This document shows positions 1 to 64,000 of a stretch of DNA of 64,000 bases, one piece after another. The notes beneath the pieces are model-generated. The model saw nothing but the letters and a program-made list of their open reading frames with translations. It was not told where the DNA came from and ran no database searches. The first letter of the stretch is position 1, and each line of letters opens with the position of its first letter. The stretch is taken from positions 186,001 through 250,000 of IMG/VR virus record IMGVR_UViG_3300027816_000052; one strand, given 5' to 3'. Made by a program: the position numbers and the translations under genes.

Positions 1-2
1 TT

Positions 3-806
3 TTTCAATCCTCATTACCTAGAGCGGGGTCAACTTTATTACAAAATATAATAGGACAAAATCCAAATTTTTATGTAACACCGACTTCTGGTGTTCTTGA
101 ATTGGTTTATGCTGCTAGAAATAATTATACAAATTCACCAGAATTTAAAGCACAAGAATATGAATTAATGAAAAGTGGTTTTAATAAATTTTGTCATGAC
201 GGTATGTTTGGTTTTTTTAATGCAATTACAGATAAAAAATATGTTTTAGATAAAAGTAGAGGGTGGGGAATACATTACAATTTTTTAGATGGATTTTATC
301 CAAATCCAAAAATAATTTGTATGGTTAGAGATTTACGAGACATATTTTGTTCTCTTGAAAAAAAGTTTAGGGAAAATCAGCATATGGATTCCGGTTTAAT
401 AGACCACTCAAAAATGCTAGGCACAACAACCGAGAAAAGAGTTGATATTTGGGCAAATAGTCAACCAGTTGGTTTAGCAGTTGAAAGACTATATCAAATT
501 TTTAGGGAAGGAAATAATCAAAAAATGCTTTTTATAAGATACGAAGATTTGGTAACTAACCCAAGAAGAGAAGTTGAAAGGATTTATAATTATTTTGAAT
601 TACCAACTTTTTATCACTCTTTTGATAGAATTGATCAAATAACAAAAGAAGATGATTCTGTATATGGAATATATGGCGACCACACAATCAAAACAAAACT
701 TGAATTACCAAAAAGTAACGCAAAAGAAATCTTAGGTGAGGGTGTTTGTAATTGGATTCAAGACCGTTATAAATGGTATTATGATATTTTTTATAGAAAC
801 CTTTGA
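3..806 (+). CDS. Sulfotransferase family protein (5'-partial; the frame is open from the window edge)
   Basis: Frame 3 is open from base 3 and reads FQSSLPRAGSTLLQNII (PAPS-binding motif), upstream of the track's TTG start at 102. It also has LDKSRGW, IICMVRDLRD and FIRYEDLV. Confidence 0.85.
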   Translation, partial: FQSSLPRAGSTLLQNIIGQNPNFYVTPTSGVLELVYAARNNYTNSPEFKAQEYELMKSGFNKFCHDGMFGFFNAITDKKYVLDKSRGWGIHYNFLDGFYPNPKIICMVRDLRDIFCSLEKKFRENQHMDSGLIDHSKMLGTTTEKRVDIWANSQPVGLAVERLYQIFREGNNQKMLFIRYEDLVTNPRREVERIYNYFELPTFYHSFDRIDQITKEDDSVYGIYGDHTIKTKLELPKSNAKEILGEGVCNWIQDRYKWYYDIFYRNL

Positions 807-1783
807 GTGAATTATTATTTGTATCGGCACAACATGATGTACCTTACTTCCATTGGCAAGCAGAGGTATATATAAATAATTTTATTGAAAAGGGAGTACC
901 CCCAGAAAATATTCATGTTATTTTTTCTCTTCATAATGGCGCGGACAAACCATCTAAGGGTGCTAGGACGCTAAAATTAAAATATGGTAATGTTCATTTT
1001 TACAAAGATGATAGAGAAAAAACTCATTATATTCCAAGCATAAAACCATTTTTAATTTCAAAGTGGTTAAAAGAAGAACCAAGCAGAGGTAATTTATTTT
1101 TTTTACATGATTCCGATATTCTATTAACCAGAATTCCTAATTTTTCAAAACTTTTAGATGACGATATTATTTATATGTCTGATACTGTTGGATATATAGG
1201 TTATAGTTACTTAAATGAATGTTCTAAAAGATATGAACAAAAACATCCAATATTATCTGAAAATAAATTAATCGATGAAATGTCGGAAGTTATTGGATTA
1301 CATCCTGAAACAATAAGGATAAATCAAAAAAATTCAGGCGGTGCTCAATATGTTTTTAAAAAACAAGAATGGAAATTATGGGATAAAATCCATAAAGATT
1401 CAACTGAATTATATGATAAACTTTTAAGTTTTCATAAAAAATATCCAATTTCTCCCGGTGAAATACAATTTTGGACCGCTGAAATGTGGTCCATTCTATG
1501 GAATATGTGGTATGCGGGGTATAAAACCGAAGTGGTGAATGAATTAAATTTTTCTTGGGCAACCGATGACATTCACAAATATGAAACAAACCCAATTTTT
1601 CATTTAGCTGGAATTACCGAACAACAAAAAAACGAAAGATTTTATAAGGCGGATTTTATTAATAAAAATCCGTTAGACTCATTAAGAAATAATATTGATT
1701 TTTTTGATTATGTTGATAAAAATAATGCAACATATAAATACGTTGAAAATATGAGGTTGCTTGTTAAAAAACAAGGTTACTGA
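803..1783 (+). CDS. Putative O-glycosyltransferase resembling plant hydroxyproline O-arabinosyltransferase / peptidyl-serine galactosyltransferase (HPAT/SERGT)
   Basis: Motifs PYFHWQAEVY, YIPSIKPFLISKWL, DxD-like HDSD and WTAEMW match my recollection of that family. Confidence 0.55.
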   Translation: MSELLFVSAQHDVPYFHWQAEVYINNFIEKGVPPENIHVIFSLHNGADKPSKGARTLKLKYGNVHFYKDDREKTHYIPSIKPFLISKWLKEEPSRGNLFFLHDSDILLTRIPNFSKLLDDDIIYMSDTVGYIGYSYLNECSKRYEQKHPILSENKLIDEMSEVIGLHPETIRINQKNSGGAQYVFKKQEWKLWDKIHKDSTELYDKLLSFHKKYPISPGEIQFWTAEMWSILWNMWYAGYKTEVVNELNFSWATDDIHKYETNPIFHLAGITEQQKNERFYKADFINKNPLDSLRNNIDFFDYVDKNNATYKYVENMRLLVKKQGY

Positions 1784-1807
1784 TTATTTATGTTTAAAGA
1801 ATAGAAT

Positions 1808-3658
1808 ATGGCTGATTATCAACTTAGAGATTGTGCAAATAATGATTATCTATTCATTTTAAGTGCATATACGTTAACCTCCCTATCAACAGGGTCAACA
1901 TATTTTATTGAATATACCGGAAACACATCGAATGGAGCGCAACCATACTCTGGTTGTTCTACTGTCGTAAATTTTTCAGGCTCCGGATATACCTTTGAGG
2001 GTTCTTTTGTTACAGTAACAGCGACATATACTTCATGTGAAGAGTGTTTAAGTGCTAATACTCTTTGTGATATTGGAAAATATTGCTTAAATACAAATTT
2101 TGTAGATACAATAAGTTATGACGGTGATTATCAAGTGGTTGGTTCATATAATGGTAATTATTTTTATACTGCAACAACAAGTGGAGTAACCGCAGTTGTT
2201 TATTATGACGGTAATAAATGGTGTTTGTCTAGTTCATTGGGTGGTTCATGTATTTTATTTGGTGCTGAACCTTGTCAATCAATATGTCCAGATATATGTG
2301 ATGATATATTTTTTACAGGTCAATGCCCAACGACAACCACAACAACTACGTGTCTAATTAATTTTGATGCGATTTTTGATTGCACACCAACGCCAACACC
2401 TTGTCAAATATGTTGTATATGCTCACCATCTTCTTGTGATTGGCAACCATATACTGGTACATCATGTGTTTGTATTCAGACAACGGCGGCAACAACACCA
2501 AATTCAGCAACCACTTACAGTGCAATTAGTCAAACTTATTTTGAATATTCAGAATTTGGAACTTTTATTTATGATTCGGGTTATTCAATTGACGGTACTG
2601 GTACCACTGTTTCATATTTAACAGGAACAACAGTTTGGGAAAATACGGGAAATACTTCAGGAAATACTATAATAGATGGTCCATTAAATAGATCGGGTAT
2701 TTGGACAACATTAACAGGTGGAACAGATTTACCAGAGGATACTTGGATTGGTTATTCTTTCTGCATTGAATCAACATCGGCAAAAACTTATTATGTTGGT
2801 CTAGGTGCTGATAATAAGTTCTCATTTAGACTTAACGGGCAAACAGTTGTTCAATCTATTTGGAATGATACAACATCATTCAAATATTGGCATGTTTATC
2901 CTATTGATGTTCCTCAGGGAACAAACGTCATTGAATTATTTGGTTTAAATACTAGTTCCGATGCGGCATTTGGTTGCGAAATTTATGATAATACATTATC
3001 TGAATTGACCGCAGCAACGGTTTATAGTGATTTAAATATTATTTATACAACATCTTCACAAATTGGCGGTATTTTTGATTTGGTTGCTGATTCTGGGTTT
3101 ACTTATTTAACTTCAGGCTACACATGTCCATCTGGTTATGTCTATCAATCTTGTAGTGGTAATTGTTTATCATACACAATATGCGATAACGCCATTACAC
3201 CCACACCAACACCGGTACCAACATCGACACCATTACCAAATCCATGTTCAGCAACAAGTATTGATATAACAATTACAGCAATAACATCAATTACAACGAC
3301 AACAACCACATCAACAACAACAGTACCAACAGTTGGACTTAGCGGTAGTAGTGTATTTGAATTAGTTAATACCGTATTTATTTGTCCTGATGTTGTTAAA
3401 AAATTACAAAGTTGTACAACAGGACAAATTTATTATACTGTTGATAATTTAGTTACCGGAACAACATACGTTCAGACTGGAGAAACGATTAATGCATTAT
3501 TTAATGGTGAATATGATTGTGCAACTTATCTTGAGGATGTTATGAATATTTCACCAAATACTGTTGTGACTGAAATTAATGCGGTATTCTGCGATTGTAA
3601 TAACTGCGTTCCGGCAACAACCACAACAACATCAACTACAACAGATTGTTGTCCATAA
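1808..3658 (+). CDS. Cys/Thr-rich probable virion (tail/fibre) protein with a beta-sandwich domain and mucin-like linkers
   Basis: 616 aa with poly-Thr and PTPTP tracts, many Cys, and a YVGLGADNKF...WHVYPI domain. Confidence 0.6.
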   Translation: MADYQLRDCANNDYLFILSAYTLTSLSTGSTYFIEYTGNTSNGAQPYSGCSTVVNFSGSGYTFEGSFVTVTATYTSCEECLSANTLCDIGKYCLNTNFVDTISYDGDYQVVGSYNGNYFYTATTSGVTAVVYYDGNKWCLSSSLGGSCILFGAEPCQSICPDICDDIFFTGQCPTTTTTTTCLINFDAIFDCTPTPTPCQICCICSPSSCDWQPYTGTSCVCIQTTAATTPNSATTYSAISQTYFEYSEFGTFIYDSGYSIDGTGTTVSYLTGTTVWENTGNTSGNTIIDGPLNRSGIWTTLTGGTDLPEDTWIGYSFCIESTSAKTYYVGLGADNKFSFRLNGQTVVQSIWNDTTSFKYWHVYPIDVPQGTNVIELFGLNTSSDAAFGCEIYDNTLSELTAATVYSDLNIIYTTSSQIGGIFDLVADSGFTYLTSGYTCPSGYVYQSCSGNCLSYTICDNAITPTPTPVPTSTPLPNPCSATSIDITITAITSITTTTTTSTTTVPTVGLSGSSVFELVNTVFICPDVVKKLQSCTTGQIYYTVDNLVTGTTYVQTGETINALFNGEYDCATYLEDVMNISPNTVVTEINAVFCDCNNCVPATTTTTSTTTDCCP

Positions 3659-3681
3659 ATGGTTAAAAAAACTAAAATATA

Positions 3682-6318
3682 ATGTCTTATCAATATTGTA
3701 GTGGTGGTTCTTATTGCTTTTCTTCAAACACTACTAGTGTAACAGCAAGTACTATTGGTTGTTTATCTAAAGTAGATAATGTTCAATATAGTATTAATGG
3801 TACAAGAATCTATAATACAAATTTTACTAATGAATCGATTTATGCTGAATTTCCATCTGACCCCGGATTTTTGGGTATTCAAGCGAATTTAACTTCACCA
3901 GCAACTCAGTGGGGATCAACAGGAAATTCAATTTTTGGTCCCATGAATAGACAAGCTGTTTGGTATGACGGAGATTGCAATGGGTCAACAGAAATAATTT
4001 CAGGTGAATTAACTCTTAGTTATTATTTTTATAATTCAGGAACAACAAATCAGTATTATCTAGGTTTTGGGGCTTGGATTTATCCAACAGGACAAATAAA
4101 TTTAACAATAAATAATGATATTATTTTATCTGGTGATGCGTCTATAATTGGTTCAAATTCACAACTCTATCATAGATTTTGGCACATAATTCCAATTACT
4201 TTACTATCTTGTGATAATCATATTAATTTAACAATTACTTCGTCAGGTATTATTCAAAATGCGGTTGGTTTAGTAATATATGATAGCACATATTCTGAAA
4301 TTATTAATGCGACTAATGATAATGATTTGGATATTATTTATAGTACAAATTCTTTATTAACCACAGCAGGAAAAACTGGACCTTTTGTTAAGGCGGGATG
4401 TCCGTCAGGATACATGTTAAGCGCAAATACGCTTACTGCAACTTGTATAACAACAATTTATACTGGTTGTACCTGTAATTGTTGCGATAGATACCAAATT
4501 GGTAGAATATTTGGAAATGATAATTTTGTGTATAATGATTGTAATAATCAACCAAAAATTATAACAAATTTAAATGCTGGTGAATCAATACAAATTTGTG
4601 CATGTTCTATAATAACTCCTAAAACACTATTGGGTAATAATACTTGGAGTGCGGGTAATGGTCAATTTAGAATTGTTTTAATAACATCTTGTGATAGTAG
4701 TTGTATACCAATTCCCGATGGTCCTCCCCCAACACCAACACCAGAACCAACTTGTTCTGATTGTGGATTTACAATGATTTCAGTTGGTGATAGACATACG
4801 GTGGGTATTAGTGGTGATACATTATTTTCTTGGGGAAGCAATTCAGTTGGTCAATTAGGTTTAGGATATACTGGCGGTTCTTTCTATATACCACAACAAA
4901 TGATAGACCCAACAAGTGGTGCATACCCTTGGGTTTATGTAGAAGCTGGTTTAGAATCAACATTTGCAATCAATTCAAATGGGGATTTATTTGTTTGCGG
5001 TAATTCTTCCTCAAATAATGGTGGAGATCAACTAGGATTAAACGATGGTATATCTAATATTGATACATTAACTCAAGTCACCTCACCAACCCCAAATGGG
5101 TGGTTAAAAATATGGTCAAAAAATACAGCAACAATTGCTCTTAGAAGTAATGGTACAATTTGGGGAACAGGTTTTAATGAAAAATATCAATTAGGTTTAG
5201 GTGATAATTTAGATAAAATGCAATTTACACAGATTGGTTCTGATACAGATTGGGAAGAAATTGCTAGAGGATTATTTCATACGCTTGGTTTGAAAAATAA
5301 TGGAACTATTTATTCTTGGGGAACTAATTTAACAATTCCTCAGAGAAACCCATTAGGATTAGGTGCGGGACCAGCTAATCAAGAAGCTCAAATACCAACA
5401 CAAATTACAATACCAACATACCCATTATATTCAAATAGTGTTGTGTTTAATCAAATATCCGCAGGAAATTATCATTCCGTTGCATTAGCTGATAACACAT
5501 CAATATGGGGATGGGGACAAAATACCCAAGGTCAGTTAGATTGCTTTAATTGTGGTTCGGTTGATAATTCAAGACCGTTTCCTATGGATGGTGGAATTTC
5601 TGTAAATCCACCAAGTTCTCAATCTGAAGGTGCTAATACAAATTCAGGATATACATCAGTAATAGCTGTTGGTGATATGACATTAGCCATTACGTCTGGT
5701 ATAACTTTAAATTTTGCACCATTTACTGCACCAAATGGTGTGAATTGGACACCGAATTTAAATGGTGACAGAATTTGGACTTGGGGTGAAGGATATGGAT
5801 CAAATGTAAAAACACTTTTACAAGACAATATTGATAGAATTAATTTAGAAACAAAAAATGATTGGTGTTATGTCTGGGCTGGTGGTCAAGCGGAACAAGG
5901 CGGCATTGGAACTCAAAACTTAGTTTTTTTCGCAAAAGATATTAATGGTACAATATTTACATGGGGTACCAATTCATACGGTCAGTTAGGCGTTGGACAA
6001 AACCCAATTTGTCCTGTTTGTGATAATGACTATGTTAATCCAATTGGGTTGTGTTTTAACTCAATAGATTCGGAATGTCCATGTCCTGATTGCGAATGTG
6101 TTACATATACTTTAAGCAATTATTCTACACTTGAAGTACCGTTTACTTATATTGATTGTAATAACACATTAATAAATTCAATATTAGGTAGAGGTGGTCT
6201 TGGTCCATCGACAACAACTGTCACAATTTGTGCTTGTTTAAATACAATAGTTATTGATGAAAATATCAATCCTAATTTTGTTAATATAACAACAGATCAA
6301 ACCCCTTGTGAATCATGA
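3682..6318 (+). CDS. RCC1-repeat protein, probable virion/adhesion protein
   Basis: Repeated WGSNSVGQLGLG, WGQNTQGQL, WGTNSYGQLG and ISAGNYHSVAL motifs. Confidence 0.75.
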   Translation: MSYQYCSGGSYCFSSNTTSVTASTIGCLSKVDNVQYSINGTRIYNTNFTNESIYAEFPSDPGFLGIQANLTSPATQWGSTGNSIFGPMNRQAVWYDGDCNGSTEIISGELTLSYYFYNSGTTNQYYLGFGAWIYPTGQINLTINNDIILSGDASIIGSNSQLYHRFWHIIPITLLSCDNHINLTITSSGIIQNAVGLVIYDSTYSEIINATNDNDLDIIYSTNSLLTTAGKTGPFVKAGCPSGYMLSANTLTATCITTIYTGCTCNCCDRYQIGRIFGNDNFVYNDCNNQPKIITNLNAGESIQICACSIITPKTLLGNNTWSAGNGQFRIVLITSCDSSCIPIPDGPPPTPTPEPTCSDCGFTMISVGDRHTVGISGDTLFSWGSNSVGQLGLGYTGGSFYIPQQMIDPTSGAYPWVYVEAGLESTFAINSNGDLFVCGNSSSNNGGDQLGLNDGISNIDTLTQVTSPTPNGWLKIWSKNTATIALRSNGTIWGTGFNEKYQLGLGDNLDKMQFTQIGSDTDWEEIARGLFHTLGLKNNGTIYSWGTNLTIPQRNPLGLGAGPANQEAQIPTQITIPTYPLYSNSVVFNQISAGNYHSVALADNTSIWGWGQNTQGQLDCFNCGSVDNSRPFPMDGGISVNPPSSQSEGANTNSGYTSVIAVGDMTLAITSGITLNFAPFTAPNGVNWTPNLNGDRIWTWGEGYGSNVKTLLQDNIDRINLETKNDWCYVWAGGQAEQGGIGTQNLVFFAKDINGTIFTWGTNSYGQLGVGQNPICPVCDNDYVNPIGLCFNSIDSECPCPDCECVTYTLSNYSTLEVPFTYIDCNNTLINSILGRGGLGPSTTTVTICACLNTIVIDENINPNFVNITTDQTPCES

Positions 6319-6527
6319 TACAAGTAACAATAAATAATATAACAGGTCAGACACCATATGATATTTATGTTTGTGATTCTGATGAAGATAACTGTTTTTG
6401 GATAGCAACAATTTCATCATTACCATATGATTTTATTATACCACCACCGTATGATATTATGGAAACTTTTTGTATTAAAGCGGTGGATGGTAATGGATGT
6501 GAAATAATAAATTGTCAAACACCATAA
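6315..6527 (+). CDS. Small Cys-containing probable structural protein
   Basis: 70-aa ORF coupled to both neighbours. Confidence 0.6.
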   Translation: MIQVTINNITGQTPYDIYVCDSDEDNCFWIATISSLPYDFIIPPPYDIMETFCIKAVDGNGCEIINCQTP

Positions 6528-6528
6528 A

Positions 6529-8430
6529 ATGGGATTAATAGGTAGCGGAACAACTAATGAATGTAAAGTGGTAACAATTTTTCCACTGGGTGTTGAGTGT
6601 AATACAACAAATCCGTCAACATCACTTGCACTTGACGGTATCGCGTCATTAATAATTACAGGGGGAACAGCACCATATAATATACAATGGAGTAATGGTG
6701 CAACAAGTCAAACTTTATATGGTCTTGGTGGTGGTGAATATACCGCAACCGTTACAGATTATTACGGTGATTTTACCTCAGTTACCACTTGTGTTTTAAT
6801 ACAACCAACAACAACCACAACAACATATACAACAACGACAACAACAATACCTTATACCTCAGGTGTTACTTTTTGTTTAAGTAGATGTAAAACTAATATC
6901 TGTGATAATTTTACATTCCAAGCCGGAAATATTATAAATGGATATAATTCTTGGACATCAAGCACATTAACAGTTTATTATGATATAATAACTAATAGAT
7001 GGATTTTTGATGGTTATACCGCACCATTAGGCTACAATGCTGGTATTACATATGCAAATGACCCACCAACGGCTAATCCACCATTATCTTGGTTGGTTGA
7101 AGGTTCAAATTATAGACCTGAGGTTTATGCTGTGGTGGGAAATTGCGGTTCTCAGACAGCAACATTTTCTAGGTCGATAACAAATTCAGCTTGTCAATCT
7201 TCAAAAGACGGATCAATAATTGTAACCCCTAATGGTGGTTCCGGTTCTTATTTATTTTCAAAAAATGGTGGATTAACCTATCAATCATCTCCTGTTTTTA
7301 GTAATTTAGATTCTGGGTCATATACAATAGTAATTAAAGATACTGTAACAAATTTAACAAAATCTGATGTTGTGGTTGTATCGAACACAACAAATACAAG
7401 AACTTTTAGTTTGAACTTCTCAACAACAAGTCCAACAACAGTATATACACCACCAACTAATGTTTATGATATAATTCAGCAATTCTCACAAACGAAAGAA
7501 ATTATACCATTTGTAATCACACCAAACCCAATATTACAAGTTGGTGAAACTTTAACTTTTGATTTTGACTTTAGAACTAATACTAGTTTTCAGTCTCCGG
7601 GTAATGCTGTATTTACAAATAACTTATTATTATATAAAAACGGTAATTTATTAACAGGTTTAACGTCTACAATAACTAATACCACCGTTGGTTCCGGCGT
7701 TTGTTCAGCAAATACACTAACATCTGTAACGTCTATAACACAATATAATTCTGTTTCATTAACATATGGTGATACATTAAGTGGTAGTGTATATTCAAAC
7801 ACATCATTATCAGCAACATCGTCTGTATTAGGTTGTACATCGTCAGCAAATAATCTTGTGTCATATGGAACTAAAAATTTAACAATCACACCACAAAAAT
7901 GTCGCTCAATTAGTTCCGGATTGGTAAAAAATACACAATTCACAAACAATTTAAATTATATTTTACCGCCATTAAATATATCATTTACAAACAAATGGTT
8001 AACAAATACCGAATCAGCACTTAGTGGATTTACATATGGCGGAAATGTAAATAACCCAACATCTCCGGGTACAACACCAAAAATATCATATAATTTTACA
8101 ACAGGTTGTTTAATACAAAATACTAGTTGCTTCCCATTAGCAAATACTGTAAATGGTGGACCATTAACCGGAGTTACCACAAATCAATTAACGGTACAAG
8201 CTGGAACAAGAGGGGGTATTATAAATTTATGGTTACAATTAGGTGGGCTTTTAAGTGGTGGTGCATGTGCAAAAATATTTGGAACATTAAAGGTTTCTAT
8301 AAATTCTGGCGCATATACTACTTTAACGACATTAAATGGTGGTTTAGGTACATGCTCAACAACATATTCATATGTTATTCCATTAAATGCAAATTCTATT
8401 GAATTTTTATGGGAACAAACGAGAATCTAA
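6529..8430 (+). CDS. SprB-repeat-containing probable virion/adhesion protein
   Basis: ITGGTAPYNIQWSNGATSQTLYGLGGGEYTATVTD and NGGSGSYLFS...FSNLDSGSYTIVIKD are SprB-type repeats. Confidence 0.7.
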   Translation: MGLIGSGTTNECKVVTIFPLGVECNTTNPSTSLALDGIASLIITGGTAPYNIQWSNGATSQTLYGLGGGEYTATVTDYYGDFTSVTTCVLIQPTTTTTTYTTTTTTIPYTSGVTFCLSRCKTNICDNFTFQAGNIINGYNSWTSSTLTVYYDIITNRWIFDGYTAPLGYNAGITYANDPPTANPPLSWLVEGSNYRPEVYAVVGNCGSQTATFSRSITNSACQSSKDGSIIVTPNGGSGSYLFSKNGGLTYQSSPVFSNLDSGSYTIVIKDTVTNLTKSDVVVVSNTTNTRTFSLNFSTTSPTTVYTPPTNVYDIIQQFSQTKEIIPFVITPNPILQVGETLTFDFDFRTNTSFQSPGNAVFTNNLLLYKNGNLLTGLTSTITNTTVGSGVCSANTLTSVTSITQYNSVSLTYGDTLSGSVYSNTSLSATSSVLGCTSSANNLVSYGTKNLTITPQKCRSISSGLVKNTQFTNNLNYILPPLNISFTNKWLTNTESALSGFTYGGNVNNPTSPGTTPKISYNFTTGCLIQNTSCFPLANTVNGGPLTGVTTNQLTVQAGTRGGIINLWLQLGGLLSGGACAKIFGTLKVSINSGAYTTLTTLNGGLGTCSTTYSYVIPLNANSIEFLWEQTRI

Positions 8431-8452
8431 ATAATTATAGTAAAGGATATTG

Positions 8453-10789
8453 ATGTCATATATTTTAAAAAATACAAATAAAATAGTAAATACCCAGATT
8501 ACAGATGTGGGTAGAAGAAAACTATCACAAGGGAAATTTAAAATAAAATATTTCCAAGTCGGTGATAGCGAGATATTTTATAATGCCATTTCTGGATATA
8601 ATCAAAGTGATAATTTTATTTTACAACCACAATTTAATTCACAAAATGACACAGGTATACCTGAAAGTAATAAAGCAAATATTAAATATCCGTTTTATTT
8701 AGATGAAAATCTAAATAATACTTATGGTTTACCTTATATGAGTTCAGACTTTGATTCTGTATTTGAAAATGTCCCATCTAGAGGATTTTTTACTGGTTCT
8801 AGTGGGTCTTGGTCTGCAATAACTCAAGCGGGATATTTAGTAACATCAAATTATTATATTGATTTATCCTCAGTAACCGGAGGAACAAAAATAACAGTAA
8901 TTAGTGGGTTTTGTAATACAACAACACCAATTGTCTTTACCGGTTGTTGTGATCCAATAACATCAACAACCACAACGACAACAACGTCAACAACCACTCT
9001 TGGTCCTTGTGATTTAACCGGTACAACAGCAACAACTACTTGTGTAATAAGTGGTAATACAAGAGAAGAGGGTGTACCCATCGTTGGTGATTTTGTAACG
9101 ATTATTTTTGATTGTAACGCTGATTGTGGTGAACTTGGTAGTTATCCAATCTTAACATATAGAATATGTTGTATATTAAATGATGTTTTTGTATTGGATA
9201 GGGAAATACCTGACTTAGCATCATTAGGTTATACTGGACAAGCACAATTATTAATTTATCCATCTGGGTTTACGGGATTTTATGATTACGAAACACCCGA
9301 ACAATATTGGAATCCTGAAACTATAAATTTTGAAAGTAGTTGTGACATCTCTAATGATTATGTTAAGATTTGGAATATGGCAATTCCTTGGAGTGAATCG
9401 CCAGCAGGTATTTTTTCTTCAAAAACAAAAGATGTTAATTATTTTGCTAGTAAAAATTATCTAGGTTCAAAAGAATATTTTGGATATCAAACAAACTCTG
9501 GTCAAAAATTTATTAATTCTTCTGGAATTACCACCACAACGGATACTTTTTACTACAATTCTTTTGATGAACAAATTTATGTTGAACCAAAAGACCAGAA
9601 AGCAATTGCAATAATTCATTATACAAATCAAGGAATTGATTTTGAATATGGTGAAAAATTTGCAACACAAGAACTTAATGCTGAAACATCTGGAACAACA
9701 GGATTAGCACAAAACTTTAAATTAGATATTCCTTGGTTATTATGGCACAAAACAACAGGTAACACAATTGGTGAAACATTCTATATTGATCCTCCGGGTT
9801 ATAGTGGATTAAATGTTTGTTATATGGTAACTGAAAGGTATGATATGGTTTCTCAGGGTATGAGGTATTACCATCTTTGGGATTTAAATCCAGATTCGAA
9901 TGGTAATTTGAATAGGGTTGGGAAGGTTTACCCGGATTCTAAAATGGTAATCATTGATGATGAAGAAATTATTGCTGCAATGTCTTATAAAGCAAACAGA
10001 AACTGGACATTACCAGCACCGAATATTAGTTTACTTTCACCAAATTTATGTCAAAACTATTCATCAATTAATGAGGGGTTATTAACTAATAATCAGGAAT
10101 ATTTGTGGTTAACATATCGTTTTGATAATAGTACTTTTACAAATTCATTGCATTGTAACTATTATAGTGTAATACAAGGACCAGACCAAGAATGTGACCC
10201 AACACAAAAAAATATTGTTGTTAGATTTGGTGACGAATTTCCATTCTTAAGAACTGGTACAACATGTAATACCGGATTTTATGCTGAAAAAATAATAATT
10301 TTAGCTCAAAAAGTTATTGGAAATCAGAGACCTTCCCCAACTAACTGGAAAGAAATTGATGTTACTAATCAAGTTTCCGCTTCAACTTTATCATCTGGAT
10401 ATTTAACAGTTAATTCATTAACTACAACTTCATTTATAATTGATAAGATGTTATATGATAATGGTGCAACATATAATTTAGATTCATACATTTCATTACC
10501 CGACCTTAATGAAACCAGTAATTGCTTAAATTTTGGTGATGAATATTATTTCTATGGTAATATTGAAACAGATATACAATCAACCATTTATCAGATGAAA
10601 TATGTTGTTAATTTAACAAATAATCAGTTTAAAATTAGTAGTAACCCAACATGGTCAGCAAATACTTCAACATATGTTACTGAAATTGGTTTATATGATG
10701 AGGATAAAGATTTAGTGGTTATTTCTAAATTACAGTCGCCACAAGTAAGAGAAGGCATACAACAATTCGCAGTTTCATATATATTTTAA
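8453..10789 (+). CDS. Probable baseplate/tail structural protein, paralog A
   Basis: C-terminal YVTEIGLYD...LVVISKLQSP motif typical of tail collar/baseplate proteins. Collinear with the next gene. ATG at 8453. Confidence 0.6.
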   Translation: MSYILKNTNKIVNTQITDVGRRKLSQGKFKIKYFQVGDSEIFYNAISGYNQSDNFILQPQFNSQNDTGIPESNKANIKYPFYLDENLNNTYGLPYMSSDFDSVFENVPSRGFFTGSSGSWSAITQAGYLVTSNYYIDLSSVTGGTKITVISGFCNTTTPIVFTGCCDPITSTTTTTTTSTTTLGPCDLTGTTATTTCVISGNTREEGVPIVGDFVTIIFDCNADCGELGSYPILTYRICCILNDVFVLDREIPDLASLGYTGQAQLLIYPSGFTGFYDYETPEQYWNPETINFESSCDISNDYVKIWNMAIPWSESPAGIFSSKTKDVNYFASKNYLGSKEYFGYQTNSGQKFINSSGITTTTDTFYYNSFDEQIYVEPKDQKAIAIIHYTNQGIDFEYGEKFATQELNAETSGTTGLAQNFKLDIPWLLWHKTTGNTIGETFYIDPPGYSGLNVCYMVTERYDMVSQGMRYYHLWDLNPDSNGNLNRVGKVYPDSKMVIIDDEEIIAAMSYKANRNWTLPAPNISLLSPNLCQNYSSINEGLLTNNQEYLWLTYRFDNSTFTNSLHCNYYSVIQGPDQECDPTQKNIVVRFGDEFPFLRTGTTCNTGFYAEKIIILAQKVIGNQRPSPTNWKEIDVTNQVSASTLSSGYLTVNSLTTTSFIIDKMLYDNGATYNLDSYISLPDLNETSNCLNFGDEYYFYGNIETDIQSTIYQMKYVVNLTNNQFKISSNPTWSANTSTYVTEIGLYDEDKDLVVISKLQSPQVREGIQQFAVSYIF

Positions 10790-10792
10790 GAT

Positions 10793-13144
10793 ATGGCATA
10801 TATAATTAAAAATACTTCAGGTTTATTAAATACAAGATTAACTGACGTTGGTAGAAGAAAGTTATCGCAAGGTAATTTTGTAATTAAGTATTTTCAAATT
10901 GGTGATAGTGAAGTTTGTTATGATTGTGTTCAAAATTTAAATCCAAAAAATAATTATGTAATTGAGCCAGCGTTTAATTCACAAAATAATGTTGGTGTTC
11001 CGGAAAGTAATAAACAAAATATTAAATATCCCTTTAAACAAAGTCCAACAACAACAAATACTTTTGGTATTGGTAATTTTGATTCTGTCGTTTCACCAAT
11101 ATATAATAGTGCAGCACCTAGAGGATTTTTTAAAGGTGAAGAAGGTAGTTGGTCAGCAAATACTGATTATGGATATTTGGTAACACCAAATTATTATATT
11201 GATATTACAACATTAACTGGGGGAACGAATCAAATATTGCTAATTAGTGGTACTTGTGATACATTAATACCACCAACATCAGATGATTGTTGTTCACCCA
11301 CACCAACACCAACTCCTCCACCAACTCCTCCACCAACTCCAACATCCATTTGTGATACGCCAACACCAACACCGTTTTGTACAACAGGACCATCACCGGG
11401 AGTTGGAATACCGCAAGTGGGTGATTTTATTACCATAATTTATGATTGCTGCGGTGATTGTGGAAAGATTAGAAATGGTTATACTATATTAACCTATAAA
11501 ATATGTTGTTTAGATAATTTAGGTACAACCCTAACTTTAGATAGGGATTTACCCGATTTCGCAAGTTTAGGTTTTACGGGTGATGCTAGAGTCTTAATTT
11601 ATCCATCTGAAATATCAGATTTTTATGGTACGTTTATTCCAAATGAAATTACTGACCAAGATTTAATTAACTATGAAATTCCTTGTGATATTTCAGATGG
11701 TGTAATAAAAATATGGAATATGAATATTCCTTGGAGCGAATCACCAGCGGGTATTTTTTCATCGGTAACTCAGGATTATACAACATATAATAGTAGAACT
11801 TATTTAGGGTCAAAAGAATATTTTGGATATCAATCGGCTAATGGACAAACATTCCTAAACTCATCATATGAAAAATTTAGTTCAGATACGTATTACTATA
11901 ATTCGTTTGATGAGCAAGTTTATCTCCAACCCAAAGACCAAAAAGCAATATCGCTAATTCACTATACGAATAATTCTGTGGATTTAATCTACGGTGAAAA
12001 ATTTGCGATGAATCCTATTGACCCAACAGACGAGGGCGCAACAGGTCAAGCAATAAATTTTAAATTAGAAATACCTTGGTTATTGTGGCATAAATCAACT
12101 GATGGTAAAATAGGTGAAACCTTCTATGTAGATCCACCGGGTTATAATAAATTAAGTGTAAATTACATGGTATCATCTAAAAATGATGATATGAATGATC
12201 CGGGTTTAAGATATTATCATCTTTGGGACATAAATCCAGATTCAAATGGTAATTTGAATAGGGTCGGTAAAGTTTTTCCCGACTATAAGATGGTAATTAT
12301 TGACGATGAGGAAATTATTGCAGCTATGTCATACAAAGCAAATAGAAATTGGACATTACCGGCACCTAAACTATCCTTAATTAATTCAAATATTTGTGAT
12401 GGTGATATGGGTACAACAACAGGTATTTTAGAAAATGATAATGAATATCTTTGGGTTACATATCGCTTAGGTAATCAAACAACAAGTGCGTTTACAGAAT
12501 CTTTACACTGTAATTATTATACATCAATACAAGGACCAAAGACCGGTTGTACAATAAATAGTCAAGATGTTTCTATTAGGTTTGGATTAGAATTTCCATT
12601 TTTAAATCAACCGACCGGTAGTTGTACATATGGTTTTTTTGCTGATAGCATGAGTATTTTAGCTCAAAAAGTTACTGGTGATACTAGACCAAACTCTGAA
12701 AATTGGATTGAAATTGATGTAACAAATCAATTAACATCGAGTATGATTGGTGGTTATATTACACAATCAGGACTTACTGCGACAACATTTGTTGTCGATA
12801 TTGATTCATATACCGGAGGAACCACATATGAACTCAATTACGTAAACTTACCATCATTAAATGATAATGGCGAATCCTGTTTAAATTTTGGTGATGAATA
12901 TTATTTCTATGGTAATCTAAAAACAGATATTGAAGCAACCATTTATGAGATGCGTTATGCGGTTAATTTACCAAATCAACAATTTACTGTAAGTACTAAT
13001 CCAACTTGGGGTAATGAAAAAAAATCATTTATTTCAGAAATTGGGCTTTACGATGAAAATAAAGATCTTATACTTTTAACAAAACTACAATCACCACAAT
13101 TAAGACAAGGTGAGCAGCAGTTTTTGATAAAACTTGATTTTTAA
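10793..13144 (+). CDS. Probable baseplate/tail structural protein, paralog B
   Basis: Long identical blocks with paralog A (e.g. GRRKLSQG, IIDDEEIIAAMSYKANRNWTLPAP, CLNFGDEYYFYGN). Confidence 0.6.
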   Translation: MAYIIKNTSGLLNTRLTDVGRRKLSQGNFVIKYFQIGDSEVCYDCVQNLNPKNNYVIEPAFNSQNNVGVPESNKQNIKYPFKQSPTTTNTFGIGNFDSVVSPIYNSAAPRGFFKGEEGSWSANTDYGYLVTPNYYIDITTLTGGTNQILLISGTCDTLIPPTSDDCCSPTPTPTPPPTPPPTPTSICDTPTPTPFCTTGPSPGVGIPQVGDFITIIYDCCGDCGKIRNGYTILTYKICCLDNLGTTLTLDRDLPDFASLGFTGDARVLIYPSEISDFYGTFIPNEITDQDLINYEIPCDISDGVIKIWNMNIPWSESPAGIFSSVTQDYTTYNSRTYLGSKEYFGYQSANGQTFLNSSYEKFSSDTYYYNSFDEQVYLQPKDQKAISLIHYTNNSVDLIYGEKFAMNPIDPTDEGATGQAINFKLEIPWLLWHKSTDGKIGETFYVDPPGYNKLSVNYMVSSKNDDMNDPGLRYYHLWDINPDSNGNLNRVGKVFPDYKMVIIDDEEIIAAMSYKANRNWTLPAPKLSLINSNICDGDMGTTTGILENDNEYLWVTYRLGNQTTSAFTESLHCNYYTSIQGPKTGCTINSQDVSIRFGLEFPFLNQPTGSCTYGFFADSMSILAQKVTGDTRPNSENWIEIDVTNQLTSSMIGGYITQSGLTATTFVVDIDSYTGGTTYELNYVNLPSLNDNGESCLNFGDEYYFYGNLKTDIEATIYEMRYAVNLPNQQFTVSTNPTWGNEKKSFISEIGLYDENKDLILLTKLQSPQLRQGEQQFLIKLDF

Positions 13145-13148
13145 TTTC

Positions 13149-13748
13149 ATGGCAAAAACAACAAAAAATAGCCCAAAAGTTCTTGGTTTAGATGTATCAA
13201 CAAAGACAATTGGATGGGCGTTATTTGATATAAAAAATAAAGAGCTTTTAGAATTAACACATGTTTCACCAATAGTTAAAGAAAAAACTGAAGATAAAGT
13301 TAGAGAGCTATTACTTAAAGCGGACGTGTTTAAAACAAAATTAATTGAATATAAAAATATTGGAATTACTAAAGTAGTAATTGAAGAACCTCTATTAAAT
13401 AGTAATAATATTTATACCATTGGGATATTACTAAGATTTAATAGTTTTATTACAAAAATAATTTATGATGAACTTGGAATTACCCCAGAATTCATTTCAA
13501 CATATGACTCAAGGAAATTTGCATTTCCTGAATTAGTTAAACAAAATGATAAGGGTAAGTTTGTTCTATTTGGTGGCTTACCTAAAGATATTGATAAAAA
13601 ACAAATAATTTGGGATTTAGTATCCAGAAGAGAACCTCAAATTACTTGGTTATACAACAAAAAAAATCTAATAAAAAAAGAGTGTTATGATATGAGCGAT
13701 GCTTATACCTGCGTTTTAGGTAAAATGAATGAGTTGAAGATTTGGTAA
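13149..13748 (+). CDS. RuvC-like Holliday junction resolvase
   Basis: VLGLDVSTKTIGWA, VVIEEP and DMSDAY acidic motifs. Confidence 0.75.
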   Translation: MAKTTKNSPKVLGLDVSTKTIGWALFDIKNKELLELTHVSPIVKEKTEDKVRELLLKADVFKTKLIEYKNIGITKVVIEEPLLNSNNIYTIGILLRFNSFITKIIYDELGITPEFISTYDSRKFAFPELVKQNDKGKFVLFGGLPKDIDKKQIIWDLVSRREPQITWLYNKKNLIKKECYDMSDAYTCVLGKMNELKIW

Positions 13749-13776
13749 TTTAGACTTTCTTTTCTATATTTTATTT

Positions 13777-14694
13777 ATGGAAAATGAAAAAGATGTATTA
13801 TTAGAGATACTAAGAACTATTTTAGGTAAAGAAAAGAATTATTATAATCTTAAACACCAAATTACTTTTGACTGTCCTGTTTGTAGTTATGAAATTAAGG
13901 GGTTAGAACAAGGTGATGGAAAGGGTAATCTTGAAATAAACACTGAAAGACTTATTTATAAATGTTGGTCATGTGGTGATAGTCACGGTACACACGGTCC
14001 AGTAGGTAAACTAATTGATTTATGGGGTAATAAAAAACAAAAAAAGATTTTTGATTTAATTAGACCTAAAGATGATGAGACAGTAAAGCCAATAATTCAA
14101 AAAATTAGGTTACCTGAAGGTTATATTAAATTTAAAGATTCCAATCCGATTCTTATAGCACATAAAGAAGCATATAATTATCTAAAAAAGAGAGGTGTTA
14201 CAGATGATATAATTGAGAAGTTTGATATTGGGTATACAGTAGATGGGGACTTTAAAAATAGAATAATAATTCCTTCATATGATTCAAATAATAATTTAAA
14301 TTATTTTATTGCAAGGTCTTGGGTTAAGACGAAAATGAAGTATAAAAATCCTACAATACCTAAAGAAACTATAATTTTTAATGAAAGTAGGGTTGATTTT
14401 AATAAAGATATTTATCTTTTAGAGGGTGCTTTCGACTCTATTTTTGTTGATAATAGTATACCTTTATTGGGTAAACATGTTAGTCCGTTACTTTTTGAAA
14501 AACTTTATAATGATGCTAAGAAAAATATTATTATCGCATTAGACGGGGACGCATTTAATAATGCACAAAAGTTATTTCATGAATTAAATGGGGGTGTTTT
14601 ATTTGGTAGAGTTAAATTATTAGAATTACCAAAAGATAAAGATGTTGCGGATTTAAGGGGACAAATAAATGAATTTGAAATTTTTATAAAGTAA
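13777..14694 (+). CDS. dnaG: DNA primase (zinc finger + TOPRIM)
   Basis: CPVC...CWSC zinc finger, RIIIPSYD, LLEGAFD and ALDGDA. Confidence 0.85.
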   Translation: MENEKDVLLEILRTILGKEKNYYNLKHQITFDCPVCSYEIKGLEQGDGKGNLEINTERLIYKCWSCGDSHGTHGPVGKLIDLWGNKKQKKIFDLIRPKDDETVKPIIQKIRLPEGYIKFKDSNPILIAHKEAYNYLKKRGVTDDIIEKFDIGYTVDGDFKNRIIIPSYDSNNNLNYFIARSWVKTKMKYKNPTIPKETIIFNESRVDFNKDIYLLEGAFDSIFVDNSIPLLGKHVSPLLFEKLYNDAKKNIIIALDGDAFNNAQKLFHELNGGVLFGRVKLLELPKDKDVADLRGQINEFEIFIK

Positions 14695-15551
14695 TGATTG
14701 ATTTAATTACAGTAAGAGAAGAAATAATAGATATTTTAAAAAATAAGTATGAAAGTCAAAAACTTTCTTTTTTAGAGGAAAATCACATTTATTTTATGAA
14801 TGATATTGACGGTAATTTAAGAAATGATTGGCCTTCAGTGTCAAAAGTTCTTAAATATTTTTATGATGAATTTGATGCAGAATCAATTGCTCATAAGAAA
14901 AGTAAGGGTGATTTAGCAGTTAAACAAGCATTATTAGATGAATGGAGTAAATCGGGTGAATTAGCGGTTAATATGGGTTCTAGGGTTCACTATCTTCTAG
15001 AAAAAGAATCGCTTAAAATTTTCAACATTGAAAAAGAAGTTAGACAACCAACATTTGATTGTGATTTTGACCAAATATTAAAAAGTGATGCTATGATTCA
15101 GGGCGGAATTAAATTTCTTAATTTAATGAAAGAGCGAGGCGCTGTTTTATTAGATACCGAGGTCGTTTTAGGTTCGGCTGAATTAGGATATGTTGGTCAA
15201 GCAGACAAAATTTGGCTAATTGAAAATAAAAATAAAGACGGGTTTGGGGTTATTGTTTCTGACTATAAGAGTAATAAACCAAAAAATTTTATACCAAATA
15301 GTTTTACTAAAAAAATGAAATTTCCATTTATCTTTTTAGATGATACAGCATTGGGTCATTACTCGGTTCAATTACCACTATACGGTAAACTTTTTCTAAA
15401 AATGTTAGAGGGTACAAAATACGAAAATTTAAAACTCTACGGCTGTATAATAGTACTACTTAAGGACGATTCAGATTTTGAAGAATTTAGAGTCGGTAAA
15501 GGTGCTATGGATACCGCATTAACTATGGACGTAAAAAAATACCTGAAATAG
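14694..15551 (+). CDS. PD-(D/E)XK exonuclease
   Basis: PSVSKVL, GSRVH, GQADKI, SDYKSNK and HYSVQLPLY motifs. Confidence 0.75.
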   Translation: MIDLITVREEIIDILKNKYESQKLSFLEENHIYFMNDIDGNLRNDWPSVSKVLKYFYDEFDAESIAHKKSKGDLAVKQALLDEWSKSGELAVNMGSRVHYLLEKESLKIFNIEKEVRQPTFDCDFDQILKSDAMIQGGIKFLNLMKERGAVLLDTEVVLGSAELGYVGQADKIWLIENKNKDGFGVIVSDYKSNKPKNFIPNSFTKKMKFPFIFLDDTALGHYSVQLPLYGKLFLKMLEGTKYENLKLYGCIIVLLKDDSDFEEFRVGKGAMDTALTMDVKKYLK

Positions 15552-15601
15552 TTTTTTTTGTTAGAGATTTTTTCATATCTTTGTAGTTCAAAAAATAAAT
15601 T

Positions 15602-16468
15602 ATGTCAAAAGTATCTGAACTTCAAACAAAATACGCTAAACAAGTTAGTGCAGCTATTTTCCAAAGTTTCTTACATGCTGATAAAACAGAAACTAAGAAA
15701 TATTTGGAATTTATGTGTAAACTTTGGTCGAATAGAGATAAGAACAAACTAACTAGGTCGGCTAAAGTAATTGAACTTGTTAATGATTTTGATAGTTGTT
15801 TAAGTTATCTTACAAATAAAGATATTTACTCTCCTGAATACACTAATCTTAAAATTCTTCAAGATAGGATTGATGATGCGATGAGTCGCAAATTAGAAAA
15901 AGAATTTGAACCCAAAAAACATGGGACAAAAATTTATGAGACCGAAAATATTTTAATTGTAAGACCGTTAACCCAAGAGGGTTCAGATAAATGGGGGGCA
16001 AACACCAAGTGGTGTACTACCGGTAAAAATAGCAGGTTTAAAGAATATTTTAGACGAGGCGTTATCATCTATTTAATAGATAAAAAAGCATCAAGAAATA
16101 GTGGATATAATAAAATAGCTTTTTATATTAATTGGAATAACCATTCTGTTTTTACGAATGATATTGAAGTATATAATCAACTTGATTCAAGAATTTATGA
16201 TAAACATATGTTAAATTCGGGATGGAATAGACAAGATATTATTACAATTTTTAATATTATTAGAACATATATGTTTAATCTTGAGTTCGTTTTTAAAGCA
16301 AAAGAAAATGTGTCAAACACAATCAATACATTAAATAATATTGATATTGATAAATTAATGGAATCTATTCATCTCATTAGTGAGTCAAATGTTGAAGATA
16401 GAGATTATGTTTTAGAAATTAAAAATAACATTGATTTCATTACAAATAAATTAAAGGAAATTATTTAA
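15602..16468 (+). CDS. Hypothetical protein with a PLT/xGxxTKWCT domain (paralog 1)
   Basis: LIVRPLTQEGSDKWGANTKWCTTG, shared with the genes at 17751 and 31895. Confidence 0.7.
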   Translation: MSKVSELQTKYAKQVSAAIFQSFLHADKTETKKYLEFMCKLWSNRDKNKLTRSAKVIELVNDFDSCLSYLTNKDIYSPEYTNLKILQDRIDDAMSRKLEKEFEPKKHGTKIYETENILIVRPLTQEGSDKWGANTKWCTTGKNSRFKEYFRRGVIIYLIDKKASRNSGYNKIAFYINWNNHSVFTNDIEVYNQLDSRIYDKHMLNSGWNRQDIITIFNIIRTYMFNLEFVFKAKENVSNTINTLNNIDIDKLMESIHLISESNVEDRDYVLEIKNNIDFITNKLKEII

Positions 16469-16470
16469 AT

Positions 16471-17250
16471 ATGATAAATAAAATTATTCATTTTAGTGAC
16501 CTACACATTAGGTTATTTAAGGATCACGATTTGTATCGTGAAATTATGTCTGATGCTTTTAAACAGTGGAGAGATATAAAACCAGATAGAATTGTTTTTA
16601 CTGGTGATTTGGTTCATAGTAAGAATCAAATGACACCAGAACTTGTAGAAATGATTCGTTGGGTTTTGACCGAATGTTCAAGTATTTGTAAAACAATTCT
16701 AATTCCGGGAAACCATGATTTTCTTGAAAACAATATGTCGAGACTTGATGCAATTAGTCCTGTTCTTGACGCACTAAATGATTCAAATATTGTTTATTAC
16801 AAAACAAGAGGTGTTTATGAAGATGATAACATTGATTGGGTTGTATATTCATTGTATGAACATAATATACCTCCGGTAATTGAAAAAAATGATAGACTAA
16901 AAATTGGATTATTTCATGGACCAATTGTTGGATTAAAGACTGATGTTGGTTATGAGTTTGATTCGGGTTTTGATAAGAATGGATTTGATGGGTGCGACCT
17001 CGTTTTATGTGGGGATATACACAGGAGGCAAATTTTTGATATCCCAAATGGAAGAAAAGCATATATGATTGGCTCATGCGCTATGCAGAATTTTGGTGAG
17101 AAAATATCCAATCATGGTTATGGGGTTTATGATGTAAAACAAGATAAATATACTACTCACGATTTGACAAATAAGAGACCATTTCTTAAATTTAAGATAT
17201 CGTCAATCGATGATATTGAAAATGGTAATGAAATTTTAGTAAATGAATGA
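16471..17250 (+). CDS. sbcD: Mre11/SbcD-like (T4 gp47-like) nuclease subunit
   Basis: SDLH, TGDLVH, PGNHD, FHG and GDIH metallophosphoesterase motifs. Lies near the Rad50-like gene. Confidence 0.85.
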   Translation: MINKIIHFSDLHIRLFKDHDLYREIMSDAFKQWRDIKPDRIVFTGDLVHSKNQMTPELVEMIRWVLTECSSICKTILIPGNHDFLENNMSRLDAISPVLDALNDSNIVYYKTRGVYEDDNIDWVVYSLYEHNIPPVIEKNDRLKIGLFHGPIVGLKTDVGYEFDSGFDKNGFDGCDLVLCGDIHRRQIFDIPNGRKAYMIGSCAMQNFGEKISNHGYGVYDVKQDKYTTHDLTNKRPFLKFKISSIDDIENGNEILVNE

Positions 17251-17747
17251 CGATTCCAAAAAACATAAAAGATGAAATTAATCAATATTGTAAATTAAAT
17301 AATATTGAAAATGTTGATTCTTTTTTTATTAAAATAATTAAAAGCGGTTTTGATATTGAAAAATATGGTCTTTTGAATGACGTTGAACCAAAAATTATTG
17401 AAAAAGAAATAGAAAAAATAGTTTATCGTGATGTTATAAAAGAAGTACCTGTAATTGAATATGTTGAGATTGAAAAACCGGTTGAAGTTATAAAAGAAGT
17501 GACAAAAGAAATTCCTGTTGAAAATCAAGTTATTAAAGAGGTAATTGTTGAAAAAGAAATTATTATTGAAAATAAAGAAAAACAAAAAGCTCTGGAAGCA
17601 ACAATACAAAAACTTAGAAACGAATTAAATGAGAAAAACAAAAAAATTGGTGAACTAGAAAATACGTTAAACGAAATTAATACAGTTTACAGTAAACCGG
17701 CAATTTTTTTGAATGGCTCAAACTTAAACAATCCAATAAAAAAATAA
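17247..17747 (+). CDS. Hypothetical protein with EKIV/KEVPV repeats and a coiled coil
   Basis: 166-aa ORF in the operon. Confidence 0.65.
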   Translation: MTIPKNIKDEINQYCKLNNIENVDSFFIKIIKSGFDIEKYGLLNDVEPKIIEKEIEKIVYRDVIKEVPVIEYVEIEKPVEVIKEVTKEIPVENQVIKEVIVEKEIIIENKEKQKALEATIQKLRNELNEKNKKIGELENTLNEINTVYSKPAIFLNGSNLNNPIKK

Positions 17748-17750
17748 ATT

Positions 17751-18674
17751 ATGTCTAAAATCGAAGAATTAAAAAAACAAAACCCCAATCTTATAATTGA
17801 TTTTGTTGATGTTATTAAACTTTTATTAGAAAAACCAAAATATGTTGAATTAATGGTTAACTTATCTAAGAAAGATAAAAAATTTGATTCGGAAAAACCT
17901 TATATTAAAAATAATTTAAGAGAAAATTTTTATATTTCGGAAGAAAAAACTAAAGATAAATCATCAATTGAACTTATAATAATTAATTATTTCGTAGAAA
18001 CATTTATTGGTAAAGACAATTACGAAATATTTTATGATTTTATGTCATATAATGAAAGAAAATTAATTGAGAATAACGATTTAAGTAAATATTCATCTTT
18101 TGATGATGTTAGAAATGCGGTTGCTATTGCCGAATTAAAATCAAATACAAAAGAATTTGAAAAAGAAATTGTTAAATTATATGAAACAAATGAGTGGTTG
18201 GTTTTAAAACCATTAAGCTGGGAAGCATCAAAAAAATATGGTAATAGTACGAAATGGTGTACAGCAGCTAGAGGCGAATATTATCAATTTTACCGATACT
18301 CTAAACAGGGTATTCTAATTTATTGTTTAAATAAATTAACAGGTAAAAAAGTTGCGTTCTTTAAAGAACTTGATAATGAAATTTCTTTTTGGAATGCTGA
18401 AGATAGAAGAATCGATTCAATTGAATCTGGATTATCTATAGATGTTCTTGATATTATCAAAAACGAAATTCATAATTGTAAAAATTCTAATTTTTCTTTG
18501 TTTAGTCAAAATGAAATTCTAAATTATAATTCTTTAATGGAGGATAACGTTAAAGATGTGAGTAATGAACTTCAAGTATACGATGAAAATCATTTTAGAA
18601 ACAATACAGCGGAATACGTTGTACGGGATGAGCCAAGAAATCAACTTAGAATTGTATATCCACCAAATAATTGA
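17751..18674 (+). CDS. Hypothetical protein with a PLS/xGxxTKWCT domain (paralog 2)
   Basis: LVLKPLSWEASKKYGNSTKWCTAA. Confidence 0.7.
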   Translation: MSKIEELKKQNPNLIIDFVDVIKLLLEKPKYVELMVNLSKKDKKFDSEKPYIKNNLRENFYISEEKTKDKSSIELIIINYFVETFIGKDNYEIFYDFMSYNERKLIENNDLSKYSSFDDVRNAVAIAELKSNTKEFEKEIVKLYETNEWLVLKPLSWEASKKYGNSTKWCTAARGEYYQFYRYSKQGILIYCLNKLTGKKVAFFKELDNEISFWNAEDRRIDSIESGLSIDVLDIIKNEIHNCKNSNFSLFSQNEILNYNSLMEDNVKDVSNELQVYDENHFRNNTAEYVVRDEPRNQLRIVYPPNN

Positions 18675-18683
18675 TAAAATAGT

Positions 18684-19028
18684 ATGATAACAAAATTAAT
18701 TTTATGGAGTATATTAAGTTACGGCTTAATGAATATAATGGTTTACGGTTCAATCTTTTCCGGATTAAGAAATGACTTAGAATCGTGGGGTAATAGTAAA
18801 TTACCGCTTAATGAACTTGCTAATTTTATAAGCGGAATACTATCATGTCCGATGTGTTTCTCGGTCTGGGGTGGGTTTTTTCTAGGTGTATTTGTATATT
18901 CACCAACAAATGAGTTGTTTGATATATCAAAATATATTTCATGGTTTTTCGATGGAATTTATTCATCCGGAATTGTTTGGTCAATAAACGCCATTGTTGA
19001 ATGGTTTGAAGAATCTAAAAATAAATAA
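18684..19028 (+). CDS. Membrane protein with a CxxC motif (DUF1360-like)
   Basis: Hydrophobic segments and ILSCPMCFSVW. Confidence 0.6.
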   Translation: MITKLILWSILSYGLMNIMVYGSIFSGLRNDLESWGNSKLPLNELANFISGILSCPMCFSVWGGFFLGVFVYSPTNELFDISKYISWFFDGIYSSGIVWSINAIVEWFEESKNK

Positions 19029-19029
19029 A

Positions 19030-19215
19030 ATGGGACAAAAAAAGAAAGAACATAGAAAAAAAATTAAAGCACGTAATGAACGTATTAAACAAGAACGTAA
19101 TCGTGTTGAGAAAATATACAGTGAAATGTATAAAAAAGTAATGATGGAGAGAATTAAGGAGATTAGTGCTAAAACATCAGGTGATACACAAAATGAAGAG
19201 CAAAAAACTATTTAA
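19030..19215 (+). CDS. Small basic hypothetical protein
   Basis: ATG at 19030; Lys/Arg-rich. Confidence 0.6.
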   Translation: MGQKKKEHRKKIKARNERIKQERNRVEKIYSEMYKKVMMERIKEISAKTSGDTQNEEQKTI

Positions 19216-19218
19216 CGA

Positions 19219-21546
19219 ATGAATATTTCAATAGAAAAATTAGATAACCCCTATGTACAGATTGTTTGGGAGGATTCACCAGAAAATTTCACGCAGGAAA
19301 GAATTAAGCGTGTCAAAACATATTTTTCAAAGAAGTATAATACCTCTAATGTTAACATTGTTTTAAAAACAATCCTTGAGAAAGAAGAAGAGGATACAAC
19401 TGTTGACACCTCTTTTAACATTCTAGATAAAAATTATCAACTTGATGTTGTTAAAAATTATTTAACTCAAAAAGGTCTTGAGAATTCTTATGAGGATGTT
19501 GTTGGAATAAACAACATTGTTGAAAATAATTTGGTATTAAGTAACCCAGATATTTCACCATTTAAAAAATGGTATATCAAAAAAATTGAATTTTCAAATT
19601 TTTTATCGTATGGTGAGGACCAAGTTTTGGATTATGAAACATTAAGAGGTATTAGTGTTATTGAGTCGAATCCAAAAAATTTCGGGGGTAAAACAATTTT
19701 AGGGCTGGAATTACTTTTATATCTATTTTTTAACTCAACATCTAGAACTTCAAAAGCTGAAGATATCTTTAATAAATTCTCAGATAAGAATAAGGTCACT
19801 GTAAAGGGAACTATTAATATTGATGGTGAAGATTATGTGATTATTAGAACCGCAGAAAGAAAATTAAATAAAACAGGTGAGTGGAATGTAAAAACCGAAC
19901 TTGATTTTTTTAAAGTTCTTCCAGATGGTGAGCTTCAAAATTTCACAGGAGAACAAAGAAGAGAGACTGAGAAATTTATAAAAACATCAATTGGTGAACA
20001 AGAAGATTTCTTAATGACTATTCTAACAACATCTTCCAATCTAGAAGAACTCTTAGAAGCAAAACCCACCGCTAGAGGTCAAGTTTTAAGTAGATTCCTT
20101 GGGTTAGATGTTCTTAAGAAGAAAGAAGAAATAGCTAAAGAGCTTTACTCGAATTATTCAAAAGGAATGCTTTCAAATGTGTTTAATGTTGAGCAATTAA
20201 AAAATGACAATATTGAACATGAAAAAATGATTGGTATTTTAAACGATTCTAATAAAGAACTTGATGTTAAATTAAATGAGGTTATCGAGAAGATTAAAAT
20301 CGGTGAAAAATACCGCGAAGATTTATTAAAAACAAAACATTCTGATATTGACAAAGATTTGATTATCTTTGAACCCGAAAAAGCTAAAAACGACATTATA
20401 AAGATAACCAAAGAAAAGACTGATTATCAAAAAGAATTATCCGTCCTTAAAGTAGTTGAACCATCGGAATTTTATCATGAGGATAAACATGATGAAGTTA
20501 AAGAAAAAATCACAACTAGAAAAAGTGAAGTTGCTGTTATAGGTAGTCAATTACGAGAAATTGATTCATTAATGTCTAAGTACTCAAATGGGATAAAATG
20601 TGAGCACTGCGGAATTGAATTAATAAATGCAACATATACGCAGGAAAAAATTTCTAGAAAAAATGATTTAACCGACAAATTAAATTTAATTAATAATGAA
20701 CTAAATTCATTATCTGTTAGTGAACAAAGTTTTACTAAATTAAAGAAAGAATTTGATGAATATGAAAAAGCAAAATTAATTAAGGAGAAATTTGAAGTTA
20801 GTATTGATGCTTGCGATATTAAAATAAACTCTATTGAGGAAAAAATTAATCGATATAATGATGCACAAAGTAAAATTGCAGATAATCAAAAGATTGATGG
20901 TCTGCTAATAAAAGCAAAAGTTAGGATTGATGAATTAAATTCGGATAAAGATAGGGTAAACAAAGAAATTAATAACAACAATTTCCAGATTAAATCTTAT
21001 CATCAGAAAATAGATGAGAACAATAAGAGAATTATTAAAATTGCTGAAGAATTTGAAAAAGAGAAAATATATAAAATATATCTTGATATTTACGGTAAAA
21101 ATGGAATTTCAAAAATTATAATGAAATCTATGATTCCATTAATTAATTCTGAACTCCAAAGACTTCTTGAGGATTCCGCATTATTTACTCTTCAAATTAA
21201 AATAAATGATAAAAATGAAGTTGAGTTCTGGATGACGGATAACTCAAGCGGAATTGAAAAACTTATGGTCACAGGTTCTGGTTATGAAAGAACAATTGCA
21301 AGTCTAGCCCTTAGGTCCGTTCTGTCAAAAGTTTGTTCATTACCGAAACCGAATATTATAGTATTCGATGAGATTTTTGGTAAAGTATCTGATGATAATT
21401 TAGAAATGGTTGGAGAGTTCTTCAAGAAAATAAAGGAGTATTTTGACAAAATCTTAATTATTACACATAATCCATTAGTATCAAATTGGGCTGATAGTAT
21501 AATTAAAATTAAGAAAGAAAATAACATTAGTAAGATTGTTAATTAA
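19219..21546 (+). CDS. sbcC: Rad50/SbcC-like (T4 gp46-like) SMC ATPase
   Basis: NFLSY, GGKT Walker A, CEHC zinc hook in a coiled coil, GSGYE signature, IIVFDE Walker B and ITHN H-loop. Confidence 0.9.
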   Translation: MNISIEKLDNPYVQIVWEDSPENFTQERIKRVKTYFSKKYNTSNVNIVLKTILEKEEEDTTVDTSFNILDKNYQLDVVKNYLTQKGLENSYEDVVGINNIVENNLVLSNPDISPFKKWYIKKIEFSNFLSYGEDQVLDYETLRGISVIESNPKNFGGKTILGLELLLYLFFNSTSRTSKAEDIFNKFSDKNKVTVKGTINIDGEDYVIIRTAERKLNKTGEWNVKTELDFFKVLPDGELQNFTGEQRRETEKFIKTSIGEQEDFLMTILTTSSNLEELLEAKPTARGQVLSRFLGLDVLKKKEEIAKELYSNYSKGMLSNVFNVEQLKNDNIEHEKMIGILNDSNKELDVKLNEVIEKIKIGEKYREDLLKTKHSDIDKDLIIFEPEKAKNDIIKITKEKTDYQKELSVLKVVEPSEFYHEDKHDEVKEKITTRKSEVAVIGSQLREIDSLMSKYSNGIKCEHCGIELINATYTQEKISRKNDLTDKLNLINNELNSLSVSEQSFTKLKKEFDEYEKAKLIKEKFEVSIDACDIKINSIEEKINRYNDAQSKIADNQKIDGLLIKAKVRIDELNSDKDRVNKEINNNNFQIKSYHQKIDENNKRIIKIAEEFEKEKIYKIYLDIYGKNGISKIIMKSMIPLINSELQRLLEDSALFTLQIKINDKNEVEFWMTDNSSGIEKLMVTGSGYERTIASLALRSVLSKVCSLPKPNIIVFDEIFGKVSDDNLEMVGEFFKKIKEYFDKILIITHNPLVSNWADSIIKIKKENNISKIVN

Positions 21547-21944
21547 AATTTAGCATCAAATGGATTTGTTAAATCACCAGTTTTAAATGCAACACCGCCC
21601 ACATAATTATTTTCTTTAATTTGGCTGGCAAAATATTCCATCATTTTCATGGCAACATTACGATCAAATTCTTTATCGTCAGTTTCAGGAACAAATAAAT
21701 CAACATATATCGAGCCTCTAGCTCTTCTATGTGGCTTACCATCTGAATCAATATCATCAATGACAGCTTCATCAAATTCATCATTAGAATCTATTAATTG
21801 CTTTAATTTATTAATTAATTCTTGTCTTGGATTATAGTCATCAATCTCTTCATCATTAAACTCATCATTATCAGATTGCTCTAATAAAAATTTTTTTAAT
21901 TCAGTAATTAATTCAGATTCGGTTAATTTAATTTTTTTAGACAT
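21543..21944 (-). CDS. Hypothetical late protein with an N-terminal KLTESEL...LLEQ motif
   Basis: Acidic 133-aa ORF; GATATTTAT lies upstream on the minus strand. Confidence 0.7.
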   Translation of the reverse strand: MSKKIKLTESELITELKKFLLEQSDNDEFNDEEIDDYNPRQELINKLKQLIDSNDEFDEAVIDDIDSDGKPHRRARGSIYVDLFVPETDDKEFDRNVAMKMMEYFASQIKENNYVGGVAFKTGDLTNPFDAKF

Positions 21945-21983
21945 ATTAAATAGTTTTAAACATAAATATCAGAAAAAAATAAA

Positions 21984-22547
21984 ATGGAAACATACTTATT
22001 GTTTATTTATTCGGATTTTAAAGATAACGAAAATAAAATTACTTTAATTACCGAATGTCTTTCACCGATTGTTGTTTCACCAAAATTAAAATTTAATTAT
22101 GGTGATAATTCTATGATTATAAATTTTAAAACTGATTTAGAATTTAATGAATTAAAGGATTATGTTTCTGAAGTTCTCGCATTATTAGTAAATCAATATT
22201 TTTTATTAAATTATTCTGACAAGTTGTCAGTAAATATGCCAAAAAATTTATATAATCATTTATTTGATTTAGAGAACGAAACAGAAAATGTTGATTTGGA
22301 CACTAGAAATTTTATTCCAGAAAAAAAAGGAGTTGGACCAAATTTTTCTATTTTTGAAGGGGAAATTTCATTACCTTTGCCGATAAGCGGCACAACTTTT
22401 GGTGTCACAATTTTTACACCACAAGACAATACCGAAAGTCAAAAAATAAATTATACAATTGATGACATTTTAGATAAGATAAATAAAACTGGTTATGAAT
22501 CATTAACCGAAGAAGAAAAAAATTTTTTAAAAAACTCAAAATATTAA
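21984..22547 (+). CDS. Hypothetical protein with a C-terminal DUF6576-like domain
   Basis: IDDILDKINKTGYESLTEEEKNFLK. Confidence 0.6.
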   Translation: METYLLFIYSDFKDNENKITLITECLSPIVVSPKLKFNYGDNSMIINFKTDLEFNELKDYVSEVLALLVNQYFLLNYSDKLSVNMPKNLYNHLFDLENETENVDLDTRNFIPEKKGVGPNFSIFEGEISLPLPISGTTFGVTIFTPQDNTESQKINYTIDDILDKINKTGYESLTEEEKNFLKNSKY

Positions 22548-22551
22548 TAAA

Positions 22552-23352
22552 ATGAAAGACAAAAACACTACAGTTTCAATTAACCAAGAAGAAATTTATG
22601 GGTACTTAAAAGATATCCGTAAATTTAAAGTAATGACTCCTGAAAGGGAAAGAGAGCTTTCTGAAGTAATGAATAGCGGCATCGCAAATAAAGAGCAGAT
22701 AGATGATATTAAAAAAGAACTCCTTGAGGGTAACTTACGGTTTGTCATTAGTGTGGCAAAACAATATCAAAATCAAGGACTGGAATTGGGTGACTTAATT
22801 GCTGAAGGTAATTTGGGTTTGATTAAGGCAATTGATAGCTTTGATTGGACCAAAAAATTAAGATTTATTTCATATGCTGTTTGGTGGATTAGACAATCAG
22901 TAATTCAATCATTAAATGAAAAATCTAGATCAATTAGAATTCCTGTAAACGTAATTCAAGATTTACAAAAGGAAAAGAAAAAGTCTGAAAAAACTGGTGA
23001 TAACCTGTCAGATAGATTTTCTTCATTACCGTCAATTGTTAAATTAGATATGAATATTAATGAAGATGGTGATTCATTGATTGATGTAATTGTAAACCCA
23101 AATGCGTTATCACCCGACTCAGGGTTCTCAACTCAGGACACATTAAAACAAAAATTATTTGATGTTATGAATATTCTTGATGAGAGGGAGAAAGTTATTA
23201 TTGATGATTATTTTGGTTTAAGTGGATCAACAAGAACACTTGAGGAAATTGGAAATGATTTTAATCTTACCAAAGAACGTATTCGTCAAATAAAAGAAAG
23301 AGCATTGAGAAAGCTTAGAAACCAATCATCAGAGTTATTTGAATATATGTGA
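22552..23352 (+). CDS. rpoD: Sigma-70 factor of the Bacteroidota primary-sigma type (no region 1.1)
   Basis: YLKDI, NLRFVISVAKQYQNQG, EGNLGLIKA, FISYAVWWIRQS and TLEEIG...LTKERIRQIKERALRKLR. Confidence 0.92.
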   Translation: MKDKNTTVSINQEEIYGYLKDIRKFKVMTPERERELSEVMNSGIANKEQIDDIKKELLEGNLRFVISVAKQYQNQGLELGDLIAEGNLGLIKAIDSFDWTKKLRFISYAVWWIRQSVIQSLNEKSRSIRIPVNVIQDLQKEKKKSEKTGDNLSDRFSSLPSIVKLDMNINEDGDSLIDVIVNPNALSPDSGFSTQDTLKQKLFDVMNILDEREKVIIDDYFGLSGSTRTLEEIGNDFNLTKERIRQIKERALRKLRNQSSELFEYM

Positions 23353-23378
23353 TATTTATTAAAAAAAACAAAAAAAAA

Positions 23379-23657
23379 ATGAAAATAATTGAAAAATATT
23401 TTAATATTATTGTTCTGGTATTTCTATTTTTAATCTTCTTTAGAAGCTGTGGTGCTGGTAGCGAAATTTCTAGAGTTAATAAAAAAATAACGATAATTGA
23501 GAATAAAATAGATTCTTTGGAAAAAAGAACAATCACTGAAAAAACATTAAATAAAAACCTACAAAATAATATGTGGGATTTTCTTGAATTGGAGGAATTG
23601 AGCGATAAAAATAAAATACCCATTAATCAATTAAAAAATGAAAGACATAAAAAATAA
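23379..23657 (+). CDS. Membrane-anchored coiled-coil protein (possible spanin/lipoprotein)
   Basis: N-terminal hydrophobic helix ending FRSC, followed by a coiled coil. Confidence 0.45.
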   Translation: MKIIEKYFNIIVLVFLFLIFFRSCGAGSEISRVNKKITIIENKIDSLEKRTITEKTLNKNLQNNMWDFLELEELSDKNKIPINQLKNERHKK

Positions 23658-24069
23658 TGTTTGGATTCCAAATGTTGGTGAGGGAATATTCATAATCGAA
23701 ACAAATGAATGGTATATTGTAAAAAGATTATTAACATTAAATTCTTGGCCCATATATACACCATCATTAGAAGATGAAGATAACGCCATAATTGGTGTTG
23801 AAGTGATCAATAATGCTGGTCGTAAATTAAAATATAGGTTAGATGAAATAAGACAAGAAACATTTTGTCAGTACTTAAAAAGACCGACAGGTGTTGGAAG
23901 AACACCTTGGACAAAAGTAATTATTATGTCCATGATAATGATTTTTGGTCATATCACATCTATTATTACTTGGAATGAGAATGGTTGGGTTGGAACATTG
24001 TTATTAATTATCACTTTAATTGTTTGGTTCTATTCGACATGGCGCAATTATAAAAATATAAATCAATGA
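23638..24069 (+). CDS. Hypothetical protein with two C-terminal TM segments
   Basis: ORF track; hydrophobic C-terminus. Confidence 0.55.
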   Translation: MKDIKNNVWIPNVGEGIFIIETNEWYIVKRLLTLNSWPIYTPSLEDEDNAIIGVEVINNAGRKLKYRLDEIRQETFCQYLKRPTGVGRTPWTKVIIMSMIMIFGHITSIITWNENGWVGTLLLIITLIVWFYSTWRNYKNINQ

Positions 24070-24070
24070 C

Positions 24071-24811
24071 ATGAAAAATTGGATACAAAATAACTTGAAA
24101 AACATAATAGTAACTTGCTTTATAATACCAATTTTATTGGTTGCATTTGTTTCTATTTCTCATGTAACAACTATGTATGAATTATCAAATCCAATTGTTT
24201 GGTCTATCTATTTATCAATAGCAATTGAAATCGCTGCACTATCTGCATTAGCCGCAGTTTCTGTTAAAATGGGTAGATTTATTTATATACCATTTATAAT
24301 CGTAACAATAATCCAATTTCTAGGTAATCTTTTTTTTGCCTACTCATTTATTGATGAAACATCAGTTGCATTTAAAAATTGGGTTGAATTAATTGGCCCT
24401 TTATTTGAACCTATGGGAATTGAGTTGTTAGATATACCATCTCAGAAAAGAATATTAGCTTTCTTTACCGGTGGGTTATTACCATTTATTTCATTGACTT
24501 TTGCACACATGCTGGTTGTTTTTACTGAAAAACAAAAAGAAGATAAAGAAGTTAAAACTAATGATATTAATACCAAATCAATCCAACAAGATACGCAAGA
24601 TATTGAGGAATTGAGTAAAAAGTTATCAAAGTGGGAGAACGAACAACTCCCAGAAGAAAAACCGATTAACCCAACAGAAGAAGAAATTAAAAAAATGGAG
24701 GAAATTTTATTAAAAAAACAATCAATCACAGAAGATTCAGTCATTGATGAAACTCAAAATCAAACAGAACCAACAATAAAAAAATTAGTCTACACCAAAA
24801 ATGGTGAATAA
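24071..24811 (+). CDS. Multi-pass membrane protein with an acidic tail
   Basis: About four hydrophobic segments; lies immediately before the amidase-like gene. Confidence 0.65.
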   Translation: MKNWIQNNLKNIIVTCFIIPILLVAFVSISHVTTMYELSNPIVWSIYLSIAIEIAALSALAAVSVKMGRFIYIPFIIVTIIQFLGNLFFAYSFIDETSVAFKNWVELIGPLFEPMGIELLDIPSQKRILAFFTGGLLPFISLTFAHMLVVFTEKQKEDKEVKTNDINTKSIQQDTQDIEELSKKLSKWENEQLPEEKPINPTEEEIKKMEEILLKKQSITEDSVIDETQNQTEPTIKKLVYTKNGE

Positions 24812-25397
24812 TGAGTTTAAATTAACAACAGATATCTTTGAGAAAAATGAAAGTAAAAAACAAATATTACTTTCAAACTCCTTTAGATATTTTGATGATT
24901 TCAAAAATCAACTAATTTATAGATTTAACGGTAAAAGCAAAAAAATACCTCACTATTTTATAAAGAAAAATGGTGAGATTTTTTGTTTTATAAGCCCAGA
25001 GTGTATTTCTGAATATTTTTTATCAAGTAATAAAAATGATTTAATACATATATGTTTAGAAAATATTGGTTGGGTTGAGAAAGTTCCTATGAAAGATTAT
25101 TATTCAAATTGGTTGGGAATTATTAAAAAACAAGATATTTATGAGAAGAAGTGGAGAGATTATTTTTTTTGGGATACTTATACCGACGAACAAATAAACT
25201 CATTAATTGAATTATGTAAAAATATAACAATGGAAATGTCAATGAAATATAAATTTATTGGACATAATACAAAATCTGTTTCAGTTGAAACTTACGAAGG
25301 AATTACTTGTAGGAGTAATTATAACTCATTTTATACCGATTTAAACCCATCGTTTCCCTTCTCAACCTTTATTAAAAAATTAGAATATGAAAAATAA
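24801..25397 (+). CDS. N-acetylmuramoyl-L-alanine amidase (Amidase_2)-like protein, possibly inactive
   Basis: PHYFIKKNGEI, ICLEN, YTDEQINSL, IGHN and DLNP. The first Zn-binding His appears to be absent. Confidence 0.65.
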   Translation: MVNNEFKLTTDIFEKNESKKQILLSNSFRYFDDFKNQLIYRFNGKSKKIPHYFIKKNGEIFCFISPECISEYFLSSNKNDLIHICLENIGWVEKVPMKDYYSNWLGIIKKQDIYEKKWRDYFFWDTYTDEQINSLIELCKNITMEMSMKYKFIGHNTKSVSVETYEGITCRSNYNSFYTDLNPSFPFSTFIKKLEYEK

Positions 25398-25971
25398 TTA
25401 CGACGAAATAAAAGAATTACTTAAAAAATCTAGATCATTACAGAAAAATGATTTGGTAATGGAAGATATTAAAAAAATTTGGAATAATGCTTCTTTAATT
25501 TCTGAACAAGAAAGAATTAATATGGCTAAAGAAATTGAAAAAGATATCGAAGATGATGAATTACGTGATGAAGTCACACCTAAGGATAAACAACAGAAAT
25601 ATAGAGTTTCTGGTGGGTTTATTGTTGTTCATGGTAAAACAAATTCCGATTTACAGTTAACTATCGATGAAAAAGCTGCATTTCAAGATACAATGAATGA
25701 ATTCATAGAGGAAGTTTCAAATCTAGTTGAATTTTATCCTCTTAATTTATACTCTAGCGATGTTGAATGGTCAGGTAAAATAATTGATATGGATTTAGAA
25801 TTTATTTTTTCTGTCGGTGAAACAAACGGGATTTATGTAAATGGCACTATGAATAAAGTAGATGAAGAATATTTGGCATTTATCGATAAACTTCAAAAAT
25901 TTTATGATAAATTTAAAGTTAGATGGGGTAAAATAATTACAATAAGAAAAAAAACTGAACCTTTAAAATAA
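25387..25971 (+). CDS. Hypothetical protein
   Basis: 194-aa ORF in the operon. Confidence 0.65.
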   Translation: MKNNYDEIKELLKKSRSLQKNDLVMEDIKKIWNNASLISEQERINMAKEIEKDIEDDELRDEVTPKDKQQKYRVSGGFIVVHGKTNSDLQLTIDEKAAFQDTMNEFIEEVSNLVEFYPLNLYSSDVEWSGKIIDMDLEFIFSVGETNGIYVNGTMNKVDEEYLAFIDKLQKFYDKFKVRWGKIITIRKKTEPLK

Positions 25972-25977
25972 TATCAC

Positions 25978-26223
25978 ATGGCACTAACCGATACCGATAA
26001 AAGAGATATTGAAGTAATGATTAGAAAAGAAATTAAAGATTTCTTAAATTCTAACACACTAAATCAGTTTGAGGATAAAATGATTGATGTGATTAGAAAA
26101 GAAATTTCTAGAGGTAAGATTGAAAGCGATGTTAAGGACATTGTTGTAAGAATGTTACGTGAATTTTATGGATTCATGTATACCCAGAGATCTTACTGGG
26201 AATCAAGAATAAAATCAGCATAA
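25978..26223 (+). CDS. Hypothetical protein
   Basis: 81-aa ORF in the operon. Confidence 0.65.
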   Translation: MALTDTDKRDIEVMIRKEIKDFLNSNTLNQFEDKMIDVIRKEISRGKIESDVKDIVVRMLREFYGFMYTQRSYWESRIKSA

Positions 26224-26227
26224 TATA

Positions 26228-26998
26228 ATGGCAAACATTAAAGATACAATAGATAGCGCATTTTCACAAGCAGCAGCACAAAGTGATGTTTCTAGAGGTG
26301 AAATGGCAATAAAAGCATCAGATTTAAAAAATCAGATGAAAGTTAATGCTAACGAAGAAAAAAATAAAAAAACTAAAAAACGAATAACAAAAGAAGCGAC
26401 AACATCGGGGTCATCTGGTGCATATATTCAGTCACTTTCTAATGGTGAAACCAAAGAAGAGACCCTTAAAGGTGGTATGGCAGATAATAAAACGTTAAAT
26501 CAATTAGCAAAAAAACATAATGTTAAAAAAACGACATTAGAAAAACAATTAAAGAAAGGTATGAATGTTGAAAAAGAACATGTTAGTAAAACTGGTTCTA
26601 GAAAAGAAATTGCTATGGATCATCTTACCGAAGATCCAAAATATTACGATAAATTAGAAAAACTGGAAAAAAAAGGAAAGAAAACCGAAACAAAAGAAGC
26701 TACTGGCGCATCATCTGCTGGTCAGTATTCGGGTCCAGCATTCTTAGCTAAAAGCATGAATAAAAAAGATTGGAGAGGAGCCTCTAAAACACAGTACCCC
26801 GGTGGTAAATTTGTTGAAGTTAAGAAAAAATGTAAGACCTTTCCATACTGCAATCAAGGCAACATTAAGTCGTTGAAGTTATTTGAAAATGAACAACTTA
26901 ATAATATTATTAAAAAGATTTCTGAAAAACATAATATATCTGAAAATATAATTAAAAATATTCTCATTTATGAAATGCAAAAAAAAGGAATAATTTAA
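26228..26998 (+). CDS. Hypothetical protein with an internal DUF5661-like module
   Basis: KGMNVEKEH...EIAMDHLTEDPKYYDKL and duplicated KEATT/KEATG motifs. Confidence 0.55.
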   Translation: MANIKDTIDSAFSQAAAQSDVSRGEMAIKASDLKNQMKVNANEEKNKKTKKRITKEATTSGSSGAYIQSLSNGETKEETLKGGMADNKTLNQLAKKHNVKKTTLEKQLKKGMNVEKEHVSKTGSRKEIAMDHLTEDPKYYDKLEKLEKKGKKTETKEATGASSAGQYSGPAFLAKSMNKKDWRGASKTQYPGGKFVEVKKKCKTFPYCNQGNIKSLKLFENEQLNNIIKKISEKHNISENIIKNILIYEMQKKGII

Positions 26999-27006
26999 AA
27001 TATAAC

Positions 27007-27015
27007 GATATTTAT
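27007..27015 (+). promoter_or_regulatory. Putative phage late-promoter motif GATATTTAT (representative copy)
   Basis: Also at 23351 and 49949 (+) and at 21962, 36673 and 41524 (-), each shortly upstream of a start codon. Confidence 0.55.
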
Positions 27016-27029
27016 AATTAAAAATAAAA

Positions 27030-28421
27030 ATGGAGAACGAAAAAAAATATATCACATCCTTAATAAATCAAGTTCTTGAAGAATCCATCCAAGAAAAAGC
27101 TGAATCAATTGTTAAAAAATTAAAAACAGATATGGGTAAAGAGGTTGAAGAAGGTAATGCGTTTACTGGAGCACTAGCCACCGCAAGAAAAGAAAATAAA
27201 AAAGAATTTCAAGTTGACGGTAAAAAATTTAAAGTTGAAGAATATTCCGAATTAGATGAGAAGTGGAAAGGTGATGTTGATGTTGAACAGACGGGTGAAT
27301 ATGTCGATATGTCAATTTCTGAACTTGATGCTGCAATTAAGAAGTTAAAAAATCAAAATGAAAAATATAAAGAAGAAGGTAAAAAAGTTCCTGATTCAAA
27401 CAAAACTAAAATGAGTCAGCTTTATTTTGCTAAAAGAGCTAAACAAGGTTGGAAAGGTAAAGGAAAAGCTAAAGTTAGTGAATCCATTGAAATAATTAAT
27501 GAAATTTCTAAAGAAAAGGAATATAATAATTTAATCAAGTATTTTGAAAAAATTTTAAAGTTCGATATCAGCGAATTAAAAAGCGGTCATAGAATTTGCC
27601 CACCTAAAGAATCAAATGTTGATTGTATCACAACACATAGAAGTGGTGGTGGTTTGAACGATATGTATCGTTTAGTTGGTAAAGTTTATGATGTTACTAG
27701 ACTTGAGGCAGAAAAAGCTTTTAAAGATAATAGAAAACCTAAAAAGAGTGATAAAGTTACAATGACAGAAGAAGAAATGGTCACATTTATCGAAAATATT
27801 GTAAACGAACAAAAATCTGCTAAGGGTTTAGATGTTTATAAAAAATCACATAAAGAGTCTGGTAAAGAAAATGATGACTACATTAAATCGGTCACAAAAA
27901 AGTTTAAAGAATATTTAAAAGACGGTTCAAAAGGTGATTTTGATATGAACCCTAAAACATTTCCAAAAGGAAACGGTCAATTGACTAAAATGACTAAAAA
28001 GGCATATACCCCCTCAAAAGCGGTTGATGAATATATTGAAAACTTTGCACAGACCGCAGGTATGGAGAATATAGACTATGATGAAATTAAACCTAATGAA
28101 GAGTGGGTTGAGATGAACATCAAAGGTTCGTCAAAAACAGGAAATTCGTCAGATTATGCAAATGCTGAAAAAACAGACTTAGGTGAAAAAATAAATGAAA
28201 AGAGAAAAAAGAATTATTTAGCAGCATTAAAGCGACAGTCATATAACAAAGCACCTCAACCGGTAACTGATTTTGCTGGTGAAACTGATGCAAAAAAAGG
28301 AATGGAAGTTAATAAAATCTTTAAAACATTAGAATCAACTGAGGATTCTAAAAAAGATAAAATTAACGAAGAAATGAATAAAATCTTTAAAATGATTAAT
28401 TATAATCAAAAAACACAATAA
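27030..28421 (+). CDS. Large charged late protein (possible head/internal protein)
   Basis: 463 aa, K/E-rich, GATATTTAT upstream. Confidence 0.65.
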   Translation: MENEKKYITSLINQVLEESIQEKAESIVKKLKTDMGKEVEEGNAFTGALATARKENKKEFQVDGKKFKVEEYSELDEKWKGDVDVEQTGEYVDMSISELDAAIKKLKNQNEKYKEEGKKVPDSNKTKMSQLYFAKRAKQGWKGKGKAKVSESIEIINEISKEKEYNNLIKYFEKILKFDISELKSGHRICPPKESNVDCITTHRSGGGLNDMYRLVGKVYDVTRLEAEKAFKDNRKPKKSDKVTMTEEEMVTFIENIVNEQKSAKGLDVYKKSHKESGKENDDYIKSVTKKFKEYLKDGSKGDFDMNPKTFPKGNGQLTKMTKKAYTPSKAVDEYIENFAQTAGMENIDYDEIKPNEEWVEMNIKGSSKTGNSSDYANAEKTDLGEKINEKRKKNYLAALKRQSYNKAPQPVTDFAGETDAKKGMEVNKIFKTLESTEDSKKDKINEEMNKIFKMINYNQKTQ

Positions 28422-28474
28422 AGACTTTAAAACTTTATTAAATTAACTATAAATTCTCCATATGATAAAAACAT

Positions 28475-28951
28475 ATGGAGAATTTTATTAACTGGATATC
28501 TAAACCATTAAATCCTGAGGATATTACTCTTTGGTTTAATATGAATAATATTATTATTGAAAAACTTGATTTGTTTTTCGATTTTACAATTAGTTTAACC
28601 TCTTTAATACAGGAAACGTATTTGGGTAGTTTTGATGAAAAAACCGAAACAACAATTATCTTAAATGATGATGAGAAAATTAAACATTTCGAATGGTGTT
28701 GGAATAAAACTGTTCAAAATTTTAAAAAAGAAAAAATAATCTTTAATTTAACCGGTGAACATAAAGAATATTTTTATAGTTTTTTTATTGACGCATTTTA
28801 TACCCAAAAAAATGAAATAGTTAGAGATTCAATAGATAAATTTTATCATAATATTTTTGATATTAATGCACAATATACAAAATCTGATTTGGATATGTTA
28901 ACCGAATTATATAAAAAATTGGATAAAAACTTAAATATTGTTTACCTTTAA
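28475..28951 (+). CDS. Hypothetical protein
   Basis: 158-aa ORF. Confidence 0.65.
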   Translation: MENFINWISKPLNPEDITLWFNMNNIIIEKLDLFFDFTISLTSLIQETYLGSFDEKTETTIILNDDEKIKHFEWCWNKTVQNFKKEKIIFNLTGEHKEYFYSFFIDAFYTQKNEIVRDSIDKFYHNIFDINAQYTKSDLDMLTELYKKLDKNLNIVYL

Positions 28952-29000
28952 CCTAAAAATCTTATTTTTATATAAATAAACTAAAAAAAGATTAAAAAAA

Positions 29001-29180
29001 ATGGATACTATTGAAATAATTAAGCAATTAGTTGCTGAACTTGAATTGGATACCAATAAATTTTTCCAAAAAGGAAATAACTCTGCGGGTACAAGAGCAA
29101 GAAAAACAGCACAATCAATTAAAGCGACCCTCCAACAACTAAGAGAGGAAATTATTAATCATCGTAAAGCCGAAGCTTGA
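29001..29180 (+). CDS. Histone H1-like nucleoid protein (Hc1 family), missing from the ORF track
   Basis: 59 aa, MDTIEIIKQLVAELELDTNKFFQKGNNSAGTRARKTAQSIK; KGNxxAGTRARK is the Hc1 signature. Confidence 0.8.
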   Translation: MDTIEIIKQLVAELELDTNKFFQKGNNSAGTRARKTAQSIKATLQQLREEIINHRKAEA

Positions 29181-29359
29181 TGATATTTGATGTTGAAAAA
29201 TTCTTATTTGTATTTTCAACATTAGTCCTCATAAGGACAATATTAAACTTTGTGAGTTCCCTACTACAAACTCCACCTAAGAAAATGGATTTTCGTAGTA
29301 GGGAACTTATCTTCATCGGGACTTGCATTAGTTATTTCATAACCTATATAACATCATAA
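29177..29359 (+). CDS. Small membrane protein
   Basis: Two hydrophobic segments. Confidence 0.55.
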   Translation: MMIFDVEKFLFVFSTLVLIRTILNFVSSLLQTPPKKMDFRSRELIFIGTCISYFITYITS

Positions 29360-29362
29360 AAT

Positions 29363-29779
29363 ATGGATTTCTTTAAAGAATTAAATAATATATTTGAATT
29401 TCTATTTTCAATAAGAAAATTAGAGAAATATCTAGCAATAGATGTAAAATTTCCATCTAAATGGGTTATACCAAAATCAGTCATTGAGGATTCTAAAGTT
29501 GTTGAAAATGAGAATCAAGATAGTGAGTTTAGATTTTTTTCATTTGTTTCAGAATTTAAGGAAGAGTCTTTAAGTAATACGCTTAAGAATATAAAAACAA
29601 TAATTAGGATAAATAGGGAACGTGAAGATAAAGAAAAATTATTTAAAAATAAAGTTAATGAATTGAAAGCTTTGTTTGATCAAAATAATTTAGATTCTTT
29701 AAAATTATTGAAAATTGAAGTTATAAAAGAAATATCCGAAGACGATGGAGAACTCAAAATTGATGACGTGGTACAATAA
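29363..29779 (+). CDS. Hypothetical protein
   Basis: 138-aa ORF. Confidence 0.65.
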   Translation: MDFFKELNNIFEFLFSIRKLEKYLAIDVKFPSKWVIPKSVIEDSKVVENENQDSEFRFFSFVSEFKEESLSNTLKNIKTIIRINREREDKEKLFKNKVNELKALFDQNNLDSLKLLKIEVIKEISEDDGELKIDDVVQ

Positions 29780-29924
29780 CCAGATTGAGAAAGATAAAAT
29801 TGAGCTTGAATTTGAAAAGCAAAAAATTATCCAACAACTAAAATTAGTGAAAAAAGAAGAATTAATTCATAAACAAAAACCAATCTCAATATGGAATCGA
29901 ATAATAAAAGTACTAGGATTTTAA
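29763..29924 (+). CDS. Small hypothetical protein (53 aa, not in the track)
   Basis: MTWYNNQIEKDKIELEFEKQK...; fills the gap between two genes. Confidence 0.5.
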   Translation: MTWYNNQIEKDKIELEFEKQKIIQQLKLVKKEELIHKQKPISIWNRIIKVLGF

Positions 29925-30112
29925 ATGATTTAGCAGAAATAACAGATAAACTTCAGAACTTACTGGAGGGTAAAACAACCGTTGTTTTTGAACTAAAAGA
30001 AGGTGTTTACAATAGTGTCTTAACTGAATTAAATGGAATGGTAATAACAAATAATCAATTTAAAATCGATATTTCAGGTACTGATTTCATTTTTTTGAAG
30101 GATGAGTTGTAA
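29891..30112 (+). CDS. Hypothetical protein
   Basis: 73-aa ORF. Confidence 0.55.
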   Translation: MESNNKSTRILNDLAEITDKLQNLLEGKTTVVFELKEGVYNSVLTELNGMVITNNQFKIDISGTDFIFLKDEL

Positions 30113-30728
30113 ATTTTCTATATAATGCTTGTTTATCATAACCAGCATCAATTAATAGGTTATATAAATACTTTCTTTGTAGTGTATCTATATCTCTAAC
30201 AAAAAGAGTATCAACTCTTCGATTCTCCAAAAAAATAGAGCTTAATATTAATATAAATCTATTAGCATCATCTTCACTTTTTAATGAAAAAAGATTAATT
30301 TTTTCTTCATTTTGAACAATAATTTTATGGTTTAGTTTGGAAACCATTTTTATATTTTTTTTAGGTAAATACCGGCCTATAAACTCAGTTAAAAATATTC
30401 TTTTTTGATTTTTAATATCAAAAATTTGTTCTTCTAAGTTATACGGACTTAACTCTATAATTTCTCTTGTATTATCCTCCAACTCAATTTTAATTGACCT
30501 ACCCACAGAATCTCTTTTATATAATATATTATGTTTTGTGTTTTTAATTCCAACAATAGCTAATTCGTGCTCTATTGGTCGTCCAGTTTCAATTAATTTC
30601 GGAAATTTAATTAATTCACTTTCTTTTATTTTTTTCTTAAAAAAATCTTTTGCGCGATTGAAAGTGTTAAATTTCTTTATTATTTTTCTTTGTTTTTTAT
30701 TTTTAAATAAAACTATTAAGTAATTCAT
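30087..30728 (-). CDS. Hypothetical protein
   Basis: Likely start MNYLIVLF at 30728. Confidence 0.65.
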   Translation of the reverse strand: MNYLIVLFKNKKQRKIIKKFNTFNRAKDFFKKKIKESELIKFPKLIETGRPIEHELAIVGIKNTKHNILYKRDSVGRSIKIELEDNTREIIELSPYNLEEQIFDIKNQKRIFLTEFIGRYLPKKNIKMVSKLNHKIIVQNEEKINLFSLKSEDDANRFILILSSIFLENRRVDTLFVRDIDTLQRKYLYNLLIDAGYDKQALYRKFTTHPSKK

Positions 30729-30731
30729 ATC

Positions 30732-31658
30732 ATGAAAGATTATTATCAAATTTTAGGAGTACCAGAAACAGCATCAGTTGACGAGATAAAAAAATCTTAT
30801 CGTAAAATGAGTAAACAATATCATCCAGATGTAAATCCAAATGGTGCTGATAAATTTAAAGAAATTAGTGAGGCGTATGAGAATTTATCCGATTCAGAAA
30901 AAAGAAACGTGTATGATAATCAAAGGAAAAATCCATTTGGTTTTTCTAGTGGTGCTGGAGATATTAACGATTTATTAAATCATCTATTTAATCAAAATAG
31001 AACCAGAAGACCTTCTGCACCTGAGAAAATTATTACTGTTTCTATCGGTGTTGTTGATTCTTTTTTGGGGATAAATAAACCAATTACATATTTAAGAAAT
31101 ATTGCATGTAATTCTTGTAATGGAAATGGTGGAGAACGAAAAAAATGTTCAGATTGTTCCGGTTCCGGTACCAAACTAAAAAGAACTGGAAACGGATTTT
31201 TTTCACAAACAATCCAAACAATATGTGATACTTGCTCCGGTAATGGATCTACCATTGTTAATCCCTGCTTTAGTTGTTCAGGTAATGGATTTAAAACACA
31301 GACAGATAATCTTAATATGAATTTACCAATTGGTGTTCAAAACGGGTCACTATACAGAGTTCAAGGTAAAGGAGATTTTAAAAATAGTATGTATGGAGAT
31401 TTAATAATTAAAGTTAATATTGAACCTCAAAATAATTTTGAACGTATAGATAATGATCTTGTTTATACTAAAATCTTTACATTAGACGAGTTAAATCTGG
31501 ATAAGATAGAAATACCTCACCCAAGCGGTAATCTAACGATTACGCTACCGGAAACATTCGACACGTCAATTCCTCTAAGAGTTAAGGGTAAGGGTTTTAG
31601 AGGAAGTGGACATCTAGGTGACTTATTGATAAAGAAAGTCGTTAGATTTAAAAAGTAA
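30732..31658 (+). CDS. dnaJ: DnaJ chaperone
   Basis: J domain with HPD, four CxxCxGxG repeats and a C-terminal domain. Confidence 0.93.
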   Translation: MKDYYQILGVPETASVDEIKKSYRKMSKQYHPDVNPNGADKFKEISEAYENLSDSEKRNVYDNQRKNPFGFSSGAGDINDLLNHLFNQNRTRRPSAPEKIITVSIGVVDSFLGINKPITYLRNIACNSCNGNGGERKKCSDCSGSGTKLKRTGNGFFSQTIQTICDTCSGNGSTIVNPCFSCSGNGFKTQTDNLNMNLPIGVQNGSLYRVQGKGDFKNSMYGDLIIKVNIEPQNNFERIDNDLVYTKIFTLDELNLDKIEIPHPSGNLTITLPETFDTSIPLRVKGKGFRGSGHLGDLLIKKVVRFKK

Positions 31659-31806
31659 TACTAAGATAATTAATTAATTTTTTAAAAAATAAATAATTAC
31701 CATAAATCGATGTTAGTGATATGTAAATGGCAAGTAAAACCAACGGGTTTTGGAACTTCACCGGCGATTTCTTACATTTGCTACAAGTTTTTTTATTTGT
31801 TTCCAT
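31648..31806 (-). CDS. Small membrane protein with CxxC (52 aa, not in the track)
   Basis: METNKKTCSKCKKSPVKFQNPLVLLAIYISLTSIYG... Confidence 0.5.
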   Translation of the reverse strand: METNKKTCSKCKKSPVKFQNPLVLLAIYISLTSIYGNYLFFKKLINYLSITF

Positions 31807-31894
31807 TTTTTTATAAAAAAATATTTATTTATATAAAAATTTAAAGGGAAATGCTAATATTTATTAATAAATTAATTTAAAATTATAAAATCTA

Positions 31895-33883
31895 ATGAAA
31901 ACATTAGAAGTTCTTAAAAAAATTCTAGTACAAGAATCCACCATTTTGTTAAATGAATTGTCTAGTGGAATTAAAAAAACGATGTTAGACAAATTTAAAC
32001 AAGAAACTGATGATTCCGATGAAAATATCGTTAATATTATTAATTCATTTGAGAATTACCAACAATCACTAGAACCATCACAGAGAGATATTACTAAATA
32101 TAACTATGAGGATTTAAAATCATTAGTTAAAGAAAAAGAAAGTGAAAAAGAATCAAAAAAACAAAAAGAAAATATTATTTCTTACTTTAAGAAAGTAATG
32201 GGCGGAACGGTTGACCCAATGCTAAAGAAAACTGTAAAATATTTTAATGAAATTAAAGACGAATTATCTGAAAAAGATTCGAACTTTAAAAATTTTAAAG
32301 ATTTTGAATCTTTTAAAGAAATGGTTCAAAGTAACTATTCAAAAATAATCTATGATAAGATTTCAAAAAAAATAAAAAATATAGACGAAAACATATTACT
32401 TGCAAGTATAAGTTTTTTTACTGAAAATATGTTTAGTATACCTCTTGAAGCAAAAAGTTTATTAGACTTTAAAAACGAGCAAGAGTTTGAATATTTTTTT
32501 GATGATTTATATCGAACTTTTGGGCAAACTAAAAAAAGTGATTTTTCAGGTGAAGAAAAATATAGTAGTATAAAAAAAATATATAATAAAGATAATTTAC
32601 TTATCTTTGAACCAGAAAGCAAAGAGCAGTGTGTTAGATTAGGTTCCGATAAAGCATCTTGGTGTATATCTAGACCACCTCAAGACTCAAATTATTATTA
32701 TTCATACAGATTTGGTTCGATGGGTAAAGAAAGAACAATGTACTTTGTTTTTGATTTAAATGAGGAAGAGCCAATAAATAAATATTTTGTTATTTTAGTT
32801 GACGATGATACTAATTATTATCTTGCTGACATAACAAATAGTGGTAATTTCTCAGGAAGTCGCATTACCAGTTGGGATACGATTGTAGAAAAAATACCAA
32901 GAATTAAAAATTTAAGAAATTTATTTATTTGGAGACCATTTAGTGAAGAGGAATTAATTATGGTTAATAGACTTCAAAATATATCTAGTTCAGCGGTTGG
33001 AGAAAATCCTATCGAATATTTTAATAGAATAGCGGCGGAAGTTAATAAAAAACCGGAGGAAGTAACGGGAATGTGGCTTGAAATAGGTTCACCAACTTTA
33101 ACTACGGAACAATATTTAAATTTAACATCGGATTTAATGAAAAAATATTTATCCTATGCTAATGATAGAAATATTACTAAAGAAATGATTTCTGGAAGTC
33201 CATCTACTGTTAGAAGTTATTATATCAATAGACGATTTGAGCATATTAAACATGCATCAATAAAAGATTTAACACCTAGCGATTTTGTTCTACTTAAACT
33301 GAACCTTCCAAAAATGAAAGAACTTAGACTTCAGAAAATAAAAGAACTAGCCAACTCGATTAAAACCTCATCAAATAAATTAAGTTCAAATGAAATTGAA
33401 TTCTTATTATTACCAGAAATGGCAACAATAAAAAACTCAATGAGGAAGGAAATAATATCAAGTATTTCAGAATTTAATACTAATAGTGTTGATATAAAAT
33501 TACCGGACGCTGAAATTACAAAAGTAATTAGATTATACCCTGATTACAATATATTTGAAACAATCCCAGAAAGTGTTGAAATTATTAATATTGAAAACAA
33601 TGATAAAAATATAAATATAGCTATAGATATTCCAGATAATATTGGTAACTTTACTAACTTAAGAATTTTAACTCTAAGGAGAGTTTTGAAAACTTTACCA
33701 GAAACAATTGTAAATTGTGAAAATTTAGAATTTTTTAGCATATCAGATAATCCAAACCTAGTAAAATTACCCGAATCGCTATTAGAAATGAAATCTGTTC
33801 AATGGGTGGATTTAGCGGATTTACCTAATTTGGATAAAAGAAGTGAGGAAATTAAAAACATATTAGTTATTAAATATGCATAA
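31895..33883 (+). CDS. Protein with a WCI domain (paralog 3) and C-terminal leucine-rich repeats
   Basis: LIFEPESKEQCVRLGSDKASWCIS; IPDNIGNFTNLRILTL, LPETIVNCENLEFFSI and LPESLLEMKSV. Confidence 0.7.
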   Translation: MKTLEVLKKILVQESTILLNELSSGIKKTMLDKFKQETDDSDENIVNIINSFENYQQSLEPSQRDITKYNYEDLKSLVKEKESEKESKKQKENIISYFKKVMGGTVDPMLKKTVKYFNEIKDELSEKDSNFKNFKDFESFKEMVQSNYSKIIYDKISKKIKNIDENILLASISFFTENMFSIPLEAKSLLDFKNEQEFEYFFDDLYRTFGQTKKSDFSGEEKYSSIKKIYNKDNLLIFEPESKEQCVRLGSDKASWCISRPPQDSNYYYSYRFGSMGKERTMYFVFDLNEEEPINKYFVILVDDDTNYYLADITNSGNFSGSRITSWDTIVEKIPRIKNLRNLFIWRPFSEEELIMVNRLQNISSSAVGENPIEYFNRIAAEVNKKPEEVTGMWLEIGSPTLTTEQYLNLTSDLMKKYLSYANDRNITKEMISGSPSTVRSYYINRRFEHIKHASIKDLTPSDFVLLKLNLPKMKELRLQKIKELANSIKTSSNKLSSNEIEFLLLPEMATIKNSMRKEIISSISEFNTNSVDIKLPDAEITKVIRLYPDYNIFETIPESVEIINIENNDKNINIAIDIPDNIGNFTNLRILTLRRVLKTLPETIVNCENLEFFSISDNPNLVKLPESLLEMKSVQWVDLADLPNLDKRSEEIKNILVIKYA

Positions 33884-34148
33884 AAATATTGAGGTTGAAA
33901 TTTATTTAAATAATATAATTAATTTTTTTGAAAAAAATCCTAATGATTTATTGGCTTTAATTGGTGAGTCCGATAGAGAAAAATTTTATGAAGAAATCAA
34001 GAATAAATCCTATGAAAATTATGCAGAAACCAAAGAAGCCGAATTAACCAAAAAACAATTAATTGAAATTGTGGTCGCATTAACCACAAACAAAAAAATA
34101 GACAAGACATTCATTTCAACTAAGATTGGTCAAATTTGTTTAAATTAA
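33876..34148 (+). CDS. Hypothetical protein
   Basis: 90-aa ORF. Confidence 0.6.
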   Translation: MHKNIEVEIYLNNIINFFEKNPNDLLALIGESDREKFYEEIKNKSYENYAETKEAELTKKQLIEIVVALTTNKKIDKTFISTKIGQICLN

Positions 34149-34153
34149 TTAAA

Positions 34154-34519
34154 ATGTATAACGAAACTACCACTTTATTTTTTAAAAATGATTATGAAAT
34201 ATTGAATCTATTAAAGGGAAATGATAAATTTTTTCATTCCGTCATTAGTTTTGGTGAAAGTTTTAAAATCAAATATCAAGATTTATTAAAGAACGATAAT
34301 AAGTTATATTTTGAATATAAAAATGTTAATAGTATTAATGAATTTAAAATTGATAGTGAGGAGATAATCATAAAAACAACTCAAAATCTGTTTATATACT
34401 TTAAGTCAATTAATGGTGAAACGAAAATTAAAATTTTTTATAAACCAGAAAATATTAATGATTTAAATCTATTCATAATGGGTTTAAAAAAAATTGCAAA
34501 AAATAATGAAAACAAATAA
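34154..34519 (+). CDS. Hypothetical protein
   Basis: ATG at 34154. Confidence 0.6.
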   Translation: MYNETTTLFFKNDYEILNLLKGNDKFFHSVISFGESFKIKYQDLLKNDNKLYFEYKNVNSINEFKIDSEEIIIKTTQNLFIYFKSINGETKIKIFYKPENINDLNLFIMGLKKIAKNNENK

Positions 34520-34784
34520 AATATTGGTTGTTTATACAATGAAAGGTTGTCCTTTTTGCGACATAATGAAAAATATGTTATCTGAGAATAATATTACATA
34601 TCATGATTTGGATATTGATGAAAATGAGTTGGAATATGATTTGTTTAAGGAGGTAACACAAAACGAGTTTGTTCCCGCGTTTATGATAATTGAAGAAGGT
34701 ACAACAAAAGCAGAACTTTTTGCTCCAAGTAGAGATTATAATGAAATAAGTGAGGCTATTGAAATTATTAAAAAAAGAATTTAA
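34506..34784 (+). CDS. Glutaredoxin
   Basis: YTMKGCPFC active site and a VP motif. Confidence 0.85.
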   Translation: MKTNKILVVYTMKGCPFCDIMKNMLSENNITYHDLDIDENELEYDLFKEVTQNEFVPAFMIIEEGTTKAELFAPSRDYNEISEAIEIIKKRI

Positions 34785-34787
34785 TTT

Positions 34788-35546
34788 TTAGTCTTCTTTT
34801 CTCTTGTTCTGATATATATAACTCATAAGTTTTCTTTTAAAAATGGGGGCCAGCGTACCAGAAACAGGGAAGTTCTGTGTTGAAAACATTTCAATAACTG
34901 GTAGTGAGTTAACAACTTCTTGATTAAATGTTGTGTATTTTTTTATAGTTCTTAGTGGACTCTTAATTTCAGTTTCAATCTCAAGAATTAAATTAAATAT
35001 ACATTTGTTATCTATACTTTTTATTTCGTTTTCAATTGAGTATTCCCAAATATAATTTTTCTTATTAAATAAATTCTTATAAATAACAAAACCTTTATTC
35101 AAATCACAATTTGATTTATTTCTTTTAAATCTTAAGTTTGTGGATTCAAACGCTAATGTCCACATTGATTTTGCAACAGAAAAATATTCATAAATTCTGA
35201 GTCCAAAAAATTTATTTATTTTTATTAATTCTAAATTCTCATTTGGTGAAAAATCTGGAATTTTAATACTCTTTAATTCATTTATCAAAAGTTCATCATC
35301 CGCAGATTTGAATACTTTATCTGTATAAAATATTTTGTGTTCTTTTTCAAGAACATGAGCATTTGCAAAATGTAATGACAATTCTATAAAATATGGATAA
35401 ATTTCACCTTGACTGAATTTTTCCTCACATTTCTTTAAAAATGATAAAAGGACATATTTTTTATGTTCAAAATCGATTGGTTGTTGAATAATCCAATCAG
35501 GACTCAACATGAAATTTACTTTAGATTCTTCTTTTTTTGTTTCCAT
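34788..35546 (-). CDS. Hypothetical protein
   Basis: 252-aa ORF, PIDFEHKKYVLL. Confidence 0.65.
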   Translation of the reverse strand: METKKEESKVNFMLSPDWIIQQPIDFEHKKYVLLSFLKKCEEKFSQGEIYPYFIELSLHFANAHVLEKEHKIFYTDKVFKSADDELLINELKSIKIPDFSPNENLELIKINKFFGLRIYEYFSVAKSMWTLAFESTNLRFKRNKSNCDLNKGFVIYKNLFNKKNYIWEYSIENEIKSIDNKCIFNLILEIETEIKSPLRTIKKYTTFNQEVVNSLPVIEMFSTQNFPVSGTLAPIFKRKLMSYIYQNKRKED

Positions 35547-35576
35547 AAAAACAAAATAATTTTTTTGTTAAAAAAA

Positions 35577-36626
35577 TCAATCTATTCTCGCAATATAATA
35601 GTCGTTTAAATTAATTCTTTGTTCACCAATATTATTGTAATATTGATCTAAGAAATCAAAACCATCACTTTCTATAATATCAGCAACAAAATCCTTAAGT
35701 ATTAAGTAATCATTTATCTTATTTTCCATACCATTATCCTTATAAAATTGAATAATATCTTCTCTAGCCAATTCAGAATAAAAATCAATTCTTTCTGAAA
35801 TTACATCTTCATTATATCCACCATCTTCATCAATATCATCAGGATCAATTCCCCATCCTTCTGGGTCATCATATATTGCATCTGAAATATATTCTAATGC
35901 GTCTTTTAACATTTGTTTTTTATTTAAATACGGTTCAATCACATCAATATCAAGACTATCAACAATGGTTTCAATTTCATCTTTTTTAAATTCTATTGCT
36001 GTACCTTCTGTTTCATAATATGTTCCAACCGCCCACTCACTATTATCTAATTTTGGTATTTCAAATCGAAACATTTTTTCGTATTTAGTTGGTTCTGGAA
36101 TGATATCATAAACATCAAAATTATTGATATTATCAAATTCTGAGTCATCAAAGGTTTTGGTTATATATTTGTATAAAGCATTTGCTCTTTCTCCAACACT
36201 ATCTTTAGCTACTAAATCAAGATTCCATTCATTATTGTCTCTTCTTTTTTTACTTCCCAACTCTATACTAGGATAAAAATTACCTCTTATTAATGTTACA
36301 TCTTCAGGTAAATTGACAATACTTGTGTCTCTAGCGTCTATATTTCCACGAACCGTTAAATTTTTTGGTAACTCTATTAAATTTTTTGCCATTAGTATCA
36401 AACTACCATTTATATTTAAGTTATCCGGTAATTTTGTTAGTTCATTGTTATAAATTGATAAAGACATCGGAATATCAATTCTATCATAATTTTTTTTGTT
36501 TAAAAAGTTAATTATTTTATTAATATCATTGTTAAACACCGTCCACATAGGCTGGTTTAGTACAAAAACATTTTTATTGAATTCCTCTTTAATCGCTTCT
36601 TTAATTAATTTTAATCTCTCTTTCAT
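35577..36626 (-). CDS. Protein with N-terminal LP-x-N-L LRR-like repeats and an acidic C-terminus
   Basis: LTKLPDNLNINGSLIL and LIELPKNLTVRGNIDA. Confidence 0.7.
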   Translation of the reverse strand: MKERLKLIKEAIKEEFNKNVFVLNQPMWTVFNNDINKIINFLNKKNYDRIDIPMSLSIYNNELTKLPDNLNINGSLILMAKNLIELPKNLTVRGNIDARDTSIVNLPEDVTLIRGNFYPSIELGSKKRRDNNEWNLDLVAKDSVGERANALYKYITKTFDDSEFDNINNFDVYDIIPEPTKYEKMFRFEIPKLDNSEWAVGTYYETEGTAIEFKKDEIETIVDSLDIDVIEPYLNKKQMLKDALEYISDAIYDDPEGWGIDPDDIDEDGGYNEDVISERIDFYSELAREDIIQFYKDNGMENKINDYLILKDFVADIIESDGFDFLDQYYNNIGEQRINLNDYYIARID

Positions 36627-36654
36627 CGTTTAATCTTTATTTATTCCAAATCCT

Positions 36655-36685
36655 AGAATATTTATTATATAAATAAATATCTTAA
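36655..36685. promoter_or_regulatory. Back-to-back late-type motifs serving divergent genes
   Basis: ATATTTAT on + before 36698 and GATATTTAT on - before 36626. Confidence 0.5.
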
Positions 36686-36697
36686 AAATAATTAAAC

Positions 36698-36835
36698 ATG
36701 GGCTGCGGATGCAAAAATAAGACAACAACTCAACAACAACAGACACAACAGCAAGTTCAACAAGCTGTTCAATCAAATTCTAAAGTTGTAAGTGAATCAA
36801 TTAAGAACACAATTCAAAAGTACTATAAGCGTTAA
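36698..36835 (+). CDS. Small MGCGC/Gln-rich peptide (45 aa, not in the track)
   Basis: MGCGCKNKTTTQQQQ...; TAATG-coupled to the next gene; ATATTTAT upstream. Confidence 0.6.
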   Translation: MGCGCKNKTTTQQQQTQQQVQQAVQSNSKVVSESIKNTIQKYYKR

Positions 36836-37659
36836 TGGGTGACACAATACGTCATAGATTGGATATTGCGACAAAACGCAATATTAAAAACTTAATTCCC
36901 AAAATTTTTAAACTTAAAAAGAAAAAAAAAGTTTTTAATCGGGAAAAAGTTGATGATATTGTTGTTAGGGTTGACGATGGGACAATGTATGAGGTTACTG
37001 TTTATTTGGACACATCTATAAATCATTATGCTCACGTTCAAGATGTAAGTACAAATAAAAAATTGTTTGATATTGAACTTATTGTAAATCCTTTACTAAT
37101 TAAATCTGATAAGGATTTATATAATAAACTATATCATGAGTTTTTACATGCAACGGACCCTGATTTAACAACGTCACAAACTGATGAGTATTTAAGTTAT
37201 TATGATAGTAAAAACGTTGAAACTTATTACGGTACCAGCATAGAATTTAGAGCGTGGACGGGCGAAATTCTAGAAGCATTACATAATGAAATTTTGAATG
37301 AATTAAATTATGTTAATAATAGAGAAGAATTAAATGATTTAAAAAATACTCTAAAAAACATTGTTGTACATCTTGCTGAAGGATATGAAATACTACCAAA
37401 AGCAAAAAAAATAATAAGAAAAATGTCTGGTAGAGAGGAAAATGTTGACGATTTTACTAATTTACTTGAAAAGCTAAAGTTAACATCTGAATTTCAACAC
37501 CTAATTGAACCATTTGATGATGAAATTATACCAGAATATTTAGTCGTTTTAAATTTATTTAAAGAATATAATCAACCTTTATGGGATAATTTTATTAAAC
37601 AATTAAAACATTTATATGATGAGTTATCCGAAATAATTGATAACTTTGAATTTAGTTGA
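36835..37659 (+). CDS. Hypothetical protein with an HExxH motif
   Basis: LYHEFLHATD, a possible zinc-metallopeptidase-like site. Confidence 0.55.
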   Translation: MGDTIRHRLDIATKRNIKNLIPKIFKLKKKKKVFNREKVDDIVVRVDDGTMYEVTVYLDTSINHYAHVQDVSTNKKLFDIELIVNPLLIKSDKDLYNKLYHEFLHATDPDLTTSQTDEYLSYYDSKNVETYYGTSIEFRAWTGEILEALHNEILNELNYVNNREELNDLKNTLKNIVVHLAEGYEILPKAKKIIRKMSGREENVDDFTNLLEKLKLTSEFQHLIEPFDDEIIPEYLVVLNLFKEYNQPLWDNFIKQLKHLYDELSEIIDNFEFS

Positions 37660-37699
37660 CAATTTAAGTTGTTTTTTTTATTTTTCTGTAAAATTTTAG

Positions 37700-37933
37700 A
37701 TGGAAAATAAAGAAATGGTTAACCACCCAAATCATTATGGTGGAAAAGAAAATGTCTATGAAGTGATAAAAGTTTGTGAAGCATGGTCTTTGGAAAAAGA
37801 CGCTTATCTTTTTAACGTAGTTAAATATGTCGCTAGATCAGGTAAAAAAGACCCCAATAAAGAGTTAGAGGATTTAAAAAAAGCAAAATTTTATTTGGAA
37901 AGGAAAATTTATCTTTTGGAAAATAAAAATTAA
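37700..37933 (+). CDS. DUF3310 family protein
   Basis: VNHPNHY, NVVKYVARSGKK and EDLKKAKFYL. Confidence 0.85.
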   Translation: MENKEMVNHPNHYGGKENVYEVIKVCEAWSLEKDAYLFNVVKYVARSGKKDPNKELEDLKKAKFYLERKIYLLENKN

Positions 37934-37975
37934 TAAATTATTCATAACGTCAGTATATTTATACAAAAAGATGTT

Positions 37976-39004
37976 ATGAAAGAATTAGAAATAAAATGGG
38001 GTTTACTATCTCTAGCTGAAAGAGAGTTTGTAGTTGAGACATTATTCTTATTACATCCAGAAAAGAAACAAGTAATTACCGAAGCTGCTTGGTGGAACAC
38101 GCTAGGGGATGTTGTAGGTATTTTTGACCCAACTGGGGTTGTTGATATTGTAAATGGGTTAGATTATATTCGACAAGGTGACCATTTATTTGGTATGTTG
38201 TCGATGATTTCAGCAATTCCCTATCTTGGAGATGTGTTTGCAAAACCCGTAATTGGTGTACTTAAACTAGGTGGTGAAGGAGCGAAGATTTTAAGAGGTG
38301 CTAAAACTAGTTCTGATTTAGCAAATGCTGGTAGAAAAGTACCTGAATTTGGTAAGTTGTTAAAAAATAGCGATGAAATCTTACCGAGACTTATTCAAAT
38401 TCTAAAGAAAGGCGAAAAAATACCCGTCATTGGTGGTCTTATGAAGGTTATTAATGAATGGATTACTCTTTTAGCGAAGGGTGCTAAAGAATATAAATTA
38501 GGTACAACCACAACTAAAACCGCAGCAAAAGGTGCGGTCGCTTCTGGTGAAAAAATAAGTCTTTTAAATACTATAAAAGATATTTTAAAACCCGGAGCAA
38601 AAACAAAAACGTTTAGAACGTACAAAGATTTAGACCCATCATTATGGTCAAAATATGTTGTTGGTGGGGTTGGTAGAATTTGGGGTAATAGATCAGTTAG
38701 ATCTTTGATGAGAAGAACTAAATGGTATTTAGGTTTACTTGATTATCTAGGTGTGGCTAATTTTATTGGTCCAGATGAGCTAGAAGCAAAACTTGGAAAA
38801 AACACAGTCCTTAACGGAATTGAAAAATATGCATCGACACCACAATCTACACAAGCTTGGAATAGTGATTTTTCTGGCTCTGAGATGACTAAAGATTTAG
38901 ATGTTGATAAGGAAGTAAAACCAGAAAAAGAACAAGAGAAATCTAGTTTAATACCTCAGACTGATGATATTCTTGGTATGATAATAAAACAATTATTTTT
39001 ATAA
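37976..39004 (+). CDS. Hypothetical late protein (possible membrane-inserting internal protein)
   Basis: GIFDPTGVVDIVNG and Gly-rich amphipathic helices. Confidence 0.6.
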   Translation: MKELEIKWGLLSLAEREFVVETLFLLHPEKKQVITEAAWWNTLGDVVGIFDPTGVVDIVNGLDYIRQGDHLFGMLSMISAIPYLGDVFAKPVIGVLKLGGEGAKILRGAKTSSDLANAGRKVPEFGKLLKNSDEILPRLIQILKKGEKIPVIGGLMKVINEWITLLAKGAKEYKLGTTTTKTAAKGAVASGEKISLLNTIKDILKPGAKTKTFRTYKDLDPSLWSKYVVGGVGRIWGNRSVRSLMRRTKWYLGLLDYLGVANFIGPDELEAKLGKNTVLNGIEKYASTPQSTQAWNSDFSGSEMTKDLDVDKEVKPEKEQEKSSLIPQTDDILGMIIKQLFL

Positions 39005-39007
39005 AAA

Positions 39008-39373
39008 ATGAAAGACACGATAGTTTTGACATTCGTTGAATTACAACAACAATTAAGAATTTTACATTGGCAAACAAAATCTTATGCAAAACATAACGCA
39101 TATGGTAAAACATATGATGAATTAAGTGGTTTGATTGATGACTTTGTTGAAATCTCTATGGGTAAATATGGAAGATTTGAATTAACAGATGGTACAATTG
39201 AGTTGTTTGACATAAAAAATATGTCACTTCAAGACTTTATAGATTCAGCAGTTGAGTTTTTAATTTCGTTAAGTGGTGAATTTTCAGGCGAAACAGACAC
39301 TGACTTATTAAATATAAGAGATGAAATGCTTGGTCAATTTAATAAACTAAAATATCTATTAACATTAGAATAA
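39008..39373 (+). CDS. DUF5856 family ferritin-like protein
   Basis: QLRILHWQT, HxAY...YDEL, DDFVE and KLKYLLTL. Confidence 0.75.
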   Translation: MKDTIVLTFVELQQQLRILHWQTKSYAKHNAYGKTYDELSGLIDDFVEISMGKYGRFELTDGTIELFDIKNMSLQDFIDSAVEFLISLSGEFSGETDTDLLNIRDEMLGQFNKLKYLLTLE

Positions 39374-39720
39374 TGGCTAAAATTATAATAACAGAAAAAC
39401 AATTAATTGATTTAAGAAAATCAATTGTTAATGAAGATGCAACCGGATTAAAACCGGGGGAACATCGTATTTGCAAGGGCGGTTATTCAGAATCTTGCTT
39501 AATGGAAACCGGTAATTTAAAATATAATGTAAAAGGCGATAAACCATATTTTGCATTAATATATAAAGTCGCATCTGGTGACACTATGAGCGGTATTTTA
39601 TCAAAGTTAAATAAAAAGGGTAATTTTATTATTAAGAATCCGATGGAACTCAATACACTTTTAAAGAATGAAAATGATTTAAAACCTAATGATGTTCTTC
39701 TTTTTAATTTTGAGGTTTAA
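39373..39720 (+). CDS. Protein with an N-terminal ITEKQL motif and a C-terminal LysM-like domain
   Basis: YKVASGDTMSGI...LKPNDVL. Confidence 0.55.
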   Translation: MAKIIITEKQLIDLRKSIVNEDATGLKPGEHRICKGGYSESCLMETGNLKYNVKGDKPYFALIYKVASGDTMSGILSKLNKKGNFIIKNPMELNTLLKNENDLKPNDVLLFNFEV

Positions 39721-40258
39721 TCCACATTTTCTTATAATCTTTAGTATTTGAGCAATACATAGCATAATCGTTTACAAGTACTTTACCAGTATTATAAACA
39801 CCACAAACAATATCCCACTTTTTGTATTTATTGTGGAGATAGCGTAATAACTTCATACTAGTACGCACATTATATTCAATATCGGTTTTTAGCTTTTTTC
39901 CGCCAATTGGTTCTTTATTAATAAATTCAGATGTTGCTGGCATAATTTGCATAGGACCAAGAGCACCGGCTTTTGAACCTTGTGCGTGATTATAACCCCA
40001 ATGAAATGGACCCAAATATCTAGTTTCTTTGTATGCTACATTGTATGCGATATATTTTGGGATATTATATTCATCCGAATACTTCTCGATGAAGTAATAC
40101 ATCTTTAAACAATTTGGGGAATTATCTGTTTCCGCTAGATAAAATAAATCACCATCATCTAATGTAGTTTTTTCCTCAGGTTTAATTATGAAAAACATAA
40201 AGATGGTGAAACAAATAATAATATAGACCCAAACATTTAAGTAAAATTTATGGTTCAT
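39704..40258 (-). CDS. Lytic transglycosylase (SLT domain) with an N-terminal TM anchor
   Basis: AYKETRY, GALGPMQIMPAT and YNTG. Confidence 0.85.
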   Translation of the reverse strand: MNHKFYLNVWVYIIICFTIFMFFIIKPEEKTTLDDGDLFYLAETDNSPNCLKMYYFIEKYSDEYNIPKYIAYNVAYKETRYLGPFHWGYNHAQGSKAGALGPMQIMPATSEFINKEPIGGKKLKTDIEYNVRTSMKLLRYLHNKYKKWDIVCGVYNTGKVLVNDYAMYCSNTKDYKKMWIKPQN

Positions 40259-40559
40259 TTTTTGTCATGATTTGGTTTGCATAACTATTGAAAATTGATT
40301 TTCCTACACTGTCTGAGTAAATCACATAATCACCACTAAAGTTATCAATCAAAATCAATCTATTTCCCTCATCTATTGCAATATTAACATCTTTTTTATT
40401 AACATATTTGATTTTTGTTTTTGGTTGAGGAACAATTTTATTGTAATTAATACCGACCAAAAAACCAACTGTGATTCCACCAGCAACCGCAACAACAAAT
40501 AACATATGATTAATAATACGCTTAATGGTTGTGAAAGTTTCTTTGAATTCTAATTTCAT
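40248..40559 (-). CDS. Single-TM protein next to the transglycosylase
   Basis: Hydrophobic MLFVVAVAGGITVGFLVG. Confidence 0.6.
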   Translation of the reverse strand: MKLEFKETFTTIKRIINHMLFVVAVAGGITVGFLVGINYNKIVPQPKTKIKYVNKKDVNIAIDEGNRLILIDNFSGDYVIYSDSVGKSIFNSYANQIMTKNEP

Positions 40560-40590
40560 GTTTCTTAATTTTTTAGGTTAGACCGCAAAA

Positions 40591-40947
40591 TTAAGAAGAT
40601 TTTTTGAAATATGCAACTTTATCACCAACTTTTATATCATGATGCGAACAAGAACCTCCGGGTAGCTCAAGAACTATGTTACCTTGACCTGAATATGTTG
40701 GACAGTCATTTGATTTGCAAGGAGGACAATTTTCATGAATTTTTGATATAGTATCATTTACTATAAATATGATATCAAGATTTACAATGCAATTTTTCAT
40801 CCAAAATGATTGTTCTTCATTTTTGTCCATTATAAATAACATTCCATCAAAACCATTAAATCGTTTACCCATCATACCTTCAGTTCTTCCTTCTACAGAA
40901 GTTTTAAGTATTACGTTAAAGTTTTTGTTATTTATTTTTATTTTCAT
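40591..40947 (-). CDS. DUF192 family protein
   Basis: GMMG, GMLF, FWMKN, LDIIF and VLELPGG. Confidence 0.85.
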   Translation of the reverse strand: MKIKINNKNFNVILKTSVEGRTEGMMGKRFNGFDGMLFIMDKNEEQSFWMKNCIVNLDIIFIVNDTISKIHENCPPCKSNDCPTYSGQGNIVLELPGGSCSHHDIKVGDKVAYFKKSS

Positions 40948-41519
40948 TATTTAACAATTATATATTTTTTTCTATAGTTCGCAACTAATTCATCATTTTT
41001 ACTTAATGGTGTATTGATAATATCAATTTCTAATCCAGTCCTAAGATTATCCGGTAAGGATTGAATTGGTGTTCCATTTAACCACAAACTTCCCCCAACA
41101 CGAAGATTATCCGGTAAGGATTGAATTGGTGTTCCTCTTAAATCCAACAATCCCTTAACGTCAAGATTATCCGGTAAGGATTGAATTGGTGTTCCTCGTA
41201 AATACAAACTTCCCCCAACATGAAGATTATCCGGTAAGGATTGAATTGGTGTTCCATTTAACCACAAACTTCCCCCAACTTTAAGATTATCCGGTAAGGA
41301 TTGAATTTGTGTTTCACTTAAATCCAAATGCCCATTAACAACAATCTCATCATATTTGTTATTAAGATGTTTAACAAATCTTTCACCTGATGATGATGTT
41401 ATAAAAGATGCAAATGCTCCCGGAGAAAATGTAAAACTTCTCTTTTCTTCCTCCTGTTCAAGAAGAACCTTTCTAACAATTCTATATAAATCCGATTCTG
41501 TTAATTTTATCTTTTTCAT
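40947..41519 (-). CDS. LRR-like repeat protein with an N-terminal KLTESDL...LLEQ motif
   Basis: Five 20-aa units of the form (P/Q)IQSLPDNLxVxGxLxLxxT. Likely start at 41519. Confidence 0.8.
   Translation of the reverse strand: MKKIKLTESDLYRIVRKVLLEQEEEKRSFTFSPGAFASFITSSSGERFVKHLNNKYDEIVVNGHLDLSETQIQSLPDNLKVGGSLWLNGTPIQSLPDNLHVGGSLYLRGTPIQSLPDNLDVKGLLDLRGTPIQSLPDNLRVGGSLWLNGTPIQSLPDNLRTGLEIDIINTPLSKNDELVANYRKKYIIVK
41043..41342. repeat. Five tandem 60-bp coding repeats
   Basis: AAGATTATCCGGTAAGGATTGAATT recurs at 41043, 41103, 41163, 41223 and 41283. Confidence 0.95.
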
Positions 41520-41538
41520 AACCATAAATATCATTAAA

Positions 41539-41569
41539 TTGACATTGTACTGAAATTATCGTATCTTTA
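41539..41569 (+). promoter_or_regulatory. Bacteroidota-type promoter (variant -7 box)
   Basis: TTG-N20-TATCTTTA upstream of 41582. Confidence 0.6.
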
Positions 41570-41581
41570 CCAAAAAAAAAC

Positions 41582-41986
41582 ATGAAAATTTACTTGGATG
41601 ATATTCGTACACCATTAGATGGTGGTTGGGAAGTTGTTAGAACTTGCGACGAATTTAAGAATTTAATTAAAAAAATTGAACTTAAAGATGTTGAGTTAAT
41701 TTCTTTGGATCACGATCTTGGTCCCGAATCAATGAAAGAATATTTTAAAAATGTTGCAACCAATTACATATTAGATTACGATAACATTAATGAATGCACT
41801 GGTTATGATTTAATTAAGTGGTTAATTCATCATGTTGAAGATACAAACCAAGAACTTCCATTGGTATATTCACATAGCGCAAATCCGATTGGTGCGAGTA
41901 ATATAATCGGGGTGGTTAATAATTATTTGAAAAATAAACGTAGACCACAAACTTCAATAAGACATAATCCACCTCATACAACATGA
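41582..41986 (+). CDS. Cyclic-phosphate-processing receiver domain protein
   Basis: KIYLDDIRTP, ISLDHDLG, TGYD and HSANPIG. Confidence 0.8.
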   Translation: MKIYLDDIRTPLDGGWEVVRTCDEFKNLIKKIELKDVELISLDHDLGPESMKEYFKNVATNYILDYDNINECTGYDLIKWLIHHVEDTNQELPLVYSHSANPIGASNIIGVVNNYLKNKRRPQTSIRHNPPHTT

Positions 41987-42399
41987 AGAAAAATAAAAGA
42001 TATGCTGGAATTTTGGTCAAATGTGATGACAAAGTTCTTTTATGTAAACGCTCTTTAAAAAAAATAAGAGGAGGTGAATGGAGTATACCATCTGGAGGAA
42101 TTGAAGAAGATGAAGCACCAATCGATGCAGCATATAGAGAATTTTTTGAAGAAACTGATATTGAAATAAACGAAGATATTGAATTAATTTCATTAATTGC
42201 AAAAATGACAAGGAATGGCGAAAAAATGAAAGGTCTTTTGTATGTTTATTTTTGTGAGGTTGATAATGAATTTGATGTTAATTTGGAAACAGCACAAGAT
42301 GGTCATGAACATTCACAGTGTGGTTGGTTTGGAATAGATAACCTACCAGAACCAATTGGTGAGCAGTTAAGAAAAATTGTTATAAAAAAATTATCGTGA
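41983..42399 (+). CDS. NUDIX hydrolase
   Basis: GGIEEDEAPIDAAYREFFEETDI Nudix box. Confidence 0.9.
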   Translation: MKKNKRYAGILVKCDDKVLLCKRSLKKIRGGEWSIPSGGIEEDEAPIDAAYREFFEETDIEINEDIELISLIAKMTRNGEKMKGLLYVYFCEVDNEFDVNLETAQDGHEHSQCGWFGIDNLPEPIGEQLRKIVIKKLS

Positions 42400-43469
42400 A
42401 TCATAATAAAATAAAGCAATATGTTATTGATGGTTGGGTAGAAGAAACAAAACACCCAACCAAAAATCTTTTTATTTATAATTACTCAAGAAAAACTCAG
42501 TTTGATAATAAGTGGGACGATATTACGCTTAATTGTCGTGGTCTCATTCTTGATGAGAACGGTAATTTAATTGCTAGAGGATTCTCAAAGTTTTTTAATT
42601 ATGAAGAATTACCACAAAATCACTCCGCGTTTAATATTATTGTAAAAGAAAATCCGATTGTGCAAGATAAATGTGATGGATCACTTGGAATTATTTATTA
42701 TTATGATAATAAGTGGAATGTAGCAACCAGAGGTTCTTTTATGTCTGAACAAGCGCAAAAAGCTGAGGAAATATTACATAATTTGTATCGTGTTGATTTG
42801 TTAAATCCGGAATACACATATCTAGTTGAAATAATTTATGTTGAAAACACGATTGTTGTGGTTTATAATGAGGAAAAACTATTTTTCTTATCCATCTATC
42901 ATAAAGATAAGGAACTTTCTTGGTCTCAGTGCAAAGAAGAATTTAATCGTTGTCAAATACCCAATTCACATATTGTTAAAGAATATGGAAATGTATTTGA
43001 TTATAAATCATTAAAGAATTCTTTTGAAGAAAATAGAGAGGGTTATATTATTAAATTTGAACCATCTAACTATCGAATCAAAATTAAATTTGATGAATAT
43101 GTTCGTTTGCATAAATTAATAACCAATTTTTCAAACGTTGATATTTGGGAATGTTTGAAAAACGAAGATGATATTTATGCGTTCTTGAATAAAGTTCCAG
43201 ATGAATTTGATAAGTGGGTTAGAGGTAAGATATTTGACTTGAACAAGTCTTTTGATTACATTTTATCAGTCTGCAATACAAAAAAAGATGAACTCAATAA
43301 TCAACAACTTGAAAATAGAAAAGATAAAGCATTATGGATACAATCGAATGTGATTCCAAGATATCAAAAAATATTGTATTCGATGTTGGATAATAGAAAT
43401 TATAAACCACTAATTTGGGATTTGGTAAGACCAAAATATCAAAAACCTTATTGGAATAAAGAAGATTAA
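42396..43469 (+). CDS. T4 Rnl1/RnlA-like RNA ligase
   Basis: CRGLIL, FSKFFNY, DKCDGSLG (KxDG), TRGSF, EGYII and KIKF. Confidence 0.85.
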   Translation: MNHNKIKQYVIDGWVEETKHPTKNLFIYNYSRKTQFDNKWDDITLNCRGLILDENGNLIARGFSKFFNYEELPQNHSAFNIIVKENPIVQDKCDGSLGIIYYYDNKWNVATRGSFMSEQAQKAEEILHNLYRVDLLNPEYTYLVEIIYVENTIVVVYNEEKLFFLSIYHKDKELSWSQCKEEFNRCQIPNSHIVKEYGNVFDYKSLKNSFEENREGYIIKFEPSNYRIKIKFDEYVRLHKLITNFSNVDIWECLKNEDDIYAFLNKVPDEFDKWVRGKIFDLNKSFDYILSVCNTKKDELNNQQLENRKDKALWIQSNVIPRYQKILYSMLDNRNYKPLIWDLVRPKYQKPYWNKED

Positions 43470-43472
43470 AAA

Positions 43473-43751
43473 ATGATTGATAAAAATTTAGTAAATTACT
43501 ATAAAGATGAATTAACTAATATTGAGGGACTTATTCGAATCTTAGAAAGATTAAATAAAATCCAATCAAATAATATAAGAATTGATATTACATTATCTGC
43601 TGATGGTATAGATGCATTTGATAAACCATATTGCAACCTTCATAATCAAGAAGTTGATTTCTTAAAAAGAATTTTCGAGCAATTCTTGGATACCTCTAAT
43701 AAGAATATAAATGAATTGGACGAACAAATTAAACTACAATTAAATGGATAA
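43473..43751 (+). CDS. Hypothetical protein
   Basis: 92-aa ORF. Confidence 0.55.
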   Translation: MIDKNLVNYYKDELTNIEGLIRILERLNKIQSNNIRIDITLSADGIDAFDKPYCNLHNQEVDFLKRIFEQFLDTSNKNINELDEQIKLQLNG

Positions 43752-44202
43752 TCACAAAACATTAGCAGATATGTTAATTGACGGTCAATTAGCGGAAGCA
43801 AAAATTATTGACATGCTTTTTGATGCTTTCGAGAAATATGAACCGGAAATTAAACTTGATGACCTTAAAATAGGTTGTGATTATTATGATTGGAGTATTG
43901 AAATTTATTTTCGGGAATCTATTCCATATCCTTGGGAACCATGCAAGGAAATTCGTGACATGATTTATGAAATGGGATTCAAAAATGTTTATTGGAATTT
44001 CACCAAAGATACTAGGGATGTTATGTGCGATAGATACATCGGAGAAATAGAACAGTTGGTGAAGGACTCCAAAGATGAAATTCGCAATTGGGAACCTCGA
44101 CATACGGAACACGCTAAGTGGATTGAGACAAAGTATGGTTATGTTGATGAGCGATTTAATGAAGAGGAATGGTGCAAAAAATATAACTTCTTGCATAAGT
44201 GA
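43744..44202 (+). CDS. Hypothetical protein
   Basis: 152-aa ORF. Confidence 0.6.
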   Translation: MDNHKTLADMLIDGQLAEAKIIDMLFDAFEKYEPEIKLDDLKIGCDYYDWSIEIYFRESIPYPWEPCKEIRDMIYEMGFKNVYWNFTKDTRDVMCDRYIGEIEQLVKDSKDEIRNWEPRHTEHAKWIETKYGYVDERFNEEEWCKKYNFLHK

Positions 44203-44221
44203 AATTTATTAATTATATTTG
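44191..44221 (+). promoter_or_regulatory. Bacteroidota-type promoter
   Basis: TTG-N20-TATATTTG upstream of 44252. Confidence 0.75.
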
Positions 44222-44251
44222 CATTAAATTTAAACATAAAATCAAGTTAAC

Positions 44252-44866
44252 ATGCCAACAGCATTCACGGAAAGAATTGAAAAGGGTGAAATTACGAATT
44301 TTAAAGATTTTGCTAAATTATGTACAAGAGCATTCAGCGCAGCTATTCATATGCGAGATGAGTCGTTAGATTCTTCTTATCGGAAGAGATATGTTGACCC
44401 ATATTATCTAGAAAGTCTTGATGAGGTTAAACATGAATTATTGTTTTTAGAACAATATCCACATGAAGCATATGAAAGTGAGAAGAAAAAAATTATTGAA
44501 GATTTAGAATTTTGTGAAAAAGAAATTAGTAAAAGGTTAGAAAATAAAAAATTAGTTGATAAAATTTTTAAAGAAGCAAATGAGTGGGTAGTACCAACTG
44601 ATGAACATATTGGTTTTAGAAATTTTGTTATGGAACAGCTTTCATATGCTCAAAAAGATTGTGATATAAGTTATTATGACGAAAGAATTTCTGAATTAAA
44701 AAATCGACTTGAAACAATGTCCTTGGATGTTTTTTTAAAAGAAAAATATGATGAATTGAAAAAAGATTTTGAATATTCTTCCAAAAAATTAAAGGAACAA
44801 GAAGAAAACTGTGAAGAGTCGAATATTTGGATTGAAGCTTTATTTAAAAGTTTGGGTGAACTATAA
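44252..44866 (+). CDS. Conserved phage hypothetical protein (MPTx(F/Y)T family)
   Basis: MPTAFT...FAKLCTRAF..IHMRD; promoter upstream. Confidence 0.65.
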   Translation: MPTAFTERIEKGEITNFKDFAKLCTRAFSAAIHMRDESLDSSYRKRYVDPYYLESLDEVKHELLFLEQYPHEAYESEKKKIIEDLEFCEKEISKRLENKKLVDKIFKEANEWVVPTDEHIGFRNFVMEQLSYAQKDCDISYYDERISELKNRLETMSLDVFLKEKYDELKKDFEYSSKKLKEQEENCEESNIWIEALFKSLGEL

Positions 44867-44897
44867 AATAATTATAGATAAAAATATTTTAATTAAA

Positions 44898-45272
44898 ATG
44901 GAATTTATTGAATATAATGGTAAGAGCGAGGATTTTCCGGGATCTTGGGATCACGTTCTAGCTGATGATGTAAAAACGTATGTTCCGGTTGTGGAACGAT
45001 TACATTGGGCATATGGATACCCAATCATAAGAAATATTTTTTATATGTTAGGCACAAATAAAAATCGTGATATATACTATGTTTATCCGGATTTTGGTAA
45101 CAAATATTATATATACGCATCTGAGGATTTAAATAAGGCTAAGTTCTTTGTTGAAAATTTTATAGTAAAGGGGTTAAATAACGAATTACTAACATCAGAG
45201 ACACGTATATTTGATTTACAAGAATATACGCAAAAATTAAGTCAAATCATTAAAATTGTTGAAGAAAAATGA
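44898..45272 (+). CDS. Hypothetical protein
   Basis: ATG at 44898. Confidence 0.55.
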   Translation: MEFIEYNGKSEDFPGSWDHVLADDVKTYVPVVERLHWAYGYPIIRNIFYMLGTNKNRDIYYVYPDFGNKYYIYASEDLNKAKFFVENFIVKGLNNELLTSETRIFDLQEYTQKLSQIIKIVEEK

Positions 45273-45778
45273 ATATAGTAAATAAAGCAAGGGAGTTTGC
45301 AATCAAAGCACACAATGCTGTGAATCAAAAATATGATAATCAACCTTATGAGGTTCATCTTAAAATGGTCAGTGAATTTGCAAGTCAGTTCCAATATCTC
45401 CTTAAAGATGATGATTTGGAAATAGCGCAAGCATCCGCATGGTTACACGACACACTAGAGGATATTTACTTTATAAGTTACAACGACATCAAAAAGGAAT
45501 TCGGTGAGCAAATTGCAGAAGCTGTCTATGCATTAACGAATGAAAAAGGTAGGACGCGAAAAGACCGAGCGAATGCTAAATACTATCAGGGTATTCGCGA
45601 TATTCCTGTTGCTAGATTCGTTAAGGTCTGCGATAGACTTGCAAATGCGAGTTATTCTATAAGTAATGATAGTTCAATGGTGAATGCGTATCGTAAAGAA
45701 AATGAGGAATTTAATCGTGAGTTATATTGCGATGAATTAAAACCCATGTTTGATTATTTAAACCAAATATTAAAATAA
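45269..45778 (+). CDS. HD-domain hydrolase, RelA/SpoT (Mesh1-like) type
   Basis: AH...QKY...PYEVHL, AWLHDTLED, FGEQIA and VKVCDRLAN. Confidence 0.85.
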   Translation: MNIVNKAREFAIKAHNAVNQKYDNQPYEVHLKMVSEFASQFQYLLKDDDLEIAQASAWLHDTLEDIYFISYNDIKKEFGEQIAEAVYALTNEKGRTRKDRANAKYYQGIRDIPVARFVKVCDRLANASYSISNDSSMVNAYRKENEEFNRELYCDELKPMFDYLNQILK

Positions 45779-45786
45779 AATGTTTA

Positions 45787-46149
45787 ATGAAAGTAATAAT
45801 AGCGGGTAGTAGAGACTTTAATGATTATGAATTATTAAAGAAAACTTGCGATAAAATTTTAATAAATCAAAAGGATATCGAGATAGTGAGTGGAGGCGCT
45901 AAAGGTGCCGATGCTCTTGGTGAACGATATGCAAATGAAAGGAGATATGGTCTTAAGATTTTTTTGGCGAATTGGGATGAATATAAAAAAAAAGCTGGTT
46001 ATCTTCGAAATATTAAAATGTCTGAATATGCTGACGCTCTAATAGCATTTTGGGATGGCGAATCTAGAGGGACGAAACATATGATTGATATAGTAACTGA
46101 AAAGGGATTAAAAACTAGAATAATTAGATATGGAATACAAAATAAATAA
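45787..46149 (+). CDS. SLOG (YspA/DUF2493-like) protein
   Basis: KVIIAGSRDF, VSGGAKGAD, AGYLRN and AFWDGESRGT. Confidence 0.85.
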   Translation: MKVIIAGSRDFNDYELLKKTCDKILINQKDIEIVSGGAKGADALGERYANERRYGLKIFLANWDEYKKKAGYLRNIKMSEYADALIAFWDGESRGTKHMIDIVTEKGLKTRIIRYGIQNK

Positions 46150-46669
46150 AAGTTTCTTCATAGATAGAGATAAAAATTCCCATTATTATTTAATTAATAA
46201 TGAATTTCGTGAGCAATGGGAAGAATGGAATAATTTAAGTGAAGATGATGAAAGAAGTTGGAATATTCCAGATTTTGTAATTCCGGTTAATAAACATCCA
46301 AAACATTTAACATTTTCAGAACCAAAACTTGGTGATGAATATTTTGATGATGGTCCAATCAGAGAATTTATTAATGATAATGGTGAGGGTTTCTCAGTTT
46401 ATCCAGAATATAATCATAGTGGTGGATTTTATTTTTCTTGGTTAGAAAACGGTGAAAGATGGTCAACAAAATATGGTTGGCAAGATATCATTGATATTAT
46501 TAATGAACACGATGAAATGCTAAATAGAAAACCTGTTGCATGGTATGTACAAAGAACAGGAGGTCTTACAGAAAGGGAAAGAAATATTAAATACGGTCCA
46601 TTTTTTAAGGAATCTGAAGCAGATGGGTGGGTTGACGAAAATCACACTAAAATTCCGTTATTTAGATAA
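46130..46669 (+). CDS. Hypothetical protein
   Basis: 179-aa ORF. Confidence 0.55.
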   Translation: MEYKINKSFFIDRDKNSHYYLINNEFREQWEEWNNLSEDDERSWNIPDFVIPVNKHPKHLTFSEPKLGDEYFDDGPIREFINDNGEGFSVYPEYNHSGGFYFSWLENGERWSTKYGWQDIIDIINEHDEMLNRKPVAWYVQRTGGLTERERNIKYGPFFKESEADGWVDENHTKIPLFR

Positions 46670-47039
46670 TACTATCTAAAAATATATTTGCAACCTCGTT
46701 ATAAAATAAATTAGCGATTTCATCATCTTCCATATTCTTATCTTTGATTTCATCATAACCCAAAGCATACATTAAATGCTCAATATCATAATAAGAATAC
46801 GGTAAACTAATCCAACTTGGTAAACCTTGCAAATACTCAATAAATGCTCGTTTCATACCACGTCTTTTGATTTCAAAATCATATTCATTCACGAATATTT
46901 CCAAACCGGTTTTTAATGGATTTTTTGTTGGTCTAATATCATACCCATCAAAATCTATATTATCCACAATAAAATCTTTTAAATTATTTTGTCTATCCGA
47001 TTCCTTTAAAAGTTTTTTAATTTTTGTTCTTATATTCAT
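46662..47039 (-). CDS. Hypothetical late protein
   Basis: MNIRTKIKKLLKES; GTATTTAT upstream on the minus strand. Confidence 0.65.
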   Translation of the reverse strand: MNIRTKIKKLLKESDRQNNLKDFIVDNIDFDGYDIRPTKNPLKTGLEIFVNEYDFEIKRRGMKRAFIEYLQGLPSWISLPYSYYDIEHLMYALGYDEIKDKNMEDDEIANLFYNEVANIFLDSII

Positions 47040-47095
47040 TTTATTTTTTATATATAAATACTTATGTTTATAAAAACATTCTTTCGCTTAAAAAT

Positions 47096-48166
47096 ATGCA
47101 AATAATAAATAACAAATTAAAATATATATTTATAATAATTTTTGGTTTTGTTTTCAACATTAAAACTTTCTCACAAACAGATTTGGTATTTTATGATTTT
47201 AATGTATGTAATAATAATCCTGATTATATTTTTCCATATTTTAATGCAACACCTGTGACAACAACTTTACCACTTGGTTCGGGATGTAGTAGCATTAATG
47301 ATGGATGTGCAGCCGGATGCCCCGATTTGATTTGTACAAATAACAACACATCCTTTATAACAAAATCTTGGACTAGTCCAGCAATAAATCTCGCTCATTA
47401 TTATGAGTTTACAATATCAACATATCCAAATGTTTCGTTTTATTTAAATCAATTAAGTTTTAGTTTCAGAAGATCATCCACTGGACCCACCAACCTTGCT
47501 GTATATATGAATGGTGTTTCTCAATCAATATTTAATTCAACATCAACAAGTTGCGTTTCACTTGGTGCGGGAATTAATCAATTGGTGACTGGTTCAGCAA
47601 ATTTTAAAATTTATTTTTGGGGTGGCTCGGTCGATGGGACAGTAAGAATTGATAATGTGAAACTCACACATTCGTTTACAACTTTACCAATTGAGTTAGT
47701 TTATTTTAATGTGAGGTCAATTGAAAATAAAATTAATTTAGAGTGGTTGACATCATCAGAAGTGGATAATTCGCATTTTGAAATTGAAAAGTCATTTGAT
47801 GCGTTTAATTTCTATAAAATAGCCAATATAATTTCAATTGGTTACTCACAACAAAATATATTGTATAATTATACAGATTTTAATGTAAATAATGATAAAA
47901 TAATATATTATCGCTTAAAACAAGTTGATTATGATGGTGATTATACATATTCACCAATAGTTTCAGTTAATAATAATTTTGATGCAATTTTAATACAAAA
48001 TGGATTGGTTTCATTAACCAACCAACATGAATACAAAATAGCTAATATTTGTGATATCTCTGGGAGATTTATTCATGATTTGAATAATGGATCAGTTCAG
48101 CTAAATGCTGGAATATATTTATTAAGATTAAACGATAAAACCAAAAAAATTGTTTTAAACAATTAA
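47096..48166 (+). CDS. Secreted protein with a T9SS type-A C-terminal sorting domain
   Basis: Signal peptide ending TFSQ, an LPIELVYF...YYRLKQVDYDG module, and C-terminal ICDISGR...LNAGIYLLRL...KKIVL. Confidence 0.8.
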   Translation: MQIINNKLKYIFIIIFGFVFNIKTFSQTDLVFYDFNVCNNNPDYIFPYFNATPVTTTLPLGSGCSSINDGCAAGCPDLICTNNNTSFITKSWTSPAINLAHYYEFTISTYPNVSFYLNQLSFSFRRSSTGPTNLAVYMNGVSQSIFNSTSTSCVSLGAGINQLVTGSANFKIYFWGGSVDGTVRIDNVKLTHSFTTLPIELVYFNVRSIENKINLEWLTSSEVDNSHFEIEKSFDAFNFYKIANIISIGYSQQNILYNYTDFNVNNDKIIYYRLKQVDYDGDYTYSPIVSVNNNFDAILIQNGLVSLTNQHEYKIANICDISGRFIHDLNNGSVQLNAGIYLLRLNDKTKKIVLNN

Positions 48167-48198
48167 TTTGTTTTTCTAAACATTTTTATTTATATTTG
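48167..48198 (+). promoter_or_regulatory. Bacteroidota-type promoter
   Basis: TTTG-N20-TATATTTG upstream of 48215. Confidence 0.8.
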
Positions 48199-48214
48199 CA
48201 TATAAATACAAAAA

Positions 48215-48889
48215 ATGTTAATTACAATAATATCTGATACCCACACAAAACATCATCACATTCCGAAAGAACATCTTCCGGGTGGAGACATGATTATTCA
48301 TTGTGGTGATATTTCTTCGCGTGGTTATAGAGAAGAGGTTAGATTGTTCCTTGAATGGTTTACCGATTTAGATTCCTATACACACAAAGTATTCATTGCT
48401 GGTAATCACGATTTCTTCTTTGAAGATAACCCACTCCAATCAAAGGAATTGGTTCAAGAATATTCAAATATAATTTATCTTCAGGATAATATGGTTGAAA
48501 TTGAGGGGGTCAAAATTTATGGCTCACCTTGGCAACCAGAATTTTATAATTGGGCGTTTAATCTTCCAAGAAACGGTGAAAAACTTAAAGAAAAATGGAA
48601 AGCAATACCGGAGAATATTGATATATTAATTACACATGGTCCACCGTTTGGTTGTTTGGACAAAACAATTCAGGGACAATCCGTTGGATGCGAAATTTTG
48701 ACCGAAGAAATTAAAAGAATTAATCCAATAATTCATTGTTTTGGTCATATTCATTATTCTTATGGTTATATGCAAAGAGACAATATTAATTTTATTAATG
48801 CGTGTTCTCTTGGTGAAAATTATGTTTATCAAAACAAACCTTTGAACATTGATTTGGATATGTCAAATAGAATGATTAGCTTTGTCTAA
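48215..48889 (+). CDS. Metallophosphoesterase
   Basis: SDTH, HCGD, AGNHD, THGPP and FGHIH. Confidence 0.9.
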   Translation: MLITIISDTHTKHHHIPKEHLPGGDMIIHCGDISSRGYREEVRLFLEWFTDLDSYTHKVFIAGNHDFFFEDNPLQSKELVQEYSNIIYLQDNMVEIEGVKIYGSPWQPEFYNWAFNLPRNGEKLKEKWKAIPENIDILITHGPPFGCLDKTIQGQSVGCEILTEEIKRINPIIHCFGHIHYSYGYMQRDNINFINACSLGENYVYQNKPLNIDLDMSNRMISFV

Positions 48890-48900
48890 ACAAAAAACAA

Positions 48901-49047
48901 ATGAAAAAATTAATTTTTGCACTTATTATTGTTATTTTTGCATCTTCCTGTGCATCACAAAGATGTCATGGTGTTGGAAACACAACACATGCACTTAAAG
49001 CGAAAAAGCAGCAACAACAAAGAACGTTTTCACAATTTCCTTTCTAA
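48901..49047 (+). CDS. Small lipoprotein (48 aa, not in the track)
   Basis: MKKLIFALIIVIFASSC lipobox; TAATG-coupled to the next gene. Confidence 0.65.
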   Translation: MKKLIFALIIVIFASSCASQRCHGVGNTTHALKAKKQQQQRTFSQFPF

Positions 49048-49622
49048 TGTTTAAACATAGTTTTTCATATTATTTTAGAAATACTTGGGAATTTATCCGA
49101 TGGGATATTCCAAGATTTTTTAAGAACATTTGGAGGTTCAGGAGAGAACTTAAATCCTTTGGTGGTTGGGACCGGTATTATACTATCTCAATGCTAAGAA
49201 GGTCTTTGATTACACAGAAAGAATCAATGGAAAAGTTCAGCAATGAATATGAACCAACACTTAGATTGAAACTTTATTATATGAAGAGAGCAATTTATTT
49301 AACGGATTGCATTCTCGAAGATAAATTTCATGATATGGCGGAAGCTAGACTTGGTTATAAAACAGTTTTTAGAGATTTTAAATTTGAACCAATTGAAGGT
49401 TCTACCAGTAAAAGATTGGTTTTTGATGAAGAAAGCGAAGAAGAAAGACAAGCGAACTGGAAAATTTTTGAGGAATCTTCAAAAATTGAGAAAGAAGTTT
49501 GGAATGAACTTTTTGATATTTTAAAAGGCGATATCTATAATGTTGATATGTATACCGAACATAAAGGTAAAGCATATGAAGATGTTCACAATGGTAAGGG
49601 TTTAATTAATTGGTGGTACTAA
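49047..49622 (+). CDS. Hypothetical protein
   Basis: 191-aa ORF. Confidence 0.65.
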   Translation: MFKHSFSYYFRNTWEFIRWDIPRFFKNIWRFRRELKSFGGWDRYYTISMLRRSLITQKESMEKFSNEYEPTLRLKLYYMKRAIYLTDCILEDKFHDMAEARLGYKTVFRDFKFEPIEGSTSKRLVFDEESEEERQANWKIFEESSKIEKEVWNELFDILKGDIYNVDMYTEHKGKAYEDVHNGKGLINWWY

Positions 49623-49634
49623 AAAAATAAAAAC

Positions 49635-49949
49635 ATGTCAGGAGGTTATTTTGATTATAAAAAATATCAACTTAATGATATCATTGATGATATTGAAAGA
49701 GTTTTAAATAGACAAGGAAAAGAAAGACCAAAAGAAGAACGTTGGTGTAGTGATGAATATCTTGAAAAATATCCAGAAGAAAAATATTATCCAACCTATT
49801 CAAAAGAAATTCAAGAAAAATTGCAAGAAGCAATTAAATCATTAACAATTGCAAGAATTTATGTACAAAGAGTTGATTGGTTTTTATCGGGTGATGATGG
49901 CGATGAATCATTCTTGAGAGAATTGTCTGAAGAATTGGATAAGGTATAG
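49635..49949 (+). CDS. Conserved phage hypothetical protein (MSGG family)
   Basis: MSGGYFDY...RVDWFLSGDDG. Confidence 0.65.
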   Translation: MSGGYFDYKKYQLNDIIDDIERVLNRQGKERPKEERWCSDEYLEKYPEEKYYPTYSKEIQEKLQEAIKSLTIARIYVQRVDWFLSGDDGDESFLRELSEELDKV

Positions 49950-49972
49950 ATATTTATTGAAAAATAAAAATC

Positions 49973-50236
49973 ATGAGTACTGAAATGAGAAAACTCATAA
50001 ATGAGTTTAATAACATTAACGAATCAAGTTTAAATAGAATATATAGTCATATTCAAAAATATGAATGCGCAATTATAACAGCGTTTAAAGGTAAGTTAAC
50101 TAACTGTAGAACCGAAAATGATAATGAAAAAAGAATATATATTAGACAGAACAAGGATAGAAATAAACTTTTAAAATCAGCTTTATTATTTTTTGGATAT
50201 CAAATTACAAAAGTAAAAGGTACTTATGTTGAATAA
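49973..50236 (+). pseudogene. Probably 3'-truncated late gene (ESSLNRIY...CAIITAF family)
   Basis: The frame stops at KGTYVE* exactly where a half attC-like site begins. Confidence 0.5.
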
Positions 50237-50274
50237 ACCACAAACCCGCCACTTGCATATACACGCTGTTATAA
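50232..50274 (+). repeat. Truncated attC-like site (right arm only)
   Basis: ATAAACCACAAACC...TATACACGCTGTTATAA resembles the right half of the 54977-55069 site. Confidence 0.65.
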
Positions 50275-50364
50275 GCAGGTGCGGTATTATAGCACAGAAC
50301 TTGATTTGAAAGACGAAACCTTTTTCTTTTCTTTTTGTGTGGTGGGAAAATAAAATTTAAAATA

Positions 50365-52338
50365 ATGAATAAAGTATTATTACCAAAAGAAGAAATTACA
50401 CAGAAGTTAGATAGAGATAAACTTACTTTATTGAACGCTTCTATCAAAGATTATGTGAACAACTTGTATGAAAATTCAAATGATGAATACATTATACAAG
50501 ATGGTGAACCATACGCCAATGGAGAATTACATTTGGGACATTTTTTAAACAAAACCTTGAAAGATTTTGTTGTAAAATATTACTTAACAAAAGGTAAGAA
50601 AGTTAGGGTTTCATTTGGTTGGGACTGTCATGGTTTACCCATTGAAAATAAAGCAAAAGAAATGAGTGGTGATTTAATTCAAAATGCTAAATTAGTCGCA
50701 ACCAAATATTGTGATATTCAAAATAAAACTCTTGAACTTTTCGGGATTTATCCAACTGAAGGTAGGTTTAAAACTATGGATATTGATTTTATAGAAAGAG
50801 AATTATATATATACCACCAACTACTAAATGCGGGTCTAATTCTTAAAAAGAATAAGCCTACTTGGTACTCACCAACATTAAAAACAGTATTGGCTAACTC
50901 AGAAATTGAATATAAAAAAATAGAAGATGAATCTTTGTATTTTCTATTCAACTCTGATAGTTTTAAATTACTTGTTTGGACAACAACAGAATGGACTGTA
51001 AACGGAAATCAGGCAGTATGTTTAAGTAATAATATAAAATATGTTAAAACTGTTGACAATATTATTTGTAGTGAAAGTTTTGCTATTGAAAATAATTTAG
51101 ATTATGATTTGTTTGATGTGAGTAATATTAAGTCATATCATAACCACAATGGAGATTTATGTCCAATTATTTATGATGACTACGTTTCAGATGATAAAAC
51201 AGGTATAGTACATCTTTGCGGTGGACACGGTGATGAAGATTATCGAATTTTAATGGATAATAACATAACCCCCAAAAATGTGTGCGATAAAATCGGCTTA
51301 TTAAAACACATAGAAGATTTTAAAATTGATGAAAAGTTTGTATATAAACGTGAAATTTACACACACGATTATCCAATTGATTGGCGTGAAGGGAATAAGG
51401 TGTATAAAGTATTAACGGAACAAACGTATCTTGATTTTGATTTAAACAAAATAAAGACTTGTTTAAAAGAAATAAAGTTATCATCAAAAGACAGAAATCG
51501 TTTATCAACGACAATATTTTCACGCAAAGATTGGTGTATTTCAAGACAAAGAAAATGGGGTGTTAAAATACCTAATAGTAATGATATATTGGATGTTTGG
51601 TTTGATAGTGGTTCTACATTTATGATGTATGATAAACCTGCCGATATATACATTGAAGGTTCAGACCAACACAGAGGGTGGTTTCAAAGTTCGATTATAT
51701 TAGCATCAATGATTGGTCGAGTACCAACAAAAAGAATAATAACACACGGATTTATTGTTGATAACACATTAGAAAAACTATCAAAATCAAAAGGTAATGG
51801 CGGAAGTTTGGAAAAGCTGTATGAAACATATAACCCTGATGTATTAAGACTATGGGTTTTACTGTCAGATTTTAAAAACGATATTGTCTTTTCGGAAGAT
51901 TCATTAAAAAACTCTGGTAAACAATATTTTAAAATAAGAAACTTTCTCCGTTATTTATTTAATAATCTATATATATATGATTATGATGAAACAAAAGTTG
52001 ATGAAAATATTTTTTTTAAAGTAAAAGAGTTGGAAAATAAATTTGATTTACTTGTCAATGAATTTGATTTGAATAAAGCAGTAAGGGGTTTTGTTGAATT
52101 TATAAACTATTATTCATCTTTGTTGACGGAGGATATTAAAAATGAATTTTATGAATCTGACACAAATTCCAATATGAGAATTAAATATGAAACAGAGTTT
52201 TACTATGTTTTAAAACACTTAAATAAACTACTTTTTTCGATTTTACCATTTCTTTCTATGGAAATAAAAAAAGCGTGGGAAGAAAAAAGAAAAGAAAAAG
52301 ATTTACATGTAGGGACTATATTTGGAAACGAGATGTAG
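50365..52338 (+). CDS. ileS: Minimal isoleucyl-tRNA synthetase (cassette 1)
   Basis: DGEPYANGELHLGH, GWDCHGLPIE, WTTTEWT, DWCISRQR, DVWFDSG, EGSDQHRGWFQS and KLSKS. Likely start at 50365 (657 aa). Confidence 0.9.
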   Translation: MNKVLLPKEEITQKLDRDKLTLLNASIKDYVNNLYENSNDEYIIQDGEPYANGELHLGHFLNKTLKDFVVKYYLTKGKKVRVSFGWDCHGLPIENKAKEMSGDLIQNAKLVATKYCDIQNKTLELFGIYPTEGRFKTMDIDFIERELYIYHQLLNAGLILKKNKPTWYSPTLKTVLANSEIEYKKIEDESLYFLFNSDSFKLLVWTTTEWTVNGNQAVCLSNNIKYVKTVDNIICSESFAIENNLDYDLFDVSNIKSYHNHNGDLCPIIYDDYVSDDKTGIVHLCGGHGDEDYRILMDNNITPKNVCDKIGLLKHIEDFKIDEKFVYKREIYTHDYPIDWREGNKVYKVLTEQTYLDFDLNKIKTCLKEIKLSSKDRNRLSTTIFSRKDWCISRQRKWGVKIPNSNDILDVWFDSGSTFMMYDKPADIYIEGSDQHRGWFQSSIILASMIGRVPTKRIITHGFIVDNTLEKLSKSKGNGGSLEKLYETYNPDVLRLWVLLSDFKNDIVFSEDSLKNSGKQYFKIRNFLRYLFNNLYIYDYDETKVDENIFFKVKELENKFDLLVNEFDLNKAVRGFVEFINYYSSLLTEDIKNEFYESDTNSNMRIKYETEFYYVLKHLNKLLFSILPFLSMEIKKAWEEKRKEKDLHVGTIFGNEM

Positions 52339-52345
52339 CACTTGC

Positions 52346-52465
52346 TTATAACGGTTGCAAATATAAAACGTTTTAAACTAAACTTAAATTGAAAAACAGT
52401 ATATAAATATAAACCAACAATAAATTTGGAACGCTGAAATAAATGTTTTATATTTGTTGTTATAA
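52346..52465 (+). repeat. attC-like hairpin (120 bp)
   Basis: TTATAAC-GGTTG-CAAATATAAAAC...GTTTTATATTTG-TT-GTTATAA. Confidence 0.85.
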
Positions 52466-52485
52466 ACACGTTAAATTATTTTATT

Positions 52486-52764
52486 ATGAAAACATATAAT
52501 GTAAAGTATGATGTTGGACAAGAAGTATATATACTTTTATCCAAAAAAATATTTAAAAGTAAAATTGAAAAGATTAGAATTGTTCATGGGGTACCTTATA
52601 TCAAAGGCGAAACAATGGAACAAATGGATGGAATTGAAATTGATTACTTGGTTGTAGTTAATGAACAATTCTATCCTTCAGGTGGACATTTATCTAGTTA
52701 TGATTGGTATAAACAGGATGATATTTTTTTGGATAAAGATGAACTGTTGCGGAAAATAATTTAA
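52486..52764 (+). CDS. Cassette 2 hypothetical protein
   Basis: ORF between the 52459 GTT and the 52775 AAC. Confidence 0.7.
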   Translation: MKTYNVKYDVGQEVYILLSKKIFKSKIEKIRIVHGVPYIKGETMEQMDGIEIDYLVVVNEQFYPSGGHLSSYDWYKQDDIFLDKDELLRKII

Positions 52765-52768
52765 TTGT

Positions 52769-52822
52769 TTATAACGTCTGATGATAAACAATCGTTTTAA
52801 TGTGTTTTATTTGCTGTTATAA
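52769..52822 (+). repeat. attC-like hairpin (54 bp)
   Basis: TTATAAC-GTCTGATGATAAACAATCG...GTTATAA; near-copy of 57404-57457. Confidence 0.8.
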
Positions 52823-52846
52823 GTATGTAATTTACAATTTATACCT

Positions 52847-53092
52847 ATGAAAAAAACGAAAAGAAAAATACATATTGGAAATGACCTATGGTTTTATTGG
52901 GTTGGTTCTGGTAGATGGGGTGAGGTAACTCATGTAACGATATGTTCACCAGATGAACAATATTATAAAATAGATGCAAGTGATGTTGCAAGTAGTGAAA
53001 TGTATGTTGGTGCGGAAGGGTCATTTCCAACACAAATATTACCGTCAAAAGTTAAAGAATATATTGAAAATAAAATAATAAATAAATTTTAA
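52847..53092 (+). CDS. Cassette 3 hypothetical protein
   Basis: ORF between hairpins. Confidence 0.7.
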   Translation: MKKTKRKIHIGNDLWFYWVGSGRWGEVTHVTICSPDEQYYKIDASDVASSEMYVGAEGSFPTQILPSKVKEYIENKIINKF

Positions 53093-53100
53093 ATTATTAC

Positions 53101-53195
53101 TTATAACGGTTGGGTGTATGAGAAGGTTTGCTTAGATGAACTTTCAAATTAACCACTGAACTTTATAGCAAACTTTCTTATACACCTTGTTATGT
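53101..53195 (+). repeat. attC-like hairpin (95 bp)
   Basis: GGTGTATGAGAAGGTTTGCT / AGCAAACTTTCTTATACACC stem. Confidence 0.88.
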
Positions 53196-53263
53196 GTAGG
53201 TGTGGTTAATTAAGGTAGAATGTTAAATAGTAGAAATGAACAAAAATTTTAAAAGAAAAATAT

Positions 53264-53674
53264 ATGAATTATAAACAAAAAATTACAACTATCAATTATT
53301 TTGAAAAGGTGGTTAAAATTTCTCTAACAAGAGAAGAGTGGAATTCATCTGGAACTTGGGTAGAGTCAATGATGAAAAAAGGTTGTGAAAGACTGAGTAA
53401 GGATTGGTTTGAAGATTTACATCACTTAGTTATGCGACCAATAAGTGACGAAATAAACTTTTCTGGTAAAAACTATACTTATGATGTGGATATAACATTT
53501 GATATACCAAGAGAATTACTGAGAATGTTTGTATATTCAATCGGTCAAATTGCTTATGATTTTGATGTTAAAGGTATAACTTCGGTTACTGCTCAAAATA
53601 TAGTGGGAAAAATAAACAAACAATTAAAAGAACAACTACCAAATGATGATAAATGGTTTCATTATGGATTTTGA
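53264..53674 (+). CDS. Cassette 4 hypothetical protein
   Basis: ORF between hairpins. Confidence 0.7.
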   Translation: MNYKQKITTINYFEKVVKISLTREEWNSSGTWVESMMKKGCERLSKDWFEDLHHLVMRPISDEINFSGKNYTYDVDITFDIPRELLRMFVYSIGQIAYDFDVKGITSVTAQNIVGKINKQLKEQLPNDDKWFHYGF

Positions 53675-53732
53675 TTTTTCTTTTAAAATTTTCAACCGAA
53701 ATGTTGATTAGAACGATGAACGGAACGCTTAC

Positions 53733-54208
53733 ACATAACGTATATCGGCTAAACGCAGTATTTAAAAACTTTTGCGAGGGAAATAATTAATCAATTAAAT
53801 AATAATAATTAAAAACAAAAAGTAAAATGGAAATCAAAACAAAATTTGACGTAAACAATTTGGTGAAAAGAAAATTCGACACCAATTCAAAGAACCAGAT
53901 GAGTGCTTTGGAAGTAATGGAAGTGATTGCACAAACTTGCTATGCAGGAACGCAGGTATTTTATTTGTGCAAACATGTAATTGCTCAAAAGGAATTTGTA
54001 GAAAAGTATTCTGAAAAAGGAGAATTTACTTGGGTGATTGCTCACAGTATTTCACAAGAAGAAAATCAGGCAGGATGGAGAAAATACCGTGAAGATGAAT
54101 TGATAGAAGCACCAAAAGAAGTGATTGACATTATACTTGGTAATTCTTAATTGTTCAATTGTGCGGTGGGAAAGTTTTTAAATATTGTCGTTTTAGCCGT
54201 TGTTATGC
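53733..54208 (+). repeat. attC-like hairpin with a gene in its loop (476 bp)
   Basis: CGGCTAAACGCAGTATTTAAAAACTTT pairs with AAAGTTTTTAAATATTGTCGTTTTAGCCG. Confidence 0.8.
53827..54150 (+). CDS. Hypothetical protein inside the attC-like loop
   Basis: 107-aa ORF with an A-rich leader. Confidence 0.7.
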   Translation: MEIKTKFDVNNLVKRKFDTNSKNQMSALEVMEVIAQTCYAGTQVFYLCKHVIAQKEFVEKYSEKGEFTWVIAHSISQEENQAGWRKYREDELIEAPKEVIDIILGNS

Positions 54209-54273
54209 GAAGGTGTGGCAACTCCAAAATTTCAAATTATAGACAAAACTTTCTTGCCACACTTTTGCATAAC
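54202..54273 (+). mobile_element. Empty cassette body (cassette 5, 72 bp)
   Basis: GTTATGCGAAGGTGTGGCAA...TTGCCACACTTTTGCATAAC with no ORF between. Confidence 0.8.
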
Positions 54274-54351
54274 GGTTGTAAATATGAGAAGTAAATTTTA
54301 CCTATAAAAATTAGATAAATCAAAATTTATTTCTTATATTTGTTGTTATAA
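54267..54351 (+). repeat. attC-like hairpin (85 bp)
   Basis: AAATATGAGAAGTAAATTTT / AAAATTTATTTCTTATATTT stem. Confidence 0.85.
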
Positions 54352-54382
54352 GTATGTAAAACAAACTAAATAATAATTAAAT

Positions 54383-54613
54383 ATGAAAATTGAAGGTCAA
54401 ATTACGCTAGATGGTATATTATATACACTGTTTATTTTATTCTGTTTATTTTTAACAATAGGTAGTTCTATTAGTGGGTGGTGGTATTTATCACACTTTG
54501 GATTCAGTGTAAAACAATTTTTGGTAAATATTTTAGTTTCGTCTTCAACTTTATTTATGATCTGGATGATTTTCACTAAAATATTTATTATAAAAATAAA
54601 CAGAATAAAGTAG
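54383..54613 (+). CDS. Cassette 6 small membrane protein (2 TM)
   Basis: Two hydrophobic helices. Confidence 0.7.
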   Translation: MKIEGQITLDGILYTLFILFCLFLTIGSSISGWWYLSHFGFSVKQFLVNILVSSSTLFMIWMIFTKIFIIKINRIK

Positions 54614-54626
54614 TTTGTTTTATTAC

Positions 54627-54757
54627 TTATAACGGTTGAGTATAACCGAAGGTGGGGATTAGAAGTGCCGAACCCTGACTTACCTACAAAAGTAAATTAG
54701 AAGCACAATATCTGAATGTTGGAACTACACCCCACTTTTGGTTATACTTTGTTAGGT
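54627..54757 (+). repeat. attC-like hairpin (131 bp)
   Basis: AGTATAACCGAAGGTGGGG / CCCCACTTTTGGTTATACT stem. Confidence 0.88.
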
Positions 54758-54777
54758 GTATGTAAATTTTACGGATT

Positions 54778-54966
54778 ATGAAAGATATACAACTGTTAAT
54801 TGATATGAAAGTTTCTTTAGGTAGGGAAACATTATTATTTCAGATACTTGGTAAGTATGGTGATAAAATACCAATGGAACTTCAAGAAGAACTACGAAAA
54901 TTGGCAGAAGAAGAAAGAAACTTTGGTGAAATGAAGAAACGAACTTTGAAGGGTGTGTTGGAGTAA
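54778..54966 (+). CDS. Cassette 7 hypothetical protein
   Basis: 62-aa ORF between hairpins. Confidence 0.65.
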   Translation: MKDIQLLIDMKVSLGRETLLFQILGKYGDKIPMELQEELRKLAEEERNFGEMKKRTLKGVLE

Positions 54967-54976
54967 AATTTATTAC

Positions 54977-55069
54977 ACCTAACGGTTGGGTGTATGAAAC
55001 GTAGCCACGCACAATACTTAATATAAACCACAGACCTTAATTGGCTATGTTTTATACACGATGTTAGCA
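54977..55069 (+). repeat. attC-like hairpin (93 bp)
   Basis: GTGTATGAAACGTAGCCA / TGGCTATGTTTTATACAC stem. Confidence 0.88.
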
Positions 55070-55175
55070 GTAGTACGGATTTAAACTACAAATGCTCATT
55101 CGGAGAACTGAACCTTTTTCTTTTCTTTTTTGTGGGTTGGACAAAATAAATTTGAAAAATTTAAAAATAAATAAT

Positions 55176-55409
55176 ATGAAATTAGAAACAATTGTAAAAG
55201 TTACACCAGATGGTGGAGTTGAAATTCCTTCTGATATGAAAGTTGGAACTGGATTGATGAATATGGTAAAAGAATTACGTGATAATGAATGGAGAACATT
55301 TGAACATCACGATAATTGGATTAAAAACGAACATTATCCAAATCCAACATTTGAACAACAATTTGATACAGGTAATGCTTATAAAGAAATGTTAAAAACT
55401 AAAATTTAA
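55176..55409 (+). CDS. Cassette 8 ORF a
   Basis: Likely start at 55176; the track's start at 55092 lies in the cassette flank. Confidence 0.6.
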   Translation: MKLETIVKVTPDGGVEIPSDMKVGTGLMNMVKELRDNEWRTFEHHDNWIKNEHYPNPTFEQQFDTGNAYKEMLKTKI

Positions 55410-55413
55410 AACT

Positions 55414-56013
55414 ATGATGAAAATTGAAGCAAAAAAAGACGGTAAAGGAAACATTGTAATATCGGAAGATTCCTTTGAAATGATACTGGCTTGTTTAGAT
55501 AATCAAAAATTTGTTGGTGAACAGCCACAAAATGGTGATTCGCTTTCGGTAGGCGAAGACAACTATTGGAAAGGACAAGAAGATATTCAAAACACTATTG
55601 ACCATTATAATAGAGAATGTAGAAAAATATTACATCAAAAATATGTTTTAAGAACAGAATCTGATGGTTATTTTCTTGCTAAAAAATATGAACATCAAAC
55701 AGAAGATACTGAATGGACTGGTGAAGATGTTGGATTAGTGTATGAACTATTCAAAGATACAAGAATAATTTATAATGAAACAAGAGATTTATTACCATTA
55801 GATGGTAGTGAAGAAATTAAGGAAGGAAGTACTCCAATTGGTAAAACAAAAGATGGGTGGATTGCAGTTGAACAAGAATCAAGACCTTGGTTAATTGAAA
55901 GAGCATTGGGATATGATGGTGATTATTTAACAATTTCTGAAGATGGCAGTAAGAATAGACCTTGGAAACAAGATGAAATTCGAAAAATTATAAACATATT
56001 TAATAATAAATAA
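55414..56013 (+). CDS. Cassette 8 ORF b
   Basis: 199-aa ORF. Confidence 0.7.
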   Translation: MMKIEAKKDGKGNIVISEDSFEMILACLDNQKFVGEQPQNGDSLSVGEDNYWKGQEDIQNTIDHYNRECRKILHQKYVLRTESDGYFLAKKYEHQTEDTEWTGEDVGLVYELFKDTRIIYNETRDLLPLDGSEEIKEGSTPIGKTKDGWIAVEQESRPWLIERALGYDGDYLTISEDGSKNRPWKQDEIRKIINIFNNK

Positions 56014-56014
56014 A

Positions 56015-56422
56015 ATGGGAATATTTGATTGTTTAATAGATAAAGACAATGGAAAACCAAAATCTGATATGGAATATATTTACAGATTAGATATGGTTTG
56101 GATACCTAACAAACTTGAAAGTAAACCAATTAAAATTGGAACGATAATGAATAATGTTATTCAACGAGATAATGGCAGTTATGAATTTACTTGTAAAGAA
56201 ACTGGTGAAAGATTACAAGCAACTTATTCTTGGGCTTTGGCTGAAAACACACCAGAAAATGTTGAAAGAATAAAAATATATGATGATGAATATTTAAAAT
56301 TCAAAGAATACGAAAGAAAAATAAATTCTTTGAGAAATAATATTATTACTCTTAAAGAGCGTGGAGAAAAAAGAAAAGAAAAAGATATTGCAGATGAAAC
56401 TCAAATCGGAGAACAAATGTAG
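56015..56422 (+). CDS. Cassette 8 ORF c
   Basis: 135 aa; the C-terminus reads through the cassette 3' flank. Confidence 0.7.
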   Translation: MGIFDCLIDKDNGKPKSDMEYIYRLDMVWIPNKLESKPIKIGTIMNNVIQRDNGSYEFTCKETGERLQATYSWALAENTPENVERIKIYDDEYLKFKEYERKINSLRNNIITLKERGEKRKEKDIADETQIGEQM

Positions 56423-56428
56423 TATTAC

Positions 56429-56487
56429 ACATAACGGTTCGGCGGGTTGCCGTTGTGCATTCAATAACGGCAACCCGACTGTTATGC
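56429..56487 (+). repeat. attC-like hairpin (59 bp)
   Basis: CGGGTTGCCGTT / AACGGCAACCCG perfect stem. Confidence 0.88.
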
Positions 56488-56527
56488 GGGGTCATTCTTT
56501 TTCACTCGGTAAAAAGCAAAAGGTACA

Positions 56528-56830
56528 ATGGCAAAAAGGAAGTTAGGCCCATCGAGCGGCAAGTGCTCCAAGTGCGGAGGTCACATCAGCATCAATCCAC
56601 CAAGACCGTGCCGCCGCTGCTCAGGCGAAAAGCCTCAGGCGAGCTCGGAAAAGAAAGAGCGCGTGTTCACCGAGAGCGAGGTGAAGGCGATGGTGCGAGA
56701 GATTCTCGCAGAACAGGAACGACTGCATATAAGCGATGGATCCGGAGGACACGATATTGTGTGGGCGGTCGGGATCGGAGAGGTCGAGGCGGTGTTTAAA
56801 GCGCACGGCATTGTTCTCGATCCCGCATAA
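56528..56830 (+). CDS. Cassette 9 GC-rich zinc-ribbon protein
   Basis: CSKC...CRRC; the stop codon TAA lies inside the GCATAAC core. Confidence 0.7.
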   Translation: MAKRKLGPSSGKCSKCGGHISINPPRPCRRCSGEKPQASSEKKERVFTESEVKAMVREILAEQERLHISDGSGGHDIVWAVGIGEVEAVFKAHGIVLDPA

Positions 56831-56954
56831 CGGTTGACGGTATGAAAAGTTGGGGATTAAAAGATATAAACTTTCGCACCGATACAATGATAATTAATAG
56901 TACAAACCTTCGGGAACGCACACACGCCCCAATTTTTTATACCGTGTGTTATGC
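56825..56954 (+). repeat. attC-like hairpin (130 bp)
   Basis: ACGGTATGAAAAGTTGGGG / CCCCAATTTTTTATACCGT stem. Confidence 0.88.
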
Positions 56955-56975
56955 CCCGTTTTTATCCAATTTTTT

Positions 56976-57398
56976 ATGTTACAAGACGAATTAGCATTAC
57001 AATATAAATACAAAAAACTTCCATCAGAATTATCTGACAAGGTAAGAAACCAATATTTGTCTGAAATACCAAAATGTTTGAATATCAATGGTGATTCTGA
57101 ATTTGAGTTAAAAACAGCAAACGGTACAATAATTTCAAAAGGATATGAAAGAATTGTAATTGGAGATTATGGAGCGTTTATTGAATTTAACAGAAATCAA
57201 GTTATTGACGAAAATATTTGTATTCAAAAGGGGCAAGAATATAGAATTAACGATGAAAAATATAGTAAGAATGTGAAATATTTTTGGTTGACTGCAAAAG
57301 ATTCATCGTGTATAAAGATATATTTACAACAGAAAACGGTATCATACGCAGATTATAAACCAAATATGTATTACGTGTCTCCATTTGAGGTTTTTTAA
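56976..57398 (+). CDS. Cassette 10 hypothetical protein
   Basis: GYERIVIGDYGAFIEF; likely start at 56976. Confidence 0.7.
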   Translation: MLQDELALQYKYKKLPSELSDKVRNQYLSEIPKCLNINGDSEFELKTANGTIISKGYERIVIGDYGAFIEFNRNQVIDENICIQKGQEYRINDEKYSKNVKYFWLTAKDSSCIKIYLQQKTVSYADYKPNMYYVSPFEVF

Positions 57399-57403
57399 AT
57401 GGG

Positions 57404-57457
57404 GAATAACGTCCGATGATAAACAATCGTTTTAATGTTGTTTATCATTTGTTATGT
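57404..57457 (+). repeat. attC-like hairpin (54 bp)
   Basis: ATGATAAACA / TGTTTATCAT stem. Confidence 0.85.
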
Positions 57458-57536
57458 GTAGGTGTGGATTATTAAGGTGGAATGTTTAATCGGAGAACTG
57501 AACAAAAATTTTAAAAGAAAAATTAATATATAGATT

Positions 57537-57761
57537 ATGGGAAACATAGTTAAAAAATTTGAAAACTTTAAAGATGGGTTATACGTCACATGTAAAAACG
57601 CACCAGAAGATAATTACCAACTTCATAATAAAAAGGATTATTTGGTTATTAAATATGATAACCAACCGTATGGTGTTGGACGAGTAACTATATTTAACCC
57701 TTCAAGTAGAAAGGAAGAAACATATCCTAAAACTATGTTTAGTGAACCATTTAACAAATAA
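57537..57761 (+). CDS. Cassette 11 hypothetical protein
   Basis: 74-aa ORF. Confidence 0.65.
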   Translation: MGNIVKKFENFKDGLYVTCKNAPEDNYQLHNKKDYLVIKYDNQPYGVGRVTIFNPSSRKEETYPKTMFSEPFNK

Positions 57762-57819
57762 TTTTTCTTTTAAAATTTTAAACATAGATGTTGATTAGAA
57801 CGATGGGTGGAACACTTAC

Positions 57820-57952
57820 ACATAACGTTTCGCAGCTTGGCGAGGTGCGGGATTTACAGCACTAAAGACGATTAGAATTACAAATTTTTAAATAAAAAAC
57901 AATATGTCAAACGAAGTACAAAACCCCGCATCTTGCCAAACTGCTGTTATAT
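57820..57952 (+). repeat. attC-like hairpin (133 bp) containing the start codon of the next gene
   Basis: GCAGCTTGGCGAGGTGCGGG / CCCGCATCTTGCCAAACTGC stem; ATG at 57904. Confidence 0.88.
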
Positions 57953-58185
57953 GCCGCCTTTTTGATTTGGGAAGGAAAGGGTTAACATGGGATTGGTCAA
58001 AATTGGAACTGAAAAAACAATACTTTATCAGTCGTGAAGATGTTTTGAATATGAATATGCTTTGGCAACTTGCACAAGGTGGTATAACTGAACAAGCACA
58101 ATCTTTGAATGCAGAAGTATTGATTTGGGAAGATGTCATAAAAAACGGATGGTACTTGTTGCTGAGACCGCAAGGTGGCATATAA
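57904..58185 (+). CDS. Cassette 12 protein starting within the upstream hairpin
   Basis: The first ~15 codons (MSNEVQNPASCQTAV) are hairpin sequence. Confidence 0.65.
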   Translation: MSNEVQNPASCQTAVICRLFDLGRKGLTWDWSKLELKKQYFISREDVLNMNMLWQLAQGGITEQAQSLNAEVLIWEDVIKNGWYLLLRPQGGI

Positions 58186-58313
58186 CGGTTTGCGTATTGC
58201 TGACGTTGCCAATTTGAAACACAAATGTTGAATTAAAAACAAAAAAATAAATATGAAAATCAGAGTTGAAGTTAAAGACGAAGCTGGCAATGTTCAGCAA
58301 TACGTTGTTAGGC
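58180..58313 (+). repeat. attC-like hairpin (134 bp) containing the start codon of the next gene
   Basis: CGTATTGCTGACGTTGCCA / TGGCAATGTTCAGCAATACG stem; ATG at 58253. Confidence 0.88.
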
Positions 58314-58471
58314 GCAGTTACTTGGTCAAATTTGTTGACCCGAAGAAAGAGTATCCTGTTACCTACACAATTAAACACGATGGCACAAGAGTAAATGAAC
58401 CTGCAATGCTCAAAGGCGAAGATTTAACCGAAAATCAAATTGCACAACTTTTCTCGAAGGGTTTGTTGTAA
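58253..58471 (+). CDS. Cassette 13 protein starting within the upstream hairpin
   Basis: The first ~19 codons (MKIRVEVKDEAGNVQQYVV) are hairpin sequence. Confidence 0.65.
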   Translation: MKIRVEVKDEAGNVQQYVVRRSYLVKFVDPKKEYPVTYTIKHDGTRVNEPAMLKGEDLTENQIAQLFSKGLL

Positions 58472-58475
58472 TTGC

Positions 58476-58570
58476 GCCTAACGATTGGGTGTATATGTAG
58501 TTTTTTATTTGGAAATGTCAAAACTTATTCGTACCTTTGTAAAAAAAATTACATATACACCTTGTTATGT
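58476..58570 (+). repeat. attC-like hairpin (95 bp) with a promoter in its loop
   Basis: GGTGTATATGTAGTTTTTT / AAAAAATTACATATACACC stem. Confidence 0.88.
58508..58539 (+). promoter_or_regulatory. Bacteroidota housekeeping-type promoter inside the attC-like loop
   Basis: TTTG-N20-TACCTTTG. Confidence 0.75.
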
Positions 58571-58601
58571 ATAGTTTATTCACAAATTAAAATAAAAGTT
58601 T

Positions 58602-58808
58602 ATGAAACAACCAAAAATTAAAATAACCGACATTCACGGTAAAGACTGGGGTATTAAAAAAGTAAAAACACTTCATTGGAATTTGGACGGAAAATTAAAC
58701 ACAATTCAAGTTGATTTTTCTGGAACTATGGATATGTATGATTTAGATGATGAAGGCGTTTTTACTAATCCACATGGTAATATGAAAGGCGTTATCATTT
58801 GGGAATAA
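58602..58808 (+). CDS. Cassette 14 hypothetical protein
   Basis: 68-aa ORF. Confidence 0.65.
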   Translation: MKQPKIKITDIHGKDWGIKKVKTLHWNLDGKLNTIQVDFSGTMDMYDLDDEGVFTNPHGNMKGVIIWE

Positions 58809-58813
58809 ATTAT

Positions 58814-58866
58814 ACATAACTAGTATATATAAGTAAGTATAATCTAACCACTTAAAAATAAAGGAC
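58814..58866 (+). other. Candidate attI-like half-site between the last cassette and the recombinase
   Basis: ACATAAC is followed by TAGTATATATAAGTAAG rather than by a hairpin; no partner GTT arm. Confidence 0.5.
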
Positions 58867-59667
58867 TTGAATAATAAAATTATTAAGATTTGTGAAGAAA
58901 AGTTTATATATTTAAACTATTCACCAAGAACAAAAGATAATTATCTTTCACATATAAAAAATTTCTTAAATCACATTGGTAGTAAACAAGTAATACATTG
59001 TAATGCTCAAGATTTTCAATCCTATTTAGATAATTATAAATTCACTTCAACAGCACAACAAAACCAAATCATTAACGCAATAAGATTTCTCTACAAATTT
59101 GGTCTTAATAAAAAATATGATAAAATATCGTTTAAAAGACCTAAATCTGAGAAGAAACTACCAAAAGTAATTGATTCAAATTCAATCATTGATAAATTAA
59201 ATAAGATTGATAATCTCAAACACAAAGCAATTCTCACCTTAACTTTTTCAGTTGGTCTACGAGTCTCAGAAATAATTAATCTTAAAATAGAGGATATTGA
59301 TTCCAAGCGAATGTTAATCCACATTAAGAACGCAAAAGGAAGAAAAGATAGAGTTGTTCCATTATCTCAAAATGTATTAAGACTATTAAGAACTTATTAT
59401 AAAAATTATATCCCAAAGGAATATCTCTTCAATGGACAAAACAGTACTAAATATTCAATAGGTAGTTGTCAGAAAATATACAAAAAATATATTGAATCTG
59501 ATGGACATATACACACACTTAGACACAGTTTTGCAACATCCTTATTAGAAAATGGAACAGATTTAAGAATTATTCAAAAAATTCTTGGTCATTCAAATGT
59601 TAAAACCACAGAAATATACACACACGTTTCAAATCAAATTTTGAACAAAATTAATTTGCCAGTTTGA
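58867..59667 (+). CDS. Compact tyrosine recombinase (integron-integrase-like, lacking the IntI insertion)
   Basis: SAM-like N-terminus YSPRTKDNY, GLRVSE (R), AKGRKDR (K), HTLRHSFAT (HxxR), LGH and TEIYTH (Y). TTG start. Confidence 0.92.
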   Translation: MNNKIIKICEEKFIYLNYSPRTKDNYLSHIKNFLNHIGSKQVIHCNAQDFQSYLDNYKFTSTAQQNQIINAIRFLYKFGLNKKYDKISFKRPKSEKKLPKVIDSNSIIDKLNKIDNLKHKAILTLTFSVGLRVSEIINLKIEDIDSKRMLIHIKNAKGRKDRVVPLSQNVLRLLRTYYKNYIPKEYLFNGQNSTKYSIGSCQKIYKKYIESDGHIHTLRHSFATSLLENGTDLRIIQKILGHSNVKTTEIYTHVSNQILNKINLPV

Positions 59668-59686
59668 AAAGTTTTAGTTATCTTTG
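59655..59686 (+). promoter_or_regulatory. Bacteroidota-type promoter
   Basis: TTTG-N20-TATCTTTG upstream of 59702. Confidence 0.8.
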
Positions 59687-59701
59687 TCAAAAATAACAAA
59701 A

Positions 59702-59983
59702 ATGAAAAAAGAAGTTTTTGAAATTATCATCTGGAATGATACATTTGGAAAAGTGGTTGATGAAAGATTTGTTGATGAAACACAATTTTCGATTTTTTTG
59801 AAAGCGATTAAGGGTTGCTTGGATACAACACAAGATTTTAGTTATTTTAATGGAAAAAACTTTTTAATCCACATTCCTTTTGCAGTTTTGAAAAATAGCG
59901 TTATCTTTACCAAAGAAAATGAAATTGGTGTAAGTGAAATCATTAAATCAAAAGCTGAAGCTCTAACAACTAAAACAAAATAA
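59702..59983 (+). CDS. Hypothetical protein
   Basis: ATG at 59702, downstream of a promoter. Confidence 0.65.
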   Translation: MKKEVFEIIIWNDTFGKVVDERFVDETQFSIFLKAIKGCLDTTQDFSYFNGKNFLIHIPFAVLKNSVIFTKENEIGVSEIIKSKAEALTTKTK

Positions 59984-59987
59984 TAAA

Positions 59988-60137
59988 ATGGGAAAACTTT
60001 TCAAAATCATTCTTGGTGTTATTTTGGTATACATTGGCGGAAAAATGGTTTACAACAATGTAAAAGGTAAAAAAGATGAAGAATTTAATTTTAATGATTT
60101 TAAAGACTTGAAAGCAATTAAAGATATTGAATTTTAA
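59988..60137 (+). CDS. Small single-TM protein (49 aa, not in the track)
   Basis: MGKLFKIILGVILVYIGGKMV... Confidence 0.55.
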   Translation: MGKLFKIILGVILVYIGGKMVYNNVKGKKDEEFNFNDFKDLKAIKDIEF

Positions 60138-60141
60138 AAAA

Positions 60142-60384
60142 ATGATAGAAAAAATTTTAGAGATATATGATGATGCTAGCTTTATGAAAGCTGACGGATT
60201 TGATAATGCAATAATCGGTATTGATGAGGTTGATATGCGATTAATATATTCGGTATCAAAATGTATTGACATTCTGAAAAAAGATGGTATGAATTATGAA
60301 GAAGCAAGAGAGTTTTTTGATTTTAATGTGAGCGGTTCTTATGTTGGTGAAAAAACACCAATATGGTGTTATGATGATTTTTAA
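60142..60384 (+). CDS. Conserved phage hypothetical protein (ADGFDxAIIG family)
   Basis: MKADGFDNAIIG...EEAREFFDFNV.GSYVGEKTP. Confidence 0.7.
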   Translation: MIEKILEIYDDASFMKADGFDNAIIGIDEVDMRLIYSVSKCIDILKKDGMNYEEAREFFDFNVSGSYVGEKTPIWCYDDF

Positions 60385-60442
60385 TTTCTTGGTTTTTTAA
60401 ACCAAGTGGTGGAGCGACCTGCAAGCGTTTGGTCCCAAATAT

Positions 60443-60478
60443 AAATGGTGATAGAAATATCACCATTTTATTTTTTTG
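60443..60478 (+). terminator. Intrinsic terminator
   Basis: AAATGGTGATA-GAAA-TATCACCATTT followed by a T run. Confidence 0.8.
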
Positions 60479-60507
60479 TTATATTTATATATAAAACACT
60501 TCAAAAA

Positions 60508-60825
60508 ATGGCAAAATTCATTCTTACCGAAAAACAAATGGCGGAAGTTCTTCAGCATATTGAGAAAACAAAAAAACAAGTTAATGAAGATAAGGACGGT
60601 TCTTATATGGCAAAACAACAATTATTTACAATTGCAACATTAGCATATAAAATGTGGGAGCAATTGGGTGATGATGAACAACTTGATGATTGGATGGAAT
60701 CAAAGATAGCACAAGCTGAACAATCCGTTGTTGCTGTTGTTAAAGCATATATGTATGATGAGGTTGAAGATAAAATGAAGGGAATGGATAAGTTGGACCA
60801 TAATGATTTAATTATTGGGAATTGA
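60508..60825 (+). CDS. Late protein with an N-terminal ILTEKQM motif
   Basis: ATG at 60508; ATATTTAT upstream; C-terminal QLDDWMESKIAQA. Confidence 0.7.
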   Translation: MAKFILTEKQMAEVLQHIEKTKKQVNEDKDGSYMAKQQLFTIATLAYKMWEQLGDDEQLDDWMESKIAQAEQSVVAVVKAYMYDEVEDKMKGMDKLDHNDLIIGN

Positions 60826-60852
60826 CCTTTTGACTTTTTCTTTTTATCTTTA
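60822..60852 (+). promoter_or_regulatory. Bacteroidota-type promoter (variant -7 box)
   Basis: TTG-N20-TATCTTTA upstream of 60866. Confidence 0.6.
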
Positions 60853-60865
60853 TGGTGTTAAACCA

Positions 60866-61081
60866 ATGGAAAAAAGAAAACTAAAAATAGAATTAAACGA
60901 ATATTGTTATAATTGCGCTGATGGCTGTTGTACTCATTATGGTACAATAACCAAAGTTAATGGTCAAGAATTGGAATTGCATAATGATGATACAGCAACA
61001 ATACTTAAACAAGTATTGAAACATTTGGGTTATGAAGTCGAAATAACAACTAATGTAGCAGATGATTATGGGAATGTTTGA
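60866..61081 (+). CDS. Small Cys-containing hypothetical protein
   Basis: YCYNCADGCC; promoter upstream. Confidence 0.6.
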   Translation: MEKRKLKIELNEYCYNCADGCCTHYGTITKVNGQELELHNDDTATILKQVLKHLGYEVEITTNVADDYGNV

Positions 61082-61370
61082 TGATTTATATATTGATAAA
61101 AAACATCTACCTGACGAGTTAAAAGATTATGAATTTGGTTGGAAAACCAAAAGTCATCATAGACTTCTTAATTTATTGAAAATCGATGAAAATGGTAATC
61201 TATTATTGGTTGATGTTGATGAATATGGTAATCATGGAGAAACTGAAAAACTAAATTATACTGGTGAGATTAGATTTTATCAAAATATTAACTCAATATG
61301 GTACGAATTTGTTGCTTTTTTTGTGAAAGGTGAAATGTTAAAAATAATTAAATTAGAAGAAAATGAGTAA
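61068..61370 (+). CDS. Hypothetical protein (MGMFD family)
   Basis: MGMFDDL...YTGEIRFY. Confidence 0.65.
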   Translation: MGMFDDLYIDKKHLPDELKDYEFGWKTKSHHRLLNLLKIDENGNLLLVDVDEYGNHGETEKLNYTGEIRFYQNINSIWYEFVAFFVKGEMLKIIKLEENE

Positions 61371-61572
61371 AGAACTAAAACCAGTTGAATATAAAATTAC
61401 AACAAAAGCTGATGTTGTGTTATATGAAGGATTTGATATTAAATTAGCGGTTAGAGCATATTCAGATCTTAGTGCGGATAAACGGTTTGAAAGACGTGGC
61501 GATGATGAATGGAAACTAAAATTCTACAAACCCGAAAATAATGAGTTCTTTAAACCAAAAGTTTTTAGATAA
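61363..61572 (+). CDS. Hypothetical protein
   Basis: 69-aa ORF. Confidence 0.55.
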   Translation: MSKELKPVEYKITTKADVVLYEGFDIKLAVRAYSDLSADKRFERRGDDEWKLKFYKPENNEFFKPKVFR

Positions 61573-61576
61573 TCTT

Positions 61577-61608
61577 TTTGGAATTTGAAATTTTTTTTCT
61601 TAGATTTG
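61577..61608 (+). promoter_or_regulatory. Bacteroidota-type promoter
   Basis: TTTG-N20-TAGATTTG upstream of 61629. Confidence 0.8.
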
Positions 61609-61628
61609 CATAATAAAATAAGCAAAAT

Positions 61629-62609
61629 ATGAAAGACGCAACGATTGAAATTATTTCTGAAGTCAAAGCTCATCCTGATGCAGATAGACTTGATCTTGTT
61701 AAGATTCTTGGGTTTCAATGCGTTACACAAAAAGGACTTTATAAGGGTGGTGAGAAAATTGTTTATATTCGACCTGATGCGGTTCTTCCTATTGAACCTT
61801 GGACTGAAGAGTATCGAAAATATTCACCAAAACGAATCAAAGCTGTAAAACTTCGTGGCGAATTTAGTGAAGGTATTATTGTTAGGTTTGAACAACTTCC
61901 AGTTGATTTATCAAATCTTCAAGTTGGCTCTGATGTGAGTGAACAAATTGGTGTTGTTCATTATGAAGCACCACAACCACAAGATCTTCAAGCAAAAGGT
62001 TATCTTCCGGTTGGAATTGGTCCCACTGATGAAATTCGATTTGAGAATATCATTGATGAACTTCCATTCGGTTCAATTGTTGATGTTACATCTAAAGTTG
62101 ATGGACAAAGTTGTAGTTTCTATTATAACATTGAAACTGATGAATTTGGTGTTCTTGGAAGAAACTTGGAAATGAAGTTGGATGCGGTAAATAACTATAC
62201 CGCACATGTTGCTCGTTACAACATTAAAAATAAGCTTATTGACTATTGCAAAAAACATAATGTTTCTTTGTGCATTCGTGGTGAGTCGTTTGGTCAAGGG
62301 ATTCAAAGTTCTGGAAACAATCCACATTCTCAAAAACCAAAAGGGTGGGTAATGTTTTCTGTATATAACATTAAAGAACGTAAATATCATAGAAAGAACG
62401 ATAGATTCTATTTTAGAAATGTTGCGCAAGAATTGGAATTACCATTCGTTGATATCATTGAATTGGATGTCGAATTAACTAATGAGTTGATTCAAAAATA
62501 TTCGGTTGGTATTGATAAAATTGAAGGTAAACCTTTTGAGGGTGTTGTAATTAATCATGAAAATGGTTCTTTTAAAGTTATTAACAAATCTTATGATTCT
62601 AAAAAATGA
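61629..62609 (+). CDS. RNA ligase, DRB0094/Rnl5-like family
   Basis: N-terminal HPDADRL...RIKAVKLRGEFSEG module, SKVDGQS (KxDG), RGE, EGVV and SFKVIN. Confidence 0.85.
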   Translation: MKDATIEIISEVKAHPDADRLDLVKILGFQCVTQKGLYKGGEKIVYIRPDAVLPIEPWTEEYRKYSPKRIKAVKLRGEFSEGIIVRFEQLPVDLSNLQVGSDVSEQIGVVHYEAPQPQDLQAKGYLPVGIGPTDEIRFENIIDELPFGSIVDVTSKVDGQSCSFYYNIETDEFGVLGRNLEMKLDAVNNYTAHVARYNIKNKLIDYCKKHNVSLCIRGESFGQGIQSSGNNPHSQKPKGWVMFSVYNIKERKYHRKNDRFYFRNVAQELELPFVDIIELDVELTNELIQKYSVGIDKIEGKPFEGVVINHENGSFKVINKSYDSKK

Positions 62610-62800
62610 ACAATCGAAGAAATTCATTGTTTGGTAAAAAAGTAGTTGTTGGTCCTTGGGGATGGGGTAAAATTGGCGAAGTAAGTGTTCAAAAAACAGA
62701 TGTTACTGTTTTTTATTATGTGTTTGGTATCTTAGTACATTGTGTAACAGCACATAATGTTTCTTATGATACAGCAGTAGAAATGGGTTATAAAAAATAA
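62606..62800 (+). CDS. Hypothetical protein
   Basis: 64-aa ORF. Confidence 0.55.
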   Translation: MNNRRNSLFGKKVVVGPWGWGKIGEVSVQKTDVTVFYYVFGILVHCVTAHNVSYDTAVEMGYKK

Positions 62801-62804
62801 AAAA

Positions 62805-63185
62805 ATGACTGATAATAAATATATACCAATAGTGACAGATGAGACCATTGAAAAATGGTCAGAAGGAGATAGTTTTGCTGCGGTTATTGCTGAAGAGGTT
62901 AGAGATGTTTATGAGATTCATATCTCAGAAGGTCGATTGAAGTGGGTCGAATATGTGGAAGTTCATCATCCATCAGTACCCGAAGAAGAATGGAAAAAAT
63001 GGGTTGATGGTAATGATGTTGAATTTTCTATGTTGGTGACTAAATGTTGTAATAAAAATCCTTGGATTCCACCTTGGGCATATAAAAATGCAGAATTAGA
63101 CCATATTAATAAAAGAATTGTTTATCCGAATAAGTGTTGGGTTTGTCCGGGATGTGGTAATCAAATTAAAAAACTAATAAAATGA
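62805..63185 (+). CDS. Hypothetical protein with a C-terminal zinc ribbon
   Basis: KCC...CPGCG. Confidence 0.6.
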   Translation: MTDNKYIPIVTDETIEKWSEGDSFAAVIAEEVRDVYEIHISEGRLKWVEYVEVHHPSVPEEEWKKWVDGNDVEFSMLVTKCCNKNPWIPPWAYKNAELDHINKRIVYPNKCWVCPGCGNQIKKLIK

Positions 63186-63397
63186 ATTTAAGAATCGTTG
63201 AAAGAACCTATCCAAGTGGAAATATCTTATATGTTATACAGAAGAAACATTGGTTATTTAAAGATAAGTGGGTGGATTGTGAAATAGCTTCTTTTGGTTT
63301 TTATGAGACCGCAAGATTTAAAACTTTAGAAGAAGCAAAAAAGAATCTTTATCTATTTAGTAAAACTAAAATTATTGATAAAGTTGTTTATCCATGA
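63182..63397 (+). CDS. Hypothetical protein
   Basis: 71-aa ORF. Confidence 0.6.
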   Translation: MNLRIVERTYPSGNILYVIQKKHWLFKDKWVDCEIASFGFYETARFKTLEEAKKNLYLFSKTKIIDKVVYP

Positions 63398-63543
63398 TTT
63401 GTTTTGAATCACCAAAATGTTCGGAATGTTTAGAATCCGCTGGATGGGCATTAGCTTGTGGATTCGATATTTTATTTTTTGTTGGTGGTTTATTCATCTT
63501 AATTCTAATGATAATTCGTCTTAAAAATGAAAATAAAAAATGA
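63394..63543 (+). CDS. Small membrane protein (49 aa, not in the track)
   Basis: ATGA overlaps with the genes on both sides. Confidence 0.5.
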   Translation: MICFESPKCSECLESAGWALACGFDILFFVGGLFILILMIIRLKNENKK

Positions 63544-63899
63544 AAAAATTTGTTATTGAAAATATAGGTTGGCAAAGTATGAATATATTTGAATATTCGC
63601 ATCCAAATAAAACAAAAATTGATTTTGAAAATGATGTTAAAATTGCGATTAAGAATGCTGCTGAATTTTTAACATCTAACTCAAATGATTATTTAATTTC
63701 GGTTGATGATTTGTTAAGGATAACTGATAAAGAATTGTTAGCATTAGGATATAATCATCCACAAATACCTGATGTGATAATTTCGATTGATTCTGAAAGT
63801 TTAATTGATTCCAATTGTAAAGATATTGAGAATTTAGTTGGAAAAGAATTGTTCGATAAAATTAATTCACATAATAATGAACATAATCCATATTTATAG
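63540..63899 (+). CDS. Hypothetical protein
   Basis: 119-aa ORF. Confidence 0.6.
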   Translation: MKKFVIENIGWQSMNIFEYSHPNKTKIDFENDVKIAIKNAAEFLTSNSNDYLISVDDLLRITDKELLALGYNHPQIPDVIISIDSESLIDSNCKDIENLVGKELFDKINSHNNEHNPYL

Positions 63900-63901
63900 T
63901 T

Positions 63902-64000
63902 ATGAACAAAAATTTTTTATATATAATTTTAATTATTGTTAGTTTATTGGGTATTTCTTATGTAGTTTTGCCTGATAAATGGAAGATTGTATTGGGTAAA
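63902..64000 (+). CDS. 3'-partial membrane/secreted protein
   Basis: MNKNFLYIILIIVSLLGISY..., open to the window edge. Confidence 0.45.
   Translation, partial: MNKNFLYIILIIVSLLGISYVVLPDKWKIVLGK

Follow-up and report, generated by a model that had tools for sequence, protein, structure and literature searches.

An integron-like array of 14 gene cassettes in a large AT-rich phage, with hairpin sites marked by invariant G·T wobble pairs

In integrons, the IntI integrase acts on attC sites, imperfect hairpins with R''/L''/L'/R' boxes and conserved AAC/GTT triplets, and on an attI site that lies next to the recombinase gene (Nivina et al. 2016, PMC5027507). Cassettes form tandem, promoter-poor arrays and come from foreign genomes, crossover takes place in AAC, the first bases of each integrated cassette complete its own site in the circle, and one strand folds preferentially. 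Here we describe a locus with these features in a 64,000-nt window (positions 186,001 to 250,000 of IMG/VR record IMGVR_UViG_3300027816_000052; coordinates below are those of the window), in which 14 units lie next to a small Xer-type tyrosine recombinase. In contrast to integrons, this recombinase lacks the IntI-specific insertion and scores below the IntI and Xer model cut-offs; Cury et al. 2016 class such enzymes near attC sites as "not IntI". The R stem is 13-30 bp instead of about 7, the arms carry a sequence motif, and strand asymmetry would be encoded by three G·T wobbles and a 3-4-nt bulge on the AAC arm rather than by extrahelical bases on the other arm. The folding strand is the coding strand, so the hairpin precedes its ORF, and the recombinase gene is co-directional with and downstream of the array.

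Other systems share parts of this organization. In CTX-phi and other IMEX elements a folded single strand imitates a dif-like core, with two arms and a short center, for a Xer-family enzyme, with one strand exchange. Those elements use host XerC/XerD to integrate a whole phage genome at chromosomal dif, whereas here a single phage-encoded recombinase would serve many small cassettes in an array. Among the one-recombinase Xer/dif systems (archaeal XerA, XerH, XerS), XerA is the best structural and profile match to our enzyme (4a8e at 3.9e-37; NCBIfam XerA model at 195 bits, below the family cut-off of 220), and the core is likewise an inverted 10-11-bp arm pair around about 6 nt; yet the sites described here are folded and multi-copy, flank genes and carry wobble pairs, and we found no evidence of a chromosome-dimer role. 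Clusters of attC sites without integrase (CALIN) have been reported in virulent phages (Qi et al. 2023, PMC9892861), and Polaribacter phage P12002L, listed there with a CALIN, contains five units with the same GTT...G / T...AAC ends. That work, in which two sites were tested, treated the sites as ordinary integron attC sites recognized by IntI1 and did not describe a dedicated phage recombinase, long arrays, the extended R stem or the G·T pairs. Promoter-early stem-loop (PeSL) cassettes of T4-type phages and pdif modules of Acinetobacter plasmids are also small gene modules bounded by repeated stem-loops or Xer sites in plastic genome regions. PeSLs are not known to have a dedicated recombinase, pdif modules use duplex XerC/D sites in alternating orientation, and neither is known to have cognate end pairing or invariant wobbles.

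A preliminary description of the array, made from the sequence alone, reported that the two ends of each unit are complementary well beyond a 7-bp core and that a G at position 11 of the 5' end always faces a T at the 3' end. This observation holds for all 14 units (50268-58820), and the three pairs of end sequences given as examples are exact. Each unit body runs from the G of the R' GTT to the C of the R'' AAC. Positions 1-10 of the 5' end are complementary to the last 10 bases of the 3' end except in unit 5, where position 8 is itself G·T, unit 8, with positions 5-7 mismatched, and unit 10, with position 6 mismatched. The G·T follows, and 2-15 further pairs then give total stems of 13-30 bp. 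As noted in the preliminary description, units 2, 3, 6 and 7 have one extra base (C or T) before the G. With base frequencies of roughly 0.19 G and 0.32 T, a G/T at one fixed position has a probability of about 0.06, and its occurrence in 14 of 14 units a probability of about 1e-17.

All units lie on the + strand. Unit 1 (50268-52352; G 50278 faces T 52342) carries a class I aminoacyl-tRNA-synthetase-like ORF (50335-52338). Unit 2 (52459-52775; bulged C 52469, G 52470 faces T 52765) has a stem of about 25 bp, and is followed by unit 3 (52816-53107; bulged T 52826, G 52827 faces T 53097) and unit 4 (53189-53739; G 53199 faces T 53729). Unit 5 (54202-54273; G 54212 faces T 54263) is an empty 72-bp body that is a 20-bp stem with a loop. 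Unit 6 (54345-54633; bulged T 54355, G 54356 faces T 54623) and unit 7 (54751-54983; bulged T 54761, G 54762 faces T 54973) precede unit 8 (55063-56435; G 55073 faces T 56425), which has three ORFs and the weakest stem. Unit 9 (56481-56831; G 56491 faces T 56821) is a foreign GC-rich body (54.7% GC). The array continues with unit 10 (56948-57410; G 56958 faces T 57400), unit 11 (57451-57826; G 57461 faces T 57816), unit 12 (57946-58186; G 57956 faces T 58176), unit 13 (58307-58482; G 58317 faces T 58472) and the integrase-proximal unit 14 (58564-58820; G 58574 faces T 58810).

The units are separated by 13 hairpins, each comprising an attC L box plus loop. A second G·T, in the L stem, is formed in the hairpins between units 1 and 2 (52353-52458; G 52370 faces T 52444), 3 and 4 (53108-53188; G 53125, T 53174), 5 and 6 (54274-54344; G 54291, T 54330), 6 and 7 (54634-54750; G 54651, T 54736), 7 and 8 (54984-55062; G 55001, T 55048), 9 and 10 (56832-56947; G 56849, T 56933), 11 and 12 (57827-57945; G 57845, T 57931) and 13 and 14 (58483-58563; G 58500, T 58549). 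The hairpin between units 2 and 3 (52776-52815) belongs to a 40-nt family that is also present between units 10 and 11 (57411-57450), where T 57436 faces C 57428 followed by G, the bulged form. The remaining hairpins lie between units 4 and 5 (53740-54201), with a 107-aa ORF (53827-54150) inside the loop, between units 8 and 9 (56436-56480), and between units 12 and 13 (58187-58306). In the window, only 8-10 of 13 hairpins show the L-stem G·T in the standard register. ORFs start in hairpin loops and cross R', as do ORF 57904-58185 from the hairpin between units 11 and 12 and ORF 58253-58471 from that between units 12 and 13, but only one weak 61-aa overlapping ORF (56361-56546) crosses R''. 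The left, integrase-distal end of the array (50249-50267) is an L'-type half arm, with T at -15, TATA at -10 to -7 and then T before GTT, but has no L'' partner; the only other match to the expected partner (3 mismatches) is the L'' arm of the hairpin between units 13 and 14, which is not a partner for this site.

To determine whether the wobble is conserved, we searched 81 sequences using seeds restricted to positions 1-10 and 12-16, and thus blind to position 11. Upstream of the recombinase genes 241 of 375 candidates were G/T, as compared to 11 of 159 downstream. G-C was seen only twice and A-T 15 times, at noise level, and all apparent in-array exceptions were register mis-calls in T runs that are really G·T. 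The same G·T occurs in about 260 distinct units from 57 related phage loci, in Bacteroidota chromosomes and in Polaribacter phage P12002L, and we found no true exception. Random mismatch types at this position in homologous arrays, which had been named beforehand as an outcome that would count against a role for the wobble, were therefore not observed. Positions 5-9 and 12-15 show all four Watson-Crick pair types, so the arms covary while the G·T stays fixed. In the L stem, the T at 15 nt 5' of GTT, the mirror position, is 95-100% conserved; it faces G in 69 of 104 hairpins, and C followed by G in 23 more. A third G·T, between the base after AAC and the base before GTT, is present in 97 of 104 junctions. 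The L and R arms share one 10-bp motif (nTATnnGnAG), with a mean column correlation of 0.79 in register against -0.31 to 0.16 when shifted.

Pair counts and folding energies point to the + strand as the folding strand. G·T/T·G pairs outnumber A·C/C·A pairs by 109 to 13 in the L stems under symmetric scoring and by 27 to 4 in the R stems. The mean folding energy is -24.7 kcal/mol for the + strand and -20.5 kcal/mol for the - strand, with + more stable in 12 of 13 sites, and cognate R pairing gives -24.7 against -15.5 for neighbor pairing. Because the + strand is also the coding strand and the G-rich strand, RNA-level selection or strand-biased C-to-T mutation could add to the excess of variable wobble pairs, but neither could produce the invariance.

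Comparison of arrays revealed that the GTT...AAC body, called the cassette body in the preliminary description, is not the mobile unit. In 11 of 11 shared bodies the upstream hairpin is also shared, while the downstream hairpin differs in 9 of 11, and identity starts and stops at TAAC. Seven HSPs span hairpin plus body, and none spans body plus downstream hairpin. Many hairpins are repeat families, so some of these cases, such as the group of phage locus L004, are weaker than they look. The GC-rich composition of cassette 9 is shared with its upstream hairpin (57.8% GC) only and not with the hairpin that follows (38.8%), and its relative in 52%-GC contigs has the identical upstream hairpin and a different downstream one. 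The cassette thus runs from AAC to AAC, the hairpin that completes the site is the upstream one, and the crossover is in AAC, not in GTT.

The array ends in an attI-like site (58818-58866), in which the last AAC is followed by the conserved TAGTATATATA motif (family consensus TAT(T/A)ATATATA), 46 nt before the recombinase start. The motif is conserved in 60 distinct loci, although the register of the attI L arm is uncertain. The same cassette is terminal in three loci (L017, L018 and L052) but internal in L004. The adjacent gene (58867-59667) encodes a 266-aa tyrosine recombinase of Xer/XerA type with intact R-K-H-R-H-Y catalytic motifs.

We favor, with reasonable though not full confidence, a model in which the complementary unit ends are the two halves of the extended R box of an attC-type recombination hairpin in an integron-like system run by the Xer-type recombinase. 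A cassette comprises C, a 4-5-nt spacer, a hairpin (L'', loop, L'), T, and then GTT...body...TAA. When the cassette is a circle, or is looped out in single-stranded DNA, its own R'' end would pair with its own R' end and stack on the upstream hairpin. The folded + strand then shows two inverted copies of the arm motif, separated by 6 nt on the L'-R' side and 9-10 nt on the AAC side, which leaves a 3-4-nt bulge and a dif-like 10-6-10 core. Each arm ends in a G·T wobble, with the G on the strand that runs 5' to 3' away from the center and sometimes with one bulged base before it; the third G·T (AAC-G over T-GTT) lies next to the presumed scissile AA^C. This architecture, its conservation, the + strand preference, the AAC crossover, the attI next to the recombinase, and cassette exchange between genomes of 29% and 52% GC are established by our sequence analysis. 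By contrast, binding and cleavage of AA^C on the folded + strand by the recombinase, exchange with double-stranded attI, and resolution by replication as in integrons are inferred from sequence and by analogy, as is the existence of cassette circles. A role of the wobble pairs as the strand and structure selector is likewise an inference. In this view, pairing the conserved T with G rather than A keeps the helix in the + strand, turns every such position into an A·C mismatch in the - strand fold, and leaves the L'-TTG-R' junction, otherwise a perfect 10-6-10 duplex site, with only one good arm in duplex DNA. The analogy with IntI strand choice is not exact, as the extra bases sit on the AAC (presumed cleaved) arm, whereas in canonical attC sites the extrahelical bases are on the opposite arm (PMC5027507).

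The interpretation in the preliminary description is only partly supported by these data. It proposed a larger single-stranded structure, a hairpin plus cassette-end stem or a four-way junction, formed on the + strand or its RNA, with the wobble as a recognition determinant. A larger folded single-stranded site made of the two unit ends and a neighboring hairpin, and selection of the + strand to fold, are supported, and the idea of a recognition determinant gains support from the mirror-image and core-proximal G·T pairs. Its statement that canonical sites need only core complementarity agrees with Nivina et al. 2016. In contrast, no four-way junction is required, as in the excised circle the structure is an ordinary attC-type hairpin of R stem, 3-4-nt bulge and L stem, and an RNA-level role has no specific support.

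We considered whether the G and T could instead be independent sequence-specific contacts in duplex half-sites of a classical double-stranded Xer-type reaction, facing each other in a fold only incidentally and with no single-stranded intermediate involved. The XerA-like recombinase lacks the insertion that adapts IntI to folded sites, the arms resemble dif half-sites, and the L'-TTG-R' junction is a 10-6-10 duplex site. However, the crossover maps to the AAC junction, whose duplex form has a 9-10-bp center, and not to the 10-6-10 junction; the arms of each unit covary across up to 2 kb, which is only expected if they pair; wobble pairs are tolerated about 8:1 over A·C; and duplex AAC junctions of different cassettes share only about 5-7 bp. 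We regard this reading as unlikely. Similarly doubtful is a model in which the stems act in mRNA as G·U pairs, with end-to-end pairing of each transcript and intergenic hairpins serving processing, stability or translation control and mobility a separate matter. All genes are on the + strand, G·U is a standard RNA pair and the wobble excess is on the coding strand, but no Rfam family matches the elements and the hairpins are not terminator-like (1 found against 3.1 expected). Moreover, the same elements delimit the units that move between genomes and end in a conserved site next to a recombinase, an empty 72-bp unit and a gene inside a hairpin loop keep the sites, and both arms carry a protein-type inverted motif with dyad symmetry.

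The terminal inverted repeats of 13-30 bp and the MITE-like empty unit 5 might suggest that each GTT...AAC body is an independent transposon or MITE-like element mobilized by some transposase, with the hairpins as unrelated repeats. This is very unlikely, because homology between arrays breaks from AAC to AAC and not at the inverted-repeat ends, so that the upstream hairpin travels with the body; no transposase is present, there are no target-site duplications, and the units are strictly tandem, co-oriented and next to a tyrosine recombinase in 57 loci. Finally, a functionless origin of the G·T by strand-biased deamination (C to T) of originally perfect stems would fit the C-poor + strand, with its positive GC skew along the window, but is effectively refuted by the invariant position, orientation and identity of the pair in about 260 units whose arms otherwise differ, and by its mirror copy in the L stem.

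The window is an AT-rich (about 29% GC) genome segment with nearly all genes on the + strand, and it encodes an SbcC/gp46-like nuclease subunit and RNA ligases. IMG/VR viral contigs of 84–256 kb contain the same sequence, so it is best read as part of a large phage. A megablast search of 20 kb of the window against isolate phages found nothing, and the window contains no tRNAs. Between 50268 and 58820 lie 14 units that begin with GTT(A/G) and end with (C/T)AAC; they are separated by imperfect hairpins of 40–462 nt, each starting right after AAC and ending right before GTT. Directly after the last AAC, 46 nt on, starts a 266-aa tyrosine recombinase (58867–59667) with Pfam Phage_integrase and SAM_4 domains.

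All 14 units have complementary ends, and the three examples in the preliminary description are exact. After 10 pairs, with exceptions in units 5, 8 and 10, a G in the 5' end faces a T in the 3' end, and 2–15 further pairs follow; in units 2, 3, 6 and 7 one bulged base precedes the G. To determine whether this holds in relatives, we examined viral contigs of up to 362 kb that carry at least 80 relatives of the recombinase (55–100% identity). A greedy arm-extension detector missed the weaker units, and a hairpin finder that allowed G·T was swamped by chance matches in this AT-rich DNA. We therefore seeded only on positions 1–10 and 12–16, so that the search was blind to position 11, and used the regions upstream and downstream of the recombinase as controls. 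Of 534 distinct candidate end pairs, 252 had G facing T, and every other combination occurred 22 times or fewer. Upstream of the recombinase genes the figure is 241 of 375, whereas downstream it is 11 of 159. The apparent in-array exceptions are register mis-calls in T runs and are G·T as well; G-C occurs twice and A-T 15 times, at background level. Positions 5–9 and 12–15 use all four Watson-Crick pair types, so the arms covary while the G·T stays fixed. Random mismatch types in homologous arrays, which had been named beforehand as grounds for rejecting the idea, were therefore not what we observed. The pairing reported in the preliminary description is confirmed and generalises beyond the window.

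A mirror-image G·T is present in the intergenic hairpin. Position-specific counts show that the T lying 15 nt 5' of the G of GTT, in the 3' arm of the hairpin, is 95–100% conserved. In 104 hairpins it faces a G in 69, and in 23 more it faces a C followed by a G, the same optional one-base bulge seen in the unit ends. The base after AAC is G and the base before GTT is T in 97 of 104 junctions, making a third G·T next to the C-G pair of the cores. Read outward from the centre, the R arm (R' strand) and the L arm (L'' strand) have the same consensus, nTAT(R)nGnA-G-T, with a mean column correlation of 0.79 in register and at most 0.16 when shifted. The two arms are 10 bp each and are separated by 6 nt on the L'-R' strand and by 9–10 nt on the AAC strand, leaving a 3–4-nt bulge. 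This is the layout of a dif-type core for a tyrosine recombinase dimer, in which each monomer would see a wobble pair at the outer end of its arm, in the same orientation.

To ask which strand folds, we compared wobble and A·C pairs and computed folding energies. The cognate arms are not contiguous in the integrated state, and pairs were counted by script. With scoring that treats G·T and A·C alike, the hairpin stems contain 109 G·T/T·G against 13 A·C/C·A, not counting the invariant position; the unit-end stems, selected only by identity, contain 27 against 4. With DNA energy parameters, the site reconstituted for a circular cassette (own R'' end, upstream hairpin, own R' end) has a mean of -24.7 kcal/mol on the + strand and -20.5 kcal/mol on the - strand, and the + strand is more stable in 12 of 13 cases. 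The integrated, non-cognate R pairing gives only -15.5 kcal/mol. The + strand fold is R stem, 3-nt bulge, then L stem; the four-way junction that the preliminary description had proposed as one possibility is not needed once the circle form is taken into account.

BLAST among the arrays shows that the hairpins are repeat families, whereas the bodies are mostly unique. Eleven bodies are shared between different arrays at 93–100% identity; the upstream hairpin is shared in all 11, and the downstream one differs in 9. Alignments show identity starting at the (T)AAC of the preceding unit and ending at the unit's own TAAC(G). Seven HSPs span hairpin plus body, and none spans body plus downstream hairpin. 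Base composition agrees: the GC-rich unit 9 (54.7% GC) shares its composition with its upstream hairpin (57.8%) and not with its downstream one (38.8%), so that cassette 9 (56436–56831) is 55–58% GC in a 29% GC genome. A relative of its protein sits on 52%-GC metagenome contigs, where it is preceded by the identical hairpin and followed by a different one, in the same kind of array. The closest relatives of cassette 9 (51–72% protein identity; loci L162–L165) lie on such contigs next to a T4 Y07B-like gene, which implies cassette traffic across very different genomes. ORF positions also agree. ORFs 57904–58185 and 58253–58471 begin inside hairpin loops and cross the GTT site, whereas only one weak 61-aa overlapping ORF (56361–56546) crosses an AAC site. 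These two ORFs and ORF 56946–57398 start inside or at the end of the upstream hairpin and read through L' and R' into the body, and in units 9 and 12 the stop codon is the TAA of the R'' core. The mobile cassette therefore runs from AAC to AAC, hairpin first, then body. A tyrosine recombinase bound to the R arm of the folded + strand would cut exactly there (AA^C), at the arm/centre boundary, which is the position used in integrons (PMC5027507); for the present system this placement rests on comparative evidence only.

After the last AAC, 60 distinct loci share the motif TAT(T/A)ATATATA, which lies 32–57 nt before the recombinase start. One cassette is terminal in two of the related arrays (L017 and L018) and another in a third (L052), and both are internal in a fourth (L004), which fits insertion at this attI-like site. 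The distal end of the array (50249–50267) keeps only an L'-type half arm, and a search for its L'' partner found none. The junction motif TAACGGTTG occurs exactly only inside the array, plus once by chance. The gene just left of the array (49635–49949) is homologous to the gene that ends in an AAC site at the array start in L004 and L017; in the window an extra ORF (49973–50236) separates it from the L' half site.

The recombinase does not reach the curated score of the XerA, XerC, XerD or integron-integrase family. Its best profile is archaeal XerA (XerA_Arch, 195 bits against a cut-off of 220), and the XerC (161 against 335), XerD (159 against 330) and integron-integrase (TIGR02249, 161 against 265) models all score far below their cut-offs. 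The closest solved structure is Pyrococcus XerA 4a8e. Against VchIntIA (2a3v) the alignment splits in two: query residues 17–174 match chain residues 17–177 and query residues 209–257 match chain residues 260–308, so about 48 residues of the IntI-specific insertion (intI_Cterm / I2 helix) are absent. The catalytic motifs are present, namely GLRVSE, KGRKDR, HTLRHSFAT and the GHS...Y segment. More than 7,600 relatives exist on contigs of up to 566 kb, and their sources name them only XerD or integrase.

Of the viral loci, 57 have at least one such unit upstream of the recombinase and 35 have three or more. The same units and hairpins lie next to 37–52%-identical recombinases in Bacteroidota chromosomes, for example in Maribacter sp. 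R77961 (L126, 3669–7156), Niabella ginsengisoli (L158, 2277–7591), Flavobacterium and Bacteroidales. These chromosomal arrays, which also include loci L087, L116, L103, L130 and L132, have the same end structure and the G·T at position 11; in some (L103, L116, L101) the array is on the strand opposite to the recombinase gene. Five dispersed units of this family are carried by the isolated virulent Polaribacter phage P12002L, which lacks any integrase (14622–15197 on the + strand; 30952–31120, 39242–39518, 40047–40154 and 40552–40764 on the - strand). Some of these lie near its DNA methyltransferase genes, and they overlap the region where a CALIN was reported by Qi et al. 2023, who listed this phage as carrying a cluster of attC sites (PMC9892861).

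The analysis establishes the architecture of the sites, its conservation, the strand preference, the cassette boundaries and the horizontal movement of cassettes. How the system works can only be inferred, by analogy with integrons: the recombinase would bind the folded + strand of a cassette's site, cut AA^C, and exchange that strand with duplex attI or another folded site, with replication then resolving the junction. In this view the long cognate R stem gives the circle, or a looped-out cassette in single-stranded DNA, a much better site than the integrated neighbour pairing does. That the G·T pairs act as the selector is likewise an inference from sequence alone. The T would be the conserved partner, since the duplex attI R arm also has T at that place, and pairing it with G would keep the + strand helix while making all three positions A·C mismatches in the - strand fold. 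It would also prevent the duplex L'-TTG-R' junction, otherwise a perfect 10-6-10 site, from having two good arms. The preliminary interpretation, a larger single-stranded structure formed on the + strand or its RNA with the wobble as a recognition determinant, is partly supported.

Several alternatives fit less well. Classical duplex Xer recombination is contradicted by the crossover position and by the long-range covariation, and a transposon or MITE reading by the AAC-to-AAC boundaries of the shared segments. Mutational bias cannot give invariance. A role at the RNA level is not excluded as an additional layer, but it has no specific support: Rfam gave no match at E <= 0.1, and the hairpins are not terminator-like. 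Sigma-70 promoter-like sites are not enriched. Several L' arms (52440–52465, 54328–54350 and other L'-R' junctions) read TAtaTTTG just before TT-GTT, which resembles the Bacteroidota -7 promoter element TAnnTTTG; since the hairpin precedes the ORF, the site might double as a cassette promoter.

Measured against the integron as defined by IntegronFinder and Mazel, the system shares an imperfect hairpin site with R and L boxes, conserved AAC/GTT and unpaired features that make the two strands different, although here the asymmetric features are of a different kind (G·T wobbles and a bulge on the AAC arm). It also shares a crossover that maps to the AAC triplet of the favoured folding strand, and an attI-like site next to the recombinase gene. 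It departs from the integron in three defining features. The recombinase lacks the IntI insertion, and Cury et al. 2016 explicitly class recombinases without the insertion near attC sites as not IntI. The 3–4 extra bases lie directly 3' of AAC on the same arm, whereas canonical extrahelical bases lie near L'' on the arm opposite the cleaved AAC (PMC5027507). Finally, intI is canonically divergent from the array, with cassette ORFs read away from attI from a Pc promoter, but here the recombinase is co-directional and downstream of the array, the ORFs read toward attI, and the hairpin precedes each ORF. With respect to Xer/dif systems, the sites are multi-copy, folded and flank genes, in contrast to a single duplex dif site used for dimer resolution. 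IMEX elements of the CTX-phi type use host XerC/D and integrate at chromosomal dif; the present element encodes its own recombinase. Literature searches on integron-like phage arrays, phage integrons, jumbo phages with attC and Xer, Bacteroidota cassette arrays, wobble pairs in attC and Xer-like enzymes lacking the additional domain found no description of this system or of a G·T rule, although coverage was incomplete and prior description cannot be excluded.

It is possible, if somewhat less likely than not, that these arrays represent a second, IntI-independent lineage of integron. In it, a minimal Xer-type recombinase, widespread in Bacteroidota chromosomes and in their large phages, would capture and shuffle cassettes through folded coding-strand hairpins whose strand and structure specificity is written in three invariant G·T wobble pairs instead of extrahelical bases, and the system would exchange genes between phages and genomes of very different base composition. 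If this is correct, integron-type gene capture is not tied to the IntI insertion, the very feature used to define and find integrons. A plain Xer-like enzyme would handle folded single-stranded sites using a different and very simple asymmetry code, wobble pairs that exist only in one strand's fold, which would give a directly testable answer to how a tyrosine recombinase tells a folded strand from its complement and from duplex DNA. The related recombinases would also mark a large unannotated cassette pool through which large phages and Bacteroidota could trade genes. Current integron-finding tools that require the IntI domain would not report these arrays as complete integrons.

Cassette 1 carries a 667-aa class I aminoacyl-tRNA-synthetase-like protein (50335–52338; Pfam tRNA-synt_1, 1.1e-65, with an anticodon-binding domain), an unusual cassette gene for a phage. 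At 53740–54273, a 107-aa ORF (53827–54150) lies inside the loop of hairpin 4->5 and the body that follows (unit 5, 54202–54273) is an empty 72-bp stem-loop, so that in this cassette the cargo sits in the hairpin loop and not between R' and R''. Units 4 (53189–53290 / 53675–53739) and 11 (57451–57540 / 57762–57826), and units 1 (50268–50345 / 52270–52352) and 8 (55063–55150 / 56350–56435), share conserved 5' (about 85 nt) and 3' (about 70 nt) ends that are mutually complementary (for example AAAATTTTAAAAGAAAA with TTTTCTTTTAAAATTTT), although their ORFs are unrelated. In units 1 and 8 the conserved 3' end is coding and gives both proteins a similar ...KRKEKD... tail.

Follow-up and report, generated by a model that had tools for sequence, protein, structure and literature searches.

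Introduction

Integrons, comprising an IntI integrase, an attI site and attC cassette arrays, place a tyrosine recombinase next to a conserved primary site and an array of small cassettes, in either the classical or the "inverted integrase" (Treponema-type) layout (PMC3607928). Canonical attC sites are imperfect palindromes flanked by the inverse core RYYYAAC and core GTTRRRY boxes, with an unpaired central spacer of 5-6 nt on each arm and two or three extrahelical bases on the arm opposite the AAC triplet of the recombined strand (PMC5027507). The site lies 3' of its ORF, and the recombined strand is antisense to the ORF. Arrays with attC-type sites have been reported in phage genomes, including those of virulent phages of marine Bacteroidota, but these are sporadic arrays of canonical sites recombined by IntI1 better on the bottom strand, and no conserved partner recombinase, attI-like site or reversed gene polarity was described for them (Qi et al. 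2023, PMC9892861). XerC/D also recombine single-stranded substrates (PMC5027507), as in the recombination of the folded CTX phage attP hairpin with dif (IMEX elements), where a single strand is probably exchanged on an imperfectly paired dif-like core and the product resolved by replication. CTX phage, however, uses host enzymes and integrates a whole phage genome once.

Here we analyze a 64,000-nt stretch of DNA (IMGVR_UViG_3300027816_000052:186001-250000; hereafter, the window), which is part of a 256-kb IMG/VR record of a large freshwater phage. The original prediction held that attC-like hairpins in this window mostly combine a 5-6 nt left spacer with a 2 nt right spacer, carry G.T wobbles on the + strand and constitute a distinct attC class whose recombinogenic strand is the ORF sense strand.

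Results

Inspection of the window confirmed the presence of 13 AAC...GTT inverted-repeat sites, all in one orientation (Table 1). The distance from AAC to the stem is 5-7 nt (GGTTG in 5 of 13 sites; 5 nt in 8 of the 11 sites parsed by our detector), whereas the distance from the stem to GTT is 1-3 nt, usually TT. In the stems of the 11 parsed sites we identified 15 G.T and 2 A.C mismatches, and no other kind. All 13 sites fold more stably on the + strand with DNA parameters. The original prediction of a G.T pair at stem position 13 in at least 10 of 13 hairpins is slightly generous: the pair is exact in a common register in seven sites (S1, S3, S5, S6, S7, S9 and S13), and lies within 1-2 positions, or next to a small bulge, in three more (S8, S11 and S12). 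The entries for S2 and S4 in the original list are also corrected in Table 1. To determine whether these sites could arise by chance, we searched with a covariance model (R1) built from related sites. The model hits 11 sites, plus S2 weakly, on the + strand, only inside the array and nowhere else in the window or the 256-kb record. The only two minus-strand hits are the same sites at much lower scores. A search of Rfam, which has no attC family, gave 0 hits.

Table 1. Features of the cassette array and adjacent recombinase. Positions are counted from the first letter of the window; spacers are given as AAC-to-stem/stem-to-GTT.
Feature	Position	Strand	Spacers (nt)	G.T stem positions	R1 score (bits)	Description
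Array	52352..58819	+				13 cassettes of 296-1452 bp, each running from the C of one AAC box to the AA of the next, hairpin first and then the ORF or ORFs on the + strand
Hairpin S1	52346..52465	+	5/2	13	40.8	Distal in the array; directly follows the stop of the aaRS gene
Hairpin S2	52769..52822	+			19 (E 0.25)	Short degenerate copy of the S10 type
Hairpin S3	53101..53195	+	5/2	8, 13	93.4 (33.3 on -)	
Site S4	53733..54208	+			not hit	AAC box and left arm (about 53745-53755) separated from right arm and GTT box (about 54190-54204) by ORF 53827-54150
Hairpin S5	54267..54351	+	6/3	8, 13 (common register)	61.7	
Hairpin S6	54627..54757	+	5/2	10, 13	50.5	
Hairpin S7	54977..55069	+	6/3	8, 13 (common register)	73.1	
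Hairpin S8	56429..56487	+				GC-rich; belongs to the GC-rich cassette that follows it
GC-rich cassette	56435..56830	+				Hairpin S8 plus ORF 56528-56830; 55% GC against 21-38% for the other cassettes; bounded by AAC boxes at both ends
Hairpin S9	56825..56954	+	5/2	8, 13	58.2	
Hairpin S10	57404..57457	+				Short 54-nt type with an 11-bp perfect stem; high-copy repeat in the source community
Hairpin S11	57820..57952	+				Start codon of ORF 57904-58185 lies inside its loop
Hairpin S12	58180..58313	+				Start codon of ORF 58253-58471 lies inside its loop
Hairpin S13	58476..58570	+	5/2	13	84 (37.4 on -)	
attI-like junction	58812..58866	+				Lone ACATAAC box (AAC at 58818-58820) followed by TAGTATATATAAG (AAC plus this sequence, 58818-58833)
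Tyrosine recombinase	58867..59667	+				266 aa, Xer-like/integron-like

To assess whether this site grammar extends beyond the window, we examined related viral contigs. Homologs of the recombinase at 55-100% identity occur in 80 viral contigs, and arrays of the same polarity lie directly upstream of these homologs in more than 50 of the loci. In 333 sites from these contigs, spacers are (5,2) or (5,1) in 250, and stem mismatches are G.T in 462 cases, A.C in 75 and other in 61, with G on the 5' arm in 407 of 462. Stem position 13 is G.T in 103 of about 108 long sites and in 33 of 34 aligned sites, and the pair next to the core is G.U in 34 of 34. The TAAC and GTTA boxes are invariant in 152 of 152 aligned sites, and 17 of 25 consensus pairs show compensatory changes, indicating that pairing is under selection. 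Stem positions 1-7 are about 100% Watson-Crick and ungapped, and the non-Watson-Crick positions are G.T pairs with a base on both arms. On the + strand the spacer is partly paired through G.T, leaving a 3-nt bulge. The 5/2 strand is more stable in 292 of 309 sites, by a mean of -2.7 kcal/mol.

The predicted product of the gene adjoining the array matches Pfam Phage_integrase (E 1.9e-37), and its catalytic motifs GLRVSE, HTLRHS, LGHS and IYTH align with XerA and IntIA. The protein is closest to XerA/XerC/XerD, with XerA_Arch as its best NCBIfam match (195 bits, against a cut-off of 220). The integron integrase model TIGR02249 scores 161 bits against a cut-off of 265, and matches in two pieces that skip model positions 205-255. 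The alignment to XerA is continuous, whereas query residues 175-208 stand against VchIntIA residues 178-259, leaving about 48 VchIntIA residues without a counterpart. The enzyme hence lacks the IntI-specific insertion (I2 helix region). Upstream of the recombinase gene, the part of the attI-like junction after AAC is conserved in about 50 related loci (TAAC followed by TATTATATATA, 45-75 bp before the start codon), while the part before it varies. An assembly-graph node starting at 58820 was observed in three runs.

To delineate the mobile unit, we compared cassettes shared between arrays. HSP ends fall at AAC boxes 28 to 0 on the left and 14 to 2 on the right, the two exceptions falling at GTT boxes. 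The upstream hairpin travels with the ORF 15 to 0, based on 7 independent cassette families plus the GC-rich cassette of the window. The GC step of the latter, and its homolog in another array (L291/L284), break at AAC on both sides. Furthermore, in the related locus L066 an exact duplicate cassette abuts the attI-like site, where it was re-inserted. The mobile unit is therefore the hairpin plus its downstream ORF, not an ORF plus its downstream hairpin. One pair of cassettes in the window (53189-53740 and 57451-57825), however, shares its flanks but has different upstream hairpins; together with the two ends at GTT boxes, this indicates that some exchange at the other box, or hairpin replacement, also occurs. 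The box extensions pair within a cassette (82-86% Watson-Crick at positions 2-5), as expected for a circular intermediate, whereas within an array hairpin they pair only at the random level of about 30%.

Lastly, we identified hairpins of the same class in Bacteroidota chromosomes. These share the 5-6 versus 2-3 nt spacers, the G.T pairs at the same distances from GTT and the GTGTAT stem motif, and are associated with recombinases at 40-50% identity that also lack the insertion. Their arrays, however, lie downstream of the recombinase gene, and their ORFs lie on the strand opposite the G.T strand, as in classical integrons. In phage arrays, ORFs lie on the G.T strand in 247 of 255 units and in 78 of 80 units.

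Discussion

The results presented above are best explained, with fairly good but not full confidence, by a phage-borne analog of an integron, made up of a short Xer-like tyrosine recombinase, a double-stranded attI-like site just upstream of its gene, and thirteen cassettes that each start with a hairpin-forming site and continue with one to three + strand ORFs up to the next AAC box. We found no published description of this family. Genes in the array are transcribed toward the attI-like site, which is neither the typical divergent layout nor the Treponema layout (PMC3607928).

Both components of the original interpretation are supported. The spacer asymmetry, the lack of bulged bases on the arm opposite AAC, with fixed G.T wobbles in their place, and the type of partner recombinase support a distinct class of sites, although this assessment does not include a score from the standard attC covariance model. 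That the ORF-sense strand is the folded substrate is inferred, in the absence of a recombination assay, from the location of the attI-like site and the recombinase at the 3' end of the ORFs and from the cassette boundaries. A tyrosine recombinase cuts the strand on which its binding arm lies 5' of the cut, and only the folded + strand then gives crossovers at the AAC box. The cut site and the cut strand rest on analogy with integron integrases and Xer recombinases. Structural analogy alone does not decide the strand, since the - strand form places the 3-nt bulge on the arm opposite AAC, where canonical extrahelical bases sit.

In the reaction that we propose, the + strand, which is the sense strand of both ORFs and recombinase, folds, and the TAAC and GTTA boxes pair to form one binding arm, which in an excised circle extends to at least 12 bp. 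The stem base, with its conserved T-A, A-T, T-A at positions 5-7, forms the second arm. Between the arms lies a 7-bp, partly wobble-paired center (C-G, G.T, G.T, then 4 bp), carrying a 3-nt bulge (TTG) on the strand that is cut. The recombinase would cut after ATAA, between the AA and the C of the AAC box, on the folded + strand and exchange that strand with attI or with another hairpin, with resolution probably by replication, as in integrons and CTX phage. The population data, which are limited to assembler contigs with ambiguous joints, provide no read-level evidence of excised circles, and folding in vivo remains an inference. The fixed G.T wobbles next to the AAC/GTT core, at stem position 13 and often at position 8, plus a T.G at arm position 8, keep the + strand helix intact and become A.C mismatches on the - strand. 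They are therefore the likely strand-selection marks, in place of the extrahelical bases of canonical attC sites.

Among alternative explanations, the least unlikely is that the sites are recombined, by the phage enzyme or by host XerC/D, as ordinary double-stranded Xer/dif-like cores centered on the AAC box, as in the pdif modules of Acinetobacter plasmids, with folding playing no part. The CATAA arm followed by a 6-7 nt center appears to resemble dif sites, the recombinase is closest to Xer proteins, and crossovers at the AAC box would also be expected. However, the sequence on the inner side of the AAC box varies between cassettes and co-varies with a partner 40-120 nt away, the GTTA box is invariant and strand-asymmetric wobbles sit at fixed positions, and a purely double-stranded core requires none of these three features.

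It is also unlikely that the hairpins act mainly in RNA, as terminators, processing sites or translational regulators, with the G.T bias reflecting tolerated G.U pairs. G.U pairs are normal in RNA, the wobbles lie on the coding strand in phages and array sequence is present in contigs of a metatranscriptome run, but in bacterial arrays of the same class the mRNA would carry A.C mismatches. In addition, there is no T run after the stems, and the invariant boxes, the attI-like site, the linked recombinase and cassette-level mobility have no role in an RNA model. A position that is always G.T and never G-C or A-T argues for a specific mark, not for tolerance.

Similarly, we regard as improbable that the hairpins are MITE- or REP-like palindromic repeats spreading in intergenic DNA and merely punctuating a hypervariable region of the phage. 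The S10-type hairpin reaches depths of 300-2600x in metagenome contigs, and MITE surveys report hairpin repeats shared between Flavobacterium and its phages (PMC11602168). Nonetheless, all sites in the 256-kb record lie in one array, in one orientation, next to one recombinase; the unit that moves includes the ORF; cassette ends are complementary as expected of a circular intermediate; and a conserved attI-like end site is present.

The weakest alternative, an ordinary integron fragment (a CALIN) of canonical attC sites recombining through the strand antisense to the ORFs, with each cassette an ORF plus its downstream site and the nearby recombinase unrelated, is suggested by the AAC/GTT boxes, imperfect palindromes and small promoterless ORFs and by the known phage CALINs with canonical, IntI1-active attC sites (PMC9892861), but, without a score from the IntegronFinder attC model, it is contradicted by the cassette boundaries, and further opposed by an array that starts with a complete hairpin beside the aaRS gene and ends with a lone AAC box at a conserved site, by the linkage of recombinase and array in more than 50 contigs, and by the 5 versus 2 nt spacers and lack of extrahelical bases on the arm opposite AAC.

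The comparison with Bacteroidota chromosomes refines the original interpretation, in that the site class is not intrinsically read on the sense strand. The G.T strand follows the attI side rather than the direction of transcription, and what is reversed in phages is the gene orientation inside the cassette. We therefore read this system as an integron analog without the I2 helix or extrahelical bases, and with reversed cassette gene polarity in phages.

Genomic context and validation of the hairpin sites

The window lies in a 256-kb IMG/VR virus record (linear, CheckV 85%) at about 28% GC, which comes from a freshwater metagenome. Nearly all genes are on the + strand and include an SbcC-like nuclease, RNA ligases and a class I aminoacyl-tRNA synthetase. 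The SbcC-like protein is a subunit of a palindrome-specific nuclease, encoded here by a phage that maintains 13 long hairpin-forming sites. The synthetase ends 8 nt before the first hairpin, and the stretch that follows consists of small + strand ORFs separated by AAC...GTT inverted repeats, in which we located 13 sites (S1 to S13).

Coordinates of the array, its sites and cassettes, and neighboring features (positions within the window, bases 186001-250000 of the record)
Feature	Position	Strand	Description
SbcC-like subunit of a palindrome-specific nuclease	19219-21546		PHROG 77
Class I aminoacyl-tRNA synthetase	50335-52338		667 aa, tRNA-synt_1 family
Sites S1 to S13	52346-58570		AAC...GTT inverted repeats
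Cassette following S3	53189-53740		Shares flanks with the cassette following S10
Site S4 and the rest of its cassette	53733-54273		
ORF between the arms of S4	53827-54150		
Palindrome in the S4 cassette	54202-54273		72 nt
Three-ORF cassette	54983-56434		ORFs 55092-55409, 55414-56013 and 56015-56422
GC-rich cassette	56435-56830		Includes S8
S10-type hairpin	57404-57457		54 nt
Cassette following S10	57451-57825		Shares flanks with the cassette following S3
ORF starting in the loop of its upstream hairpin	57904 (start)		
ORF starting in the loop of its upstream hairpin	58253 (start)		
Last ORF, past S13	58602-58808		
Lone ACATAAC box	58818-58820 (AAC)		attI-like site
Recurrent assembly node	58820-58913		94 nt
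Region of the metatranscriptome contig over the recombinase gene	58820-59100		
Tyrosine recombinase	58867 (start)	+	266 aa

With DNA energy parameters, all 13 sites fold more stably on the + strand than on the - strand. An ungapped stem finder yielded AAC-to-stem spacers of 5-7 nt and stem-to-GTT spacers of 1-3 nt, and counted 15 G.T, 2 A.C and no other mismatches in the 11 stems that it parsed. The original prediction had placed a G.T at stem position 13 in at least 10 of the 13 hairpins; in a common register this pair is exact in seven sites and lies within one or two positions in three more. S2 is a degenerate copy of S10, and the two arms of S4 are separated by an ORF, so that the gene lies in the hairpin loop. 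The rest of the S4 cassette is a palindrome, GTTATGCGAAGGTGTGGCAA...TTGCCACACTTTTGCATAAC, again with G.T wobbles on the + strand. A covariance model built from related sites hits 11 of the 13 sites on the + strand, plus S2 weakly, and nothing else in the window or in the whole 256-kb record, although the whole-record search gave 41 bits to the palindrome of the S4 cassette. The only minus-strand hits are two of the same sites at far lower scores. The observation of these hairpins is real and is not a chance pattern. A scan of the window against Rfam matched no family, and the cassette proteins have no Pfam or PHROG match. One cassette holds three consecutive ORFs with no hairpin between them.

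A short Xer-like tyrosine recombinase flanks the array

Past S13 there is one more ORF, then a lone ACATAAC box, followed by a 266-aa tyrosine recombinase. Its best NCBIfam match is the XerA-type 'site-specific tyrosine recombinase/integron integrase' model, at 195 bits against a cut-off of 220, whereas the integron-integrase model TIGR02249 matches only in two pieces that skip positions 205-255. Against solved structures, the protein aligns continuously with Pyrococcus XerA, but with Vibrio IntIA it aligns in two blocks (query 17-174 with IntIA 17-177, and query 209-257 with IntIA 260-308), leaving about 48 IntIA residues between these blocks without a counterpart. This gap coincides with the part of the IntI model that is skipped, and we therefore take it to be the I2 region. 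The catalytic motifs are present.

Conservation of the hairpins and of an attI-like site in related viral contigs

Homologs of the recombinase at 55-100% identity occur in 80 IMG/VR contigs, many of them longer than 100 kb. In more than 50 of these loci, arrays of the same hairpins were detected directly upstream of the recombinase and on its sense strand, with 333 such sites against 11 of the opposite polarity. Spacers are (5,2) in 167 sites and (5,1) in 83, and stem mismatches are G.T 462, A.C 75 and other 61, with G on the 5' arm in 407 of the 462. The 5/2 strand is the more stable one in 292 of 309 unique sites. By position, TAAC and GTTA are invariant and the base after AAC is G in 99% of sites; stem positions 1-7 are about 100% Watson-Crick, with positions 5-7 conserved as T-A, A-T, T-A; position 8 is A-T or G.T; and position 13 is G.T in 103 of about 108 long sites and essentially never Watson-Crick. 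The 54-nt S10-type sites have stems that end at position 11. RNAalifold on 34 diverse sites gave 25 pairs, 17 of them with compensatory double changes, with G.U present in 34 of 34 sequences next to the core and in 33 of 34 at position 13. An independent set of viral arrays, retrieved by a DNA pattern rather than by the recombinase, shows the same picture (G.T 138 against A.C 13). In contrast, the nearest cultured relatives of the recombinase (Cellulophaga phage Ingeline, 41%; Polaribacter phage Freya, 36%) show no such hairpin arrays. In the ten Freya isolates (Freya_10, MT732472.1, and its sister records), the related integrase starts at positions from 83 to 4180 of records of 44.0-48.9 kb, which may mean a variable block of small ORFs upstream of it or may only reflect record start points; our detector found no hairpins of this grammar there.

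To examine the recombinase-proximal end of the arrays, we aligned the last 140 nt before the recombinase start in about 55 loci. These share (Y)TAAC followed by TATTATATATA(A/C), 45-75 bp upstream of the ATG, with conserved sequence to the right of AAC and variable sequence to its left. The window has ACATAAC followed by TAGTATATATAAG. The array therefore ends, on the recombinase side, in a half site joined to a conserved primary site, whereas on the far side it begins with a complete hairpin.

Delimitation of the cassette unit

To determine which hairpin belongs to which ORF, we compared all arrays with each other. Two contigs carrying the identical recombinase are the same phage with an identical array and gave no information on boundaries. 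Counting all homology ends seemed to put left ends at AAC and right ends at GTT, but this reflected hairpin-to-hairpin similarity and was resolved by restricting the analysis to long, high-identity matches containing an ORF. For matches of at least 200 nt and 85% identity, left ends fall at AAC boxes 28 times and at GTT boxes never, and right ends fall at AAC boxes 14 times and at GTT boxes twice. Among matches that cover one ORF segment and do not run into the neighbors, 15, from seven independent cassette families, include the upstream hairpin and exclude the downstream one, and none do the reverse. Junction sequences show identity starting at (T)AAC and ending at the next TAAC, as in the array pairs L032/L055 (100% over 315 nt), L059/L061 and L035/L062. 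Furthermore, in the array of L066 an exact 394-nt duplicate of an internal cassette sits in the recombinase-proximal position, abutting the attI-like sequence.

The window supplies its own case, as one cassette is 55% GC, against 21-38% for the other twelve. The GC step coincides with the AAC boxes on both sides, including the GC-rich upstream hairpin S8 and excluding the AT-rich downstream hairpin S9. An 86%-identical homolog lies in an array on 52%-GC metagenome contigs (L291, L284); similarity starts exactly at AAC, runs through the hairpin and the first half of the ORF, returns at the cassette's 3' end, TTCTCGATCCCGYATAAC, and stops there. This suggests cassette exchange between elements of very different base composition. 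Two more ORFs in the window start inside the loop of the upstream hairpin, and a boundary at the GTT box would cut them off from their start codons. The AAC-box rule is nonetheless dominant but not absolute, as shown by the few homology ends at GTT boxes and by one pair of cassettes in the window that share conserved 5' (GTTATGTGTAGGTGTGG...) and 3' (...TTGATTAGAACGATG..CTTACACATAAC) flanks but encode different ORFs (136 and 74 aa) and follow different hairpins (S3 and S10).

Outside the invariant TAAC/GTTA core, the sequence after a hairpin's GTT box pairs with the sequence before the next AAC box, which is the other end of the same cassette. Pairing is 82-86% Watson-Crick at positions 2-5 and about 75% out to position 12, with an invariant T.G at position 8, whereas with the AAC-side flank of its own hairpin in the array it is only at the random level of about 30%. 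This is expected if the functional folded site is that of an excised circular cassette, but on its own it does not decide polarity. In assembler contigs, the only population data examined, the S10-type hairpin reaches depths of 300-2600x in three metagenome runs, against about 5x for its flanks, indicating a community-wide, high-copy repeat found in many contexts. A 94-nt assembly-graph node beginning at the C of the attI AAC recurs in three runs, and in a metatranscriptome run the contig covering the recombinase gene has a mean depth of about 205, against 4-12 for contigs over the cassettes. The joints in these contigs have short sides and are ambiguous, and we do not count them as evidence of excision; none of these data prove excision or transcription.

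Inferred recombining strand

The results above place the crossover in the left (AAC) box. Tyrosine recombinases cut the strand on which their binding arm lies 5' of the scissile bond, which for integron integrases is AA/C on the folded bottom strand (PMC5027507). A monomer on the TAAC/GTTA arm of the folded + strand would cut ATAA/C in the left box, as observed, whereas on the folded - strand the equivalent cut would fall in what is the GTT box of the duplex, which is not observed. The + strand, which is sense for the ORFs and for the recombinase, is therefore the inferred substrate, as the original prediction had proposed for the ORF-sense strand. Relative to the recombinase gene and attI, this is the same polarity as in classical integrons, and what differs is the direction of the cassette genes.

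Related arrays in bacterial chromosomes

A scan of one genome per species revealed homologous recombinases at 40-50% identity, mostly in Bacteroidota, which also lack the insertion. In Polaribacter, Gaetbulibacter and Aquimarina, in an unnamed Bacteroidales chromosome-level MAG (L238) and in other loci (L226, L230, L233), arrays of the same grammar lie downstream of the recombinase, an example being CAAC-acc-GTGTATAATTAATTGC...GCAACTAACCATACAC-caaac-GTTG, the reverse complement of the phage type. Our model hits them on the strand antisense to the recombinase, the mismatches on the recombinase-sense strand are A.C 61 against G.T 3, and the ORFs lie on the recombinase-sense strand. This is the canonical relation, with the better-folding strand antisense to the genes, in the Treponema-type layout described previously (PMC3607928). 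In two further chromosomes, of Niabella ginsengisoli and Maribacter sp., hairpins of this class lie upstream of the recombinase on its sense strand, with ORFs mostly on the other strand, suggesting the classical divergent layout on only four sites each. No cassette protein is shared between the phage arrays and the bacterial chromosomal arrays sampled.

In viral contigs, by contrast, the ORFs are on the G.T strand in 247 of 255 units and in 78 of 80 units. The G.T strand therefore follows the attI side and not transcription, which argues against an RNA-structure explanation and against a purely mutational one. A Bacteroidota -7 promoter box (TAnnTTTG) in the right arm, which would have explained why hairpins precede genes, is present in only 22 of 309 sites.

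Relation to described integrons

Canonical attC sites have 5-6 unpaired nt on each arm and extrahelical bases on the arm opposite AAC, and recombine about 1000-fold better on the bottom strand. Phage-borne CALINs with canonical, IntI1-active attC sites have been published, IntegronFinder 2.0 reports almost no complete integrons in Bacteroidetes, and the tyrosine-recombinase classification notes an 'integron-like' subgroup in which the insertion is not fully conserved (PMC8138268). Full-text literature searches found no description of the family reported here. We therefore regard it as an integron variant and not as a member of the canonical attC/IntI families; several of their defining features were tested here and not found. 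IntegronFinder, which was not run here, calls a complete integron only with an IntI-type integrase, which these recombinases are not, and it therefore probably misses these elements.

A broader reading, which we consider about as likely as not, is that a widespread family of I2-less, integron-like recombinases in Bacteroidota and their large phages recombines folded hairpins lacking extrahelical bases and reads strand identity from fixed G.T wobbles, and that in the phage branch the cassettes are built the other way round, with the gene on the recombined strand and the hairpin in front of it. This would constitute a third integron architecture, and a natural test of whether the I2 helix and extrahelical bases are really needed for single-strand cassette recombination.

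Integron biology holds that bottom-strand selectivity fixes cassette orientation so that an attI-side promoter can express the genes, and that this selectivity depends on extrahelical bases read by the IntI-specific I2 helix. Although everything about the reaction itself is inferred, the arrays described here keep the integron logic (recombinase, attI, hairpin cassettes and circle-type ends) without either feature. In phages all genes point toward attI, and expression must therefore come from the phage's own upstream transcription or from the cassettes themselves. The family offers a natural system to ask how a Xer-like enzyme selects one folded strand, suggests an intermediate or parallel route from Xer recombinases to integron integrases, and shows that large environmental phages own a dedicated gene-capture platform full of ORFan genes.

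Follow-up and report, generated by a model that had tools for sequence, protein, structure and literature searches.

Reuse of cassette shells around unrelated genes in a phage gene array

Two unrelated genes of a large phage are enclosed by the same flanks of about 70 bases, and these flanks are best explained as the self-pairing ends of mobile gene cassettes in an integron-like array served by a Xer-type recombinase, with related phages reusing them around at least 32 unrelated cargo families. The window analysed, i.e., the whole 64-kb stretch of phage DNA, contains such an array immediately upstream of a 266-aa tyrosine recombinase gene, and the same layout recurs in about 80 related phage contigs (loci designated below by L and a number). 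The shared flanks reported by the first-pass annotation are real. Its interpretation, that genes are loaded into pre-existing shells, is only partly supported, and the context of the flanks differs from the one it assumed.

The 5′ flanks (53187-53261 and 57449-57523) are 91% identical over 75 nt. The 3′ flanks (53674-53750 and 57761-57837) are 84% identical over 77 nt, with 58/66 matching positions inside the module proper (53674-53739 vs. 57761-57826). Each of the two modules carries a perfect inner inverted repeat, of 19 nt (53243-53261 / 53674-53692) and 21 nt (57505-57525 / 57759-57779), as well as a 10-nt terminal inverted repeat, GTTATGTGTA / TACACATAAC. The second shell claimed for modules 1 and 8 (shell B here, as opposed to shell A of modules 4 and 11) is also present: the inner repeat of module 8 is perfect over 18 nt, and 52283-52303 of module 1 pairs with 55111-55131 of module 8. 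The spacing noted for module 1, exactly 37 nt between terminal and inner blocks at both ends, was confirmed, while both spacers in module 8 are 51 nt. One correction is required, as the “cassettes” of the first-pass annotation are ORF modules running from a GTTA box to a TAAC box, whereas the mobile unit itself starts one hairpin further upstream.

The enclosed ORFs, of 136 and 74 aa, give no BLASTP alignment. Remote homology between them, which would have reduced the observation to plain duplication and divergence and had been specified in advance as the refuting outcome, was examined by comparing profiles built from their respective homologues; the hhalign probability was 0.15%, so the paired ORFs are not remote homologues. 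Homologues of both cargos occur in other phages as ordinary, shell-less genes, and the cassette junctions are ORF-precise, falling within 2-13 nt of the ATG and exactly at the stop codon. The material therefore does bear on how cassettes are made.

Table 1. Features of the cassette array and its recombinase gene (window coordinates)
Position	Strand	Feature	Supporting observations
50226..58834	+	Whole cassette array, from a truncated hairpin remnant to the attI-like junction	All 11 hairpins detected in the window by a TAAC...GTTA inverted-repeat search lie at 52349-58567; two more were seen by eye (hairpin b, 52772-52819; hairpin d, 53736-54205)
50226..50271	+	3′ half of a hairpin at the distal end of the array; 5′ half missing	Homologous to the 3′ half of the hairpin upstream of the shell-A module in L090
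50268..52352	+	ORF module 1 in shell B; cargo is a shortened IleS-like tRNA ligase	Terminal IR 50268-50282 / 52338-52352; inner IR 50320-50336 / 52284-52300; the 3′ arm is translated (protein ends ..EEKRKEKD..)
53104..53192	+	Hairpin c (GGGTGTAT.. / ..TATACACC family), attC-like hairpin of the cassette carrying shell-A cargo 4	This hairpin family precedes shell A in about 40 of 57 modules
53189..53263	+	Shell A, 5′ half (short form)	R-box extension GTTATGTGTAGGTGTGG, spacer, inner arm 53243-53261; alignment of 60 modules
53264..53674	+	Cargo 4, 136 aa, function unknown	24 homologues; homologues at 54-71% identity sit in ordinary operons without shell or hairpins
53674..53739	+	Shell A, 3′ half	Inner arm 53674-53692, spacer containing ATGTTGATTAGAACGATG, R box ending in TAAC at 53736-53739; the last A of the stop codon is the first base of the arm
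53736..54205	+	Hairpin d, with a whole ORF (53827-54150, 107 aa) in its loop	Arms of about 45 nt in the fold
54202..54273	+	Empty 72-nt ORF module of another type	20-nt terminal inverted repeat, 90% complementary
55063..56435	+	ORF module 8 in shell B, with three ORFs	Inner IR 55114-55131 / 56367-56384; the same 5′ and 3′ shell flanks a DNA methyltransferase in Flavobacterium phage vB_FspS_mymlan6-1
56432..56831	+	GC-rich cassette: hairpin i plus ORF module 9	GC 0.58 (hairpin) and 0.55 (module) against 0.28-0.39 for the neighbours
57407..57454	+	Hairpin k, attC-like hairpin of the cassette carrying shell-A cargo 11	Detected by the inverted-repeat search
57451..57536	+	Shell A, 5′ half of the second copy	Inner arm 57505-57525
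57537..57761	+	Cargo 11, 74 aa, function unknown	One homologue sits in an array with only a minimal shell (L225); two sit in ordinary operons (L227, L229)
57759..57826	+	Shell A, 3′ half of the second copy	Ends in TAAC at 57823-57826
58818..58834	+	attI-like junction	Last TAAC box followed by TAGTATATATAAG
58867..59667	+	Xer-type tyrosine recombinase, 266 aa	Pfam Phage_integrase plus SAM_4; best NCBIfam model is XerA, scoring below its cut-off; lacks about 48 residues present in VchIntIA

The association of the array with the recombinase is consistent across loci. No hairpin was detected by the search elsewhere in the 64 kb, and in the approximately 80 related loci hairpins lie upstream of the recombinase on the same strand, with only 11 lying downstream, 6 of them in L064. 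A junction of the form TAAC|TAT(T/A)ATATATA is conserved 50-60 nt upstream of the recombinase gene in 66 distinct loci, although the conserved sequence may simply be the recombinase promoter. It should also be noted that the search requires TAAC and GTTA, so the invariance of these boxes is partly built in.

Several comparisons define the cassette as running from one TAAC box to the next, with an attC-like hairpin first and the ORF module after it. When the same ORF module was found in a different context, it kept only its upstream hairpin in 11 pairs and only its downstream hairpin in 0 pairs, although in 14 of 25 comparisons both neighbouring hairpins differed, so that the hairpin and the ORF module are not strictly one unit. 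In 188 of 588 hairpins an ORF starts inside the hairpin and reads through the GTTA box, against 36 ORFs that cross a TAAC box, and the GC-rich hairpin of the window goes with the GC-rich ORF that follows it. Most directly, a 960-nt unit, 99.9% identical, lies distal in L005 and next to the recombinase in L018, where it is joined exactly at the attI-like junction, with homology starting at one TAAC and ending at the next.

The two ends of an ORF module are complementary to each other. The ends of the same module pair for a median of 6 nt beyond the 4-nt box, and for 10 nt or more in 43% of modules, whereas the flanks of the same hairpin in array context pair for a median of 1 nt. The reconstituted circle junction folds in silico into a single hairpin closed by the inner arms, at -39.8 and -34.4 kcal/mol (z -7.6 and -8.3). 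Two compensatory arm variants were seen; the inner arms are so conserved in sequence that covariation support is thin. About 40 nt on each side between the terminal and inner repeats are conserved but do not pair, which the folding model does not explain, and G-rich boxes on the same strand at both cargo borders are likewise unexplained. The 5′ and 3′ end types are tightly coupled.

The shell is a discrete, reusable unit with sharp boundaries. The same GTTATGTG...CACATAAC module sits between different neighbours in L090, L091 and L097. Shell A encloses 60 distinct modules with 32 cargo families unrelated by BLASTP. Other shell types show the same pattern, and shell B has the same architecture and occurs in a cultured Flavobacterium phage. 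Most shell-A modules carry a promoter-like box and an N-terminal leader: MKDLKQFIKTTIREFLNE or MSKEMREQINKVKNW.. is fused in frame to unrelated cargos and resembles the capsid-targeting sequence of T4 (IPII/IPIII MKTYQEFIAE; PMC9026906, PMC3012670), although the resemblance covers only 4 identities in 10 residues.

Taken together, these results favour, with moderate confidence, a phage-borne, integron-like cassette array served by the adjacent Xer-type recombinase. In this view, each cassette comprises an attC-like hairpin (TAAC, asymmetric bubble GGTT/TT, stem-loop, GTTA) followed by the ORF module, and new cassettes enter at the TAAC|TATTATATATA junction next to the recombinase gene. The shell is the pair of non-coding ends of the ORF module, and in single-stranded DNA, above all in the excised circle, its two halves would zip up beneath the hairpin into one imperfect palindrome of 190-230 nt. 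The crossover point (TAA|C) would then lie in the middle of this palindrome and not at its base as in integron attC sites, so that the crossover splits the site and its outer part appears on both sides of the cargo, as the phage counterpart of the near-identical attC repeats that accompany unrelated ORFs in chromosomal integrons. The shell also appears to carry expression signals: its usual long form has a G-rich box, a TATTTATATATA promoter-like box and an 18-20-residue leader ending L-N-E, and most shell-A cargos are probably packaged, injected proteins. The two copies in the window are a short form, in which an ORF taken from the ordinary phage gene pool sits exactly between the inner arms. 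The anatomy, the distribution, the cassette boundaries, the movement of a cassette, the unrelatedness of cargos and the existence of shell-less homologues are demonstrated by the sequences, whereas single-strand folding, the role of the arms, the promoter and leader functions and the manner of cargo exchange are inferred, with no experiment or read-level evidence showing circles or single-strand recombination. The exchange most likely happens by recombination within the conserved inner shell rather than by filling an empty shell.

The literal form of the original proposal, in which empty shells pre-exist and genes are inserted at the apex between the inner arms, appears unlikely but has some support. 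In four unrelated cargos (the two in the window, the MGQHTW.. family and L084) the stop codon overlaps the first base of the 3′ arm, giving a 3′ UTR of exactly 65 nt, and the ATG lies 2-13 nt after the 5′ arm; moreover, one empty module of another type exists in the window, many short empty modules occur in relatives, and hairpin d holds a whole ORF in its loop. However, no empty shell A was found among about 140 stretches carrying its 3′ signature, so the loading of pre-existing shells is not demonstrated and replacement of cargo inside occupied shells is equally possible. The homologue of cargo 11 in L225 has only the outer 17 nt and 14 nt of the shell, so shell layers can be gained or lost around a resident cargo. 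The first-pass annotation had suggested looking for a reverse transcriptase or other accessory gene elsewhere in the genome; among the 20 larger ORFs of the window that were scanned, ten of them also with Pfam, neither an insertion enzyme nor a reverse transcriptase was found. Much of the shell is likely expression and targeting signal rather than an empty container. A purely regulatory shell, with promoter, UTRs and 5′-3′ UTR pairing acting at the RNA level cargos shuffled by homologous recombination between conserved flanks and the recombinase playing no part in the conservation of the shell, is a somewhat better but still doubtful alternative. The long form contains the TATTTATATATA box 11-20 nt before the ATG, a box that also precedes an ordinary gene at 60482, the leader is conserved, the arms abut the start and stop codons, and precedents exist in PeSL cassettes and the internal-protein loci of T4-type phages (PMC2839356, PMC3012670). 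On the other hand, the shell ends coincide exactly with the TAAC and GTTA boxes at which cassettes move, the end types are coupled through complementarity, the hairpins are very diverse in sequence (294 clusters) and thus a poor substrate for homologous exchange, and a sigma-70 promoter and terminator scan showed no enrichment.

The remaining alternatives are less probable still. A canonical bacterial integron fragment (a CALIN) picked up by the phage, with the neighbouring recombinase being merely the lysogeny integrase, would be compatible with the resemblance of the hairpins to attC sites, their boxes being close to RYYYAAC / GTTRRRY, with CALINs reported in virulent phages, including a Polaribacter phage (PMC9892861), and with the recombinase-less array of Flavobacterium phage mymlan6-1. 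Yet the array-junction-recombinase layout is conserved across recombinases of 55-100% identity, a cassette is inserted exactly at that junction, the hairpin-before-ORF polarity is the opposite of bacterial cassettes, and cargo 4, cargo 11 and the leader-bearing cargos are phage genes. A MITE-like or transposon-like element carrying passenger genes, which happened to insert in the array, is very unlikely: terminal and subterminal inverted repeats, variable passengers and a wide distribution would fit, but there are no target-site duplications, the ends are the same boxes shared by every module of the array, and, where enough flanking sequence is available, 46 of 57 modules are preceded and 40 of 52 are followed directly by a hairpin. 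All complete copies examined lie in such arrays. Plain duplication of one cassette followed by divergence of its ORF, suggested only by the identity of the flanks, can be all but dismissed, given the absence of homology, the difference in protein length and the fact that each cargo has its own family with members outside any shell.

Among described systems, the array is closest to integrons (Cury et al. 2016, bioRxiv 10.1101/030866), especially sedentary chromosomal integrons with near-identical attC repeats around unrelated ORFs, such as the Vibrio cholerae repeats. In both, small and mostly single-ORF cassettes are separated by imperfect hairpins with TAAC/GTTA-type boxes, a tyrosine recombinase gene sits next to an insertion site at which new cassettes enter, the two ends of a cassette are complementary, and one repeat family accompanies many unrelated genes. 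The phage array is not a canonical integron, however: its recombinase is Xer-like and lacks the IntI-specific insertion, the hairpin lies 5′ of its ORF on the coding strand with ORFs often starting inside it, ORFs point towards the insertion site and the recombinase, the complementary region extends 55-75 nt beyond the crossover on both sides, and the host is a phage. The proposed action of a Xer-type enzyme on a hairpin folded from one DNA strand, with exchange of a single strand pair, recalls CTX phage integration by XerCD, although CTX integrates a whole phage genome at dif using host enzymes, whereas here a phage enzyme is proposed to shuffle gene cassettes.

PeSL regulatory cassettes of T4-type phages (Arbiol et al. 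2010, PMC2839356) similarly involve small ORFs of unknown function in hyperplastic phage regions, flanked by conserved stem-loop and promoter motifs that mediate modular shuffling and can give mini-circles. PeSLs, however, are direct repeats that recombine by homology without a dedicated recombinase, while the flanks described here are inverted repeats bounded by site-specific boxes. T4 internal proteins (PMC3012670, PMC9026906) are, like the shell-A cargos, highly diverse proteins sharing only a short N-terminal leader, and an I/L-x-E motif of the kind cut by the prohead protease is present. The leader described here is longer, its packaging and cleavage are untested, the genes lie in site-specific cassettes, and the two shell-A cargos of the window lack it. 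Clusters of attC sites without integrase in virulent phages (Qi et al. 2023, PMC9892861) share the attC-like sites between small ORFs in lytic phages, including a flavobacterial (Polaribacter) phage, and DNA methyltransferase cargos. That study treats the sites as bacterial integron components that IntI1 can recognise and reports no dedicated phage recombinase, attI-like junction or shells. The array of Flavobacterium phage mymlan6-1, with no nearby recombinase, carries four methyltransferase genes.

The repeated flanks reported in the first-pass annotation are real. The 5' and 3' flanks of the two cassettes concerned, cassettes 4 and 11, match closely over their length (see table), with 58 of 66 positions identical by count in the part of the 3' flank that lies inside the module proper. 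Each unit also has a 10-nt terminal inverted repeat (GTTATGTGTA / TACACATAAC) and a perfect inner inverted repeat of 19-21 nt. The second shell described in the annotation (shell B, as opposed to shell A around cassettes 4 and 11) holds as well, as does the claimed geometry of module 1, with spacers of exactly 37 nt on both sides. The enclosed ORFs, of 136 and 74 aa, give no BLASTP alignment. Remote homology between them had been specified beforehand as the result that would reduce the pattern to plain duplication and divergence. Profiles built from their homologues were compared, and the hhalign probability was 0.15%, so the proposal withstands its own refutation criterion. The observation is confirmed and extended, whereas the interpretation attached to it, that genes are loaded into pre-existing shells, is only partly right.

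Coordinates of the cassette array, its repeats and the other features considered
Record	Position	Feature	Size or identity
Window	6529-8430	Protein with SprB repeats	633 aa
Window	22552-23352	Sigma factor
Window	50226-58834	Stretch in which ORFs are separated by imperfect hairpins
Window	50268-52352	ORF module 1 with shell B, carrying a shortened IleS-like class I tRNA ligase	667 aa
Window	53187-53261 and 57449-57523	5' flanks of cassettes 4 and 11	75 nt, 91% identical
Window	53674-53750 and 57761-57837	3' flanks of cassettes 4 and 11	77 nt, 84% identical
Window	53736-54273	Hairpin d and the ORF-less module that follows it	72 nt (module)
Window	56432-56831	GC-rich cassette, hairpin i plus an ORF	100 aa (ORF)
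Window	57904-58185	ORF starting in the loop of the preceding hairpin
Window	58253-58471	ORF starting in the loop of the preceding hairpin
Window	58867-59667	Tyrosine recombinase	266 aa
Window	60482-60493	Motif TATTTATATATA before an ordinary gene (probable start at about 60508)
L005 (related phage locus)	583-1542	Cassette, distal in the array	960 nt
L018 (close relative of L005)	2634-3593	The same cassette, next to the recombinase	960 nt, 99.9% identical
L018	1-114	Retained end of the distal copy
L064 (related phage locus)	7.9-10.5 kb downstream of the recombinase	Second cluster of hairpins	6 hairpins
Flavobacterium phage vB_FspS_mymlan6-1	1-8722	Hairpin array with DNA methyltransferase genes	four methyltransferase genes

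The window has about 28-30% G+C, carries nearly all of its ORFs on one strand, and encodes phage-type RNA ligases, an SbcC-like nuclease, a primase and a sigma factor. Over the 20.8 kb around the recombinase gene it is identical, at least by recombinase sequence and hairpin positions, to IMG/VR contigs of up to 256 kb. Within the array the ORFs are separated by imperfect hairpins of the form TAAC-bubble-stem-loop-stem-GTTA. Thirteen are counted in the window, and a simple finder for such hairpins detects 11 in the 64 kb, all of them in this stretch. Across 174 loci 719 hairpins were collected, with boxes [A/C]TAAC / GTTA[T/G] and a bubble that is asymmetric in a constant way, GGTT or GTTT following TAAC and only TT preceding GTTA. 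The hairpins have the features of integron attC sites, namely imperfect pairing, boxes of the RYYYAAC / GTTRRRY kind, an unpaired spacer and a variable loop, although the third box position is A in 68% of hairpins, where the integron consensus has a pyrimidine. As to the extrahelical bases that mark the recombinogenic bottom strand of attC sites, a consistent strand asymmetry of 2-3 extra bases on the TAAC side was seen. It does not have the canonical form, and no attC covariance model was applied; whether the asymmetry is equivalent is undecided. A search against Rfam gave no family at gathering threshold anywhere in the window.

Directly downstream of the array, on the same strand, lies a tyrosine recombinase with the catalytic domain and the SAM-like N-terminal domain. 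It scores best against an archaeal XerA model, below that model's cut-off, and its best PDB relative is XerA, 4a8e. Against the integron integrase VchIntIA (2a3v), the protein spans 34 residues (175-208) where IntI has 82 (178-259), and the integron integrase model TIGR02249 scores 161 bits, in two pieces, against a cut-off of 265. It therefore lacks the additional domain near the catalytic region that defines integron integrases. The layout is nevertheless a family trait: the recombinase has 80 relatives, at 55-100% identity, on viral contigs of up to 362 kb, and wherever upstream sequence is available these carry 1-18 hairpins upstream on the same strand. Only 11 hairpins lie downstream, 6 of them in L064, the only locus with a second cluster on that side. 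In 66 distinct loci the last TAAC box is followed by a nearly invariant TAT(T/A)ATATATA, 50-60 nt before the gene. This junction (TAAC|TATTATATATA) corresponds to an attI site in that it lies next to the recombinase gene and a cassette is joined exactly there in L018, although the conserved sequence may mainly be the promoter of the recombinase. No other neighbouring gene is conserved, the 99-aa ORF downstream of the recombinase recurring in only 8 of 80 loci searched, 75 of which hold 1.5 kb or more of downstream sequence.

The cassettes were first read according to the integron convention, as an ORF followed by its attC with the crossover at G|TTA, but linkage, ORF starts, base composition and a rearrangement contradict this. 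When the same ORF module occurs in different contexts, only the upstream hairpin is kept in 11 pairs and only the downstream one in 0 pairs, while both differ in 14 pairs, a group not accounted for. In 188 of 588 distinct hairpins, about a third, an ORF starts inside the hairpin and reads through the GTTA box, whereas only 36 ORFs run past a TAAC box. Two of the window's own ORFs start in the loop of the preceding hairpin in this way, so that its 3' arm and GTTA box are coding. The one GC-rich ORF module (0.55), which encodes a protein with a CxxC..CxxC motif, is preceded by a GC-rich hairpin (0.58) and followed by a normal one (0.39). In a phage of about 28% G+C this cassette was probably acquired from a very different gene pool that uses the same type of site. 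Finally, a nearly identical unit is distal in the array of L005, where it is followed by another hairpin, and next to the recombinase in L018, where it is followed by the conserved junction sequence. Homology starts at the TAAC of its hairpin and ends at the next TAAC, and L018 also retains the end of the distal copy. The cassette is present once in one phage and twice in its close relative, and the extra copy lies at the recombinase-proximal junction, which looks like a recent copy-and-insert event. A cassette is therefore a hairpin plus the following ORF module, with the crossover in or next to TAAC and insertion beside the recombinase gene. In topology this is an integron, but the ORFs point towards the insertion site and the recombinase.

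With these boundaries, both halves of a shell belong to one cassette, and in an excised circle the 3' half would be joined to the hairpin, which in turn runs into the 5' half. Folding that junction as DNA gives a single long hairpin closed by the inner arms, with the TAAC/GTTA stem in its middle and the ordinary hairpin at its tip, at -39.8 kcal/mol for cassette 4 and -34.4 kcal/mol for cassette 11 (z about -8 against shuffles). This is a general property of the arrays: the two ends of the same ORF module pair for a median of 6 nt beyond the 4-nt box, and for 10 nt or more in 43% of modules, whereas the flanks of one hairpin in array context pair for a median of 1 nt. Short ORF-less modules are plain hairpins in the "inside-out" orientation. 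Hairpin d, with arms of about 45 nt, holds a complete 107-aa ORF in its loop and is followed by an ORF-less module, so a gene can sit in either kind of palindrome. The types of 5' and 3' ends are tightly coupled; for example, 36 of 44 shell-A 5' ends go with the shell-A 3' end. The shell is accordingly read as the outer part of the cassette's own recombination structure, appearing on both sides of the cargo because the crossover lies mid-palindrome. While the pairing and the coupling of the ends are observed in the sequences, single-strand folding and the role of the arms are inferences from them, and the conserved but unpaired spacers of roughly 40 nt, which carry direct GAAC motifs in both halves, are not accounted for.

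A search of metagenomes for the shells, one of the checks put forward with the original observation, shows how widely they are reused. An 18-mer from the 3' half of shell A occurs in 19 viral stretches and in at least 120 metagenomic stretches. A scan of bacterial genomes gave 8 hits, of which 4 are chance 18-mers and 4 are true hits on MAG contigs, two of them binned as Crocinitomicaceae and Cytophagales, so host assignment on this basis is weak. From these stretches 60 distinct complete shell-A modules of 376-1160 nt were recovered, holding 32 cargo families with no BLASTP relation once the leader is removed. Identical modules sit between different neighbours, with the sequences diverging exactly at GTTATGTG and CACATAAC, and about 40 of 57 modules are preceded by one hairpin family (GGGTGTAT.. 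/ ..TATACACC), while the downstream hairpins are diverse. Other shell types behave the same way, one having 19 modules with 16 different interiors. Shell B is also widespread and has the same architecture with arms of opposite polarity. In module 1 the 3' arm of shell B is translated: the last ~17 residues of the IleS-like ligase, which scores 385 bits with TIGR00392 against a cut-off of 621, are encoded by the shell's 3' arm and spacer, and the third ORF of module 8 ends with a similar shell-encoded tail, both ending ..EKRKEKD.., a feature for which no explanation is offered.

The alignment of the 60 shell-A modules shows that most are of a long form. After the 5' arm come a G-rich box (GAAGGGTGG), the motif TATTTATATATAAAAG, the ATG, and a conserved leader, either MKDLKQFIKTTIREFLNE or MSKEMREQINKVKNW..LNE, fused in frame to unrelated proteins; the stop codon abuts a second G-rich box in front of the 3' arm. 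The same-strand G-rich boxes at both cargo borders are unexplained, and when they were considered as a genome-wide regulatory motif, occurrences outside the array showed no clear pattern. The TATTTATATATA box lies 11-20 nt before start codons, both in the long-form shells of relatives and before an ordinary gene of the window, and the junction next to the recombinase has a similar sequence; it may be a promoter for the phage's own sigma factor. T4 IPII and IPIII begin MKTYQEFIAE, and in T4 this 10-residue capsid-targeting sequence is all that the otherwise diverse internal proteins share, the prohead protease cutting after the glutamate (PMC3012670, PMC9026906). The resemblance (M, K, a hydrophobic residue at position 4, F-I at 7-8, then I-R-E and L-N-E) suggests the hypothesis that long-form cargos are packaged and injected; it is one of sequence only, packaging and cleavage not having been assayed. 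Two cargo families are GNAT acetyltransferases above Pfam's cut-off and two have sub-threshold PARP-like matches. The window's two cassettes belong to a rarer short form, shared with two more unrelated cargos, in which the ATG lies 2-13 nt after the 5' arm and the last A of the stop codon is the first base of the 3' arm, giving a 3' UTR of exactly 65 nt, and in which G boxes, TATTTATATATA box and leader are absent. The N-terminus of cargo 4 (MNYKQKITTINYF) was suspected to be a decayed leader, but this was rejected because shell-less homologues start the same way, so that it is native to the family.

Cargo 4 has 24 homologues, and those at 54-71% identity lie in ordinary, tightly packed phage operons next to thymidylate synthase or RNA ligase genes, with no shell and no hairpins. 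Homologues of cargo 11 occur in three states: in ordinary operons (loci L227 and L229), in an array with only the outermost 17 and 14 nt of the shell (locus L225), and in the full short-form shell of the window. Shell and cargo are therefore separable, the shell comes in layers, and the capture is ORF-precise. What is missing is an empty shell A, none occurring among about 140 stretches searched, so replacement of one cargo by another inside an occupied shell is at least as likely as the loading of an empty one. A search for a reverse transcriptase or other accessory gene, likewise suggested at the outset, found no reverse transcriptase or other candidate enzyme among the 20 larger ORFs of the window scanned with PHROGs, ten of which were also scanned with Pfam; the rest of the 256-kb genome was not examined.

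In function and layout the array works like an integron, and the shared shells around unrelated genes parallel the near-identical attC repeats of chromosomal integrons, but it departs from the definition in lacking the IntI insertion and in the polarity of its cassettes, an integron cassette being an ORF followed by its attC and pointing away from attI. Clusters of attC sites without an integrase (CALINs) have been reported in virulent phages, including a Polaribacter phage with methyltransferase cassettes (PMC9892861). By eye the present array would qualify, since the neighbouring recombinase is not an IntI, although IntegronFinder and HattCI, by which such clusters are called, were not run on it. 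The work on virulent phages describes no dedicated phage recombinase, junction site or shells. PeSL cassettes of T4-type phages (PMC2839356) and the T4 internal-protein loci are the nearest phage precedents for conserved flanks around variable genes, but they rely on direct repeats and homologous exchange. The strong sigma-70-like early promoter and terminator stem-loop expected of PeSLs are not apparent here, as a promoter and terminator scan showed no enrichment (58 promoters found against 51 expected; 1 terminator against 2.9 expected), and the shell halves are inverted rather than direct repeats. A MITE or passenger-carrying transposon is not supported either: there are no target-site duplications, the modules abut hairpins directly, and no copy of the signature occurs elsewhere in the window.

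No description of this system was found in the literature searched, and the finding leads to what appears to be an undescribed phage form of the integron principle. It is possible, though somewhat less likely than not, that this is a phage-specific analogue of the integron built on a Xer-type recombinase rather than IntI, in which each cassette's recombination site is a roughly 200-nt composite palindrome split by the crossover so that it wraps the cargo. These wrappers would act as reusable adaptors, a few shell families, some with promoter and capsid-targeting leader, through which ordinary phage genes would be converted ORF-precisely into mobile cassettes, and cassette genesis could then be traced by comparing cassette copies with shell-less copies of the same gene. 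How integron cassettes are made is unsolved, and only finished products are usually seen; here, with the same gene found in three states and junctions at the start and stop codons, capture events can be reconstructed. At the level of the system, the array suggests that large phages, probably of Bacteroidota, run their own cassette platform with a recombinase that is not an IntI, and if so, integron-like gene shuffling arose more than once or predates IntI. As most shell-A cargos carry a leader like T4's capsid-targeting sequence and some are GNAT- or PARP-like enzymes, the platform may shuffle an arsenal of proteins injected with the phage DNA, which would make it a natural catalogue of candidate counter-defence proteins.

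Among cultured phages, the relatives of the recombinase carry no such array. Cellulophaga phage Ingeline has no hairpins, and Polaribacter phage Freya_10 has no TAAC/GTTA hairpins, although in the isolates Freya_1 to Freya_10 the position of a 36%-identical integrase shifts from 83 to 4180 as genome length grows from 44.0 to 48.9 kb; the records are circular, so the shift may only reflect where each record starts. Megablast of the array against GenBank phages found nothing, and only the more sensitive blastn found the shell-B copy in the cultured 38.5-kb Flavobacterium phage vB_FspS_mymlan6-1. There, one of the methyltransferase genes of the hairpin array sits inside a shell B nearly identical to that of window module 8, with no recombinase homologue in the 8.7-kb region fetched. 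This is the best host clue, together with the SprB-repeat protein in the window, SprB repeats being typical of Bacteroidota surface adhesins. In the same blastn search two very large uncultured phage genomes in GenBank, LR756500.1 (462 kb) and LR745206.1 (635 kb), shared short pieces with the array, which are probably shell or hairpin sequences.
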